Source: Antechinus flavipes
Taxonomy: Eukaryota
DNA length: 64,000 nt
Reading direction: 5' to 3'
NCBI RefSeq assembly: GCF_016432865.1
Contig: NC_067399.1
Span: forward strand, 49,290,001-49,354,000
Shown: positions 1 to 64,000 of the stretch, in pieces
How the letters are laid out: the number at the start of each line of letters is the position of its first letter
How positions within the stretch are numbered: the stretch's first letter is position 1
Notes under the pieces: generated by a model
Database searches by the model: none
Told to the model about the DNA's origin: nothing
What the model saw: the letters and a program-made list of their open reading frames with translations, nothing else
Program-made: the position numbers and the translations under genes

Positions 1-120
1 TAATGCAAAATGTTTTAAGTCTACTCTTATTGTGAAGCCTGTGCCCTTGGGGTTAGGGGAAAAAAGTATTATAGGATAGGCTGGCAGCAGCTACAGCCAA
101 AAATGTATGTTTTTTCACAG

Positions 121-228
121 CTGTTGGCCACCTGTGAAAAGTTTGACCCCGAGGTGAAAGCTGCCCTCCTGAGTAGCCAGCAGTCCCCTGAAGATGGTGA
201 CTTATATAGTGAACCTCTTCTCTTCTGA
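121..228 (+). CDS. FANCA: FANCA terminal coding exon (3'-partial gene; upstream exons lie outside the window)
   Basis: The acceptor tttttcacag ends at 120. The exon reads LLATCEKFDPEVKAALLSSQQSPEDGDLYSEPLLF* (TGA 226-228), matching the recalled human FANCA C-terminus ([35 protein letters not shown]). Its position is tail-to-tail with ZNF276, as in human. Not in the ORF track. Confidence 0.9.
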   Translation: MLATCEKFDPEVKAALLSSQQSPEDGDLYSEPLLF

Positions 229-381
229 ATGATGTCTGTGCTGGAAGGACCTTGTCCCAAGGAAGACTTTTGTTGGTATAATAATTTGGCTATTGTTCCT
301 GAGGAATAGAAAAATCACTTTCTTATTGGACAGAGGCAGCAGAATACTACTGTGCATCAGCCCAGGCTACTTCGTAAATAA

Positions 382-387
382 TTTATT
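382..387 (-). terminator. Candidate ZNF276 polyadenylation signal (AATAAA on minus strand)
   Basis: tttatt at 382-387 is the first canonical hexamer I found downstream of the ZNF276 stop at 895. Confidence 0.55.
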
Positions 388-894
388 ACAGGCATAACCA
401 TGGAGGTCTTGTTACACTAAAAAGTGGATTACAAATACCTTCAATTGCTTTGAGGCAGGGGTAATCAATTATTTAAAATCTGAGGCTGGTTCCAAATCAT
501 TCACTTTCCCAGGGGAAGTGAACCTTTTGCCCTGCAGAAGAAGAGCTACAGTACAGACCTGAGGGGCTGTTTTATGACAGAGAATGTGGGACTGCCCTAC
601 TTCTACCGATCCACAGAAAAAAGGAGACGTGTCCATATCTGTCCATACTCTTCAAGTGATTCCATTCCATTTAAACACTGCTGCAATTGGACATAATTGG
701 GCAGGCAAAAAAAAAAAAAAAAAAGAAAGAAAGAAAGAAATTAAAGCATGGTTATCTTTGTGTTGGAGCAAGCTGAAACTATTGCCATTGAGTCCACTTG
801 AGTTGGAGAAACTATTAAAATTCGTGTTAAAAACTCTATTTGATCATTTGATTTGTACAAGGATGAATGACTATCCACACTGCTAGTGTGGCTT

Positions 895-3800
895 TCAGGT
901 GGGTTCCTGTTGTGCAACCAGTTCAGGTTTGACAGCCTGACTTTCCATCGTCCCTGAGGGGTTCATTAACTCAGTTGGCTGCTCACTCTGCAGTGGTTTG
1001 GCTTTGTCCTGGTTCTGGGTCAGTGGATGCACCATGGACATATGGACATTCAGGTTGTGAGCCTTCTCAAACCGTCGCCCACACTGGTCGCAGGCAAACT
1101 CCAACTCCGTCTCAGCTTTGTGTTTGGTCATGTGGTACTTCAGAGATGCTCGCTGCCTGCACTGGAACCCACAGATTTCACATCTGAGTGAGAGAGGGAG
1201 GGAGGGAGAGAGAGAAAAGAGTGAGTAAAGGACAGACCTGATGTGGATTCTGAGCTGCTGTTTACACACTATTCAGACTCATCAGCTCTCAAAGAACATG
1301 AAAACAAATTCAACTTAGCTAGAAACGTCTTTTAAAAACTACCATTAAATTAGCATTTGCAAGTGATGAAGTGATGGAAGTAAATGCATGAGAGAAAAAC
1401 TTCTAAAGTTACCTCATATTTGCCATGTGGTCTTACTGCAGGAAGGGGAAATAAAAGGCAAGACCTATCCTTTTTCCCACTTAACTAAAAATAACATCTG
1501 TCAAATCTTTAATTAGATGTCCTATCTATACTTACTGAAGGGGCTTTGCTCCTGAGTGACGCATCTGGTGAACTGAAAGGTGCTTCCGCTGTTTGAACGT
1601 CTGTCCACATTCATCACAGATATAATTCCGTACCTCTGCAATGCCACCCAAAAGCAAGACTCAAATTCAATTCCTCTTTTACAGTTTGTAAATATAATGA
1701 AGGAGGGAAGGGAAAACTGATCTAGATTGTCTATTTTCACCCTAATTTCTACTACCAAGAAAGATGGCCAGGAGAAGGAGGAAAAAAAAAAAACCTGCTT
1801 CAAAATCACCAAACAGTTTCAATGGTTAGAAATTTATGCCTGGGACGTATCCTAGGTAAATAAAAAAACTTTTGCCTAAATAGGAAAGTGTGTTGGGTAG
1901 AAAAGAAGGGATATAGTTTGAATTATTAATTATACATTATAGAAGTGAACATCAAAAAAAAAAAAAAATCAAGCTAAGTTAAAAGGAATGTTACCAAATA
2001 AAGGTTGCCAGTTCCTTTTGGAGGATTTAATAACATTATCTGTTAATCATGCTTGTTTTGAAGAGTTGTTTAAAAGTGATTTCTCTTTAGGTAAACATTC
2101 CCTTTCCTATCAAGTTTATCCTAGTTGTTTACCCAGCCTGTTTTTGATAAAGTAAAGGAAAACTCAGTAGCAGCCTTTGACAATTGTGTCTGTTACCTGA
2201 GAGCCTTCTTGGCTCCTCCAAGAGGCTCATCTGCAGGTTGGTCACAGCTAGTGGAGCAACTCTCTAAGATGATAATAGGAATAGCAAAAAGCATTTACAT
2301 CTCACTTCAAGGTTTTCATTTTATGATCATACCAGTCCACCTCTGGGGAGGAAGGTACTATTGTTCCTGTTTTATAGATGAGGAAACTGAATCAGATAGT
2401 TACTACCAAATTATGCAGAGTTTATGCTTTGTATAAGTGGAGGGAGTATTCACACTGAAATTTTTCAAATTGTATATTCTAGAATATTAAAATAAGGATA
2501 AATTTTAGCTATGTCCAAATTAGTGGGACTATATGAATGAGGCTAGATTTTTTTTTGTAGTTTATATAATTAACAATTGCCATTTTCTGAAGTGATGAAT
2601 CTTTGCTCCAATCCTCAGAAAAAACTTTCCTTTATATGTCTCATAATTGTTAAGATCAAGAATATTCTTAGTCATGTATGGATTAAATTATAGGGCCTGA
2701 GAAGTTCTTTCCAATAGAGACTATCTCTGATAGCTTGGGAAACATTCCATGATATATGGAAGTGAACAAAGGAGAAACTTTTATTTAGCAAGAATAAACA
2801 ATGTAGCTATAGTGCTCATCTTAATCATGAGCCTTAAAATTTTGATTCATAAAATACCAGGACCAGGCCAGAAAAAGATTAACAAACCTGTCTTCCAGGT
2901 ACATGAACATACCCAGATTCTGATCAGAGGCCTGACCGGCCAATGTCTTAAGCCCCAAATGTACAAAACCAGGAGGGAACATGAGGACCTAGGGCAGAGC
3001 CAGCCTACCTGTATGAATGAGCTTGACATGGCGCTGCAGATAGCGGTCAATCATGAACACCTTGTTACAGCCAGGGTGGGGACAAGGCCTCTCTCGTACT
3101 TCCTCATGATGCTCCTTTATATGTTTCTACAAGTAAGAAAAAGACACCCTTGAAATAGAACATCCTGATAAGCCTTGTGAATAGAAGAGACAAAGCCTGT
3201 TCTAGCAATCATTCTAGATAGTGAGAGAGCAAAGTGATGCTGAACGAATTTTGGACCAGGGGCTTTATTAATTCTCTGAAAATATGGCAAAGACTTTCTC
3301 TGAAAGTCACTAAGCCAGACATATCCTTTGAGGGGAAAACAACATTTGACATAGAATCAGGAAGATATGGATTCCCATCTTGGCTTTAGCCTTTAACTAG
3401 CTGTGGGACTAGGTAAATCTCTCTTCTGAGCTTCTGTTTCTTCTTCTATAAAATAAAGGTAACTATTTCTTAAACAGAGGTATATGAGTGTGTGTTGTAT
3501 GGCTGACATACACCTCTGTTCATTTGGCAATTAAACCCTTTTTGAAATTTTGACTTGACGCCCCAGTATTTTAAACATGTCCCTCGAGTCATCTGTAACA
3601 TTTCAAAAGAATCTTATGGAATGAATAATATCCCTCTTTTCTATGACCCAAATATGGGTGTAGAATTCTAGAACAGTAGAGAATTAACAGGCAAATGGTC
3701 AAGGAATTAGCTGAGAAACCCAATATTTCATAAATTAATTTCTGACCAGAAAAAAAAAAAGTTTTTGGTTGCGACCATTCTATCATTTCTGACACCAATA

Positions 3801-4381
3801 GCTAACAAGGTAAATAATTGCTATTCCATCCCTATTTAGAACACTGGAGAAACCTAATTTTGTGGGTGTCATAAGTGTCTTTAAAGCCTGAAAAATCTTT
3901 ATTCAATGAAGAGACCTTTCTACCAAGGAAGCATAGCTTTCATTTCAGTTGTACAATAAAGTATAAAATTTGAGCCTAAATGTTGAATTTGACTATTTTG
4001 AGCTGAGTTTGTACTCCCACTGGGGAAGATAAGCATTTTTCTCTTCAGAGATACTGGGCTTCTGCATCTCTTACATCATCCTGTAATCTATTCACATCTA
4101 CTACTCAAGAAAAACCTATGGACTATGGCAAAAGCTTCCTGACTCACGATTCTGCTTCTTTCTCCTCTAATCTGCCCTTCAAACAGCTGCCAAACTGATA
4201 TTCTTAAAACAGACCAATGATGTCACTCCCCTCAGAAAACCTTCACTCCCTAATACAACTGGGATCAAATGAAAAATTCTTAACCTGTTACTTAAAACTC
4301 TCTACAATATGGGTCCCTCTCACCTATTTTTTCAGACTGGTTTCCAACAGTTCTCCCTCACATATTCTCCATTCTAGTCAG

Positions 4382-4415
<34 letters not shown>

Positions 4416-7400
4416 CCCACCTCTTCTCAAATTTAGGACCTTAAATCTAAGAATATTGGGAATAATTGTGTTTCTAGTCCAGACCCACTTTCAACCTCAT
4501 CAGCACACCAACTACCACTTGGGAGTCACCTACCCTACAGACCCCGAGTATGGCAGGTCTTCTCTACAACTGGTCCTACTTCTGGCTCCACCCTCACATC
4601 CCAAAAAATCCCCAGAAGTAACTCTGGGGGACATTCAGGATGACAGCTTCTCCAGATGCTCTAGGCACAGATACCTGAAGACTCAAAAAAGATCATTCTC
4701 CCCAGAACCTTTGGTGCTCTATCATTGGGTCCAGAATCAGGAAATGATGGGATTCTGGCATTATAACCTTTGGTTTGCCACTTCATCCTAAGGATTATGG
4801 AACCTGCACCTGAAAGTGCCTGTGTGGGGTTATGTCCTACACTAGAAACATCCTATTCTCCTTTTCTATTGATGTTTCCAGCATTTAATATTGAGCTTTA
4901 CACATAAGTCCTTAATAAAAGCTGCTTCAGTCATTATTACTTAAACCAAGTAATTGTAAGTATCTTAAGATAGAAAAGCCCTTATATATACTAAATATTC
5001 ACAACTTTTTGTGATAGCAAATAAATGGAAACAAGTAAGTGCTCATTAATTTGGAAATGACTGAGGTTAGAAATGAGATAATAAATAAATGAAATACCAC
5101 CATGCCGTAAGAGATTAATAAATACAAAGAATTCAAGACTGCTTTGTCATAATGAGATTTCTTTTAACATCTACTTTATTTTTCATTTGGATTTAATATT
5201 TGTTCAGTAGCTCTGTTCATATCTAGATATGCTGATGCTGACAGATAACACGTCCTTCATCCTTCACATTAATGCTGCTTTCATTGTGACAATAATACTA
5301 CCAACTTTGTCAACTTTTGTGACAACAGATACTACCTCCTATGAAATGCTTAGGATCAAACTTCAATATAAACCCAAAAGGCTGATTCTTGCCTTACCTT
5401 CATCCCATCTGCCCCTCTGTACACAGCTGTGCAGCCCTGGTAAGGACACTTATAAATGGTAGGCAGCTCTTCCCTGTAATTAAAAGCACTATATGAGTCA
5501 GAATTCTAACCTGAAATTGATAATAACAGGATCAGTATATGCTCTCCCTACTGACCTTTCACATTTTATCTTCTTTTTCCAACCTGGTTTGGGTCCTGGT
5601 TTCTTTCTAATTTTGGGTTCATCTGACTTCTTGGCTTTGCTGTCGCTCATCTTGCCAGAGATCCTGAATCAAAATGAAAAGATACTATTATTTTAATGTG
5701 TTATTTTTGTGACCAACACATTGCATGTATGACATGTGTTCTTAGCATGCAAAAGGCATTGAAATTTTTTTTGAGCCATCACAGTTAAATTATGTATTAC
5801 AAGCACAGCTTCCAATCTTCCCGGTATCTTAGCCTCCCAGAATCTCCAAATTTCATTTTGAAGCCCTAGAATTCTTCATTCACCAAAAGAAAGTTTGGTT
5901 CTCTCTAGGAATGTAAATATGTATTACGACCCCTTTCTCCCCATCCATCTTGTATTAGGATAAAGGAGTAAAAAGGGAAAAGAGTGATATAATAAAACAT
6001 TGTCTCTTTTTCTAGCTAACTTTATACATTTAAGTGCCAAGACACTTTCTTTAATAATTGTTGGTGGAAATATTTCTAAAATATTCTCTGCCATTAAAAA
6101 ATAGAATGCTGAACTTAAATTAACTGCTGTCTAATGACTTGGCATTATTATCATAAAAGGCAGTTACAATGTCCACACACACCCTTCCCTCCTCCTTCAC
6201 CTCATTATTATGCTTTGAAGGTTCTTGAATTTATTTTTCCATGATTTATTTTTTCTTGGCATTAGCTATTCCTCTTTGCTGCTGTCCACTGGCCTACCTA
6301 CAGCAACACCATTTTAAATTTTCTGTTACAAATTTGCTGTAATCTGGGAAAGCAGTTAATGAGATAATATGCTTGTCAGAATTGTATTTAGACTAAATAA
6401 ACTCTGAAGGGCTCTTCTTTATAGGTAAAGTGCATAACTTTTAATACTTGAACTTTGAACTATCTGCTTTTGTTCAAGAGACTTTTTTGGGGGGGGGCTT
6501 GCTTTCTAGTTCTCATTTATATTCTGTATAATAGAGAATGCCATATAAGCAAAAGTATTGCTTTTTAAAGGAAGGGAAATCCTCAAAAGGGACATGTGAG
6601 GAAACAGTTTATAACACTTGTAGAAATGAGGTCTATTCTAGCCAAAAGACATTTTTAAAAACTCACAAATTACTCCCAATACCTATCATTTGAGGAATTT
6701 CTCAGCCTACTGTATTCTTTCCAATGCATCTCCGTGTGAATACCTGTGAATAGCTAGAGAATAGGGACATGTTAACCAAACTTTAAGTGCTCATGAAGAG
6801 CCTTTGGGTTATATATTCCCCAGGTTCAATGAACCCTTTCTTAATAGTAGTCCTAAAGCAATTTGTTGGAATATGAAAAGATAATTGAAGTGGTTCTAGA
6901 TGAATAGGGCTCTACCCTTTAAATGCCTACTCTGCATTTCCATGGACTTCCAATCATCCTTTAGTAATAATTGGTAGATAATCTAATCTCAGAATCTAGT
7001 TCAGATAATGATAGGGCATTAGTTGACTCATTCCTCTTAAGAGTTCTTAACTGCCCCAAGCCACAGACTACATAGCAACTCCCTGCATATATCTTGAAGC
7101 CACATTGCCACTTTGTACCATTTCTCTATTCTTTTATCCCCCTTTATCCAAGTCAAATTCCTGGAAAGAGGGACTGCTAAGTGGTACAACAGACAGAGCA
7201 CCAGCCATGAAGGCAGGAGGACCAGAGTTCAAATCAAGTGTCTCAGACACTTAACACTGCCTAGCTATGTGACTTCTGGGCAAGTCACTTAACCCCAATT
7301 GCCTCAGTCAAAAAAAAAAAAAAAAAATCCTGGAAAGATCAGGTTAACTGTTCTTTGACTATTCACTTTCCTAATCCAAAACACTCCTTCCTAGTCCTAT

Positions 7401-10400
7401 TATTATTTTTAAAATTTCTTATCTCCCCTCATTAGAATATAAGCTCCTTGAAGGAAGGGACTGTATTTTTATATTTGTATTTCCAGTATCTGGCACATAA
7501 TAAGCACATAATTTTTCTTTCATTCAATAATTTATCTGTGCTATAACAGAAAGTGTAGGGACTTTCTTCACAGACCCACACTGTTCAAATAGATCTTAGG
7601 GCTCATTCTCAGCAAATCGAATTTTAAGAGGTTTTAAGGGATCATACCAGATAAAGGGCCCAAGCATTTTCTGGAAGAAGACACATGCAAAAAATATTTT
7701 TCTGTCGCTTTCTACACCACACTCAAGCCAGGATACTAGTCCCTAGAATTACCCACTTAATACCATTCAGTATCCAGAAATTTACTTGTAGACAAGAATA
7801 TAAGGCTCTTACTTTTTTTCTGGATAAGGCTCAAAGGATTCATCAGATGATTGTGTGTTTCTCCTCTTGTCATTTTCGTCATCACTCAAGAAGTCTCTGA
7901 AAAAGAAGCAAGGCCTTTTAACAAAGCACTGACTGAGCAGTGTAAGGCTTCAGCAGTATTACCAGTTCCTATCTGCAGGCCCTGGCCCTCACCCCTATTG
8001 CCTTCTCTCATCTCTTTACCAAAATATCTTAAAAATTGAGAATACCAAGACCTCCAAATATTCCCTATCAAAGTGAAAGAACAAACTATCACTAAGCTGA
8101 GGAGAACTCTTAAGGATAACAATATTCTTTAAGTATATGGATTAGTAGTTTGCTTTTTCTCCTTTTCATAGGCCTTTAGATAACCAAGGTCTCATCTGCA
8201 AGAGTTTTATTATTTTAACACCTTAAAGTCACAATGAAACTATTCATATGGTAAAAATAAATCTCAGACCTTCACTCTAAAATATTTGTTCCTACTAAGT
8301 CTATTCATTAGCAAATTTTGTCTCCATTAGGTTTTTAATGAGGAAGGCAAACTGGAGGGCAGTGTAAAGGAAATTGTCACAGCATCTCCCTCCCTGCCCT
8401 GAGTCCCACTCCACTCAAGAGACCCTTGTATCATCGACTAAAAAAAATCCATTTTCTGTTTCCTTCTACCACTTAAGCACTAAAGCTACTCAAAAATAAC
8501 TATGATGTCCCACCCCAGGGACCAAAACTTCTTTCTAGTTCATGTTATATTAACATTTGGGAGTTAGTATCTGTAAGGGAAGACCTGAGAGATAACAATT
8601 GATAAACAGGAATCTGAAGACAGAGATATTTTAACAACTCTTCAACATTCCCCAAGTCAAAAAAATTATTCAACTGAAAAAAGATTTTTTTCTTTCACTA
8701 CCACTAGAACTTTTGCCACTGATCCATATCCATAAAAAATATAGTATATTAGGATAAATATTAGATCTGGACCTGAGTTTGAGTCCTGGTTCTACTTCCT
8801 TTATGACTTGAAATAAGTCATGGGTAAGAGTGGGACCCAATGAATTCTATCAGTCTTTATTTCCAGAACTTAACCCAGCAATGCAGGGGTTCCTGAGCAC
8901 AACTCTGGACATTACAAGTCTACGATGACAAAGTTTGGTTTGGGAAGAAGAAATTTTAAGCTATTTAAACCCACTCTTCTCTCACCCCTCAGAAAGGTCA
9001 CTGAACTCGTCTTTTACCCGATCATCCAAGGCTGAAGATGAAACCTGCTTCACACTCAATTGCCCTGAGAAATAAAGAAAAAGGTTTGTGTTAGGTACCA
9101 ACACAGAATGGAATTGTAAGACCCAGCTCTGGAGTACTCTACAGCATGATTTGGTCAATATTTTTTAATTGCCACTTAAGAGGGAGGACCAGTGTGTGAA
9201 ATCACCAATTACTGCCATGTGCCTAAGAAGATCCACTTGAATACAGTAGCTATTTCAGGCATAATTGAGGACTATTTAGTACTAGTTCCTATAGGGCTTG
9301 CATTTTTCTATAATTCAAAGCCTGCTAGCCATCTTCCCCCCCAAGACCCTTTTGCTAGGTAGACAGCCTCTTCCTTGTACATGACATCTTGTAGTTTGTA
9401 TCTATGTATCCCTACATGTCATATAGGTCAAAGCTTTTTATTAAAGGTAGCCCAAAAATACTATTAGATCTGGTTTCCCTCATAACTGATCTATTTTAAT
9501 TTCTTTAGCTAGAAGAAAAAAGCCAAGTGTGACTTATCCCAATGGAGCAGCCCTGAGGCATACTGGAGGAAGATCAGGCCATGCTACAGCATCCTCAGTG
9601 AGCCCCCACATTCCATGGATAAATAACTAATTTTTCTTTTTCTTCACAATCAAGTTGTTCTACAAAACAGGTCTGTATTTTCTGTCTGCAACATGAATGG
9701 AAGGCCAGAGCTGAAGTGAATCTTAAAAGGAAACCTGCTGAAAAAGGGTCCTGTCAACTGATCAAGGAAAGAGAGCAGGCAGGAGGGAGGTAGCCTGTTT
9801 TCTCTTCAGGAAAGAATAGTAGTTTAAGTCAAGGGGAAAGTATCTGACAGTCATAATTCATTCCTCTGTGGAGGAGGGAGGGTCCCAAACTGCTCCATCC
9901 AGAATGTCAGTTTGGCCACCTATGGAGTTGTCTATTGTAGGCATGAGGAGTTCAAGGACATTGTCAGCAACTTAGAGTGACCAGTGGCTGAGAGAGGACA
10001 TAAACACAGGCCTACAAGAATGACCAGAATTGGTGGAACTGCCTTTAGCCAGCAAAGGACCTAGGCAGCCTTGAGTCACCTGCCTGAAGGGGAGCCCTGG
10101 CAGGAGACTTCTTACCTTGGACCCCACTCGGGGGCTCACTAGGCTCTGGTGGTGAATTTGGCTCAGGCCCCACAGGGTTGTCGTCTGAAGGGGGCTGCAC
10201 TTCATTTGTGCTGGGCAGCGACTGGCTCTCGGTGCCAGCTGGTACCATGGTCCCTTTGCTTCTAGGACTCTGCAGAACGGCTGCAGGAGGGTTGGTTCCA
10301 CTGGGGATGGAGAGCCGAGGGGCTGCCTCTCTATCCCATTCCCATTTGACAGCCAGTGTGCTATCAAGCAGCAGGGCACTGCAGTTTGAGTCTGTGTCCA

Positions 10401-13400
10401 TGATGTAATCATGGCCCTGGTCACAGCCCCACACTGCTTGGATGATGCCGCAGTACTCAGAAGAGAGCATGTTTTGGAGGCTGGGCACTGCCCCGCAGCT
10501 CACTGCGTGCCCATGGGCCCACCCCACCAGTCGGTGCAGGCACTGGGGACTGGAGGTGATCAGGTCCACTGTACAAAGTTAAAGACAGAGGTGGTTAGCT
10601 TCCAACAGCAGCCATCACATCTCTATCACAGGACGCCAAAGATCCCAAGAAGCCGGGCGACATACTCACCCAGACAGGTTCCCTCCTCTGTCTCAGCCTG
10701 GGACCCATCATCAGGGCTGCCCCTGCAAATGGAAGCAGCACCAGTCAGATACCACACGGGGATGGAGGGTGAGGAGAAAGTTGCCATAAGCCAGAGGGCC
10801 CGGGCCTCTTGTCTGAACACAAGAGACCATGCCCATCTGCAGTAGCAGCTGAAACTAAAGAGCCCTGTCACCTCCTGAGCTGGGTACGGCCCAGGCACCC
10901 AGCACGAGATGTGGTTCAGCGGCTCCAACTGCTGACTCGACAGTTGAGTCCTGTTCTTGCTGCCATCAGCAAGTGGCTGTGTGACTTAGGGCAACCTCAC
11001 AACATCACCACTCAGCCCAACTTAACATCTTGGTAAAACAACAACCTACTTTCCTCGGGGCTTCCGGTGGCCCGTGGGGGAGGTATTGACCCTCTGCAGG
11101 AAGGACTTGAGAATGCTGTGGCACTTGTAGAACTGGGAGTGGCAGTTCTTACAGACAAACTGGGGGAGGGTAGGATCCTGGTGAATAGGCACCCCCAGCA
11201 GGCGTTTGAAGTCCATGAAGAAGACCTGCTCCATCCGGCGCGGCTTCTCGCAACTCTCACCTGGCACCTGACCAAAGATGTGGCGGAGACTCCGTGAGGA
11301 AAACTTCCCGTGACAGAGGCGACAATAGCCCATGCTAAGAGGGCGGCCTGTCCCTGTGAAGAGTAATGAGAGAAGGTAAATATGACACTGACTGGGCCAT
11401 TGTCTTTTTTTTTTTCCAAAACAGACAAGGCTAAGACATGAGTCAGAGACTCATGTCTTCCTAGAGGATGGGCTTTGGAAGAAAGATTCTCAGCACCTTT
11501 ATATCCCAAATGCTGCTGAATCTAAAGGCTGGCCATGCTTGAAAAGGAGGAAATATGGCACTGTTTATACACACCACTCCATCAAACTCAGAGCACTCCT
11601 GCCAAGCATGAAGGCATTCCCTAGGATCTTCACATAAAAGCAATCTTTAAACACTGACTAATGTGTCTGGATAATAGTCAAAGCCCTGGCATTTGGCTCT
11701 GAGCTGGGATTTCCAGACTTGAAATGGAGACTTTTGGTGACTGATGGTAGCATTAATATATTACATTAAATATTAGCACTAAAAGGGCCCTTAGAGATAA
11801 ATTCATAATACGATCATTTTATGAAGAAGAAAACTGAGAGCCAGGCAGAAATGACTTGTCCAAATTTCCATGGGGAATAATCTGCAGACTTGGGACTCAG
11901 ATCCATGTCTGACCCATGTTGCCAAATGCAACATTTTTTTTCCCACCATGCTACATTGCCACTTCATAAACAGTCATACTCAGACTCAAACCCAGGTCTA
12001 ACTCTTAGTCTAATGCTGTTTTTGCTTTACGGTGTATTTCTAGAGCACTTATTGAAGAATTCCTGGTATTCTCCCATCAATCATTTCATTTCTTCTCAGA
12101 GCATCCAAACAAAGACAGGCCCAAAGATGAGGGCCCAGATATGTATCTGCCACTGTCTATCTGGACAGCTTAAAGCAGATAGCCTCCATATGCCTCATGT
12201 TCCCCATCTATCAAATAGGGATGTCACAGGATTCTCATGAGGCTTAAATGAGAAGATGAATTGTGAAAACTCTTTTTGAAAAGAAATGGCAAATATTAGG
12301 CCTATGATGATTATTATTCCTTCTTTTACAAATGGGGAAATTGAGACAGAATAGTCAGAAGTCGTCCTATGACTGTCACAAAAGAGGGAACTACTACCAA
12401 TGGTTCTCAAACTTTTGTTCTCAGTACCTTTATGTTGTTAAAAAAAAAAAAAACTATCGAAGATCTGTTCAAAGAGTTTTTGTTCACAAGGGTTATATTT
12501 ATAGCTATTTACTATATTAGAAATAAAAAATAATTTTGAATTTGTAGACCCTCTGAAAGGGTTTTAGAGACCCCAACAATTCTTTAAACTACACTTTGAG
12601 GACCACTGTTTAGTAGTTTAGTAACTAAACCTCCCATCTAATGCAAACCTTTCCATATCAATATCCATGGCCCACAGTAGCTAAGGTACATAGAACAAAA
12701 CATTTCCGTTTAGTTGTTACTGAATGCCCAGTGATATCAGTCAGTTGATCAGCATTCATTATGTTCTTACTACATGTGAACCATTGTACTAAGTACTCTG
12801 GATAGAAAAACAAGAGAACATTCATATTCTTCATTCAAGTGTGGTCTTAGAGCCTAAAGCGTTCTCTTCTCACTGGAAAGAGCCTGGCCTGCCACAGTGG
12901 TTTTCAACCCTGCTCAGAAAAATATCTAAATCACAGTATACATAAAAAATGCTGTGCCCTTAGAACATGGCACAGATTTCCTCAACAAGGCAATATTCTC
13001 AGCATCACTAAAAGTCCCTCATTTTATAGAGGAGAAAAATAAGGCTATTGTTCCTACCAGTTAGCAGTGGAGCTGGGACCAGAGCCCTGGAACATCACTT
13101 CTAACTCCTAGAACTGTGCTCCTCATAATATAATATGTATTTTTTTGAACAGCTTCCATACAATTGGAGGGTATTTCACAAATGCCCTCCTTCCCTGAAT
13201 ACCATTCCCAGTTGATGATTACTGCTACTACTAGGAAGAGTAACCCCTATAATGAGGCACAATTTGAGGCAGAAGAACTGGACTATCTGGGACAGTAAGG
13301 GCAGAATAGGAAGGGGAACAAAATTCATATCCAGGGACCAAATTAAAGCCTTTAGACTACCTCAGAAAGCACTTGGGAAGAATTCTCAAAAGTCTCAAAT

Positions 13401-15748
13401 ATTTTTCCCTTTCCTCCAACCTCAACAGAGGCAGTCTTAATTCTGCTGCTTTTAATGGATATCTCCCCTCAGACCTGGTCAGCAGAGGTGGATTATTATG
13501 TGGTGGCCTTCCTCCCATCCCTCCCTACTTCTAAAATCATACTTTCTCTTCTCCAGCTAGTTCTAAGTCACTGTGGAGTTTTCCCCCCTGGAGACTTGGG
13601 GACCCACGCACCAATCTGGTAGCTGGGGGTAGAGGGGAGATACAGCACTTGCTCCCAAGATCAATGAGACTTTAGTCTCCACCAGCTCCACCAACGTTCG
13701 GTTCAGGCCAGTACAAAGGGTTTGAGGCTTAAGAAGCAAGCAGAGAGTGAGGCTTCCCCCATTTCTGAGTGGCTGGCTATCAGGGGAAGGGACTCATCTG
13801 GCATTTTGGTAAGGGTCTTCCAAAGAATTGCGTTGTCAGCCCATCTTCTCTCAGTACTCTCAATCAGCTTGTGATTTTAGTGCCCATTCCACAACTAGGT
13901 AAGTCCTAGTGATTTTTACTTTTCACAACAGGCCAATCTTGGGCCTCCCATCAAACATTGTCACTAATGAGAAAAGAAACAAACTAAATAAATACTACAT
14001 AAACTAAAAGGCACTTTGGTAGCCAACAAAGGAGGGTTGGGTGGGCCTTTAAGTGACCAAAGAATGGGAACAAGGCTAGAAAAACAAAGTTCTGAGGCTA
14101 TCACAGGGACTAACAGAACCTTCCCAAACCCCCCAAAAATGGGAAGAAAAAGGTACCAGGAAATGGACAGTGTAGTACGTGGGGAGAGCAAGCTGGGCTC
14201 TTCTCCTCCCAGGGCCAGTGCCCTCCAAGCAGCTGGGGCTTTCTGCACTTGTGAAACAAACCGAGCTGTGACCACACTGATAACTTCCCCCCCAGCCCTC
14301 CAGTTACACCGTGGCCAGATACAGGAAAGAAACACATCTCAAATGCTTCTCTAACAGTGGGATTTTACAAGACCAGTTTTCGAATACTATACATTCTTCC
14401 CTAAAGGGAAAACAAACTGGTTCTTGGTCTCCTTATGTAGGCACTAAGCAGGAAAACTTCAAGCCAGATTTGTTAATGCTGTTCAGACTTTTTCAGTGTG
14501 TCCGACCCTTCCTTTTCTTGGCAAAGATACTGGTTTGTCATTTCCTTCTTCAGCCCATTTTACAGATGGGGAAACTGAGGCAAACGGGGTGAAGGGACTT
14601 GCCCAGGATCACATAGTAAGTGTCTGAGGCAGGAGTTGAATTCAGGGAGTGGAGGCTTCCTGACTCCCAGCTAATGGAGCAGAGCTGCATGGCTGTGGGC
14701 CTGACCATGGAGCCTGGAGTAAATTTGACCAACATTCCAGCCCCGATTGCACCAGTTCAAGGATGGCTAATTGTCTGATAAGTACTGGGTGGGGAGGGGG
14801 AGGGTGTGCACGTACTAAAAGAAAAACCAGACTTGGATGACTGAAATGCTTTGGGGAAGCTGGGACAGGGGTCACTCCAAGAGCCGTGGGGAAGGGAAGA
14901 GAGAAGCTGCTCATATGGCTGGGTGTTCCTAGACCAGTCACTTCACTTACAGGGGTTTGGGGACAGGACACTAAAGCTGGGAGCCCCGAAGTCTGGCTGA
15001 AGATGAGGCCGCTCTCCAGGGTCCCTGGGGATGCAAGGACAGCGCCCGCACCAACCCCCGACCCCGTGACTTTATTAGCTGCGATGAGACAGTCAGAGCT
15101 CCGCTACCCAGGCCAGCGGGGGCAATCCCTGAGGTGTCTCCCTTGATGGGGTCTGGTGAGAAAAAACTGGGAGACTGGCTAGGTGACCTTGGGCAAGCCA
15201 GGGCCCTCTCCGGGCCTCAGTTTACTCGTCTGATAATTGAGCAACAATAATGACGATAACGTACTGGGGGAGGGGAGTGATCACTGGGGAGTTGTGTGCC
15301 CATTTCACAGGTGAGGAAACGGGCTGCGAGGTTCCGGGAGCCCAGAAATTGAGAGGGCGGTCCCTGCCCTGTGGGGACTGAAAAGGGGCTGAACACCTAG
15401 CCCAGGGAGCCAGAGGCCGGAGAGGAGATCCGAGGGCTCGGGGCAGGACTTGAATCCCGGACAGCACCCACCTGCCTCCTCGGGGCCGTCCTCTGTCACA
15501 GTCACGGTCACAGTTTCGTCGTCGTCCTCATCGTCCCCGCAGGCTCTGGGCGGCCCCGTGCCCCAGCTGCCCCTGGGCCGCGGCGGGGCCTCAGCAGCCC
15601 CTTCGCCGTCCTCCTCAGGCCCAGAGTCGCCGCCGCCCGCCCGCGGGGCCCGGGCCCGACTGCCGGGGCCGCTCGTGACGGCAGCCGCGAGCCCGCGCTT
15701 GCCGACCGCCCCCGGAGACAGGAAGCGGCCCAGGCGGTCCCGCTTCAT
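895..15748 (-). CDS. ZNF276: ZNF276, zf-AD (ZAD) plus five C2H2 zinc fingers, 11 coding exons, 646 aa
   Basis: Exons in transcript order: 15748-15472, 11353-11050, 10722-10670, 10568-10116, 9064-8986, 7896-7813, 5663-5556, 5473-5398, 3126-3009, 1635-1536, 1183-895. All introns are GT-AG with consistent phases, total 1941 nt. Starts MKRDRLGRFLSPG; zf-AD CRLC...CKNC in exon 2; fingers from YKCPYQGC to FACDQCGRRFEKAHNLNVHMSMVH; ends EPT*. Confidence 0.97.
7170..7327 (+). mobile_element. WSINE1-like marsupial tRNA/CORE SINE with A-tail and target-site duplication
   Basis: B-box-like gagttcaaatc, CORE gggcaagtcacttaacccc and an A-tail of about 18 nt. TSD TCCTGGAAAGA at 7159-7169 and 7328-7338. 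Confidence 0.8.
12398..12608. mobile_element. hAT/Charlie-type MITE
   Basis: Imperfect terminal inverted repeats caatggttctcaaac ... actttgaggaccactg enclosing an AT-rich interior; no clear TSD. Confidence 0.55.
14545..14670 (-). mobile_element. MIR/CORE-SINE fragment
   Basis: cccattttacagatggggaaactgaggc...gacttgcccaggatcaca is the MIR core in antisense. Confidence 0.75.
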
Positions 15749-16240
15749 GGCGGCCGCTGGGCTGCGGCTAGAGGCCGGCCGCGTTCATGGCCCGCCGCCA
15801 CCCCCGCCGCCGCCGCCGCCGCCGCCGCCGCGCCCCTCTCCGGGGCCGGGGGAGGAGCCAGGCCGGGCCGGCGTGAGAGCGAGGCGGCCGGAAAGGAGGC
15901 ACGAGGGGCCCCGGCGGCGGCGGCGGAGGAGACGGCGGCAGCGCTCTCTGCCGGCCCGGGGGGGCCCCGGCCCCGAGCGGCGCGGCGCGGGCCAGGGCTG
16001 CGGCTGTAGTCACCACCCCGGCAGCGGCCCCGTCCGGAGGTCACCCGCGAGCCTGCGGAACCTCGTCTTAGCCTCCCGCAGTCGGTTCTGCTGGGCCTCC
16101 AAGACCTGCGCCGGGCGTCGTTTCCCAAAGCAGCGGGGGGGAGGGGGGGAGCAGGGGGTTCCGTCACCCGAGCGGTGGAGTGCTCGGGGAAACTGTCCTG
16201 TCCGGAATTCAAGACCCTTAAGGAAAGGCCCAGCTGAGGA
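14990..16240. promoter_or_regulatory. ZNF276: CpG island covering the ZNF276 promoter and exon 1, with (CCG)9 at 15804-15830
   Basis: Very high GC and CpG density around the ATG at 15748. Confidence 0.85.
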
Positions 16241-16242
16241 CT

Positions 16243-16376
16243 GAGACACACCTGCATGCTTTATCTGCACCCCTGACATCCAGCTGTGCGAGACACACCT
16301 GTATGTTTTATCAGCTTCCCTGACATCCAGCTGTGCGAGACATACCTGTATACTTTATCTGCACCCTGACATCCAG
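16243..16376. repeat. Tandem repeat, 3 x 47 bp
   Basis: Unit gagacacacctgYatgYtttatctgcacccctgacatccagctgtgc, starting at 16243, 16290 and 16337 (third copy partial). Confidence 0.9.
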
Positions 16377-17453
16377 TCAGCAAAACTCTGACTTGTAGCT
16401 TGAGCCCATTTTTGAAGTGTAAACATTAACATCGATAACCTGCCAGAGCTAGCTCCTCTTGCCCATCCCGGACTCGACGTTTGCCAACTTCTTTTATTAA
16501 TCTCCTTTATGCAATCCATGACCCCACGGGGCTTTCTGGACTCCCTGCCTTAACTGAGGTATTCAGATCAAGAATTTCTATCCTGAACTTCAGACGTTTT
16601 CAGATTTACTAGAACTGGCCGAGGTGCTGAAGACTAAAACCAAGGCTCAATTAAAACTAACTACAATAATAGCTAGCATCTATACAGTGCTTTAAAGTTT
16701 AAAAAGTGCTTCACCCATGTTAATTTATTTGATGCTCACAACCTGTTTCCCATCTTTGACTGAACTGGCCAGCATTTTGATTCCTTAGACTAAAGCGATA
16801 AGAAAAAATTAAAATTTTGATTTGTCCAGATACACCGGTGGAACTTTCTCCCAAGTTTCTCCTTTCTTCTCAACCTCTCCAAACCCTTCCACTCTTTGTT
16901 TAGGTGAAGTACAAAGTACTGATCATTCTTTTCCCTCCTGAACTAACGAAATCCAAATTTACAATTCTTCATATTTTAAAACCTAAAAGTCAAGTATTTG
17001 AGAGGAAAAGTCAGTTAGTCCGGAACAATGTGGTAGAAAAACAAGTAGGACTTTAGAGGGTTAGATTCTAGTCCCAGCTCTGCCACTGGGTAACTTGGGG
17101 CAACTCCCATCCGTTTTCCGAATCTGAGTTTCCTCATCTGTAAAAGGAGTGAGTTAGTAAAGAGAAGTTTTATGACCCCTTCTTAAAGAGAAAACGGTGA
17201 GGAAAGAGTGAGGGGTCAGGGGAAGGAGACAATTTGGAACTATAAATTAAATTTTTAAAAATCAAAAAAGGAAACTTTCAGATCTCACCAATATTAGAAC
17301 TAGACGTTGAGGCTCATCCTTTATTGTGCAATTAAATAGGATTTAACAATCTGCCCCAGAGGATCACCGATCGAGTACTGGAAGGGTCTTCACTTAAAAC
17401 TGGCTTAAGCAGCAGCAGCTGGGGCCAGGAAAGGGCGGGGGAAAAGGGTGATT

Positions 17454-17465
17454 TGCGCATGCGCG
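17454..17465. promoter_or_regulatory. NRF1-type palindromic site with an adjacent GC box
   Basis: TGCGCATGCGCG at 17454-17465, with GGGCGGGG just upstream. Confidence 0.55.
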
Positions 17466-17899
17466 GTAAATCTCAAAAGTAGCAAGAGAACGCTATCCCT
17501 CTGGTTGCAGAGCCTGAAGCTTGACACTTGAGATCGGGCCTCCCTGGGCTCAGGACCCCGACTGACCGCTACGACTTGTAGGGGCTTAGAGCCCCAGCAA
17601 ACGGTAAAATAATCAGTTGCAGAGCGGGTGGAGCTCTGCATAGGTGAAAGGAGTTTCTGAGACGTTTCCAGATCTGTACAGGAATCGCGGCCCCCAGTCT
17701 CACAGCCACCCGAGCGTGTTCTAAAACTTCGGACTTCCCTGGGTTCGGATCTTCTGAGTGACACTTTGGTGACCCCTAGCAAGGAAATGCGTTTCTCTGT
17801 ATCTTTCCCGCTCTGTAAAATGAAGAATCGCTATGGCCCCTTCCATTTATATTTATATAACATATTTACTCTACTTAGTTGGGAATTTTGCCCTCAGCC

Positions 17900-18460
17900 G
17901 TTGCCATGACAGGTCGCCTCTCTGGACCGCGCGCAGCCACTGAGCCTTGAGGTACTCTGCCTAGGAATCCTGAGAGCCAGAAGTGGGCGGAGCCTGGGGT
18001 GGCTGGGCGGAGCCTGGAGCGGCTGCGCGGACTCGTCAATCATCAGCCGAGGGTTGGGGGCGGGGAGAACTCTGCTGGGCATGCGCCAGCATCGGGCAGT
18101 GAGCCTGGTCCACCCACAAGGAAATCGAGCTAAATAGACGCCTTTCCGGAACTTCCTGTCAGTCCTTACGCTAACGCTGTCCGGGTGCTGCTGGGGAGGA
18201 GGAAGTGCATCAACCTTGTGCACTGCTGAGTCCTCGTTCCCTTAACTCAAGGTTCCGGTCCATCGCAGGCCCCCTGCCCAGCCCCGCCCGTCGCCGCCGC
18301 CGCCGCCTCCTCCCCGCAGCCGGGCGGGCGCCATGGCGGCTACTGCGGCGGCGGCGGCGACGACCGCGGGGGACTGCGCGATGAAGCCGCTGCAGAGCGC
18401 CATGAAGCTGGCCCACGGAGCCATCGAACTAGATGCTGGCAATCAGCCCTTGGTGAGCGG
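17900..18460. promoter_or_regulatory. VPS9D1: CpG island / promoter of VPS9D1
   Basis: Duplicated GGGCGGAGCCTGG GC boxes near 17983-18017, GCATGCGC near 18078, an ETS-like CCGGAA near 18146 and CCG runs before the ATG. Confidence 0.8.
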
Positions 18461-21400
18461 AGGTGGGGGAGGGGAACCCGAAGGGGAGGAGCAGCACCTG
18501 AAGGGAGGGGGAGGGGGAAGAGAGGGAAGCTCCTGTGGGGAGGGGGAGCCCCGTAGAGAAGGGAAAGGGGGAGGGGGAGAAGAAGGAAGCCCCTAAGAGG
18601 AGGGGGAGACCCTGTGAAAAGAAGGGGGAGGGGGAGAAGAGGGAAGCCCCTTTGGGGAGGGGGAGCCCCGATGAGAAAAGAAAGGGGGAGGGGCAGGGGC
18701 GGTCTCGAGAGGGAGGGGGAAGGAGAGGGAAGCCCTTTGAGGACGGGGAAGTCCCTGAGAGAAAGGAAAGGGGAGCCCCTTTGAGAAAGGGGAGTCCTTG
18801 TGAAGAAGGGTCCCCATGAGTACAGGAAAAGGGATACAGACCCCTCTTGTGCAGACCCTTGTCTCTCACCTGCACACTCGAGCTCGCTGCCCCGGCTGAA
18901 GGGCTGACTGAGGGGGGCGGGGCTGTCATGCTTTGGGAGACTTTCGGGCTCCAACTTGAATGGTCTCCCGGCTTGCAGTCATTGTATGCAGCTCTTCACT
19001 TTCCGGGGCCTTTTCTATGCGAGTATTTTTTAAATGCCTATTGGGTGCCCGGGGCAGGGGAGGGGGAATATAAGAAAGCCTGGCGCGGTCTGTGACCCCG
19101 AGGATTTCACCCCGCCGCGTGTTCTTGAGTGGGAGGGCACCAGGAGGAGCGTGGACAGCCCGGGAAAGGCGGGGAGCTTCCCCCAAAGTGGCGCTATCCA
19201 GTCTTTGCTCAGGTCTCCGCCTGGTGCTTCTGTCTATCCAGTGATCAGCCGGGTTTGTGGGTTTGTTTTTTTATCAGTGAAGATAAGAGAACTAGCTTCG
19301 CGGGGAGTTGGCTTGACAAAGTAGCCTGCCTGCAGCTGGGAGCCTGCAGGAATAATGGACATGATCTAAGACCTTCCTTTGAGGAGACTTATGGCTCTTG
19401 TTAATAAGAAGGAGCCAACTCAGAAGCTGGAGAACAGGTAGAGAAGCAGGTTGAGCCACTAGCCCGGCAGGGAAGGAGGAAGGTGCTAAATGCCGTGGGC
19501 ACTATGAAAGCCAAATTCCTGGATCTCGTTCTTTTTCTCTTACTTATTTTCTTGGGAAACAGGTTTCCCTTGATGCAGGACTTCTACAAGAATTCTTATT
19601 GGCTTCATGATAATTATTGAAGGTCATCAAGTTACCTTAATTGCTAGAGCCCCACTGAGATTCCACAGCCCTAGACTGACAGACAGATCTGTCCCTCCAG
19701 TATTAACTATAGAAAACTTTCCAGGGAATGTTCTAGGGTTGCAAAGGAAGAAGGTCCCCCATTTTTGACTAGAACTCTTAAAGCATCTCATAATCCCAGG
19801 GGACTGAATCATATTCGTTATGCCTTAGGACAAAGATTAACATGGATACAGTCTCAATGCATGAAACCATAAATCTAATGTATGTTTTTAGATTCCTATA
19901 TATCCAACAGGGGGATGGAAAAAACTGTAAAGTAAGAGGTGACTCAAGGATCTTTCTGAACTTACTGATTTATTTTAAAAATTTTAAATCCTTGAAATAG
20001 AAAGTTTTAAAAGCTACAGGTTCACTTCATGATCAAGAGTGTGAAATGTTAGCTTATAGCTACTAATATCCTTAAGTAAAAATTTCATTTCTTTCTTATA
20101 TTTAAGAAGTCAGAAAGAAATTGTCCAGTTGATTTCCAGTCATTCACTGCTTAATATTTATGTAGTTTAAGCTTTATAGATATCAATAGCACTAATTAGC
20201 CCTTTAGGAGAGAAAAAATAGAATCAACCAATATTGGGTGCAATAGAAAGTCTTCATTCCTTGAGAAATGGGAGAGTTTTACCTGTTGTTTGAGATGATT
20301 GCGTTCTCTAGACCTGAACCAGGTGGAGTCCTTACTTGACTTTGCCTTTGCTGACCTTGCCTTCTCTTTCCCTCTGGAAAATAGGAGGCTTACCTGGAAT
20401 ACCTGAAGAGCATCCACTACATTTCCCAGGTGCTGCTGGAAGAAGCAGGGACTACAAAAGGTACCAAGGGACTTGGAAATGTTGGTTCTTCCTTTGATAA
20501 GAGCAGATGCACTGCCTTCTCATTACTTGGCAGGTCCTATATGTCACTTTTTCTTTTTTTCTTTTTTTTTTTTTTTTTTTACCCCAAACTTCTCAGAATA
20601 GAAGAGATTCAGCACTTGAAAGTTGGTCATAGCCAATCTCAGTTGTTTCCAGAGAAAAATTCCAAGGTCCTCAAAATTTATTCTCTGAAGTCTCTTTAGA
20701 GGACATGGTCCACAAACTTTCTTCCTAAGTAGGAAGACTAAGGAGAGCCCTCTGTTTATAGGTGGATTCTGTTTTGTCTCATTGTTGGCTATATGTGAAG
20801 ATGAGGGGGAAGGATCTATACTCATTGGTCTATTCAATAGAGTACTGATCTGAGGATCAGAAGACCTAGTACTCATTCCTGATGGTCTTAGAAAAGTTTG
20901 ATACTCCCTTCTCATTCTTAACTCTGACATTGGGAGTCAAGTCAGTTCTTCTCCTTGGACTACTTGCTCCAAATGTGTAAAACAGAAGCAGTAATTCTAG
21001 TGCTTTTTTTCCTTCCACCAAAAAGCTCAGAATATAGATGAGGAAGGAGGAAAAGAAAAAAGAGAACACTATAAGATTAGAATGTGTTCCTCAGGGAACA
21101 CTGAGAATGGGATAATTTTTGCTCACTTTACCCTTTATCTTGCCCTAGCTTGGGGAGAATCTTATTTGGAGATCCAATTGAACCCAAATTATTGTCTTAT
21201 TTCTCCATCAGACGGGGGTGACACTGTGACTTCAGATACTCCAAAGATGCTGAAGCTGGCTGAGCAGTGTTTGGAAAGGGCCAAGTCAACAGCTGCCAAA
21301 CTGGGTGAGTGTATGCTTAGCAGAAGAAAGAGCTCGCTGGGATTTCTTTCTCTCCTTCAGCTTTTAAATGCAATATGATCTAGTTTCTTCTGACCCTTGG

Positions 21401-24400
21401 CTTTGTGTATCATGCAGGGACAACCCAACTGAAACCAACCATCCCAATGGCTCTTCCAGGCCACAACCCAGCTAGCCGACATCGCAGGGTATATTCAGAT
21501 GAGGGAGGAAAGCTGTGTCCCTTTCTACCCCCTGAAATCTTCCAGAAGCTGCAGGTGGTTGAGGCACAAAGTTCTAAGAAGTAAGAGAGAACAAAAAAAC
21601 CAAAAACAACAACAACAGCCCAACATGTCATAGCCTTGCCAAAGAGGGGAGTGGGGCAGGACAGAGGGAGTGTTTCTGGGGCTTGTGGGACAGTCAGATG
21701 TGGTAGAACTCTGAAGTCCAACTCAAGAGGCTTACTCTTATTTCTCCTGACTTCCTGATTTCTCCTGGGGGAGGAATGCCTTCCATTGCCCTGTCTAAGC
21801 AGTAAGACAGCCAGCTGATCCTTGGATAGGTCTAGTTTGCTTTTCATCCTCTCCAAGGACTTCTCCTCCTCCTCCTGATTAACATCTCCCATAATCTTCA
21901 GAATCCCTAAATGTAATAGAAGAGTACAAGGAAGTCCCATGTTAGGTGGGTTTAAAGTGTCCTCTCAGTCACCTTCACTCTATAGATCCATGTCTTCTTT
22001 TCATGTAAGCTATAGGACAAATAGGAGAGGTGGGGCTTTTGGCTAGATTATAGGGATTCATGGATTGGTAGTCATTTAGCTCTTGGCTTTATCAGTGGGA
22101 CTTTGTGTGTGTGCTGCTCTCATGTGAGCTAAGGAGTGCCCATGGGGCCAGCCAGCCCAACCTCCCCTTGCACAATTTGAAGCCAGGAGCTCTGAGAGGG
22201 GCCACTTGTTGCCTTGCTGTCCAAAGCACTTTGGGGACTCCAAGGCAGTGTGTCGATTTATGGACATTTTGCAGGGAACTGACCCCTCTGGAAGAGGCTT
22301 CATTACAGAATCAGAAGCTGAAGGCCTCCTATGAGGCCCGGATGGCCCGGCTGAATCCCAGCCAGGCAGTACAGAAGACATCTTTGGTGAGTGAGGTCTC
22401 TGCTCCGTTACTACTCTCCACAGTGGAGAGTCTCCTGACCAAGGTGTGAAGAAGAGTCTCTAGTTAAAATGGGAGCTGAGGTTTTGAGATTTGGGGGGTG
22501 GGGGAGGAATCAGCAGCAGGGTAAGGGGCCAGAACCTCTTAAGGCAATGGGAATGGTCTGGGGAAGCAGGCTGCCTGTGATAGAGGGAACCTCCCTCTTC
22601 TCTTCCATGTCACAGACTCTGTCCCTGCAGCGGCAAATGATGGAGAATTTGGTGATTGCCAAAGCCCGGGAGGAGACAGTATCCTTTTGTACATAGAAGT
22701 GTCAAACTTATAGCTCCATTGAGAAAGTGGAAGGATTAAGAGCAGTTTGAGCCCAGGGAGGCCTTGGGGAGATGGGCTTAACTTTGCCTGGTCCTGGAAA
22801 GAAGTTATCTCCCAAGAAGCTTTGGAGCCTGGTATCCCAACTCTTAGCCACAGTGACTGGTCCTTCCAACTCAGGCACATGTCTCCTTGACTTGACTGTT
22901 GCAGCTACAAAGAAAGATGGAGGAGCGCAGGCTGCGGCTGCAGGAAGCTGCTAACAGGTGAAACTTCCCATCTTTCGGAGAGTTTGGAAATTGGGGAGCC
23001 TGGGATCCCTGAGTCACTGCCCCCATGCTCTCTCCATAGGAGGTTCTGTAGCCGTGTAACCCTGACTCCGGAAGAGCAGGAGCAGCGGGCCCTCTATGCT
23101 GCCATCTTGGAGTATGAGCAAGACCACGTGAGTCTTGTGAGGGAGGGCCAGCCTCTGGCCAGGGAGGCCTGGGGGTGAGGGGGCCGACCTCACAGTGAGG
23201 AAGCCTTGGAAAGAGCTGCTCCCAGATCGCGGCCTGGGGAGGCCGTGGCACCTCCTGTGCCCATTGGTGACCGCCGCCTCTCTTCTGGCAGGATTGGCCG
23301 AAGCACTGGAAAGCCAAACTGAAGAGAAACCCCAACGACCTCTCCCTGGTGACCAGCCTGGTCTGCCACCTCCTCAGGTAGCTGGCCCCACCCTTCTCAC
23401 CCAGCTAGCTGCCTAATGGGGATGGTAATTGCTGCAGCTGATCTGATGGCTCTTCCTGGTTGGCAAAGGAAGCCTCATTTATTCCCTCAGCTGAGCCCTA
23501 TACATGAAGAAGTCTCCTTGACACGATGACAGAGCGGAGGTTCAGGAGGCTGTGGCTTGTCCGAGCTCTCTCAGACTATGCCCAGCTCTTCCTGCCTCCC
23601 AGTCCAGGGTCAGCTGCCCAGGGAGCCGGCCCTCGGGTCCTCATCTGGCAGCGCCCGGCGGGGTTAGAGTTAGCGCGCCCTCGGCTGCTTCTGCTCGTTT
23701 TCTAGCCCATCTTACAGATGAGGAACTGAGGCAGACAGGGGAAGTGACTGGCCCCGGGTCCTCCAGCTGGGAAGTGTTTGAGCCTGGATCAGGATTGGGG
23801 AAGACGTGTCTCCCCGACCCCAGGCCCAAGTGTTCTGTGCACTGCGGTACCCCCAGCAGCTAGGACACAAAGCCCTGGCCCCTTGGGGAAGTCACCTCTG
23901 CCCCTACAGGAATATACCCCCAGATTGGGGGGAGGGAAGCGATGGCACTGGCCGCTGAGTAGAATCAGGAGAGGGTTCATGTACAAGGTAGAGCCTCTAC
24001 TGAGGAAATAAGGGATTCTTAAGAGGTGGGGGGAGCCTGGAGTGAGCTCTTGGCCCAGGACAGAGGTCTGCAGGTGAGGGAACGGGAATAAAGGGGAGCC
24101 CAGCCAGAAATAGGCAGCCCCCTGGGGATGCCAAGGAGGGGGAGGGGCTCTGCTCCTCAATGTAATAAGAGCCACAAGAGTGTCTTGGGCAGGACAGTAG
24201 CTCAGTCAGACCTGTATTTAAGGAAATTCATTTGGTTCATGGTCGAAGGAGAGATCGGATACCAGAAGATCAGTTAGGAGATTTGCAGTTCTCTAGGTAA
24301 AAAAGTGAGGAAGGCCTGAAAATGGCACACAGTGACTGAGTGAGAGTCGAAGGCCAGGTTGGCAATGCACTAGTTGTGAGTTGCGTCTGAGAGAAGGCAG

Positions 24401-27400
24401 GGCTAATACTAAAGTATTACAGCAGAAATAGTGAAATTCAAGGGGAGATGAGTTCTGATTTGGACCGATAAAGAGATGAGTGGTTGGAAAGGGTTGAGGA
24501 ATAAAAAGAGAGGAAGTGGAGGCAACAAGTGTACACAGTTCTTTCTTCCCTGTTAAAGTAATTAATATTTTTGGTTTTATCAGTGAACATTAATTTTCTT
24601 TTGCTCTCGTCTTTCCCTTCCTGCCCCACATTTGGGGGGAAAAACGTTTAGACAGTCTTTTTAACTGAGTTTAACTGAGGAGAGATTTGGGACAATCTCT
24701 TGAGGGAATCGTGGAGTATTTTGGGTGTATTTTAATGATGAAGAGATTTGAGCATGTCTGCAAGCAGCAAAGAAGGAAGAAGTAGAGAAGGAAATGGGGA
24801 TTCTTGTGGGGAGGATGTGGTGAAGGCAGGATACACAGAGCAGTACTCACCTTGGTGAAGAGAAGGTCACCTGTCCATCAGAGGAAGGTGAGATGTAGAG
24901 AAGGGAGCTCCTAGCAAGCAGCCTCTTTGGGAAAGGCGGTAAATGAGAGACTGGACAGGGAGGGCAGAGGGGGCAGCTGGGAGCAGGGAGAGGCCCAAGG
25001 CAATCACTGAGCTTGAGGTCAGGCTGGAAACGGGAAATCCAGCGTCCCAAGGCCTTTGTGTCCGGCTACTTTGACTGTCCATCCTGAGCCTGTGCCCAAT
25101 GCCAGAGCTCTCCTTGAGGGCACCTCCTTAGAGCGCCTGCCTTTGCCCTGGCCACGCAGTGACCTCAGCAGCCGCCCGGGCTCAGGAGCCGGCTCCCTGA
25201 CTGCCGCCCTTCCCTGGGATCGGGGCTGACCCGACACTTCACTGCTTTTTTAACCAGCTGCTTTCCCTTGGCTTCCAGTTTCCCCGATCACCCGGTCTCC
25301 CAGCTGCTGAAGAAGCTACAGTGTGCTGTGTACAACAGGCTGTACCCCATTATCAGCAAGCATGCTGCCGACTCTAAGACCAGCCTGGGCTGCGCTTCCC
25401 TTTCCCTGGACACTGAGGGGCTGCTGGCCCCCGGCAGTCGGAGGCTTCGCGCTTCCCAGAGCCTCTACTGCATGTTCACCCACCCTGAGCCCGTCAGGCT
25501 GAACCAGGAAAACTCCCCAGCTGCCCTCCCCGCCCCCCTGCCGCCTCCTGGCCCCCCGGACAGAGAGACGGAAGGCAGCTCCGCCGGCTCCCCTTCGCCC
25601 GGTCTGCTGGACAAGGACAGCTCCTTTGAGGACCTGGAGCATCTCTTAGCAGCTCCGGACACTTGGGCTCGAGGGCCCGGGGGGCTCACGGGGTCACAGA
25701 CCCCCGGCAAGAAGCCGCCGACGTTGCCAGAGCAGCTGAAGAGCATTGTAAAGGATGTGCACAATGCTGTCGGTGAGGGTGGGCTGCTGGCCTGGGAGGG
25801 GGGAGAAAAGGGAAGGCCGAGTCCCACTCCCCCACCCCAATGTCCTGCTCTGATGCTCCTCGGCCACAGGAGGGAGCCAAGCCCCATTCACCTTTGGCCT
25901 GGGCCCCTTGAGACAGTTAGCCTTGCTCTCCTGAGCAGAGTGCTCGTTCCTGACCACAGCGCCCTCTCCCGGAGCCCGCGGGGGCCAGCAGCCTGACGGG
26001 GGCCGGCCCGAGGTGGCCTGAGGGACGGGGATGCAGGAGAGGGGGAGGGGAGCCCATCGCCTGAGGGCCTGCTGAATTCTCACAGGGAGAGAGGGGCTGC
26101 GGCACAGCCCTCCTCCTCCTCCCAGCAGTCTGCAGCTCTGCTCTACGCTTCTCTTGTGGGCCTAACCCTGCAGCTTGGACCTCTGTGCTTATTGGTCCCT
26201 GGAGGAGTGCAGAGGACTCCGAGGCTCCTATTATTCACAAATCATAGCCATTAAGATAGACAGTGTCATTTGTCCAATGGGCCGCCCACAGATACAGCAG
26301 CTATGAAAATAGGAAGCCTGCCGAAGCATGAGGCATGAGACTTGTAGGGATTACATAGCAGGAGGAGAGTGCATTACAGCAGCCAGTGTGGCCTGTTCCA
26401 GAGCTTTATTAATAAGTCAAGGCCATTGGTGCCTGGGGCTCCTTAGCACTTCCTGTGGCTTCTCACAAATGTCCTTAATTCTGCTCCCGGCAGACAGATT
26501 GCTTTCCCTTACCCTCCTGGCATTTGAAGGCTTAAACACAGCTGCCTCCAAGGATCGATGTCTGGCCTGCATTGAGGAGCCTTTCTTCTCCCCGCTGTGG
26601 GCACCTCTGCTGGCTCTCTACAGGTATGGCACTTAGGGCTTGCCAGTTACTTTAGTACCTATTCTTCCCCATGAGCCTTTCCCCTTAACCAGACCGGGGT
26701 CCTCGCTGTCTGAGACAGATCTGGCCAGGAAGGAATGGACGCCTTTGGGAATGGCAGTGCCTCCACATCGGAGGTTGGGGGACAACTTGTCCTACTTGTT
26801 ATAGTCAGGATTCCTTTTCAGTGTTGGTTAAATGGCCCCTGAGGTCCCCTCCATCTCTGTGGGAGACGAGACTCATGCTTTCTCTTCTGTTCCCTTTGCT
26901 TCTCAAAGATCTTTGAAGCCACTTCTGTCCTTGTGAATCTCTTCCTCCTCCAAATATGTTCTTTGTTACTCACTTTGTCACTCCTGTGCATAGGAGATCA
27001 CTGAGAGGCTGAATTGTAAGCTCTCAGACAATGTCTCATTATCTTTGAAGCCTTTCTGTGACTCTAACCCAAAATCACATTTACATTTCTTTTACCTACT
27101 TGAATTTACCTCTTACTGTACATAATGCCGTCTGGCTCTCTTATAGCTTTTCCTTCTTCAGACACTTACTAGTTGTATAATGTTGGACAAGTCAAACAGT
27201 TTCAACCTCGGTGTCCTTATCTGTAAAATAGGGGTAATGATTGTAGCACCTAACTCACAAAACTGTTGTGAGGATCAGCCAAGATAACCTATTTAAAGCA
27301 CTTTACTATAGCTGTAAAGACTATTTATATATGCTAGCTAGTATTATAAATGGTAGCTAGTACCAGCACTCAGAGCCTCTTATATCTTGGGTTATTTATT

Positions 27401-30400
27401 TTTTCTGATAAGATGTTTATTCTTCCTTGGTTTTAAATGAAACCTTTGGGGGGACAGGGAACCAATTTCCCTAATTAGACTATCTAAAAGATTTTTTTTT
27501 TAATTTTCTTTTTTTAAACCATTTTAAGAATCAGTGCTATTCACTAAGCTGCTAGCTTTATACCTCTTTGTGGGGGAAGAGGGGAGGGGAACCAATTCCC
27601 CTAATGAGGCTATTAAAATTTTTTTTAAACATTTTTTTATTAAAGCTTTTTATTTGCAAAACATATGCATGGATAATTTTTCAAAACTGACCCTTGAAAA
27701 ACTTTCTGTTCCTAATTTTTCTCTCCTTCCCCCTACTCTCCCCTAGATGGCATGTAGTCCAATACATGTTAAATATGTCAAAATATATGTTAAATCCAAT
27801 ATTGTATACATATTTATAGTTATCTTACTGTATAAGAAAAATCATATCTAGAAAGAAAAAGAACCTGAGAAGGAAAACAAAATGCAAGCAAATATCAACA
27901 AAAAGCGTGAAAATATTATGTTGTAGTCCACACTCAGTTCCCACAGTCCTCTCCCTGGGTGTAGATGGCTTTCTTCATCACTGAACAATTGGAACTGGTT
28001 TGAATCCTCTCATTGTTGAAGAGCGTCACGTCCATCAGAATTGATCATCGTATAATCTTATTGTTGCCATGTATAATGATCTCCTGGTTCTGCTCATTTC
28101 ACTGAGCATCCTTTCATGTAAGTGTCCCCAGGCTTCTTTGAAATCATCCTGCTAATAGTTTCTTACAGAACAATAATATTCCATAATTTACCCAGCCATT
28201 CTCCAATTGATGGGCATCTACTCAGTTTCCAGTTTCTAGCCACTACAAGAAGGGCTGCTATAACCATTTTTGCTTATATGGGTCCCTTTCCCTCTTTTAA
28301 GATTTCTTTGGGATATAAACCCAGTAGAAACACTACTGGGTCAAAGGGTATGCACAGTTTGATAATTTTTTGAGCAGTAGTCATCAAAACCATTCGATAC
28401 TGGCTAAGAAACAATATAGTTGATCAGTGGAATAGGTTAGGTTCACAGGACAATGACTATAGTAATCTAGTGTTTGACAAACCCAAAGACCCCAGCTTTT
28501 GGAATAAGAACTTGCTATTTGACAAAAACTAGTGAGAAAATTAGAAACTAGTATGACAGAAACTAGGCATTGACCCACACATATTACCATATCCCAAGAT
28601 AAAAGTCAAAATGGGTTCATGATTTAACCATAAAGAATGAGGTTATAAACAAATTAGAAGAACATAGGATAGTTTATCTCTTAGATCTGTGGAAGAGGAA
28701 GGAATTTGTTGTGACAGAAGAAGAACTGGCGATCATTATTGATCACAAAATAGATAATTTTTTATTATATTAAGTTAAAAAGGTTTTGTGCAAACAAAAT
28801 TAATGCAGACAAGATTAGTAGGGAAGCAGTAAACTGGGAAAAATTTTTACATTCAAAGGTTCTGATAATGCCCTCATTTCTAAAATATATAGAGCATTAC
28901 CTCAAATCTATAGGAATTCAAACCATTCTCCAAATTGATAAATGGTCAAAATGGTTAAAAATTTTCAGATGAAGAAATTGAAACTATTTCTAGTCATATA
29001 AAAAGGTGCTCCAAATCACTATTAATCAGAGAAATGCAAATTAAGACAACTCTGAGATACCACTACACACCTCTCAGATTGGCTAAGATGACAGGAAAAG
29101 ATAATGACAAATGTTGGAGGGGATATGGGAAAGCTGGGATACTCTTGCACTGTTGGTGGAATTGTGAGCAGATTCAACCATTCTGGAGAGCAATTTGGAA
29201 CTAAATTTTCTTTTTTTTTTTTAAACCACTTTAAGTATCAGTGCTGTTCCCTAACATGGTAGCTTTATAGCTTTACACCTTACTAGTTGCTTTCCTCAAT
29301 ATTCATTACCTGGTTACCTAATGAACTTTGCTTATAAAGACTAAAATTCAAATAAGGATCTAGAAGCTTTGTTTTTTCCAAAAAACAAAGATTTTTTTGT
29401 TTTGTTTTTCCATTTTCCTTCTCACAGCTAACAAAGGGCATCTTTTGTCTTGTGTTCCTCTTATTTATTTAGAAGATTTTCCAACTTAATTTCTAGTACT
29501 AATTGTAATTCATTCTGGGGACAGGGATTTGATTCTTACTGTTTTGTAAGCATCATTAGGAACCTGTCTCATTTTGGGCATAGGGGTGTTCCCCTGGCAT
29601 TTCAGGTCTTTAGATGGTTCTTTGTTTATCCTCTCATCTCATCTTTCATCACAGGCTTGGGGATCATCTTTGTGTGTCCCCTTAGTATGAACCATCCAAC
29701 TTGATTTTTCTTGGATCTGACAAGAAATTCCCAACCCTCATTCCCACCCATGCACACCTGAGACTAATATGAAGGATGATCCCACAGTCCTTTGGTGGGC
29801 AGGGATGAGGTACATATAACCCCTACACTCGCTCATCCACAAAAGTGGATAAGAAGTGTTTTAGGAACCTCCATCCCATGAGTCACCCAGAATCTCCAAG
29901 ACCCCTGGGATGAAGAAATAGACCTTCCCCATGACATTATTCCTTCAAGCCCAGTCCAAGCCTCATCTCTTTTCCACCAGGATTGTCTATCAAGCCCGAG
30001 AAACGGCCCTCAGAAGGAGTATGGAGCTCTGTGGAAATATGCCTCCCTCTGCCCTGGGCATTGCCTCCAAGCTCTTCCCCCAGGAGTCAGGGCTCCGAGG
30101 GTCGGCTTCCTACCCTTACCGTACCGCAGTCCAAGAGCTGGGGCTGATGGTTCTGGAGAGCTGTCCTCAGAAGAAGCTGGAGTGCATTGGTAATAGGAGG
30201 GGCGGTCGGGAACTGGAGTGGGAGGCCCAGGGGTCGGCCTGCTCACCAGAGCCTCCTCTTCACCCCGCAGTTCGAGCTCTTCGCACAATCTGTGAGTGCG
30301 CCGAGGAATACTGCGGGGCCAGGGAGTCGCGCCTGCAGCCCAGCACCATGGCCATGTGAGTATCACGCCGTGCGGCCTAAGACCCTGCTCTCTGCGGCCT

Positions 30401-33400
30401 TCCCGCTGGTGTGCCAGGCTGGGAGCAGGACCGTGCCCCGAGAATCGCGGGCTCAGTCCCGCCCTGGGCAGCAGCTCCGGGAGCCGGGGCTCACTTCTGA
30501 AAGGCACAAGCCGCGGGGAGGAGTCTGCTGCAGAAGCCACACTTGGGGCCTGGCTGCTACAGAGACGTCTTCAGAACCCAGGCGGTCACCCCGAAAAGTT
30601 GGTGTGGGTGCAGCTTCTGCACCTGCCGCAGGGGAATGGCCCCGTGGGTGTTGGGCTGGGTTTCTCCTGTGAAAGCATTCTGGGACCGCTGCTTTCCGCG
30701 TTTCAGTGCTGCACCTCCGTCCTGTCTGGAGGAGAGCCTGGGTTCCTTTATTCTCCCTACTCCTCATCCCACCATCTGACCCCAACAGCTGGGAGCTACC
30801 CAGCCGCCCTTCACTATTTTTTGCCCTGTGTTTATTACATCCACTTTCTCTCTTGCCGGTCACTCTCCACATTGGGATCTTAGTCTTCCAGACCTGAAGT
30901 AGCCTTCTCCTGAGCTAGGCCCAGAGGGAAAGGGCCTGAGGTCAAGAACAGGATGACCCAGTTCTGGGGAGGAAATCTGCTCCAAGCTGGGGATTAGGCA
31001 GGTCCAGCCACGTGTAGCAATAGCAGCCATAGTCAGTGGATAACAATGGATAACCAGGGGCTCCAAGAGTCATGGAGTCCCACTTATGACTGCAAGTGTG
31101 CTCCATTCAGGAGTCCCTGATTCAAATCCTGCTTGAGACGTATGCAGAGACTTTTCACAGGCTAGTTTCTGAACATGTCTGTACTTTAGTCATTTATAAA
31201 AGGGAGAGGGTTCAGTGAAGAGCAAATGCGATACAGTGTGTAAAGGCATTTTGAGACCTTAAGAAGCTATATAAATGTGATCCCTTGCTATTAATGCCTT
31301 GGGCCAACTTAGGAGAAGATATACACCGTATACAGTTCAGTCCTTCTATGCTCAGGAGGTCTGGACTGCCGCTGCTTTCCCCCATCCTTAGGGTTGGATG
31401 TGGTGTGAGTGGGGCTTGTGTTAGTTATGATCTCTCTGCTGATGGGTCTCAGATCTCTGTCTGCAGCCCTCACCTCTCCTGAGCTGTGTGTCACTAACTG
31501 CCTCTGGGACATCTCAAACTTTTAGCCCATCTAAAACACAACTCCTTACTTTTCCCCCCAAACCCTCCTCTCTTTGCCTGTTATTGTCAAAGGCGCCCAC
31601 CCTCCCGGGCACCCTGTCTCTGTGGCAGCCTCAGTTCCTCACTGGAACTTGTACATATATAACTTGTGACCAAGCTTTCTTGGATCTGCCCCCACCCTAG
31701 CGCAGGCCCTTAAAGCCCCAGCCACTCTCCACACCAGTCCTTGCTTCCCTCGGCCACTTTGCTAAAACGAATCTGCCCGCGTCACCCCCACCCCAGCCAC
31801 CAAGCTCCAGAAGCAGATATAAACTGCCGTCACACTCGCCTCCCCCCATGTTTCTCTGAAATCATCCCCTCATTCTCTCCCGGGTACAGCTGCACTCCCT
31901 CACATTCACACTCCGTCCCTGGTTCCAACGTTGCCAGACTGGGCACCCCTGGGGCTCTGCCTCTGCGACATCTCGAAAGGAGCCACTGGCCGTAGTTTGG
32001 TCACATAGGCCCTTTCTCCTTCCTTGGACTTTTTTTGAGGAATAGTCCAAGTAGTGGAATGGACCAAAGGGTATGTACAAGTGAGTAACTGGGGGCACAG
32101 CTGCACCCTGCCTCCCAGAATGGTTCTTTTCCAGCCTTCTTAAATATTCTCCCCTCTACACAGTCCCACAGTCCAGTTCTGCTGACCTTCTTGTTCCTTT
32201 TTCTGACTGCTCCCCTCCCTCCTGGCTGTGATCTGGGCTTGGGATGCTCTCCCTCCTTACTTCCATTTCCCAGTTTCCCTGGATCCTTTTAAGACTGCTC
32301 AAATTACACTCCATCACCACCTTTTTTTTTTTTTTTAAACAAGGCAATTAGGGTTAAGTGACTTGTTCAGGATCACACAGCTAATAAGTGCTAAGTGTCT
32401 GAGGCCAGATTTAACTACAGGGCCCCACACTCTCCCCACTGCACCACCCAGCCACCCCAAACCTCTCCTTGAAGAGCTTTTCCAGGTCTCTCCTCACTAT
32501 ACTGTCTTTTCTCAGAGATTGCCTTCCATTTCCACTGCATACATCTTCTTTGTGCAATATTTTGTAGATTGTCTCCCCCATTAGAATGTAAAGTCCTTGA
32601 GGGCAAGGGCCATACTTCTACCTCTATATCCCCAGAACTTGTTCTGGCACTTAGTAAAGTAGATACTTGGCTCTTTTCAGCAATTGAGTGACCCGAGCCA
32701 ATTCGGATCAACTTGGGATGGAAAATACCATCTGCATCAAAGAAACCAAATTCTTGTTTTCTACTGCAAAAGAGACTCATAAAGAGGAGACAGGAAAGGG
32801 GGGAGGGATGGCAGTAAGCAAGAGGCAAAACTATTGACTGACAACTCTGTGTTGGGCACTTGGCCAAGGGCTGGGTAAGTGAAGGCAAAAAAAATCCTTT
32901 CCCTCAAGCAGCGCACATTCTATTGGGAGATATACACACAAGAGTAAATATAATTATATATGTGTGTGTGTGTCATATATAATTATATGTACACATACAG
33001 TAACTGTATATATGTTACATAGAAACACACATACACAAAAAATACATAAGTATAATTTTGGTTGGGAGAATACTGTTTGCAGAATATCAGAAAAAGCTTC
33101 ATGTGAAAGGTGATGCTTGACCTGAGCTGTGAAAAAACTGGGGCTTCCAAGAGCTGGAGTTGAAAAGAGTCATTCCAGGCCCTGGGCACAGCCTGTTCAA
33201 AGGAGTGGGTGATGAGAGCGTCACATTGGAGAACAAGAAAGCTTTCTGGGGGAACATAGAAAGCAAAGAACACATAGATCAGGAGAAAGTGAAGGGGTTG
33301 GTCATCTGTAGAATGAAGTGCAGAATGATGGGTTCAAGAGAACTTGTGGAGGGGTTGGTAAACTAGAAAACAGCTGGGTGGAGATCCTCCCCTAGTAGGG

Positions 33401-36400
33401 CCTGGGTACTGCCCCCTCCTCTCTACACCAGAGCTGAATTCACCTGGAAATCTTGCAAATGGACAGACTCAGGGGCCAGTTGTGACTGGCTACAAGTTAA
33501 GCACACAATCCAGTGGGAAAAAGGGAGGTGCTAGAGAGGCTTCCTTTAAGGTCGATTCTGCTTGTGCTAAGGGTCATGCTAGTCCAGAGGGCACTTGGGC
33601 ATCTGCCAAGTTTTCCCTCCTGTGTGCAGCGGGTCCACCTTAGCCACAGAGGAGGGAGGCATCCGCTTCTATTTTTCTTTCCATTAATGTGCCATCTTGC
33701 AGGGATCTCAGTTTCAGAGCACCCTAAATTTTGCATTTTAATTGATTTATTGATAGAACCTAATAAATGTCAACACAACCAACTTGTTTTGTAACCATTT
33801 CTATTTAAATGAAGTTTAATGCATGAAGTTTCATCTTCACAACCTTTATCCTTTTCATTCACTTTTCCTTTTATGTATTCAGGTTGGTGTGGACTTTATT
33901 CTGTACTGATTGCAATTCCTAAAGATATCCCCTTGTTTATATTCCTCATATGTGTTATATGCTAATATTCTATTGTGGATATGCCACAGTTTGTATAAAC
34001 ATTTCCTATTTTGGGATATGTATTCTCACTTTTTTGCAATTACAAATAAGGCTAATAGGAAAACTTTTAACAAATTCCTTCTTTTTTTGTTTTTTATAAC
34101 ATCTTTAGAGTATATGCCCAATAATGGGATTATTGGGTCAAAGAACATGATTGTTATTGTACTTGTACAAAGAGAGATTATTCTACAAAAGGATTCAATT
34201 ATCTTTCCACAAAAAAAAAAAAATATTGTTTCTCTTTGGACCAATCTGATGGGTAGGAGGTGGTACCTTAAAGTTGTCTAGCTTGCTTATCTATAGGTAT
34301 TAGTGAAGAACATTTTTCCAAGTAGTAATTAACTATTTCTATTACCTCTTTTGAAAAACTAGTCATATCCTTTGGGTGTTTATCCATTGTGGCTCATTAG
34401 TTACCTTTGTTATATTTTACCTGTTCCTTATGCATTTTAAATGTTTTTTTTTCTATTATATATATCACAAATATTTTCCCCAAATGTTCTACTTTTATTA
34501 CATACTTTTTTATTTTATGCAAATGCCATCTATTTTTCATTAATAAGTTTAATATTTTTATCTTTTTAATTTTAAAAGAAACCTGCTTCCCTCTCTAATT
34601 CAAGTACATAATTATTCCATGTAGAAAACAAAAATATAATTCATTAATTTTAATATTTGAAATAAGCATGAAAGAATGATAGATTTATTTCCGTCTAGAT
34701 GACATGAAGAACAACCAGAAGAAAATATTAAGAGATAAATCAAATTTATTACCTAGGCTACACTGTAAAGTGATCTCATATGTAGCTACCATATGTGCTT
34801 TTCCTTTACTGGATTTCTGCTAGTCTATTCCCACTAAGCTACTGTTTGGTGAGGAGAGCATTGCACTCTTCCCTCTTTGATTTCCTAAGCTTTGGTTCCT
34901 TTATTTGACTGGAGTTCCTGAGTGGTTATCCTTAGACCAGAGTCCACTAACTGATGTAAGACAGATGGGTTCATTGAGCCTCAGATACTCACTTGCTGAG
35001 TAACTGGGCAAGTCACTTAATCTCCACCCGTCTCAGTTAAATTGTAATATAATAATAGCGCCTACCTCCTAGAGTAATTGTGAGGCCCAAATGAGAGAAT
35101 GTATGTGAAGAGCTAGCAGTGTCTGACACACAATAGCTGCTTAGTTAATCATTTTTCGGTTTCTCTGCAGTGGTGCTGATGATCTGTTACCCATCCTGTC
35201 TTATGTGGTGTTGAAGAGTAACCTCCCCCAGCTGGTGTCTGAGTGTGCAGCCCTGGAGGAATTCATCCACGAGGGGTAGGGGTGAGATCAATGCTGAAAG
35301 GGCCGGGGAGGCTGGAAAAGATAAGGGGGGCTCCTGTGCGTCTTCCAGGAAGGGCTTGCTCTTCTTTGAATTGAAATTTGAGTGCTGGAAGGAGATTTGG
35401 AGAAAGGGCTAAAATTGGTCCCCAGAGGTCCGGGAAATCTTGGCTGGGTCACTGATCGGGCCAGTCAGTATCCTGGGTCGTGATTCAGAAATACTCTATT
35501 GCAGTCATTGCACATGGAATGGGTGCTTTCCTTACCATGGCCCTATTTATCTTAAGATTGTTTTGTCTCTTTCTCTTTCCCACACATACCCTACTGACTT
35601 TGACCTGGAGCCTCTCCTTAAAACCTCTCCTCTTTCTAGGAAGTTAATAAGAGTGTGTGACTCCTTAGGCCTTTTTTTTTTTAAGCTGAAGTCATTAGAA
35701 GACAAACAGAAAAGAAAGATATAGTTATGTCATCCCCACTCTCCCTTCCATTGTGTCTTCCTTTTGCCCTCATTACCTTGGATGTGGGAAGAGGAGGCAG
35801 GAAGTCACCCCTCTCTGGGGTCAGAGCCATTTGCTCACTAGCTGACAGTTTTGCTTATGAAACTGGACATCTCGGCAGCCTCCCTGGGGTATGACTTGGG
35901 AAGCAAGCTGAACCACTGGACCTTGGAGTCATCCGAACCTTAATGTGATGGGACAGAAAGGGAGGGAGACCGAAGGTAAAGATGGGGCTTGAATGTTATG
36001 GAAAGCACTATCTCTGGGAGCGTAGGCGCCTGCCAGAGAAACCTCAGAGCTGTGACGGGCCCCCAGCATCTTTGTTTGGCCCCTGCCCTCCAGGTCACTT
36101 AGCCATTTCTTGGGGCTGTCTTCCTCAGCCTTTTGGGGTATATACAGGCAGAAAATAGCTCCTCTCATTCTCAGCAAAGCCACATTTTTATTTACAAGGG
36201 CAAAAGTTGCTAAGATCCATAACCTTTGGCCCACCAAGTGTCCTCCAGGTTGGATAAAAAATGCAGTGTCCGTTTGTAGAGTTGAGTATATCTCTAACTT
36301 CATCAGGAGCTCCCTATTCCATTGGAGCCTTTGGGTCCCCAGGGTTCAGTAAGTGCTCGGTAAATGCTTGTTGAGGTTCCTTCCGGCTCCTCGGTCTGCT

Positions 36401-36627
36401 GCGGGCAGAAGCAAATGTAGCAGCTGCATGTGCCCGACAGTGGAGGGACCTCGGCCCTGGCATGACGCAGAGACCGATGGCGCGGGGTCGTGTCCCCACC
36501 CTGACAGTGGCCTCTGTCTGACTTTTGTGCCAGGTATCTGATTGGAGAAGAAGGCTACTGTCTGACCTCCCTGCAGAGTGCCCTGAGCTATGTGGAGCTG
36601 CTGCCACGGGGGGCTTTGGTGAAATAG
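18333..36627 (+). CDS. VPS9D1: VPS9D1, VPS9 domain-containing protein 1, 15 exons, 656 aa
   Basis: Exons: 18333-18452, 20385-20460, 21212-21304, 21418-21580, 22275-22386, 22616-22678, 22905-22957, 23040-23127, 23292-23377, 25279-25772, 26494-26623, 29981-30189, 30271-30355, 35171-35275, 36534-36627. Phases are consistent, total 1971 nt. Motifs include [10 protein letters not shown], the VPS9 motif [13 protein letters not shown] and [22 protein letters not shown]. Confidence 0.97.
18462..18817 (+). repeat. Degenerate purine-rich repeat of about 60 bp (about 4 copies) at the start of VPS9D1 intron 1
   Basis: Recurring GGGGGAGGGGGAGAAGAGGGAAGCCCCT / GGAGGGGGAGCCCC blocks with extreme G/A strand skew. 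Confidence 0.8.
22679..22904 (+). other. VPS9D1: U12-type (minor spliceosome) GT-AG intron, VPS9D1 intron 6
   Basis: The 5' splice site GTATCCTTT is the exact U12 consensus. The branch site TCTCCTTGAC (22882-22891) has its A 14 nt before the 3' splice site, with no long polypyrimidine tract. Confidence 0.9.
27631..29203. mobile_element. 5'-inverted (twin-primed) LINE-1 insertion in VPS9D1 intron 11
   Basis: The L1 3' end lies on the minus strand at 27631-28376. A degraded ORF2 C-terminal segment lies on the plus strand at 28374-29203 ([21 protein letters not shown]). There is GCA microhomology at the junction and an A/T-rich TSD-like AAATTTT..TAAAC on both sides. Confidence 0.85.
32322..32458 (-). 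mobile_element. WSINE1-like SINE (antisense, internally deleted)
   Basis: T-run followed by ggcaattagggttaagtgacttg...aagtgtctgaggccagattt...ctccccactgcaccacccagcc. Confidence 0.7.
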
Positions 36628-39600
36628 CGGGAAGGAAGGAGGCGCTACCTTAGTCCCGCCGGTCCATGGAGGAGGATGGATCAGCCATCCCTGGGAGATC
36701 CCTGAAGACCTGCAGCCATCCACTCCTCCCCCCCACTTCTTCCTGGAGGGAGCCCAGCCACCCCTAGAGACAGAGCTGAGAGACCTCCACCTCCAAGGCC
36801 GAGCTTGCCCGTGGCAGGCAGCTGGAGAGCGCTCTCCTAGCTTTATTTATCTTCGAGTTCTCCTAACCTCTGTGTACCAGAAGCAGCAGAACATTTGGGA
36901 AATGGGCACAAACCTTTAAAAATGTGATTTCTGCCCTTCCTCTCTTAGGCTTTTTAGCTCCTCCTCGAATCTGCCCGCACCAGAGGCAACTAGTGACAAG
37001 ATTGGTGTCCCCAAACCAGCTTTCCCCAGAGCCCTGGGCATCTGCTTTCCCTTCTACAAGACTAGGGATGGGGAGGGGGCCTTCAACAGTCGGGGTACTC
37101 CTGAACCTCCCGAGATGAGCCCCTGGCTGCTTGCACTTGCTTCTGTGAATGCAGCTGTAGGCATTAAGTGAGGCAGCTAGAAAGTCTTCCTGTCGGTCCC
37201 CGGGCTGCCCCGGTGGCTGGTTCCCTTAGTCATTGCTGTGACCCTCTCCCCTACGTCAAGGCTGCCTCCCTAGCTCCCCGCTGTCCGGCTTGTCCTGAAA
37301 GAGCGGCTCTGTTTTTAATTGCTAACGTGGAGGCCAAAGGCCTTGAGGTTGGCGTGGCAAGCTCCATGCCCGTCCCCTCTGAGCGGGGCCCTGGGGGACA
37401 TTTCGCCCACCCCCAAGGTGGCTCCATCAGAGCCTAAGAGGTCGTGTGTCCTCAAGGAGGGCAGAGCTGGGGAGAACAAATGCTGAACAGGAGCACCCCC
37501 GAGCAGAGGAAAGGGTGAGGGGCCTATCTAAGAAAACTGAAGGAAGAAATGAGTCAGCAAGCTAGAGGGAAGGCCATACCCAACACCCAGCCGGGAGGGG
37601 CTCTCGACCCCCTGGACCAGGGTGAGCTCGGTGCGGAGGATGGGCTCCAAAGCAAGCAGTGGAGCTGGCACTGGCAAAGGGGCTGCCTTGCCTGCAGCCT
37701 GTGCCCATATCCATCTTGCCAACAGCTCTAAGCCCTGGATGCCCGACTAGAGCAGTGGTGGCCCTCCAAACTCAGGCTGTGAGGTGGTTTTCCAACCCCT
37801 TCCCAAGAGAAGAATCGCGAGGTCCTGGCCTGGGAAGTCCCAGCCTGAGCTGCTTTAGAGAGTGCTCTCAGAAAAGAGCAGGCCCAGAATCAAATGTCTG
37901 ATTATAGTCAGTGGACAGGAAGCTGCCACGTTCCTTAGAATCATCTCCTGCCCCTCTCCTCCACAGAGCCCGAATGCAAAGGGAAGGGAGTTCTTTGCAG
38001 ACCCCCAAGCTTTGGTGCTAGGCAGGGCGCACCCTGCTATGGGGAAGGGGGGCAGGCTTGGGAACATAGGGGGCTGCGCTTTCCAGGCTGAGCACAGCAG
38101 GACCGCTGTTGGGGTTTAACATTCACTGAGGACTCCTCGGTGAGATCTCTGGTGAGGGGCTGCGGCCCTCCTTGGAGATGGATTTCTTCTAAGAAACCAA
38201 GGAGCAGAGGGATGTAGGCTTCTGGGCTTTGGTTTTTTCCTCCCCTTGTGACTGGTTATACTAACACTGTATTGTAGTTCTTTATGGGGCCAGACTGTCC
38301 TAGAGCTCCTCCTAGAAAGGTCCGCGATTTTTAAGCTATTTTGAGATAGAAACAATTGTACTATATTTATTTATTTATTTGTTCAGTGTGCCTTGCTATC
38401 CCCTAGAATTCATCTGGGAGAGCCTGGGATGATTGCTCTCCGTGTCTTAGGGATGCTGAGGCTTATCTTAGGCTGCTCTCTCCCTTCCCCAGCCTCCCTC
38501 CCCTTCACAAAGGAAGCTCTCCAGGACCTCATGTTTCTCAGAGAGCCCCTGCTCGCACTCGTGGCCTGGGCCTTGCCAGTGGCGGAGCTGGTCTGGTTCT
38601 CTCCTGAGCCAGGACTCTCTCCTGGACCCAGGCTTTTCACTTCAAATTAGGGTCCCCCCCCTTGACTTTCCTTGTGTTCACTCCTAGGTCAATGTGAATC
38701 CTTTGATGTCCTATGGGCAAAAGCTAATTCCCTCCCATTCTCTTTGGAAAGGGCCCTGAAGGGGCCCTGGGTGGGACAGACTCCACCTTGACTTTGACCC
38801 CGTGTACCTGGACTGTGATAATGTGTCAGAAAGACAGGCCCGGAGGCTTGGGAAATAAACAGGTCACTACTAGCCTTGTTCCTGCCTGGCTCTTTGCTTT
38901 CCCACGTTGGTAGCCTTAGGGGTTTGTGTTTCTCCCAAAGTAACTCCTGCCACCCTGCTTCCTTTGCATGTAGATATGGTAATAGGCCTCGGAGTGGGGC
39001 TCTGGAGGAGGATGGGAAGAAGAGAATGCTTCATGTTGTACCTGTTCTCACTGGGAAACCCCAAGAAAATGTCCACGACTACCTGAACAAATTTTGAGGG
39101 CCCTTAAGGAACAGGGAGAGAGGCCACTTTGAAGGGATGGATACCACCTACCCTAGATCAATCCAGGAAGAGAGATTTAAGATTAGAGGTAGATAAGCAA
39201 TCTCGTGTTGGGAAATGGGTTATAAGTCTGGAGGTTCTTAGTCTAGAGTCTGTGGAGAGATTTCAGGGATTTTGTGAATTTGGAGGGGAAAAAAATTGCA
39301 TCTTTATTTTCATTAATATTTGGTTTGCTTTATAATGTTATATACTTTATTCATTTGATGGCATTCTTTTGAGAAATGGTATATAGGCTTCACATAGGCT
39401 TTGTGGAGCCAAAGACGTCCACAACAATAAAAAAAGAATTAGGAACCTTGAAAAGCTGAGGTAGAAGGCATCATGAACACATGAAGAGGGAGGAGACAGG
39501 AGAAAACCTGGTTCGTCACTCCAGAGGGAGAGAAATGTGCCTTTCAAGGACCCCAGCAACATCAAAAACTATTGGGATTTGGGAATAAAGTTTTTTCCTC

Positions 39601-42100
39601 TCGAGTCCCTTCCCCCAGGCCAGCTGCGGAGGGGCTCCTGCCTCTCTTTATAAGGGTAACAACTCTTGCTTTCTTGAATGACAGCTGGGAAAGGGCCAGT
39701 CCTTATTCTCCAAGCCAAAATCAGACCCTGGTCTATCCTCCAAGCTGTTCCCTACAGATCCAGCCCTTGGGGGTCTGCATACCTTCATTTATAGGAACCA
39801 GCCTCAGAGCAGACATGCTGGGGGTGCTGCTGAAGTGTTATGTTAGGGGGCCTTTGAGCCCTTTGTGTGAGGTACAAGGAGAAAAAAGTGTTCAGGGTTG
39901 GACTGCGGGGCTAGGATCTCAGCAGCTGTCTTAAGTCACATCCTCAGCCAACCACGTGGTCTGGGCCACCTGAGCTACACCTGAATCTCCGGAGGCCCCT
40001 AAGAATGGGGAGCCCACTCTGGTGTGGAGGAGGAGGAAAGAGTGAGTCTGGGGTTGCAAAGTGTGATAGACTTTGGAGGGTTGGGGAGAAGCCATGGAGC
40101 CCACAAATAAGGCAGCACGATGCCTGGGCTTGTTCTTAAAAACTTCATGGGATCACAAATTCGCTGTGGTCAGGCTTCTGAGAGTATCAGGCCATACGAC
40201 AGTTAATCAGAAATCATGGAAAGCATAAGCAGCATCTCATAAAAGGAGAAATGGGCCATATCCAGGTCATCGCCCCCTAAGGCCTAGGGCTCCCGTCTAG
40301 AGTCAAGAAGGCCCGTCTCCTCCTGAGACTAGCTCTTTCTCCCCAGCAGCTGCTGTCAGCCCGCAGGGGTCAAGAGTCCTAGATTTGAGAGCTTGAGTCT
40401 GGCAGTTAAAAAATATATATATCTCCAGATGTCCCCTTAAACCTTAGGGCCTTCCCTAAGGAGGAAAGACACATGTCAAGCCGTATCAGCCATACCCCAC
40501 TGCACCCCAGCTTCCCCACTGAGCCAAGTACAACAGGGAATTAGGAAGAAAGAGACCTGATTTCCAGCCTACTTGCACTCCCAGAGCTGGGGGAAGGGGG
40601 AGTGGGGCAGCAAAAAACAGCCAGGCGCTTTGAGATTGGAAGAAAGAGCCCTGAAAATGTGTCCCAGAAAGAGAGGGGGGAAGTGGGCAGTTTGAAATTT
40701 CCCACTAGAGAAGGGGTCAGGTTTGCACAGTGACTTTTGCCACCAAGAAGACTGTCCTGCTCCACCAGAATGAGGTGAGTGCCAAAAGGTAGAAAGATGG
40801 TCCCTGGGGAACCAAGGGGAGGCGGGTGAGCAGCAAAGCTCTGGATCCCGAAGTCGAGCTTCCTGCCTGACCTCCCTGGGAAGAGTCCTTTCTGTCACCA
40901 GCCCTGACCCAGGTCAGAAAGGGTGAGTCTTCGGCTCCCAAATCATAGAGTGACAGCTAGAAAAGATCTTGGAGGTTATATCTGATTGACTCTTACAAGT
41001 AAGGAAACAAGCACAAAGAAAAGACATTATTTGCCCAAAGTCATGCAGCAAATTATTGGAACTTGTATCCAATTCTCCTGAAATCTTTGTTCTTTCCACT
41101 GTGCTATAATGCTTCCAAGGGTCCCATCAGAGACATGTGAGCACATAAGAAGGGGAAAATCCTTCATCCCCAGTTCCTTTCTTGTGATATTCTACCGGTG
41201 CATTTTCTATTCTGCACTAAAAAAGGCTGCAAAGTGTCTGTTGGGCCAAGCAAATCTCCATGAGATAAAACCAGGCTCCAGGTTTCTGAAGGGCTCGACT
41301 TCCCCTCGCCTCAACAGTCGTATTTCACTGTGTTATATAATGACTAATCTTGGCCCCAGACAAGGGATGGAGACCCACTTGTGTCATTCACGGGAGAGGT
41401 GAAGGACTAGTGTGAAAGGTTGCATTTGCTGTCACCGGGCGAATCAACAAGTGTTTACCAGGTGCTTACGGTGTGCCAGGGACTGGCACATCCAGAAATG
41501 GTGGGGATGTAGAAATAAAAGGCACCCACAAAACTTCCAAAGGAAAGGAAGTAGAGATCCCCCTGGAAAGTCACTGGGCAAATGCCCTAACTGCCCCTCC
41601 CTCCCTCCCCTACGGGATGCTTTGAATTAGGACACAGCCGAGGAAAAGGTAAGTGAACTTTTAATGTCTGGAGGAGTCAAGAGTCATAGGTCCCTGATTG
41701 AACCCAATTGTCTTTTCCATCCTAGAGTGTGGAGTAAGCAAGTCTTCCTGGCAAGGGCCCATGGGTTGGGCCCAGAGTTCTGCCACTTGAGTCACTGCCC
41801 CATCATCTCCAGGCTGAGGCTTGGTCTGATGATCTAACCTGGCCCTTTGTGGCACTGCCAAGTTCCTGTAGCTCCACCAGACCTGGAGGGCCATCAAGAG
41901 GCGGGGAAACCGCCGGAGAACAATGGCTTTTGTTCCCATTTCCCTCTCCTCCCACAACTAGCTGGACACTCCAGTGGGGAGGGTAAATTCAGTGTGTGGA
42001 ATCTGTATGGAGGGAAAGTGAAAAAGGAGCAGTCTAAGGAGGAAATAGGACCAAAATATTCCTCCAATACATGAGCTGGCAACTAGGAAAATCAAATCAA

Positions 42101-42413
42101 GGCTGGTGCGGTAGCAAACACTTGTAGTCCCTACCGTTGGGGCTAGTGGATTGCTTGAGCACTGGAGTTCTGAGCTCCAGTGTAGTGGGTCGATGGGGTG
42201 TCCACACTAAATTACACATTAATGCGGCGAGCTCCGGGAAACGGGGTGTTCCCAGGCTGTCTAAGGAAGGTTGGGGGAATAGAACCAAGATGGGATTGAG
42301 CAGGTTGAGGCAATTCTACCAGTCGGAAAGGGGAAGCCAGTGGACAAGAGCTCCTGCACTTCCAGCCTGAGCAAGAGAGGGAGGCTCAGCCTTAAGAATA
42401 AAATAAAATAAAT
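42101..42413 (+). pseudogene. Near full-length 7SL (SRP RNA) retrocopy with A-rich tail
   Basis: Follows the 7SL sequence in order: ggctggtgcggtagc...cttgtagtccc...ggattgcttgagc...gggtgtccacactaa...cccaggctgtctaaggaagg...cacttccagcctgagcaa, then (AAAAT)n. Heavily diverged. Confidence 0.85.
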
Positions 42414-42589
42414 CGGTAAGTAGGGGCGGTTCAGTACGGGCCAAGTTTCTGTAGGCTCGACTTCTTCCCTTCCCCACAATAGTCCATCGGTATTTCACTG
42501 TATTATTATATAGTGACTAATCGTGGTCCCAGACAAGCGATGGAGACCCACACTTGCCTCATTTCACTAGAGGGGTGAAGGACTAGTGC

Positions 42590-42720
42590 ACTGGCCCTGA
42601 AGTCAAAAGGACCCGAGTTCTAAATCTGGCCTCAGACACTTAACACTTCCTGGCTGTGTGACCTGGGCAAGTCACTTAATCCCAGTTGCCTCAGCCAAAA
42701 ATAATAAATAATAAAAAAAT
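42590..42720 (+). mobile_element. WSINE1-like SINE (5'-truncated)
   Basis: gagttctaaatctggcctcagacacttaacac...gggcaagtcacttaatccc...gcctcagcc followed by an A-rich tail. Confidence 0.75.
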
Positions 42721-43404
42721 ATTTATTGAATATCTACTACATGCGGGCACGTGGGGGAGGAATATTAAAGGAATGATAATAATATACTATTGATGTTTCC
42801 AAAACCCTTTTTTTATCGCAACCCTTTGCAGTAAGTAACCTAAGTACTATTATTTCCACTTCATAGATCAGATAATTGAGGCCCAATGAGTCAAGTTGTC
42901 AAGAAGCATTTATTATATATTCATTTATTATTATTAAGCCAAGAATTATGCCTACTGTGTGCCAGACACTGAGCATTATGTCCTAGGAATCCAAAGAAAG
43001 GCAAATAAAACAAAAGCAGTCATTATCCCGAAGAAGCTCACGGCTAATGGGGGAGATGATAGGTAAATGGCTATATACAATGAAGAGTCATATAAAATAG
43101 ACTGGGGATAATCTTGAAGGGAATTCCAGTCTGTGGCTCTGTGTAGAGCTCTGATGTGGTTACTTAGATTAGACTTCAGGCCTTCTCACTCAAGCCTGAT
43201 TAGATGTCTTTTATCTCAAACTTGGCATTTCCCAACTTTATTCCCAGCTGTCCACACTCATTTCACATGCTTTCTCTCACTTGGCAACCTTTTGTAGTCT
43301 AGTTTTCAGCTAAAACTGCTCTGGATTAAAGCCAGTGGACTCCTGTAAGTTATTCTTCTTGACCTCAGCAGCATTTAGGTAATTAACCCATGCCCGTTTA
43401 ATTC

Positions 43405-43915
43405 TGTTTTCCAAAATATTCCTTATTATTGTTCTATAAGAAACGACCAGCAGGATGATTTCAGAGACGCCTGATGCTGAGTGAAATGAGCAGAACCAGG
43501 AGATCATTATACACGGCAACAACAAGACTATACGATGATCAATTCTGATGGACGTGGCTCTCTTCAACAATGAGATGATTCAGAGCAGTTCTAACTGTTT
43601 GGTGATGAAGAGAGTCATCTACACCCAGAGAAAGGACTGTGGGAACAGAGTGTGGACCACAACAAAGCATTCTCACTCGTTTTATTGTTTTTGGCTTGCA
43701 TTTTGTTTTCTTTCTCTCTTTTCTTCCTTTTTGATCTGATTTTTCTTGTGCAGCATGATGATTGTGGAAATATGTATAGAAGAATTATATATGCTTAACA
43801 TAAATTGGATTACTTGCTGTCTGGTGGAGGAAATGGAGGGAAGGGAGGGAGAAAAAAATTGGAACACAAGATTTTGCAAGGGTAAATATTGAAATATTGA
43901 AAACATGTGTTTTTA
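43405..43915 (+). mobile_element. LINE-1 3' fragment
   Basis: Contains ctgagtgaaatgagcagaaccaggagatcattatacac...aattctgatggacgtggctctcttcaacaatgag, the same family as the 27.6-28.4 kb copy. Confidence 0.85.
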
Positions 43916-43919
43916 AGTA

Positions 43920-45050
43920 TTCCTGGGTTTTCCTGACTGCTTTTCTGGTCTTTTTCCTACTTGTCCAACCATTCTTTCTTAGTCATCTCTGCTGGATCAC
44001 CCACCACCCAAGTTTGTATTTGTCCTTGACCCTCTTCTTTTCTGCTTCTGCACACTCTGTGATCTTATTGGTTTTCATGGGCTCCATTGTCATCTCCATG
44101 CAGAAGATTTCTAGATCTTTTACAGTCCAGCCCTAATTAGTCTCCTGAAATTCAGTCCCATGTGACTAATAGGCTGATGGACACTTTCACTTGGTCCCAA
44201 GAGACATCTCAAACTCAACATATCAAAAATGGAACTCATTACTTTCTTCCTAAATCTGCCATTTCTGCACTTCCTATTTTTATCGAGGAGACAGACCTCC
44301 AGGTTCACAGCCTAGAAATTATTCTTCACTTCCATTTTCACTTTTATATTCATTCATTTACTAAGGTTTTTTTTCTTTCAATTCTGCCTTTCTAGTGTCT
44401 GTTTGATCAATCCACAGTCATTTATTAAATGCCTGCTATTTAACAGTAGACCTTGGAGATACAAATTGCAAAGAATGAAACGATCCCCACTCAATAAGCT
44501 TATCTAGTCACTGGTTCTCAAGCCTTAATCACCTCTTCTCTGGACTATATTACATCAGCCTCCTTATTGAGATCCTGGCATCTGATCTCTCCCTCTTCCA
44601 ATCCACCATTCCCACAGCTGACAAAATAATCTTCCTACTTCACTGATCATGTCACTGGAAAGTTTCAGGAACTTCCAATGACTCCCTAGTGTCTCCCAGA
44701 TAAAATACAGACTTCCTAATTTGGCACTGAAAGCATTTCACAATCTGACTCCAGCCAACTTTTCTAGACGTTACATTTCCTGCACTCTATGGCCCAGTCA
44801 AGTTGGCCTATCAGCTGTTCTCTCATTTCAGCAATCCTAGCTCTATTTCTGGAATGCCCTCCTTACTTACTTTCCCTCTTACAATTCTGAGTTTCCTTTA
44901 AAGCCCAGCTCACATATTATCTCCTACAAGAAATCTTTCCTATCCCCCAAAATTGTTAAAGGGCTCTCGCCATCCTCAAATTATCTATTACATATGTCAA
45001 TATACCTATAGATATACCGATATGTTGATATGCTTCGCTCCTTGATTAGA
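43920..45050 (+). mobile_element. Old LINE-2 remnants
   Basis: Contains the L2-typical catctcaaactcaacatatcaaaaatggaactc; boundaries are approximate. Confidence 0.55.
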
Positions 45051-46439
45051 ATATATTATTATACCCATTTTGTGGATGAGAAGCTGACAGTCATGAGCAT
45101 AAGTGGAACTTGAGCTAAGTACTTTTGACTCTACTAAGACCAATGCTAGCTCTTTTTAAAATTAAATTTTAGTTTTGAAAACAACAAAAATCCATTTTTG
45201 CTCCCTCCCATATCCCTTGCTACAACTGAAAAAAAAAGAAAAAGACAAAGAAAACCCTTGTAACAAATATCTCTTGCAAAGCAAAACAAATTACTGTATT
45301 GGCCATGTCCAAAAAGTCTGTCTCAGTCAGCATCAAATGCAGATTGCAGACTCTGTCTCTGTCAGGAATGGGGTCTCATGTTTCATCATGTAGCCTTCTA
45401 GAATCATCATCATTGAAGACGAAGACAGAGAGTCCAACAAAAAAGATCACTGATGACTTTAGAGAAGGCAATTTCAGTTGAGTGACAAGGAACTTGGCAG
45501 AGAGATATCGGACAATGTCACGAGGGGATGGGAGAGCCCAGTGATGACTTCTAAGGATGGGGAGACGTGAGTGCATGTTGGCAGCAGAGACTGCTAGGTC
45601 AGAGAGAAATGATTGTTCAGGTAACTACTGGAAAGGAAAAGAAAGGATGAGATACAGAATGTATGTAAATGAGTCAGTGTTGGATTTCTTCATCAGAAGC
45701 TGGAGTAAGAGGGGAGAAATGGAAGAGGGGTGATGTCCCGCGATTATTCCATATAGAAAAGGGAAGAAGAAGCTCAAAGCAAAGGGCTTTTATTTTCTCA
45801 ACAAAGCAAGAGGCCAAGTGTTCAGTTGTGAGTATTAGAAGGAAGAAAAGAGAAGGTATGGGATGGTTACTATAGGAGACAATCAGGGAGAAGTAGAATG
45901 TAGCCTTGCTGTAGCTGAGAATTGAGATCTAAAAAAGAAATGTGCAGAGGATCTGATCACCATGGTTACACGTGGCTTATCCATCTCTATTCTTGAGCAT
46001 TTCAGGGGACAGGAAAATATTGGAAAGTTCCATTGTGACCTTGGCAAAATTCAAGGTCATCATTTTTGAAAACCGTGATTTGTTGTGAGAATCAAATGAG
46101 CTAACATGTGACACTAAAAGAATTACACTAATGTAAGGTTACTATTAGCAGATCTCCTATTCCTTCTGTTAAACTATCCCATGTACCTGCAAAGTTAGGT
46201 TTATTCTCTGTTCATTTATGTATGTTTTCCCCCAAATGTAAGCTCCTTGAGTACTGACTCACGGTTTTTTATTTGTATTCTCAGCACCTAGGACAGTGCC
46301 CAGTACATACTATGTGCCTGATAAATGTCCGTTTTATTTTATTTCCTTTTTTGTGCCCTATCCAGAGGTAAGATTCAGAAGTATCCACCCCAAAGAACCC
46401 TCAGTCAAGGATCAGAAGCAACTTGGAATCCATACAAAT

Positions 46440-46445
46440 TTTATT
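46440..46445 (-). terminator. Candidate polyA signal of the SDR-like gene
   Basis: AATAAA on the minus strand about 920 nt after the stop, followed by GU/U-rich sequence. Confidence 0.5.
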
Positions 46446-47367
46446 AAAAGAGAACAAAATGATTGGGAGAAATGGGTGAGGAGATAGGTTGGTGATAGTA
46501 TCTATCCCTAGCCTGGGGAAATACATCAGAGAAGTTGTCACTGGAAATGGCCCAGCCAAGAATCAGACCAGGCCGGTTATGTATTCTAGGTCACAGAAGG
46601 CATTGAGAGGATGGAGGATGGAGGGATGGGGGATGGGAAGGTGTTTGGTTTTAGATAAGGATGCCTTTCCAGGGGCTGATGGTGGAGGAATCATTCTCTG
46701 TGTTTCTCATCTTTTCAGTTGCTTTTACCCTGAATCTCTGACCTCTGGCTCCTTGGGATAGGAATCAGGGAGAGGAGCTAATACTCAGATGGCTGCAGAT
46801 GCTACTTCTTAGGAAATGCTCTGGTATTGTGTGAGTCTGGAGTAAGTTGGGGAACAAACCCCAGGCTTGTTTCTAGGTTCCTTCCTATCCTCCTATCCCC
46901 ACCCTCCCAGAAATTCCCTGGAGTCTCCATGAGTTCCAGACCCAAATGGCTGGGGACTTGAGAGTCAGCTTCTTCCACTGTGCATTCTCTCTTACCGAGA
47001 GCCAGGCCTGAAGCACCGGAGCCTTCCTCCCACACAGCCTAGTGCAACGGGCTTCAGGAATGGTAACATCCTCCATTGCGGCAGCTCTTGCCCTTTCCTG
47101 GGGTAGCAAGGTTCTGTGCTCCTTGTGAGAGTCATTCAGTTTCTTATCCCCCTCCAGGATTAAGGGCAGGTCTCACCTGGGGCCCCACCTGGAAGGGCTT
47201 TGGGTAATATGAGGAAGTGATACAGAAAACAGGAGGTTCACGACAGGGATGACCTAGGCTAAGGAGCTTTTTCAACCCTTGCAAGCTCCATTGAGAGGAG
47301 GAATGGGTCGGGGTGCTGACAGTGGCCAGCTGGATAGGGGTGCAGGTTTCCTGGGAGAAGGGAGGGG

Positions 47368-47757
47368 TCACAGCTTCCCCTCTGAGGTCAAGACCTGAAG
47401 ATCAGTGGGGGAGTCTACACACAGCACAGTGTGCGAGACGGCAAGCTTATCCACCAGGGAGGCCACGGCCTGGCCCACCTCCAGGTGGCTGACATAGCCA
47501 GGAGCCAGCGCTTCGGGGCGTGCAACCCCCATATTGATCTTCACCTGGAGGGTGGGCAGAAAGAGACATCGTCGGCCGCTCTCTTCCCCATTTAGGACAG
47601 AGGTCGATGGAAGATGGGGGGTTGGCCCATTTAAGGTTCAACTCAAGTATATCCTCCTATAAGAAGCTCCTCTCCAGGCAGCCTCCTCCATCCCTATTCT
47701 CTTTCGACTTTTCTGCATCTATATCTATATCTATATAGATATAGATATAGATTCACA

Positions 47758-47803
<46 letters not shown>

Positions 47804-48529
47804 CCTTCTTCCCTTCCATAGAAAGGGACAGCTTTGTAGGTTCCTGGCATCTGTCACTAAGCTTTTATTAACTACTTAGTGGTTTAAACTCACATGGGAA
47901 AGAACCGTCCTCTCTGAATATCTGCAGGAACTTCTGGCCAGGTCTTCCTACCTTGATTCTTGCCCTTCCAACCTTCCCTTCAAACCGACTGTCAGACTGA
48001 CTTTTCTTGTGTATGCAATGGGTCACGTATGTTTTAAAAGATCTTATCGCCTTCTGAATAAAGATCAAAATGTTTTTGCCTGATCTTACAAGCCTCTGCA
48101 ATTCCAGGCTTATTCAATATTATTTCTTTATGTGTCTGCTCCATACAGACTAGACAACATATCAATATATTCTGTCAGTTAACAAGCAACTATTAAATAT
48201 CTACTCTGGACAGGCCCTGCGTTCCATGCTATCCTCTATGTTTACACCTTCCCTTCTTCAAATGCTAAATGGAGATGTAGGTCACTTAATCCTGCTTGCC
48301 TCAGTTTCCTCATCAGGAAAATGAGTCGGAGAAGGGAATGGCAAACCACGCCAGTATCTCTGCCAAGAAAACCCCAAATGGGATTAGAGAGTCTGACATG
48401 ACTACAGTGACTAAACATTAATACACTAGAATAAAGCCATCGAGCCATTCGCCCCAAGGTAGGAAATGTGGAGAGCACAGGCAATAATATTGTCATATCA
48501 TCTGTACTTCCTGGTGTTCTTGGATGAAT

Positions 48530-48569
<40 letters not shown>

Positions 48570-51500
48570 CCTCCATAACACATGTACTGCTGATTGCCCC
48601 AGGCACAAAAATCACTCATAGCTCTGCAAATTCATCCTGATTTTACAAAATCCAACCCAAATGCCACTTTCTCTATGAAGTATTCCCTGATCCCTCAGTC
48701 AGGAAAGACCCTTTCCTCCTTACATCTTACATAACAGCTCACAGATATTGTTTGTATTACAGCCAGCTGCATCCCTCTTCTAGACCCCAAAATCAGGGGA
48801 GCAGGGGCTGTGTCTTACCTAAAATCTTGCTGTCTCTTCCAGAGCTAGCCCAGGGGGGCTGACATGAATACTGATATTTTTTGGTTAGTCAGACTTGTAG
48901 TGTTCCTCCTCCCTGCCCTCTACCTCAGATGCCTGAGACACACCCTCATCCATAGACATTTCCCCTAAGGCTCCTTACCTCATTCAGCTTACAGGGTACA
49001 TCAGGGTATTCCTCACGCACCACCTTGCTGAAGGATAGAGCCCCTGAGGCCCCCAGGGTCAGGAAGCCTGTGCCCGGCCTGAGCAAATGATCTCCTGCCC
49101 CACCTAGAAGACAGTAGAAAGGTGGGATAGAAACTGGGCAAATGTTCTCCTGTCCCCCTAGAAGAGAGTGGAAGGGTGGGATAGGAGCTGGGCAAATGAT
49201 CTCCTGTCCCCCTAGAAGAGAATGGAAGGATGGGATAGGAGCTGGGCAAATGTTCTCCTGTCCCCCCCCAAAGAGAGTGGAAGGGTGGGATAGAAGCTGG
49301 GCAAATGTTCTCCTGTCCCCCTAGAAGAGAATGGAAGGATGGGATAGAAGCTGGGCAAATGTTCTCCTGTCCCCCCCCAAAGAGAGTGGAAGGGTGGGAT
49401 AGGAGCTGTGCAAATGTTCTCCTGTCCCCCCCCCAAAGAGAGTGGAAGGGTGGGATAGGAGCTGGGCAAATGTTCTCCTGTCCCCTCCCAAAGAGAGTGG
49501 AAGGGTGGGATAGGAGCTGTGCAAATGTTCTCCTGTCCCCCCCCCCAAAGAGAGTGGAAGGGTGGGATAGGAGCTGGGCAAATGTTCTCCTGTCCCCCCC
49601 CAAAGAGAGTGGAAGGGTGGGATAGGAGCTGTGCAAATGTTCTCCTGTCCCCCCCCCCCAAAGAGAGTGGAAAGGTGGGATAGGAGCTGGGCATCCAGCT
49701 GTGAGGTGAGACAGAAGGGGATTACTCTGCCAGGGCTCCCCCAACCCCCAGGGGATCCCAGAATAGCACCGACCTGTTGGTGCTTATTGCTCAGTCCCAG
49801 GGTCAGAGCCTCACCTGTGATAAAGGTGTATGAGCCCCTCGGGTTCTCCCAGACCAGGGGAAAGAAGGCTTTCCAGGCAGTGAAGGTACTCAGGAGCAAG
49901 GTCTCCAGGACCTAAGCAGGAGGGAGCTTTTTCTTAGCTACAGTTCTCCTTGCCTTTCCCTCTCGCCCTCCCCCACTGCTATCCTCTTCCCTTCTTCCTC
50001 CCTCGCCCCACAGCCCCTCCGTACCCACTGTAGCTCCTTCAGGCTCTGAGTGTGGGGCGCTCCCCCTTGCCACCAGCTGAAACCCAAAGAGGAGACCACA
50101 TCAGTGACCTTCCTGCCTCCTTCCAGCAGAGACACCTTTGCTGCTTCTGCTCCATCCTCAGTGCCTGTGGAAGGAAAGGGAGCCAAGGGGGTGGGTAAAA
50201 GACTGAAGCTCCCCCTTCCCTCTGTTCTGTCTTGGAGAAAGCTACTGAAAAGTTCTCTGAAGACAGCCACATTTCTCTAGGAGTGAGAGTGTCAGGGTAC
50301 CTAAGGAAAGGAGTATTTGTCATTCCTGGATCATCCTAGCCCCAGATGGCTCTTAGGAGCTGCCCGAAATCAGGGAGCCCCAGAACAGCCTCTTGCTGTG
50401 ACATAGTGTTTAACCTCTGCAGTCAGAGGACCAGGATTCAAATCCCATTTCCAACACTTACTATCCTTGCGATTTGGGCCAAATGTTTAAACTCTACGGG
50501 CTTCGATTTCTGCAATCTACAAATGGAAAGAGTTCTGGACCTCTCCTCAGGGGTCTGGCCACTGGATATGATTCCCTTCTGGGTACTTTATACTCTTTAC
50601 AAACTGAATGACTTTTCTCTTTCTGTCAGCCAACAGGTATTTATTAAACACTTACTGTTTGCTGGGCACTTCCCAACTTCAAATGCTATAAATGTAGCTG
50701 TAACTAAGATGGGATCATCAGGACTTTGTCCCAAAGGTAGACAATGTAGAAAACACAGAGGATAATATCATCAGTACTTCCTAGTGTCTCAGAGTATATC
50801 TATCCCCTTCTTTAGTGACTGCTCATGGCCATGCAGGTAATGTCAGAAATGGAAAATGAACTCAAGTCTTCTGATACCAAATCCAACACTCTTTCCACTG
50901 CTCTGCCTCCAGAGCAGAAGTTCTTAATTTTCAGTCTGTGAACTTTAAAAAAATTTTTAAATAATATTTTATTCTTCCCCAATTAAATATTAAAACAATC
51001 TTCCTTTTTTCACATTTAAATTTTACTTTTTTTTTTAGGTTTCAGTTTCAATTTCTATCCCTCCAACAGTTTGGCAGAAAAAAAATGACAAATGTATTTT
51101 AATAGAATTTGTTTCCTTTATAAAACTGTGTGTTTTAATTTGTGCATTTAAAAACATTATTTTGAGGAAGGGTCCAGGCTTTACCAGCCTGATTAAAAAA
51201 TCCAGCAAAAGTTAAAAGCCCTGCTTTAGGGTACTATTTCATGTCTTCTTTTCAGTATTAATGTATGAATCTCTGATTGAAGTTGCTGGATTTAATTCAG
51301 GGAGTTCAGGGACAAGTTCTCACCTTTCTTTCCCCTCAGCCTTCAGCTTTGGTTCCTGCCGGCTCCTCCCTGTTCATTTTTCCCCAGAACACATGAAGAG
51401 TTCACATTTGCCTCTTGATGCAAGACCAAGACCCAGCCCCACTGCCAGGGGCACTCCCAGAACCCCTGTCGCACCCCACCCTAGAGCGGAGCTGGTGACT

Positions 51501-53460
51501 CACCAACATCCCCGACCACAGTGAACAGGCGATTGTGGGCTTCTGCTGGTAGGAAGTTCCGAAGCTTCTCCAGGCGTGTAGCATCCCGGGAAATGACAGC
51601 CACTTGGAACCCTATGGAGGTGGAGGAAGGTCAGGAGGTAGAAATAGGAATCTACAGGATGGGATCCCAATGGCTAAAAGTGTGGCCAGGAGAATCTCTG
51701 TCAAAGCTGGTCCTGTACACGGAAGCAAATGAGTCCCAGAAATTTAGAATAAGGAGCCCCAGAAACCATCTAACCCAAGTAACAGGAGAAAGTAGAATTA
51801 GAGGAGATCAGAGTTCAAATCTCAACTGTCACTTCCTTTAATTTTAGACAAGGCTTCCCCTACTTGGGCTTTGATTTTCTCATCTCTAAAATGAGAGAGC
51901 TAATAGATGAAGATAATGGAATAATATTATTGTTCTATAAAAATTGATGAACAAGCTGATTTTAGAAAGGCCTGGAAAGATTTACACAAAGTGACACTGA
52001 GTGAAACAAGCAGAACCAGGAACACATTGTACACAATGATAGCAATTTTATGCAATGATCAACTATGAAAGACTTGCGTTCTTTTCAGTGGTTCAGTGAT
52101 CCAAAGCAATCCCAATAGACTTAGGACAGAAAATGCCATCTGCAGCCAGAAAAAGAACTATGGAGATTGAATATAAATCAATACATTTCACTTCTTTTTT
52201 TCTGTTTTTTTCCCCCTCTCCCATGGTTTTTCCTTTTTGCTTTGATTTTTCTCTCCCACCGTGATTCATAAAGCAATGTGTATTAAAAACAAATAAATTT
52301 TTAAAAAATTTAAAACAAATAAAACCAGAGAGCTGGAAGACATAAAAGTCAGAGGAGACCAGGGTTCAAATATCAGCTCTACTAGTTCCTTCAATTTCCT
52401 CATTTCTAACAGGAGAGAGCTAGAAGATTCAGAGTTGCTTCATCTTTTTTTGTTCCATGGACCCTTTTGGGGCTTAGGAAGCCCATGGAATTCGCAAAAT
52501 GATAAATATTTTAAAATTCATAATTGTTAAATTGCTGGATTTCACTTAAATATTAGTGAAAATGAAGACTTTTTTTTTTCACCCAAGTTCATGGACCCCT
52601 TGAAATGTATGCATGGATTCCAGTTAAGAATCCCTGAATTGGATTCTTTCTATTTGAATTTTCTAGGACTATAACCATTACATTTTATGGACTAACTGAT
52701 GTCCAGATTTAAATAATCTGACCCAGGGTGATCCAGAGAAGGAGTGTGGGAGATGGGGATTGGAAGGATTGGAACCCTAGGTCCAGTTCTTTCGGTCCTG
52801 GGATCTACAATCGGGATGTTCTCCCACTAGGCTCCTGGCCAATTCTCATCCCAGCTCTGCACATCCTTCTCCCCCCAAGTGAAGTGCACTGGAAAAAAAG
52901 AAAGGGCTTAAAAAAAAAAAAAAAAAAAGCAGCACTTAATCAGACTCATTGTCCAGCCGCCTCTACGGATTCCCGGGGCTCGAGTGGAATGAAAAATATG
53001 GTTTAGCTCCTTCCCAGGTGGCTGGGAGAGTATCCTTCCAGGATCTTGGGGAGCGAGACTGGACTTACATCCCCAAGGTAAAACACCGGCAAGGTGGAGT
53101 GGAAAGCACATTGGATTTGCATTTATAGTCAAAGGACCTCGGTTCAGAGCTCGACTTTGTTACTTCCTACTCGTGTGACCTCTTTGGGTCTCAGTGTCCC
53201 CTTTTGTAAAATGGCAACTTGGACTCAAGTTCCTTCTAGTTCTAAATCCTAGGACCAGACTTCCTCAATCTGGGATTTCCTAACACTCCCACCCTGTATC
53301 TAGCCTGTGGCTTCGAGCTCCCACCCACCTGGGGGCCATGGTCCCACCCATCCCACTCCCCCCGAAGTCTCTCACCCTTCTCCAGGAGCGACTTCACAAT
53401 CCCAGAGCCCACGGTCCCAGCTCCTCCCAGCACGAGGACCAGGCGCTCAGAAGGGGACAT
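47368..53460 (-). CDS. Uncharacterised Rossmann-fold / atypical SDR-like NAD(P)-binding protein, 6 exons, 243 aa
   Basis: Exons: 53460-53376, 51611-51504, 50164-50025, 49911-49815, 49103-48979, 47544-47368. All GT-AG, phases 1,1,0,1,0, 732 nt with no stop or frameshift. Protein: MSPSERLVLVLGGAGTVGSGIVKSLLEKGFQVAVISRDATRLEKLRNFLPAEAHNRLFTVVGDVGTEDGAEAAKVSLLEGGRKVTDVVSSLGFSWWQGGAPHTQSLKELQWVLETLLLSTFTAWKAFFPLVWENPRGSYTFITGGAGDHLLRPGTGFLTLGASGALSFSKVVREEYPDVPCKLNEVKINMGVARPEALAPGYVSHLEVGQAVASLVDKLAVSHTVLCVDSPTDLQVLTSEGKL*. The ATG has A at -3. Confidence 0.9.
47717..47802. repeat. Perfect 36-bp palindrome (ATCTAT)3(ATAGAT)3 next to (CA)21
   Basis: Palindrome arms at 47717-47734 and 47735-47752; CA run at 47761-47802. 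A second run, (CA)16, lies at 48535-48566. Confidence 0.95.
48280..48415 (+). mobile_element. CORE-SINE with RTE-derived tail (MAR1-like); an antisense copy lies near 54345-54540
   Basis: CORE gtcacttaa...cctcagtttcctcatc followed by ggagaagggaatggcaaaccacgccagtatctctgccaagaaaacccc. Confidence 0.7.
49083..49690. repeat. Minisatellite (VNTR), 11 x 54-58 bp
   Basis: Units start at 49083, 49138, 49192, 49246, 49301, 49355, 49410, 49466, 49521, 49578 and 49633. Consensus gcaaatgttctcctgt[C5tag|C8-11]aagagagtggaagggtgggataggagctg(g/t). Confidence 0.95.
51915..52320 (+). mobile_element. LINE-1 3' fragment in intron 1 of the SDR-like gene (antisense to it); another fragment near 53925-54250
   Basis: ctgagtgaaacaagcagaaccaggaacacattgtacac...cagaaaatgccatctgcagccagaaaaagaactatggag, ending in an A-rich tail. 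Confidence 0.8.
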
Positions 53461-53559
53461 GCTGCCCGGAGGATGCCCCGCAGACCAAGCGAAGGCTGGA
53501 CCCCGAGCGAATATTAAGTGGAGGAGGTTCCTTGGCGTCTCGCCCTCGGAGGCCGTCGC

Positions 53560-53640
53560 TGGCCAATCCCTCAGCACTCTGGAGGGATTGGCTCCGCCCC
53601 CTGGGCTGCCAGCCAAGCCCCGAATCTCGCCAGCCAATTT
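53560..53640 (-). promoter_or_regulatory. Promoter of the SDR-like gene: three CCAAT boxes and a GC box
   Basis: CCAAT 53563-53567, ATTGG 53587-53591, CTCCGCCCC (Sp1) 53592-53600 and CCAAT 53634-53638, in a CpG-containing patch 100-180 nt upstream of the ATG at 53460. Confidence 0.65.
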
Positions 53641-56064
53641 CCTAGATCTATTATGCAGTCGGTCCGGGACAAGGAACGAACTGCAAAGGAGTTTGCAAAT
53701 TATAGGCTCTAACTCTCAGCTTACGGAGAGGGCAAGAAAATTGTTCCAATCCACCCCACAACAATTATTTCCCTCTCCAACAACAGCCGGCATCTATGTA
53801 ATGCTTGGAAAAGCTTTGCAAAGCACTTTCTGTGATATTTCATTTGATTCTCACAACCACCTTGGAGGTATTTTTATTGTCTCCATTTTACAAATGAAGA
53901 AACTGAGGTTTAAAGGGACCGAATTTCAGGCCAGTTCCAATGGTCTTGTGAAGAAAGCCATCTGCACCCAGAGAAAGGATTTGGGCGCTGGGTGTGGATC
54001 ACAACACAGCATTTTCACTCTTTTTATTATTGTTTGCTTGTATTTTGTTTTCTTTCTCATTTTTTTCCCTTTTTGATCTGATTTTTCTTGTGCAACATGA
54101 TATTTGGGGAAATATGTATAGAAGAATTGCATATGTTTAACATAGATTACTTGCCATTTAGGGGAGGGGATGAGGGAAAGGAGGGAAAAATTTTGTTAGG
54201 GTGAATGTTGAAAATTATCCATGAATATATTTTGAAAATAAACTTTAAAAAAATAAGGGGGACCGAATTTGAACTCTTGCTGGCTTTCAGGTCTTTTCCA
54301 TGCACTGAGCTACCTACTTGTCTCACCAAACTTCTTCAACAAGTGGTCATCCATTAAATAATAGTTCTCGTCCAACCATCTTCAACTCCTTGTTTTCTTG
54401 GCAAAAATACTGGAGCGATTTGCCATTTTCTTGTCCAGCCCATTTGACAGATAAGAAAACTGAGGCAAACAGGGTTAAGTGACTGGCCCAGGATCAAAAA
54501 GCTTCTGTCTGAGACTGGATTTGAATTACTGACGAGCACTCTGCCCAGTGAGTCATCTAGTTGCTAATAATAATAATAGCAGTAGATACTGTGCTAAACA
54601 CTTTACAAACATTCTCTCATTTGATCCTCACATCAACCCTGGAAGGTAGGTACTCTTATTATCATGCCTGCTTTACCTTTGAGGAAACTGAGGCAGAAAG
54701 GGATTAAATGACTTGCTCAGAGCCCCCCACTTCAGACACCCAAGGCAGACTCTGAATTCAGGTCTTGCTGCCTTTGGGTAGCTCGGTGGGAAAGGGATAG
54801 AATTCGGGGCCTGGATCTGGCCTTTGGCTCTATCCACTGACCAACTTAGCTGCCTTTGTATCTTTGGGAATGAGGGGATTCACTCCACATTTGGAGGGCT
54901 CTTTCTGCCCACTAAGCCTAAAAATAACCTTTCTACAGTTTCTGCCCTGGATTTTGCTCTGCGGTGGGGTCTGGCATCAAACCCTATTGTTTTACCTCCA
55001 AACTCCAGGGCTTTCTGTGTCCCAGTGGCTTTCTTTTTTTCCCAGAGCGCACTGTAGAACAGCATCATAAAGGTGAGGTTCCTACCGGCCCCTACCACCT
55101 CCAAGCCCTGCTTAAATCTCCTTGCTCCACGGAGCCTTGGCAGTGCCCTCTGCGAGCCTGTTGGGGATCCTGGGAAAAGGCAGACTTGGGTTTGGATGCC
55201 CTGATTTGTGATATGACCTTGGGCAGATACCTCCCTCAGTCTGCGCCTTTCGGTCTCCTACGGTTCTGACCTTGGATGGTTCTGGGCCGCTGGCAGGATG
55301 GGCGGGTCCGAGAGCCGCTTTCGCCCCCCGGGGAAGCTCCGGCCTCCAGTGGCCCGGTATTGCCACCTAGCGTTCCAGGGAGGTTGAGTGCGTGCGGGGG
55401 CATCGCGGGAAGGGGGCAGTGAGATGGGGGAGAGGGGCGGCTCCCGGCTCCATCGCTGCCACAGGGAAACCGATTTCGGGTCGTTAGAACTAGGAAGAAT
55501 CCGGGGTGTTCTCCACGCCCTGGCCCACGGAAGGGCTCACGGCAAAGCCGGGCAAGGCTGGGACGAGAGCCCAGATTTCAGGTCTCAGTGTCAGTCATCT
55601 GTGCCGCGGGCGCCCTGGTGGAGGAAACTTCGCTTCCCAAAGAGCCAGGCGCCTTGGGCAGAGCGCGCGATTCTCCCGGCGCTCTCGGGCCGCTGCGGGG
55701 CCAGGCGAGTGACCCCTCCCCCCTACCTGAGTTAGGGACCACAGCACTTCCAAGTCCTGACTCACGAGCCCAGCAGCGCCGTGAGCCTGCGAGCGGGAGG
55801 GCAGGACCCTCACACCACAGAGGAGGAAACAGGACTTGGGGGCTGTCACACCGCTAGCCTGACTTTCGGACCCCAAATCTGGAGGTTGCTGACTCCTGAG
55901 GAGGTGACGAATTTAAGCGTCCCCCCACTGTCTCTTTCGCTTCCTGTTCCCAGGTGGGGACCCCCTCCCCTTTTCACCAGCGCCCTCCGCCCATCACCCT
56001 TCCATTCTCTGTAGAAACCCCTTCTCTGTAGTCTTCGGTCCGGCAAGGACAGAGTTAAACTTCA

Positions 56065-56236
56065 AAATTGGGCGGGGAAGGGGGGGCGGAACCCCCAAAC
56101 CCCGCCCCATATGCGTCAGCCCTCGTGTCTGACCAATGGGGGGGCGAGACCCCCGTGAAGCCGGAAGGGCCCTGTTGGTCCATTGGGCTCCGGGTTGTGC
56201 GGCGGGCGCTGGAGGAGACTCCTGGAACCTGGACAG
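56065..56236 (+). promoter_or_regulatory. SPATA2L: SPATA2L CpG-island promoter and candidate non-coding exon 1
   Basis: GC boxes from 56070, TGCGTCA at 56112, CCAAT at 56133-56137, ETS CCGGAAG at 56161, ATTGG at 56182 and a donor at 56237. Confidence 0.6.
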
Positions 56237-56468
56237 GTAAAGACGCCTCCCCGGCTTCCCGCCTCCCCTTCCCTTCCCCATCCTCACCCCGAGACTGCCA
56301 TCTGGGGGCGGGTGTGGGGGCGGCCTGAGCCCGGTTCTCCGGGGGAGCGCTTCTCTGATTTGGCTCGGCCGTCTGGGGGTGAGGGGGGCGCTGCGCTGGG
56401 GAGGGGGTCCTGGAGGAGGCGGGGGAGGGGACTTCGCACCTAACCCCCCCACCTCCCCCACCCCCAGG

Positions 56469-59132
56469 ATGGGCGCCAGCTCCCTGTCGGAGGATTACCG
56501 TCTGTGCTTGGAGCGGGAGCGGCGGAGGGGCGGCTCGGGCGTCTGTGCAGACCCCACTCTGCGGGCCGTGCTCTGGCAGATCCTCGTGGAGGACTTCGAC
56601 CTCCACGGGCTGCTCCAGGACGACGCCCTGGCCCTCTTCACCGATGGGCTGTGGGGCCGAGGGGACCTGGCCCCCGCCCTGCGCAACCTGGCCCGGGCGT
56701 TCGAGCTTCTGGAGCTAGCCGCTGTCCACCTCTACCTCTTTCCCTGGAGGAAGGAGTTCACCACCATCAAGGTAGAAGCGGCCCGGGATGTCCCCAGCTC
56801 TGCTTGGCCGAAGGGCCAGGATCTGCCGGGAGCTCCGCGGCTGGGCCCGAGCGGTGTGCCGGCCAGGGGATGGGGGCGGGGAGTGGGGAGAAGGACGACA
56901 GGCGGGGGGGGGGGGGGCGGAGGAGAAAGGGGAGGGGGCCCTGCTTGCCCTTTCTGGGGCCAGTGGTGGTCCAAGCTTCGGAACTTCTCCGCCTGGCCGC
57001 CGGAGCCCAGGAAGGGGCCCGCGCTTCCAAGCCACCTTTGCCCCGGGGACCCTCTCGGTCACCGGCAGCCTTGTTAGAGCGGGGCTAAGTAGGTACGGAG
57101 GGGAGCGCAAAGTGGGCAGGATTTGGCGTCAGGTTCACGTCCCTTTCCGTGCCTCGGTTTCCCCGTGTTGGACCCGAATGATTCCTCAATCCTGCGAGCA
57201 GATGGGTGACACCCTGAAGTCACGAAGCACGAGGGCAGACCGCGGGGTGGGCCGGTTCCTGAGCAGGTGGAGAGCCTGCACCTGCCCTCGTCTCACCCTC
57301 CTGCCTCCTGTGTATTCCGTGCCCAGAAGCGATAGGGAGCAGGGAACTGTCATGTCAATCAGAGTGCCAGCTAGAACAGCTGGAAAAAGATCGCCCCAGC
57401 AACTTTGTGAATGTTGGGGAGGGAGCCGAGTGATGTCATCTTGGGCAGCGTGGGAGAGTAACACCTCCACTCCGTTACTGTGGCAACCCCAGCCTCCCCA
57501 GGAACCCGGGCACAACTTCGGAAACCAGGTTACTCGGCAGCGCCACCTGCTGGCCCACTGAGCCTAGAGAGGGGCGCTTCAGCTTTTCGTGGGCCATGGA
57601 CCCCTTTGCAGCGTGGTGGAGCCTGGGGACCCCCTTCAGAGCAATCTTTAAAAAAAAAAATTTCCACATTTCCTAGCTGTGTGACTCTGGGCAAGTCACT
57701 TAACTCCTTTGCTCCAGAAAAAAAAATTCCAGAGCAATCTTTTTAAATAATGGGAGGAAAAGCTCTTTAAATTAGGTTAGTGAAAATAAAAATTAATTTT
57801 TTGGTACATCCAAGATCATGGATCCAATGAATTCTACTTAAGAACCCCTTAATTAAGATTCCAGATTTAGAACCTCTGACCTATAGAAGTCAGTCGGAGG
57901 ACTTGGAGTCTGAGATCGGGGTTTGAATAATACTGTAATCCCAGGGAAGGCAGCCTGACTCTGATTCCCCATCTGTAAATGAAAGTAATACTTGACTCCC
58001 AACTTCACAGCGGTCCTGAGAGGAAATCCTTTGGAACCCGATAGAAATCCCAGTTATTAACAGAGAGGGAGAAAGGGCGACAGACTGAGCACCCCTAAGT
58101 CAGTAACGTGGTTCTTTTTGGTTACAGACATTTTCGGGGGGCTATGTCCACTTCCTGAAGGGCGTGCTCTCGGAGGACCTCATCACCAAGTGCTTCCAGA
58201 AGATGGGCTACACGAGGAGGGACGAACACCACCTGGTCGTGGCCACGCCACCGCCGGGCTATGAGCTCGTTCAGGTGGCTCTCGGCTGCTTCGCTCTACG
58301 GTTGGAGTGCGAGATTCTCGGGGAGATCCTGACCAAGCTGGGGACCAGCCTCCTGTCTGCCGAGGAGCTGATCGAGGAGCGAAGGGCCAGTGGGGACGTG
58401 GACACATGCGTGGACCGGCTGAGGCGGCGGCTGGCTGGAACCGGAGAGCCGCCCACGAGGCCTTTGGTCAGTTACCCCGCCGGCATCGATCTGTACAGTG
58501 ACATGCTGGAAGAAGGGCCCGAGGATGGGTCTTTGTATGGTGAGCCCCTCACTGGGCCAGAGTCGCCCTCCCCAGAGTTAGCCTATCAACCCCCGGTCTG
58601 GGAACAGAGTGCCAAACTGTGGGGCACCGGCCAGATGGCCTCCAGCGCCCGGGAGCTTCGGGACAACGGGAGCAGCTGGGAGTCTCCGAGCGTGGAGGAG
58701 CCAGTGGAGGAGAGCCTGTCCTATGAGGCTTTTGAAGAACCCACGGAAGAGAGAACCACCTTCTCCTTCATCGCCCTGCGGAGAGAGCTGACCACAGAAG
58801 TTCCCGGGGGCAAGAGCCCCAGCCGCTCCCCTCGGCACGTCAGGGCCGCCGGGCATCTTGAGGCCGCCGAAGGGGCCCCCGCTTCTCCCTCTGCCGCGGG
58901 TGGGGAGCCCCAGCGCTACCAGCTTCACGGTTGCCTGCCAGTGGGCACTCTGCCCGCTTACTGCTGTGATACGTGCTGCCAGCTCCACGCCAGCCACTGC
59001 CAGGCCCTGTATAACTGCCGCCTGGATCACACACTGCACGAGCTGCTGAGCGAGAAGCAGCGCCGTCTCTGGCTGCAGAGGACCCAGCTGGACTCCCTGC
59101 TCTATGAGAGTCCCCCTAGAGCCAGGCCCTAG
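56469..59132 (+). CDS. SPATA2L: SPATA2L, spermatogenesis-associated 2-like (PUB domain, C-terminal Cys/His cluster), 435 aa
   Basis: Coding exons 56469-56771 (MGASSLSEDYRLCLERE...WRKEFTTIK, donor gtagaa) and 58128-59132 (TFSGGYVHFLKGVLSEDL...LLYESPPRARP*). The acceptor cccccag at 56467, just before the ATG, implies a non-coding first exon; a candidate donor ggacag|gtaaag lies at 56236/56237. Confidence 0.96.
57537..57555 (-). promoter_or_regulatory. Consensus CTCF-binding motif in SPATA2L intron 2
   Basis: The minus strand reads GGCCAGCAGGTGGCGCTGC, matching GGCCASYAGRKGGCRSY. Confidence 0.6.
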
Positions 59133-60433
59133 GTTGAGGTGGGCCAAAAGTGAACTCCCCCAATTACATGGCTGTCCCCCCTTTCTCCAGAGACCGGCTT
59201 CTCTCCTGGTTGGAGGGGACAGGAGCCCTCAGAGGAGGGTCTGTAATCTTGGTCCCCTGACCTACCCCCTCAGCCCCTCCTCTAAATCAGTGGCCAGAGG
59301 CAGCGTTACCTGGGGGCTGGAGTTTGGGAGATCTAGTTCCCTTTGCCCCCAACTAATTGTGTGAGCTTTGTTAAGTCACTCACTGTCCCCATTTGTCACT
59401 GAGGAAGCAAGTCCTGGGAGATTAACAACCTCATGATGTAGTGGAAAACATTTTGAAAAAGCTTCAAGTGTCACAACAGTGTCAGCTGGAATTTCTCTGT
59501 GAGGGAACTCCTGTCTTGAAAATGGAAGGTAAAGTAAGTGAGGCGATGAGAAAGCCAGTTGGGCTATAAAAGCAGCTCCCCCGCCCACCACCACCTAGTG
59601 CGAGCCCTTCTGCCAGCGAGGGCCCCAGAGTGGCAGTGTGGGCATTCCATGAGCAGGGGCCGGCCTGCCCCTTTGCACCACCCACATCCCTGACCCCCAG
59701 ACCCTTCTGTCCAGCAGGGCTGTGTTCAGGGAGGAAGGGCCTGGGTGTAGTGGGGCCTGTCCTGTATGGGTGGCTGTCTGTATTAAAGTGTGTGAGGTGA
59801 TTCGGTGTTCATCGAGGACCTTGCTGTTCTTGGTTAGTTCTTCAGCCGGACTGTTCCAGAGCTGGCTGCCCAGGGACTTCCAACACTGCATCATCTCCCC
59901 TCTCCCCCTTGAAACATGCCGTGTGAAACACCCAGAACGACCAGCCCACCTGGGTCTTCCCCTAAGCTGGCTCAACACATTTGATCCACCCTTTTTTCTA
60001 AACTTCCCTTTCTAGACCCTTGGCTCCTCTTAGGTTTGGCCGACTTGGAGAGAACTGTGGGTGGACGATCTTTGTCCTCTCCCTCTCATTTCCCCCTTGG
60101 GACCAGAAGCCTAAAGTATGAGTAACCAGAAGTTTCCCTCTTTGCTGGATGTGAAGATACGGTGCACCGGGTAAACAGAAGGTGTTCCGGAGGGCCTGGC
60201 CGCTTAACCGGAGCCTTCCCGAGGCGGGGAGAACAGGGCTCATCTACCGAGAGACTCAGCTGGCCAGACCAGGCTACCACGGCCACCAGCAGTCTGCTCG
60301 CAATAGCTTCTTCCTGGCCACTGACCCCGAACCCAGTTTTCCCATTACATCGATTGAGTAAATGTTTTTCTTGGTTTCTTCCAGTGAATTTGGCCTGCAA
60401 CCAGACACTGTGTTTAAAAAAAAAAAATCCTGT

Positions 60434-60456
60434 TTTATTGATAAATTTGCATTAAA
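60434..60456. terminator. Back-to-back polyA signals: AATAAA (-, 60434-60439, CDK10) and ATTAAA (+, 60451-60456, SPATA2L)
   Basis: Both hexamers are visible. On the minus strand a U-run follows; on the plus strand gggtgtgg follows. An alternative SPATA2L ATTAAA with a GU-rich tail lies at 59782-59787. Confidence 0.55.
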
Positions 60457-63335
60457 AGCAGGGTGTGGGAGGTAAGAAAATGGGGAATTTTACAGGTAAG
60501 AGTCAGCAAAGAGGGGACGTTACCAAGAAAGTTTACAGGGTTGGTTGCTGAGAAAAGATCCAAATTTAGAAACTGTCTCTTCCCAAGTGGCCATGGAGAA
60601 ATGTATTTGCAAAAACACCTCCGCGGTTAAGGCCAGCCTCCCACTACACCAAGGAAAAAGTCATCTGTGAAGGAGATTTGGGGGCTGGGTGCTCCATCCT
60701 CACAAAGGTGCTTTTTAAAATACTTGAGTGAATGCCTTCACTTACTATCAATAGCCTTTTCTGAGAAAAGGCTGGGAACTGCTGGATCCTGGGGCAGAGG
60801 TGGGAGGGAGAGCAAAGAACACTTATTTTTCCACTCTCTGTGGAGGAAATGCTGCGAGTTAATCACAGGCTTGGGAGGTGAAGCCCCTCATGCTTCCTTC
60901 TGCACGTGGACAAATTAGAGAGCATGGAAGACCCCCGTGACCCAAGGGAGAATTCTGTCTGTCCAGAGGCGAGTCCTCAGCCAGAGCACTTACTGTCCAG
61001 CCTTTACACTGGTGCCCCAAGGGCGGGCCTTACCTCTCTCCCCAGGAAGGAGGAGGGATGACCTCCAGAATGGATCCAAGGCCAGTCACTGGGCCTGGAT
61101 GGGGGATGGAATAGCCCGCTTCCCTCCTCCCTGGATGACCTCGGCAAAGCAGGCCTGAGCTCCTCAGGGAGCAGCAGGAGCTGGAGGCAGACTGAGGGGG
61201 AGGTCAGGCCCAGGAGCCTGGCTCACCACCCACAAGGCTTCCCCTTTTAAATCAGGAGGTGAGAGGATGGGAAGAAACCAAAGCCATGAAAAGGGAAGTG
61301 TGATGCCTGAAAGCCGGGGCCCAGCTCTGCAGCTACCCCGGCTGGTCCCCAGTGCCCCGGCCTTTGGTCTCAAAGTGAGGGCTGAGGTCATAGGGCCCAG
61401 CACAAAACAGGCACCGCAGACATTGCTGACAAGTTCGTTCCAACCCTAAAATCCCATGACCCTAAAGGGAGAAAGTGGGGGGGGGGACTCCATCCCTGCC
61501 CCCAGCAGGATCCTTTAAAGGGAGGGGGCTGGCTAGGGGAGTGCTGCTTGGAGTGGGGGAAGGATTTCCCTCCAGGCCCTGCCTTGTGACCCAAGTGCCC
61601 ACGGGGGTATCCCAGGATGGTCTCCCGCCCTCCCCTCTCCCCGGACACCCCGGTTTAGACTCTAGGCAGGAAGCCAAATGGCAGTTTTTTCCCCTTTCTT
61701 GCCCCCTGACTCCCACTTTCCCCGCTAGTCTCCAAAACAATCCATTTCACAAAGCCAAATGCCAGGAGTAGCATTCAAAGATACATTTTTAAAACATTTT
61801 CCAAAAGCAGCATTTGAACAACCCGGTCTGCCCAGTGCCCTCATCCAGGACGGCTCCTCTAGGACGGGAGGCTGTCTCTAGCCACCATCAGTCATACTGG
61901 TGAAAGGCTGGCAAGGTCCTCCCCGTGGGGTTCTGGAGGGAAGTATTCACCCAAGGAGACAACCAGGCCCCTGTTGCCTTAAGCTCTTTGCGAACATCGG
62001 GACCTCTGGCACCATCCCTTCCCCTTGAAGCGGGCTCAGCATCAGGGCTGATCCAACCTGCCCCCGTCCTTGCGGCTTTTTCTCTGACCCATCAGGCAGC
62101 TGGATGGGGGGGGGGTCCATGCTGCAGAGGACGGAACCCTACTGGACCCCATCTCCAGGGAAGGAAGCAGGTCAGAGCGAGACAGAGCCTGGAACGTGGG
62201 ACTCTCCAGCCGTCCTTCCTCTCCCTCCCCAAACCTTGTGTCTGTCTTCCAGGTGGGGAAACCCTCTCCTCTCCAGCCCCAAAATCCCGCAGGCGGAGCG
62301 CCGGCAGAAGGCCAGAGGAAGTCCGGGAGGCGCCTGCGGAGGTACCTGAGCGGCTGTCTCAGTGGGATGCGGCCGGCCCCTCTCAGCAGCCTACTTACAA
62401 ATCAGTCTTCGCCCAACTGCGCAGCCTCCGTCTCCCTGGTCCGCCTGAAAAAGGGGCGACTTACTGAGAAGCTAAGGAGGGCAAAGGACAGAGGAAGCCA
62501 TACTACGATGGCCTGCCCCAGCGCCCCAACTGAGGGCGTGACCTGCAGGAGAGGGAGAACGGGGGGGATGCCCTGCGCCAGCCCTGCGGTCCAAATGTCA
62601 CGGCCGAGGACCCCGCGGAAGCCCCTGGGAGCGCCCAGCTAAGGAAATGTGGACGTCCCGGGGCCCGCAGCAGAAGCCGGCCCATTCCAGGGGCCGCTGG
62701 TGGCCCCCAACTGCGGACCAGCCACACTGGCTCCAGCGCCCGGCAGCTTTATGTATCTGAGACCGCGCCGGCGTGGCGGCAAAGGCCGACGGCTGCTTCC
62801 GAGAGCTCCGATGTCATCAGGGAGGGGCACAGACTGGGGGTCCCGCTGCCCTTCACAGAAAGTCTCCCTAAGTTAACATAGTTGACAATGCTCGGCAATG
62901 GCTGGCCGGCCCAGCTCTCAGACCGCTGTCCGGTCCAGTCTGGCTTCTGGGGACCAGCTGCGGGGAAATAGGATCTCGATTCAGAACTTCAAACCTGGGC
63001 TGCCATGGGCTTCAGGGAGAGGAGCACTTTATCTCCCTGATAGGAGAGAGGGTAGAAAGGACCCTCTTAAAGCAGGATGGAGAGACCTGTGATCTCTTAA
63101 AGGATGCAGCACGTTTCTGGTCAGTCCGGGGTCTGGGGCGAGGGACCCAGAAGCCAAAGGTGAAGGATCATGGTGCTTTAAAGCCACAAGTTGGCGTCTG
63201 CCCCGGCCTGTGGTTCTGGAAGGGGATGGAGCCTGGCACTGACTTGGGTCGTCCCGAGCGAGCCCAGCCATCGCCTCCCCGGGCTGCCTCCCCCCGCTCT
63301 CCGGGTCACCCAGTGGGACAGGGCCCCTTACCGCC

Positions 63336-63620
63336 TCAGGGCTTGCTGCGCTTGCCCTGGCTCTCGGCCCCCGTGTTGGCGGCGGCGCTCGTGGCAGCCC
63401 GCTTGTTCCGATGGTGAGGGAAGGTGGGCATAAGCTCCGGCTCGCAGGCTGGGGGCAAAGACGTTCACTTTCACCTGCCCCACACCGCCCAGGGACTCCC
63501 ACCCGAGACCTGGCCTTCCTGGGCACCCCACGGCTCTTCCCGCCCCCCACGGCCTTGGAACACTCACGCAGAGGCTTTTCTTTGAAGTAGGAGCTTTCCA
63601 AGCAGTCCCCGGCGGTGGCC
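63336..63620 (-). CDS. CDK10: CDK10, last two coding exons (5' part outside the window)
   Basis: Exon 63620-63568 reads [18 protein letters not shown]; exon 63448-63336 reads [37 protein letters not shown]. Both match the recalled human CDK10 C-terminus; GT-AG and phases fit. Confidence 0.95.
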
Positions 63621-64000
63621 CTGGAGAGAACCCGTCGGCTTGTCAAGGAGGAGCAATGCCATTGCAAGTACAGGAAACCCGTTATGTGCCCACTGTGGGC
63701 AGGGACCCGTACTGGGCCCCACCCTGGCTCCTGCCTCTACGTGGCTCAAAAACCGGCGCCAGTTCTGGGCAAGGTTTAGTTTGCCAACGCGAAGGCCCTC
63801 GGCCCATTTCCCGACAATAGGAAGATAAGGAATAAGTGGGCTGCTGACACAAAATTGGGGGCCCTCTGGGCTCTGTGAGCCACAAAAAGAGCGGGCAGGA
63901 GGTCCGAGAACTGAGGAAGGTGCCCGCCAGCCCAAACCGTCCAGTGGTAGCTTGGCCCGGACGTGCTGCTTAGGGGCCCAGGGCTACAAGAAGAACACTT

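Follow-up and report, generated by a model that had tools for sequence, protein, structure and literature searches.

A conserved vertebrate gene of predicted SDR fold, lacking the classical catalytic tetrad, between VPS9D1 and SPATA2L in Antechinus flavipes

In a 64,000-nt stretch of the Antechinus flavipes genome (contig NC_067399.1; hereafter the window), we found a six-exon minus-strand gene, which is best explained, with good confidence, as the functional gene LOC127547769, the marsupial orthologue of the fish gene si:dkey-238o13.4. The gene goes back to the ancestor of jawed vertebrates and is under purifying selection. Few vertebrate proteins without a studied function are as conserved as its product, which has been overlooked because the gene is apparently missing from human, mouse and chicken. 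Neither the pattern of its loss nor its missing catalytic residues were described in the literature searched.

We rebuilt the gene from the window. Exons with coding parts of 85, 108, 140, 97, 125 and 177 nt gave a 732-nt CDS encoding 243 aa and a stop, and all five introns were bounded by GT...AG, with phases 1, 1, 0, 1 and 0 (Table 1). This reproduced the spliced 243-aa ORF proposed in a first-pass annotation of the same DNA, and, as stated there, the list of open reading frames held the gene as separate fragments only. The ORF was 100% identical to RefSeq XP_051830715.1 (LOC127547769), so the same six exons were reached independently by the RefSeq annotation. The gene model is not new: it is already in RefSeq as "uncharacterized protein", and RefSeq carries the gene in about ten marsupials. 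The promoter-like region upstream of the ATG (59% GC, CpG o/e 0.57) contained both elements of the CCAAT/GC-box promoter suggested earlier, a GC box GGGCGG at -139 (53599-53594) and a CCAAT at -131 (53591-53587), together with three inverted CCAAT boxes at -107, -178 and -290; no TATA box was found there. The start context had been called good, which holds only in part: position -3 is A, whereas +4 is T. For the proposed candidate polyA signal, the nearest minus-strand AATAAA lay 923 nt past the stop and is a candidate only.

Table 1 Features of the gene and its surroundings in the window (positions counted from the first letter of the window)
Feature	Position	Strand	Remarks
VPS9D1 coding exons	21208..36603	+	tail-to-tail with the gene; tblastn with emu VPS9D1 gene-region peptides
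Candidate polyA signal AATAAA	46440..46445	-	923 nt downstream of stop
Exon 6, coding part	47368..47544	-	174 nt + TGA stop at 47370-47368
Exon 5	48979..49103	-	125 nt; GGAG..PGTGFLTLGA, where classical Ser/Tyr/Lys would be expected
55-bp minisatellite	49079..49693	-	11 copies, 90% matches
Exon 4	49815..49911	-	97 nt; helix alpha4 (WKAFFPLV), beta5 (YTFIT)
Exon 3	50025..50164	-	140 nt; beta4 and invariant loop SSLGFSWWQGG.PHTQ
Exon 2	51504..51611	-	108 nt; phase 1 in and out; beta2 with ISRD (Arg37), GDVG
Exon 1, coding part	53376..53460	-	85 nt; ATG at 53460; donor GT 53375-53374; beta1 and Gly-rich loop GGAGTVGSG
Promoter-like region, TATA-less	53461..53760	-	inferred from sequence
SPATA2L	56379..59132	+	head-to-head with the gene; Pfam SPATA2_PUB-like; 97% identical to Sarcophilus SPATA2L; first coding exon near 56.4-56.8 kb; large exon 58164-59132

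A search of a 5.8-billion-protein collection (best 120 of 208 matches, down to 61% identity) returned 243-aa orthologues from marsupials, monotremes, turtles, squamates, tuatara, alligator, amphibians, lungfish, sharks and teleosts. Among these best 120 matches, identity to orthologues from the whole range of gnathostomes was 61-97% along all 243 aa. Many teleost and shark matches, at 61-71% identity over all 243 residues, carried the name si:dkey-238o13.4; these full-length matches and the motifs common to both confirm that the teleost protein named in the first-pass annotation is the orthologue. The Rossmann-type N-terminus and the five motifs quoted there were likewise all found in the protein, and GGAGTVGSG, SSLGFSWWQGG, WKAFFPLV, FITGGAG and PGTGFLT were invariant or nearly so in 50 orthologues, the alignment of which had a mean column identity of 80%. 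Shark and marsupial proteins shared about 70% identity over every residue. Takifugu, platypus, Sminthopsis, Sarcophilus and the Antechinus window all had the same six exon sizes. SPATA2L lay divergently upstream of the gene in Takifugu, in platypus and in the marsupials Sminthopsis, Gracilinanus and Sarcophilus. Downstream, VPS9D1 was convergent in Takifugu as in the window; the synteny expected from the earlier reading is thus conserved on both sides in Takifugu, and on the SPATA2L side in platypus and three marsupials. Compared with si:dkey-238o13.4 and the LOC-numbered orthologues, which have the same 243 aa (61-100% identity), exon sizes and neighbours, the Antechinus copy differs only by dasyurid-specific substitutions and an expanded intron-4 minisatellite.

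This minisatellite fills intron 4 and overlaps the start of exon 5 by 25 nt, and every unit duplicates the intron-4 acceptor site and the start of exon 5. Such an expansion of decoy acceptor sites is what would speak for the marsupial copy being an unexpressed or decaying pseudogene whose frame is open by chance, a reading we consider extremely improbable. Against it, dN/dS was 0.09-0.13 among three dasyurids (11-22 synonymous versus 4-6 non-synonymous differences), ten marsupial and two monotreme species all had an intact 243-aa ORF, and every splice site was canonical. Koala moreover has an intronless retrocopy that is colinear with the spliced CDS, which indicates that a spliced mRNA exists and is expressed in the germline. 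The fish orthologue is listed in liver and brain RNA-seq tables. With values of about 0.2 (range to 0.21) against platypus and fugu, dN/dS was well below 1 throughout (0.09-0.21), as predicted for a functional gene. The ancient vertebrate origin that had been proposed is thereby upheld by the presence of the gene from chondrichthyans, ray-finned fishes and lungfish to amphibians, reptiles, monotremes and marsupials, by identical exon sizes and by low dN/dS.

No eutherian protein occurred among the best 120 of the 208 full-length matches, no eutherian among the strong partial matches that could be checked, and no bird protein among the matches listed. A profile search of 1.84 billion representatives yielded no vertebrate-like fragment with a mammalian nearest neighbour. 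In the annotations of armadillo, elephant and elephant-shrew, VPS9D1 and SPATA2L were separated by 0-3.4 kb with no gene between them, which, together with the missing eutherian proteins among the matches listed, agrees with the eutherian loss suggested earlier. The absence reaches past eutherians: in emu, VPS9D1 directly adjoins SPATA2L, and a search of the emu locus for a relic gave a best match of only E=0.36, where a control search recovered all six exons. Birds in general apparently also do not have the gene. As judged from protein databases and the annotation of three eutherian loci, the gene would have been deleted in the eutherian stem lineage and, in a separate event, on the line to emu, probably that of all birds. 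A eutherian orthologue might instead persist, either unannotated in the VPS9D1-SPATA2L interval or relocated and diverged, as absence was judged from protein sets and annotations, and annotation sometimes misses short or lowly expressed genes. This is very improbable, given that the collection holds hundreds of eutherian proteomes with none in the best 120 of 208 matches, that a comparable search returned many eutherian SPATA2L matches, that the profile search was empty on this point, and that the annotated interval in three eutherians is shorter than the gene span of about 6 kb. Because the gene is either cleanly present or cleanly absent at one constant position, it is well suited to studies of how genes were lost as placentals and birds arose, and zebrafish, medaka, Xenopus and opossum are possible knockout systems.

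Structure modelling with AlphaFold2 (pLDDT 84, pTM 0.87) predicted alternating strands and helices in a single-domain classical SDR fold, a Rossmann fold that spans about 250 aa around a central parallel sheet. Foldseek matched the model to many classical SDR structures with a probability of 1.00 and TM 0.72-0.79, including CBR4, HSD17B14 and PECR at 17-22% identity. Pfam adh_short scored 42.8 bits (cutoff 26.6, E=5e-11) with a match ending at residue 148, and no NCBIfam model came near its cutoff for the protein. The nearest classical SDRs were human PECR (1yxm), HSD17B14 (1yde/5ics) and CBR4 (4cqm) and the T. maritima gluconate 5-dehydrogenase (1vl8), with profile E-values of 7e-11 to 2e-6. 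They share with the protein the single-domain Rossmann fold, Ser-Arg after beta2 and Asp-Val after beta3, but the protein has GxxGxxG (L-G-G-A-G-T-V-G-S-G) instead of TGxxxGxG, the second classical Gly standing opposite Thr16 in the HMM alignment to 1vl8, and no Asn-Ser-Tyr-Lys tetrad. Ser36-Arg37 and Asp63-Val64 were invariant or nearly so in the 50 orthologues (Asn63 in some fishes and opossums), and SSLG stands in for the classical NNAG. Ser-Arg after beta2 marks NADP(H) preference, and these motifs suggest that the protein binds NADP(H). It had no N-terminal targeting peptide, nor was a PTS1 ([SAC]-[KRH]-[LM]) conserved among the orthologues, which end in GKL, GKI, GKV, GNL, GSL or GWL; the protein is therefore probably cytosolic. 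Automatic database names were rejected: the PECR (1yxm) profile covered residues 6-136 only (E=1.6e-10) at 22% identity, and, because there is no PTS1, 'peroxisomal trans-2-enoyl-CoA reductase', 'L-fucose dehydrogenase-like' and '17-beta-HSD14' are unjustified and wrong as genome annotations of this gene.

HMM alignments to 1vl8 and 3l77 located the tetrad positions, where Asn-Ser-Tyr-Lys was replaced by Thr115, Gly144 (beside Thr143), Leu158 (or Phe157) and Ala162 (or Gly161), residues that were invariant or nearly so in the 50 orthologues. In columns 145-172 of the orthologue alignment there was no Tyr, and no Lys except at the variable position 149 and the marsupial-only Lys170. The tetrad was also absent from 98 distant family members, and the same triad-less architecture occurred in bacteria, fungi, algae, sponge and tunicate. 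With catalytic residues gone and the cofactor site kept, the protein would represent either a new catalytic solution on a classical SDR scaffold or a redox-sensing pseudo-enzyme.

Our best guess, held with slightly less than even confidence, is a non-canonical NADPH-dependent hydride-transfer enzyme. A planar or electrophilic substrate that is already activated would take hydride directly from NADP(H), with no Tyr/Lys acid-base pair involved, as in triad-less SDR-fold reductases; the putative substrate pocket would be formed by the invariant aromatic and histidine-rich loops GFSWWQGGPPHTQ and LLMPGTGFLT. Biliverdin reductase B and NmrA-type quinone reductases are triad-less and transfer hydride directly. 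Like the protein, the triad-less reductases (biliverdin reductase B/flavin reductase, NmrA-type quinone oxidoreductases and triphenylmethane reductase) have GxxGxxG and no YxxxK. They belong to the atypical/NmrA-like branch with different C-terminal halves, and gave no significant sequence match to the protein, whose fold is closest to classical SDRs.

The main rival, which we regard as distinctly less probable, is a non-catalytic pseudo-enzyme in which the redox state of bound NADP(H) controls a partner protein. NMRAL1/HSCARG, NmrA and the MAT2B regulatory subunit, all with SDR-type folds, control a partner in this way; NMRAL1/HSCARG and MAT2B resemble the protein in keeping the cofactor site and losing the catalytic residues, but show no sequence kinship to it beyond the Rossmann motif. 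A sensor would fit the replacement of all four canonical catalytic residues by ones unfit for acid-base chemistry, the invariant cofactor motifs, and the 80% column identity across surface-forming sequence, which is more typical of partner constraint than of SDRs that act on small molecules. It would also agree with the modelled flexibility of the two loops conserved most strongly, where confidence in the structure model was lowest (pLDDT 52-66), and it has published precedents in the SDR-fold regulators or NADPH sensors MAT2B and mBFP. However, a vertebrate-type partner is unlikely in the bacteria, fungi, algae, sponge and tunicate that have the same architecture, and the data suggest no partner. 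An NmrA/HSCARG-like atypical SDR sensor was rejected, as the Pfam NmrA match was below threshold (20.8 bits, cutoff 27) and covered only the first 40 residues (residues 6-46). Somewhat more doubtful still is the extended version, that the protein is no oxidoreductase but senses the NADP(H) state or serves as a regulatory subunit on a classical SDR scaffold, has hardly changed in more than 400 million years, and was independently dispensed with by placentals and birds; in that case a redox-signalling step of ancestral vertebrates would have been replaced or lost in both lineages. Readings other than enzyme or sensor take up the remaining probability.

The preferred reading as an enzyme could draw on polar residues conserved family-wide, among them Tyr139, Glu175 and Lys/Arg125, which would suit an alternative active site and to that extent weigh against a sensor. 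Bacterial gene neighbourhoods of family members gave no functional hint. His was invariant at position 120 in the distant family members, with Thr there in vertebrates, and given this difference the chemistry may differ within the family.

Assembly by script of the six minus-strand exons listed in the table yielded a CDS of 732 nt, encoding 243 residues in an unbroken frame, as the first-pass annotation had proposed. All introns are GT...AG, with a pyrimidine tract ahead of the AG and matching phases. The window contains zero N, and in the ORF list for 47-54 kb the quoted peptides sit on separate minus-strand fragments, in agreement with the earlier remark that the ORF track holds only disconnected pieces of the gene. 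The assembled protein was identical at 243/243 positions to Antechinus flavipes XP_051830715.1 ("uncharacterized protein LOC127547769"); the gene model pre-exists in RefSeq. The CCAAT/GC-box promoter described earlier was found (GC box at -139, CCAAT at -131, three inverted CCAAT boxes), with weak CpG enrichment and no TATA box in the upstream region. The start context was only partly as favourable as had been stated, with A at -3 but T at +4, and the candidate polyA signal is distant, the nearest same-strand AATAAA lying 923 nt beyond the stop.

Positions of the LOC127547769 exons, neighbouring genes and repeats (window coordinates unless a koala locus is named)
Feature	Position	Strand	Description
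Exon 1	53460-53376	minus	
Exon 2	51611-51504	minus	
Exon 3	50164-50025	minus	
Exon 4	49911-49815	minus	
Exon 5	49103-48979	minus	
Exon 6	47544-47368	minus	includes stop codon
VPS9D1 coding exons	21.2-36.6 kb	plus	
SPATA2L	56.4-59.1 kb	plus	
ZNF276-type zinc-finger exon	0.9-1.3 kb	minus	
VPS9D1-LOC127547769 interval	36600-47300		about 10 kb, last VPS9D1 coding exon to LOC127547769 stop
Minisatellite	49079-49693	minus	55-bp unit, 11 copies, 90% matches; intron 4 running into exon 5
Minisatellite ORF	49013-49744	minus	243 aa
(AC)n microsatellite	47760-47802		intron 5, perfect, 21.5 copies
(AC)n microsatellite	48534-48567		intron 5, perfect, 17 copies
LOC144457191 retrocopy	L004:12597-13310 (koala locus)		inside Staufen-like gene; intronless, 89% protein identity to koala orthologue

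Relatives were first reached with a stop-free ORF beginning with exon 4, scored over its first 40 residues only, which led to a pair of marsupial RefSeq proteins, each 243 aa long. With one of the pair as full-length query, 208 relatives were obtained, of which the best 120 share 61-93% identity with the query and are nearly all 243 aa long. These 120 include marsupials, platypus, turtles, lizards, tuatara, alligator, frogs, salamander, lungfish, bichir, bowfin, sharks, rays, chimaera and many teleosts; many of the fish entries carry the name si:dkey-238o13.4, so that the identification given in the first-pass annotation was right. Cluster look-up provided orthologues from Sarcophilus, Antechinus, Trichosurus, Phascolarctos, Notamacropus, Vombatus, Dromiciops, Gracilinanus, Monodelphis, platypus and echidna. 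Two "cyclin-dependent kinase 10" models, from sturgeon and Brachyhypopomus (proteins P0303 and P0296), share the orthologues' 90% cluster; they are probably mis-fused models of the orthologue and the adjoining CDK10, and give a further hint of conserved linkage.

Across 50 species the orthologue alignment has a mean column identity of 80% and 68 invariant columns, and the coding exon sizes of the window (85/108/140/97/125/177) recur in Sminthopsis, Sarcophilus, platypus and Takifugu. Nei-Gojobori dN/dS among three dasyurids was 0.09-0.13 (11-22 synonymous vs 4-6 non-synonymous differences), well below 1 as expected for a gene retained in marsupials, and about 0.2 against platypus and Takifugu. 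These dN/dS values and the intact ORF led us to reject the reading of LOC127547769 as a pseudogene. In koala there is a further copy, LOC144457191, whose alignment with the parent protein forms a single unbroken 241-residue block; it is a processed retrocopy that runs colinear with the product of splicing all six exons. This copy is annotated as a 268-aa protein but is probably decaying, because Arg37 is replaced by Gln and three residues are deleted from the invariant GTGFLTLGA. Transcription is indicated indirectly in two ways, by the retrocopy and by the listing of the fish orthologue in differential-expression tables for trout liver and zebrafish brain.

The strands of the neighbouring genes place LOC127547769 tail-to-tail with VPS9D1 and head-to-head with SPATA2L, about 20 kb separating these two in Antechinus. 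Exactly the same arrangement was found in Takifugu, and the SPATA2L side was seen in platypus, Sminthopsis, Gracilinanus and Sarcophilus, with CDK10 beyond SPATA2L in Sminthopsis and Gracilinanus. The long interval between VPS9D1 and the LOC127547769 stop, where no long ORFs were seen, presumably consists of 3' UTRs and repeats.

The proposed loss in eutherians agreed with the searches, in that no eutherian or bird protein occurred among the best 120 of the 208 full-length matches or among the ten strongest partial representatives, and none of 30 vertebrate-like fragments had a mammalian nearest neighbour, whereas a SPATA2L query returned dozens of eutherian and bird matches. Gene tables list no gene between VPS9D1 and SPATA2L in armadillo, elephant or elephant shrew, where the annotated VPS9D1 end lies 3.4 kb, 2.8 kb and about 0 kb from SPATA2L, respectively. 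Birds also appear to be without the gene: the VPS9D1-SPATA2L gap in emu is 1 kb, and tblastn with four orthologues across the gap-free 21.4-kb emu locus (L006, from a ZNF276-like zinc-finger gene through CHMP1A) gave no hit better than E=0.36 and showed no relic of the gene. As a positive control, the alligator protein recovered 6/6 exons in the platypus locus (E=5e-8 to 1e-22). Since alligator retains the gene, its apparent absence from birds indicates a second, independent loss. The lineage-loss pattern is clean, its eutherian side resting on protein searches and three annotated loci. A 169-aa fragmentary representative, P0138, has the alligator protein as its nearest named relative at only 71% identity, and may be a diverged remnant from an archosaur, perhaps a bird.

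Pfam assigned the full protein to adh_short (E=5e-11, the match ending at residue 148); among single exons the sole match was a sub-threshold Epimerase hit of exon 1, and NCBIfam gave no specific family, all matches being far under cutoffs. An AlphaFold2 model built from the orthologue alignment had a classical SDR fold (pLDDT 84, pTM 0.87), nearest among solved structures to CBR4, HSD17B14, PECR and archaeal or bacterial alcohol and gluconate dehydrogenases (TM 0.72-0.79, identity 17-22%), and searches of AFDB clusters, Swiss-Prot and the Atlas returned generic SDR neighbours only. Cofactor elements are conserved, comprising a Gly-rich loop as GxxGxxG, Ser36-Arg37 after beta2, Asp63-Val64 and SSLG. 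The classical catalytic Asn-Ser-Tyr-Lys tetrad is missing: HMM alignments to 1vl8 (T. maritima gluconate 5-dehydrogenase) and 3l77 placed Gly144 at the catalytic Ser, Thr115 at the helix-4 Asn, Leu158 or Phe157 at the Tyr, and Ala162 or Gly161 at the Lys. Throughout the orthologue alignment residues 145-172 contain no Tyr, and Lys only at 149, a variable position (Lys in teleosts, Arg or His elsewhere), and at 170, where it is confined to marsupials. Model confidence is lowest in the two loops that are conserved most strongly, GFSWWQGGPPHTQ and GGAG..LLMPGTGFLT, as is typical for loops that order upon ligand binding.

Among 1.84 billion representatives, the family profile matched 2,305 relatives at E<=1e-3, 35 of them at E<=1e-30, including proteins of a tunicate, a sponge and a streptophyte alga as well as eukaryotic transcriptomic and metagenomic ones. 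Fungi, haptophytes, actinomycetes, Spirochaetaceae and Saprospiraceae were added through the Atlas and a genome scan, the latter a single-protein scan that gave Spirochaetaceae and Saprospiraceae MAGs. Common to these distant relatives are the SLG.WWQG motif, Tyr139, Glu175 and a basic residue at 125, and they likewise have no YxxxK. Position 120 is a near-invariant His in non-vertebrate members and Thr in vertebrates. Together, His120, Tyr139 and Glu175 may form an alternative catalytic set, modified in vertebrates. Two bacterial loci examined had no shared neighbours (alpha/beta hydrolase, isochorismatase and CMD in one; OpuAC, MFS and ferric reductase in the other).

The protein most likely binds NADP(H), and the absence of YxxxK from distant relatives as well shows that the triad-less design is old and widespread, which argues for alternative chemistry and against recent decay. 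In triad-less SDR-fold reductases hydride goes straight to an activated substrate and no Tyr/Lys pair is needed; by analogy we give close to an even chance that this protein would work in that way. A role as cofactor-state sensor or regulatory subunit would also suit a protein with cofactor elements and no tetrad; we consider it the less likely of the two, although the results fit either reading. The peroxisomal idea raised by the automatic database name "PECR" and the -GKL end was rejected: the C-terminal tripeptide varies (GKL, GKI, GKV, GNL, GWL), so that a PTS1 is not conserved. There is no N-terminal extension either, since beta1 begins at residue 7.

The gene model and family name are already known from public databases. 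Searchable literature on si:dkey-238o13.4 holds incidental mentions only, in two differential-expression tables, and does not mention the LOC identifiers, the eutherian and bird absence or the missing tetrad. It is well supported that the LOC127547769 product is an uncharacterised, unusually conserved SDR-fold variant, and that the finding is real, if only moderately surprising.

Each minisatellite unit joins the intron-4 acceptor (tcttctag) to the initial ~25 nt of exon 5, so that the array presents a series of decoy 3' splice sites. Intron 4 measures 711 bp in Antechinus, 462 bp in Sarcophilus, 273 bp in Sminthopsis, 188 bp in platypus and 78 bp in Takifugu, a series that indicates expansion of the array within dasyurids. 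The array is open in several frames, and its 243-aa ORF was rejected as a gene, being repeat translation whose length match to the real protein is coincidental. Intron 5 carries the two perfect (AC)n microsatellites of the table.

What the first reader, a model, noticed from the sequence alone, without database searches (positions are those of the whole stretch)
49083..49690. A minisatellite made of tandem copies of a 3' splice site, with in-frame alternative acceptors
Seen in sequence: the first unit overlaps the real exon-5 acceptor of the SDR-like gene (ttctag|GTGGGGCAGGAGATCATTTGC, exon start 49103). Each unit is therefore a pyrimidine tract, an acceptor position and the first ~20 nt of the exon. 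Four units keep the AG (exon starts 49103, 49157, 49211, 49320). In the other seven the AG is replaced by a G-run of 8-11 nt (one interrupted) on the pre-mRNA. The acceptors at 49157 and 49211 are exactly 54 and 108 nt upstream, in frame and stop-free, and would insert one or two 18-aa units (GGQENICPVSIPPFYCLL; GGQEIICPAPIPPFHSLL). The acceptor at 49320 is frameshifting. Inference: repeat number and AG/G-run variant could tune splicing, giving protein-length isoforms or NMD. The insertion would follow the FITG strand, next to the presumed active site. The G-runs could recruit hnRNP H/F or fold into G-quadruplexes.
Basis: partly seen in the sequence, partly recalled or inferred. Interest (0 to 1): 0.75.

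Follow-up and report, generated by a model that had tools for sequence, protein, structure and literature searches.

The report
Tandemly repeated splice acceptor in marsupial gene
In carnivorous marsupials the border between intron 4 and exon 5 of a conserved enzyme-like gene has been copied head to tail 3 to 11 times, leaving spare look-alike splice sites; this is a real but already known kind of repeat, and nothing I could test shows that the spare sites are used.

Summary
A 55-nt x 11 array (49079-49693, minus-strand gene) ends in the real exon-5 acceptor. Four units keep the AG and seven carry G-runs. The acceptors at +54 and +108 nt are in frame and open.

The window is Antechinus flavipes. 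The gene is LOC127547769, a 243-aa SDR-family protein. My six-exon model equals XP_051830715.1 exactly, so 49103 is the annotated acceptor.

Every orthologue compared, from sharks to marsupials, reads FITG[G/S]AG without an insert.

The array is specific to dasyurids:
- Four other marsupials have a single copy in a 160-181-nt intron.
- Sminthopsis has 3 units, Sarcophilus about 7, Antechinus 11.
- The unit ends fall on an old 7-nt near-repeat (TGCCCAG...TGCTCAG) 55 nt apart, which suggests slippage or unequal exchange.
- The terminal unit is conserved between species; interior units are homogenised within species.

The in-frame spacing is not conserved: the other two genera have mostly frameshifting decoys. 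The gene is under purifying selection (dN/dS 0.09-0.15).

This matches boundary-spanning minisatellites already described: amphioxus "mirages" and the human F7, 6-16 and CBS donor arrays.

Only one protein isoform is on record.

Verdict: a new member of a known kind, of moderate interest.

The parts
47368..53460 (-). Gene LOC127547769 of Antechinus flavipes (SDR family, 243 aa). Six coding exons: 53460-53376, 51611-51504, 50164-50025, 49911-49815, 49103-48979, 47544-47368 (stop codon included).
   Evidence: The exon model translates to a protein 243/243 identical to XP_051830715.1 (P0153). Locus L004, fetched for that protein, equals the window segment exactly. Precomputed Pfam hits are PF00106 and PF13561.
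49815..49911 (-). Exon 4. It ends ...TTTATCACAG (YTFIT + first base of Gly144). The donor GT is at 49814-49813.
   Evidence: Read from the sequence. The junction is confirmed by identity to the annotated protein.
49104..49814 (-). Intron 4, 711 nt. The lower 590 nt are array sequence.
   Evidence: The same intron is 160-181 nt in Monodelphis, Vombatus, Dromiciops and Trichosurus.
49079..49693 (-). Minisatellite of 11 units of 54-58 nt. It spans the intron 4 / exon 5 boundary; its last 25 nt are the start of exon 5.
   Evidence: TRF score 929. Unit table and alignment.
48979..49103 (-). Exon 5. The authentic acceptor AG is at 49105-49104 (cttctag|GTGGGGCAGGAG).
   Evidence: Annotated protein identity. 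This terminal unit is 98% identical to the Sarcophilus terminal unit.
49157..49159 (-). Decoy acceptor 1 (AG 49159-49158, exon start 49157). It lies +54 nt, in frame and open, and would add GGQENICPVSIPPFYCLL.
49211..49213 (-). Decoy acceptor 2 (AG 49213-49212, exon start 49211). It lies +108 nt, in frame and open, and would add 36 aa.
49320..49322 (-). Decoy acceptor 3 (AG 49322-49321, exon start 49320). It lies +217 nt and shifts the frame. The stop falls at 49015-49013, 34 nt before the exon-5 donor.
49370..49693 (-). The youngest part of the array: the six upstream units. All have the AG replaced by a G-run. GCCCAG and GCACAG variants alternate, which gives the period-109 (about 110 nt) higher-order repeat. 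Apart from the first unit (one extra difference) and the interrupted run of the fourth, the units of each variant differ only in G-run length.
   Evidence: TRF period 109 at 93%. Unit sequences.
49262..49269 (-). G-run of the one AG-less unit that lies among the AG-bearing units. The other G-runs start at 49659 (11 G), 49601 (8), 49546 (10), 49489 (GGGAGGGG), 49434 (9) and 49378 (8).
49079..49085 (-). TGCTCAG in exon 5 (+19 to +25). It pairs with TGCCCAG at intron position -37 in the single-copy state of other marsupials, 55 nt away. These are the likely breakpoints of the first duplication.
   Evidence: Single-copy sequences of Trichosurus, Dromiciops, Monodelphis and Vombatus. The array end at 49079 coincides with this motif.
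49698..49700 (-). Older pseudo-acceptor (ctcacctcacag|CTGGATGC) just upstream of the array. It is present 38-42 nt upstream of the real acceptor in the single-copy species.

Best explanation
This is a minisatellite that spans an exon-intron boundary, the type called a 'mirage' in amphioxus. It arose in the ancestor of dasyurid marsupials.

Origin (inferred): a ~55-nt piece covering the last ~36 nt of intron 4 and the first ~19-25 nt of exon 5 of a conserved SDR-family gene was duplicated in tandem. The likely route is slippage or unequal exchange between two pre-existing near-identical 7-mers, TGCCCAG and TGCTCAG, 55 nt apart.

Later history (shown): the array has grown and turned over independently, giving 3 units in Sminthopsis, about 7 in Sarcophilus and 11 in Antechinus. 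The copy that abuts the true exon body is the authentic acceptor. It is conserved between species and yields the conserved 243-aa protein. Interior copies are homogenised within each species. Some lost the AG (CTAG to CTGG or TTGG), which created G-runs. In Antechinus the AG-less form was then amplified as ~110-nt dimers.

Decoy use (inferred, not shown): the remaining upstream AG copies are probably silent or only weakly used, as in most described cases of this kind. The copy next to the genuine exon sequence and its donor would win by exon definition. The in-frame spacing of two decoys in Antechinus would then be an accident of a 54-nt unit.
For: - The array and its unit anatomy are real.
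- The window is A. flavipes, and the exon model is 100% identical to XP_051830715.1.
- Four non-dasyurid marsupials have a single copy with a 160-181-nt intron. Dasyurids have 3, about 7 and 11 units at the same place. Intron 4, array included, is identical in the two Sarcophilus assemblies.
- The microhomology sits at the unit borders in the single-copy species.
- The terminal unit is 98% identical between Antechinus and Sarcophilus but only 81% identical to its own neighbour. Mean identity among Antechinus units is 91%, against 83% between Antechinus and Sarcophilus units.
- The junction FITG[G/S]AG is uninterrupted in all orthologues compared, and columns T143, G144, A146 and G147 are invariant in 46 orthologues.
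- dN/dS is 0.09-0.15 against four other marsupials, so the gene works despite the array.
- Decoy frames differ between species.
- No isoform with an insert appeared in three protein searches, and the dasyurid proteins carry no isoform label. Other marsupials do have labelled isoforms, at other junctions.
- Precedents: amphioxus mirages did not disturb normal splicing (PMC3087553). The pseudo-donors of F7, LMNB2 and PDGF are silent (PMC1557585).
Against: - No transcript data could be examined.
- The decoys have core signals at least as good as the real site: 18/20 pyrimidines before TAG|G against 17/20. Sequence alone gives no reason for them to be silent.
- In the human 6-16 and CBS donor arrays the two pseudo-sites nearest the exon are used (PMC1557585). 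Some use of 49157 and 49211 is therefore plausible.
- The lack of an insert isoform in databases is weak evidence. No transcript-derived dasyurid copy of the protein turned up either.
- The slippage origin is inferred from the microhomology only.
Confidence: 0.78

Rival explanations
1. One reading: the AG-bearing units are working alternative acceptors. Copy number and the mix of AG and G-run units would tune the ratio of the 243-aa protein to +18/+36-aa isoforms or to a frameshifted product, as a regulated feature.
For: - The decoys at 49157 and 49211 are in frame and open, with core signals equal to or better than the real site.
- An insert would land in a flexible loop after strand 138-144, so it might be tolerated.
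- In the human 6-16 and CBS genes the two proximal pseudo-donors of comparable arrays are used constitutively (PMC1557585).
Against: - The in-frame spacing is not shared by Sminthopsis (+55) or Sarcophilus (mostly frameshifts).
- Only one protein isoform is on record in all three dasyurids, and no insert-bearing protein was found in the databases.
- The junction residues T143, G144, A146 and G147 are invariant in the 46 orthologues aligned.
- The frameshift product from 49320 would probably escape NMD, because its stop lies 34 nt before the last junction.
- The interior units behave like neutral, homogenising minisatellite copies.
Confidence: 0.12
2. The expanded G-run units act as an intronic splicing enhancer or insulator. 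They would bind hnRNP H/F or mark the region as intron, and would have been selected to keep the upstream decoys silent and to help the real acceptor.
For: - Seven of the ten upstream units in Antechinus carry runs of 7-11 G, and this form is the one that was amplified.
- An AG-to-GG loss is also seen in one unit each of Sminthopsis and Sarcophilus.
- From my own knowledge, intronic G-triplets near splice sites are known enhancers.
Against: - The seven G-run units trace back to one or two mutated units that were later amplified, so they count as few independent events.
- Three intact decoys lie between most G-run units and the real site, where the G-runs could not shield them.
- Sarcophilus keeps five AG-bearing decoys.
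- There is no canonical G-quadruplex motif and no unusual RNA structure.
- G-triplets are already common in the single-copy introns: 5-7 per ~170 nt.
Confidence: 0.08
3. The array, or its size, is an assembly artefact of a long-read assembly.
For: - Only one A. flavipes assembly was available.
- It was built from PacBio CLR reads with wtdbg2 and polished with 100-bp reads (PMC9290055). That method is error-prone in homopolymers and cannot polish a 600-nt repeat well.
Against: - Homologous arrays lie at the same boundary in Sminthopsis and in two independent Sarcophilus assemblies, whose intron 4 is identical to each other.
- The units carry ordered variants: the alternating GCACAG/GCCCAG pattern and the AG units clustered near the exon. 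Collapse or expansion errors are unlikely to produce this.
- 100x long reads easily span 615 nt.
Confidence: 0.02

Closest known systems
[quoted passage not shown] 2010, PMC3087553, which cites the Adh3 work)
   Same: - A tandem repeat whose unit spans an exon-intron boundary. In BflGb6 the unit is the 3' end of an intron plus the 5' part of the next exon, as here.
- Many but not all copies keep the AG.
- Copy number varies: 3 against 6 units between haplotypes there, 3, about 7 and 11 between genera here.
- Interior units evolve in concert while the boundary unit is exempt.
- Normal splicing was reported to persist.
   Different: - A cephalochordate rather than a mammal.
- The units there are 10-160 nt.
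- Polymorphism within a species was shown there but could not be examined here.
- Splicing was tested there by RT-PCR and was not tested here.
Human minisatellites that reiterate a splice donor: F7 IVS7 (37 bp), interferon-inducible 6-16/IFI6 (25 pseudo-donors), CBS intron 13, LMNB2, PDGF (Borensztajn et al. 2006, PMC1557585)
   Same: - A mammalian gene in which one end unit of a minisatellite contains the authentic splice site, so identical pseudo-sites are repeated in the intron.
- The authentic site is the copy that adjoins the exon.
- Pseudo-sites are silent in F7, LMNB2 and PDGF.
- The two nearest pseudo-sites are used in 6-16 and CBS.
   Different: - Those arrays repeat the 5' splice site; this one repeats the 3' splice site together with its pyrimidine tract.
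- The authentic copy here is the most downstream one, so a simple 5'-to-3' 'first site wins' rule like the one proposed for F7 would not pick it.
NAGNAG and other short-distance tandem acceptors
   Same: Neighbouring AG acceptors that can add or remove whole codons.
   Different: Those acceptors lie 3 nt (or a few nt) apart within one pyrimidine tract. Here whole acceptor modules are repeated every 54-55 nt. The comparison rests on my own knowledge and was not tested.

Membership tests
Boundary-spanning minisatellite ('mirage' type) | Head-to-tail tandem repeat with minisatellite-sized units | tested here: met
   Period 55, 11.1 copies, 90% matches, score 929.
Boundary-spanning minisatellite ('mirage' type) | The repeat unit contains an authentic exon-intron boundary: intron end plus exon start | tested here: met
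   The terminal unit holds the acceptor at 49103 used by the annotated 243-aa protein. The array runs 25 nt into exon 5.
Boundary-spanning minisatellite ('mirage' type) | Derived from the local single-copy boundary, not from a dispersed element | tested here: met
   Four non-dasyurid marsupials have the homologous sequence once at the same place. The unit occurs nowhere else in the 64-kb window. The rest of the genome was not searched.
Boundary-spanning minisatellite ('mirage' type) | Copy number is unstable between haplotypes or species | tested here: met
   3 units in Sminthopsis, about 7 in Sarcophilus and 11 in Antechinus. Variation within a species was not testable. Intron 4, array included, is identical in the two Sarcophilus assemblies.
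Boundary-spanning minisatellite ('mirage' type) | Interior units evolve in concert while the boundary unit is exempt | tested here: met
   The terminal units of Antechinus and Sarcophilus are 98% identical, but the Antechinus terminal unit is only 81% identical to its neighbour. Within-species identity is 91% against 83% between species. In Sminthopsis, by contrast, the terminal unit is homogenised with its neighbour.
Boundary-spanning minisatellite ('mirage' type) | Normal splicing persists despite the repeated splice signals | not testable with these tools
Indirect evidence only: one annotated isoform, dN/dS 0.09-0.15, and no insert-bearing protein found.
Regulated alternative 3' splice sites that produce protein isoforms | Transcripts that use the alternative sites exist | not testable with these tools
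   No reads were available. No protein with the insert was found in three database searches.
Regulated alternative 3' splice sites that produce protein isoforms | The reading frame of the alternative sites is conserved in related species | tested here: not met
   Antechinus has +54 and +108 in frame. Sminthopsis has +55. Sarcophilus has +53, +107, +161, +244 and +298 out of frame, and only the weaker AAGAG sites at +105 and +159 in frame.
Intronic G-quadruplex element | Four G-tracts of at least 3 G with short loops | tested here: not met
   No match to G3+ with loops of 1-12 nt in intron 4. Only two-tetrad patterns occur, inside single G-runs.
Short-chain dehydrogenase/reductase (host gene) | Match to the Pfam families adh_short and adh_short_C2, with a Rossmann-type glycine motif | tested here: met
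   Precomputed PF00106 and PF13561 hits on P0153 and its orthologues. GGAGTVG at residues 12-18 is conserved. The AlphaFold2 model has alternating strands and helices, mean pLDDT 85. Single exons alone gave only a weak Epimerase hit.

The most novel reading that the evidence does not exclude
In Antechinus the two proximal decoys (49157 and 49211) are used at an appreciable, perhaps tissue-dependent, level, as the two proximal pseudo-donors are in human 6-16 and CBS. That would give lineage-specific SDR isoforms with an 18- or 36-residue Pro/Cys-rich insert in the loop next to the cofactor and substrate site. Minisatellite copy number would then act as a heritable dial on isoform ratio.
Probability: 0.1. 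Interest if true: 0.6.

Novelty: new member of a known kind. Interest (0 to 1): 0.35.

Why it matters
Minisatellites that repeat a splice site are rare natural experiments on how the spliceosome chooses among identical signals. The mammalian cases named in the paper I read (F7, 6-16, CBS, LMNB2, PDGF) all repeat the donor site.

This locus offers the acceptor-side counterpart, and three related species carry 3, about 7 and 11 copies. Here the authentic site is the last copy, not the first. A simple 'first site encountered' rule cannot explain correct splicing, so exon context must decide.

The locus also shows how such arrays are born (microhomology at the unit borders) and how they age (AG loss, G-run growth, dimer amplification).

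For the biology of the host gene, the evidence so far points to no effect.

Tried and rejected
The decisive junction count was not done, and I sought no workaround.

2. Pfam scans of single exons gave only a weak Epimerase hit for exon 1. A first attempt failed on a frame error.

3. My early guess that the genome was a cetartiodactyl, based on a SINE-like translation, was wrong. Protein identity shows Antechinus flavipes.

4. Joined spliced model. Exon 6 alone was searched by reference. Later searches used database proteins, including P0153, which equals the model. The joined translation was built only inside local scripts, for comparison with stored proteins.

5. I searched for insert-bearing or transcript-derived dasyurid proteins. 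None were found, but canonical transcript-derived copies were absent too, so this has low power.

6. The look-up of encoding contigs failed for P0160 and P0040, because only the longest isoform is indexed. Using P0161 and P0159 solved this.

7. G-quadruplex and RNA-structure ideas. There is no canonical G-quadruplex motif. Fold z-scores range from -1 to +1.

8. Branch-point prediction by eye found no clear yUnAy motif inside the units, so I dropped it.

9. No quantitative splice-site scorer was available offline. I compared only pyrimidine content and the flanking bases.

10. No supplementary expression tables of the A. flavipes genome paper are held.

11. None of the loci fetched is human.
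Full report
**What is there**

On the minus strand, Tandem Repeats Finder reports a single array at 49079-49693. It has period 55, 11.1 copies, 90% matches and score 929, with an alternative period-109 reading at 93%. It is the strongest tandem repeat in the window. Its 45-nt core occurs nine times within 3 mismatches, only inside the array, against none expected by chance.

Cutting the array at the anchor CAGGAGA gives 11 units of 54-58 nt.
- Four units keep ...CTCTTCTAG|G. These would give exon starts at 49103, 49157, 49211 and 49320.
- Seven units have the AG replaced by G-runs of 11, 8, 10, 3+4, 9, 8 and 8.
- The six upstream units alternate GCCCAG and GCACAG variants, so they form three nearly perfect ~110-nt dimers.

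**The host gene**

I read six exons from the sequence. Single exons were too short for Pfam. A search of the representative library with exon 6 alone, by reference, found full-length relatives. Word searches with those database proteins then showed a 243-aa SDR-family protein (PF00106, PF13561). It is conserved from sharks and teleosts (zebrafish name si:dkey-238o13.4) to reptiles, platypus and marsupials.

The joined exon model was never sent to a search tool. Inside local scripts it proved 243/243 identical to XP_051830715.1, 'uncharacterized protein LOC127547769' of Antechinus flavipes. The locus fetched for that protein is identical to the window. So the window is A. flavipes chromosome record CM028218.1, and 49103 is the annotated acceptor.

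**The junction is conserved**

- All orthologues compared read ...YTFITG[G/S]AG[D/E]... with no insert.
- T143, G144, A146 and G147 are invariant in 46 orthologues.
- dN/dS between Antechinus and Sarcophilus, Sminthopsis, Trichosurus or Dromiciops is 0.09-0.15, so the gene is under purifying selection.
- An AlphaFold2 model (mean pLDDT 85) places residues 138-144 in a beta strand, followed by a low-confidence loop at 145-155.

**Origin and evolution of the array**

I fetched the orthologous loci of seven other assemblies.

| Species | Intron 4 length | Copies of the boundary sequence |
|---|---|---|
| Monodelphis | 160 nt | 1 |
| Vombatus | 175 nt | 1 |
| Dromiciops | 180 nt | 1 |
| Trichosurus | 181 nt | 1 |
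| Sminthopsis | 273 nt | 3 |
| Sarcophilus | 462 nt | about 7 (one truncated) |
| Antechinus | 711 nt | 11 |

Intron 4 is identical in the two independent Sarcophilus assemblies. That, together with the ordered unit variants, makes an assembly artefact unlikely. The G-run lengths in a Pilon-polished PacBio CLR assembly are still uncertain (PMC9290055).

In the single-copy species a TGCCCAG lies at intron position -37 and a TGCTCAG at exon position +19, 55 nt apart. These are exactly the unit borders. I infer that the first duplication arose by slippage or unequal exchange between them.

The terminal unit, which carries the real acceptor, is 98% identical between Antechinus and Sarcophilus but only 81% identical to its own neighbour. 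Interior units resemble each other more within a species (91% in Antechinus) than between species (83%). This is the usual pattern of minisatellite turnover, with the boundary unit held by selection. Loss of the AG by change to G occurs in all three genera. In Antechinus that form was then amplified.

**Are the decoys used?**

Indirect evidence against appreciable or functional use:
- The in-frame spacing is peculiar to Antechinus. Sminthopsis has one decoy at +55 (frameshift). The Sarcophilus decoys at +53, +107, +161, +244 and +298 shift the frame, and only the weaker AAGAG sites at +105 and +159 are in frame.
- The dasyurid proteins carry no isoform label, while wombat, opossum and tammar do have labelled isoforms at other junctions.
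- No protein with the 18- or 36-aa insert was found in three searches that admitted lengths up to at least 280 aa.

This evidence has limited power, because no transcript-derived dasyurid copy of the normal protein was found either.

Evidence that leaves leaky use open:
- The decoys have 18/20 pyrimidines before TAG|G against 17/20 for the real site, so their core signals are as good.
- In the human 6-16 and CBS donor arrays the two nearest pseudo-sites are used (PMC1557585).

- The frameshifted product from 49320 stops 34 nt before the last exon junction. By the 50-55-nt rule (my own knowledge) it would escape NMD.
- Intron 4 has no canonical G-quadruplex motif, and the RNA folds no better than shuffled sequence.

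**Mechanism proposed**

Shown:
- The array is a dasyurid-specific tandem duplication of the acceptor region.
- The last copy is the conserved, annotated acceptor.
- Interior copies turn over and lose their AGs.

Inferred:
- Every AG unit carries the same pyrimidine tract and candidate branch adenosines. The choice of the last copy must therefore rest on context. That context would be the genuine exon-5 body beyond +25 and its donor 125 nt downstream (exon definition). In addition, any decoy-extended exon would contain whole pyrimidine tracts and, for 49320, a G-run, and both are typical exonic silencers.
- The G-run units may also mark the region as intron, but I see no evidence that they were selected for this.

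**Comparison with known systems**

[quoted passage not shown] These include an acceptor-side case in globin gene BflGb6, where copy number varies between haplotypes, interior units evolve in concert, and RT-PCR showed normal splicing (PMC3087553).

In mammals the known counterparts repeat the donor. They are F7 IVS7, LMNB2 and PDGF, where the pseudo-sites are silent, and 6-16 and CBS, where the two proximal pseudo-sites are used (PMC1557585).

My literature searches found no mammalian acceptor-side case. They cover open-access text only, so I do not claim there is none.

**Verdict**

This is a new member of a known kind of element. It is a neat natural model for 3' splice-site choice, of moderate interest.

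The earlier scan notes s1-196598 and s1-196683 on the same gene agree with what I found. The gene is intact, and no eutherian orthologue appeared among the best hits. The YxxxK motif is absent in this protein, and it is equally absent in all its orthologues.

Noticed in passing
window 47368-53460 (whole gene): This 243-aa SDR-family gene (zebrafish si:dkey-238o13.4) has orthologues in sharks, ray-finned fish, lungfish, amphibians, reptiles, platypus and marsupials. No eutherian protein appeared among the best 120 hits of three searches, including searches with marsupial queries. That suggests the gene was lost, or is not annotated, in placental mammals. Source names such as 'PECR-like' and 'L-fucose dehydrogenase-like' look like automatic guesses.
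   Followed up: partly
window 48979-49103 (exon 5) and alignment A1: The helix where classical SDRs carry YxxxK reads LGA[AS]GAL[AS]F in the whole family (F168 invariant, no Tyr/Lys pair). The missing catalytic motif is therefore a family trait and not a defect of this species. The region between strand 138-144 and this helix is modelled with low confidence (pLDDT below 50 at residues 147-154).
   Followed up: partly
window 49698-49700; L005-L008 about 40 nt upstream of exon 5: An older, strong-looking pseudo-acceptor (pyrimidine tract + CAG|CTGG) lies 38-42 nt upstream of the real exon-5 acceptor in all marsupials examined. It is in frame and open in Dromiciops and Vombatus, yet it is not used in any annotated protein.
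   Followed up: no
window 49095-49097 (CAG 9 nt inside exon 5): A CAG|G lies 9 nt downstream of the real TAG|G. It is present in all marsupials (tgcag|gag). If used it would delete three conserved residues in frame. Each G-run unit has the same ACAG|GAG just after the G-run, and this is the first AG after its pyrimidine tract.
   Followed up: no
window 49079-49103 vs L005-L008: The two amino-acid changes that set dasyurids apart at the start of exon 5 (Ser145 to Gly, Arg149 to His) lie inside the repeated exon segment. Either they predate the duplication or they were spread by conversion between units. In Sminthopsis the exon start (GGGGGG) is identical to its upstream unit, which shows that conversion can reach the coding part.
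   Followed up: no
L003 6176-6545 (Sminthopsis): A (GA)185 microsatellite sits in the intron between exons 5 and 6 of the Sminthopsis orthologue. The same interval holds only short GT/TG and AC runs in Antechinus and Sarcophilus.
   Followed up: no
P0136 (koala LOC144457191, 268 aa): The koala has a second, diverged protein record. It has a different N-terminus, a 3-residue deletion (FLT) in the otherwise invariant PGTGFLTLG segment, and many substitutions. It may be a decaying duplicate of LOC110210282.
   Followed up: no
window 16243-16376 and 18506-18693: Two other small minisatellites lie in the window: 47 nt x 2.9 copies and a G-rich 60 nt x 3.2 copies. I did not examine them.
   Followed up: no
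P0159 (wombat X1), P0161 (opossum X1), P0156 (tammar X2): Other marsupials have annotated alternative isoforms of this gene at other junctions: +9 aa at exon 1/2, +6 aa at exon 2/3, and an alternative 3' end. None is at the exon 4/5 junction.
   Followed up: partly
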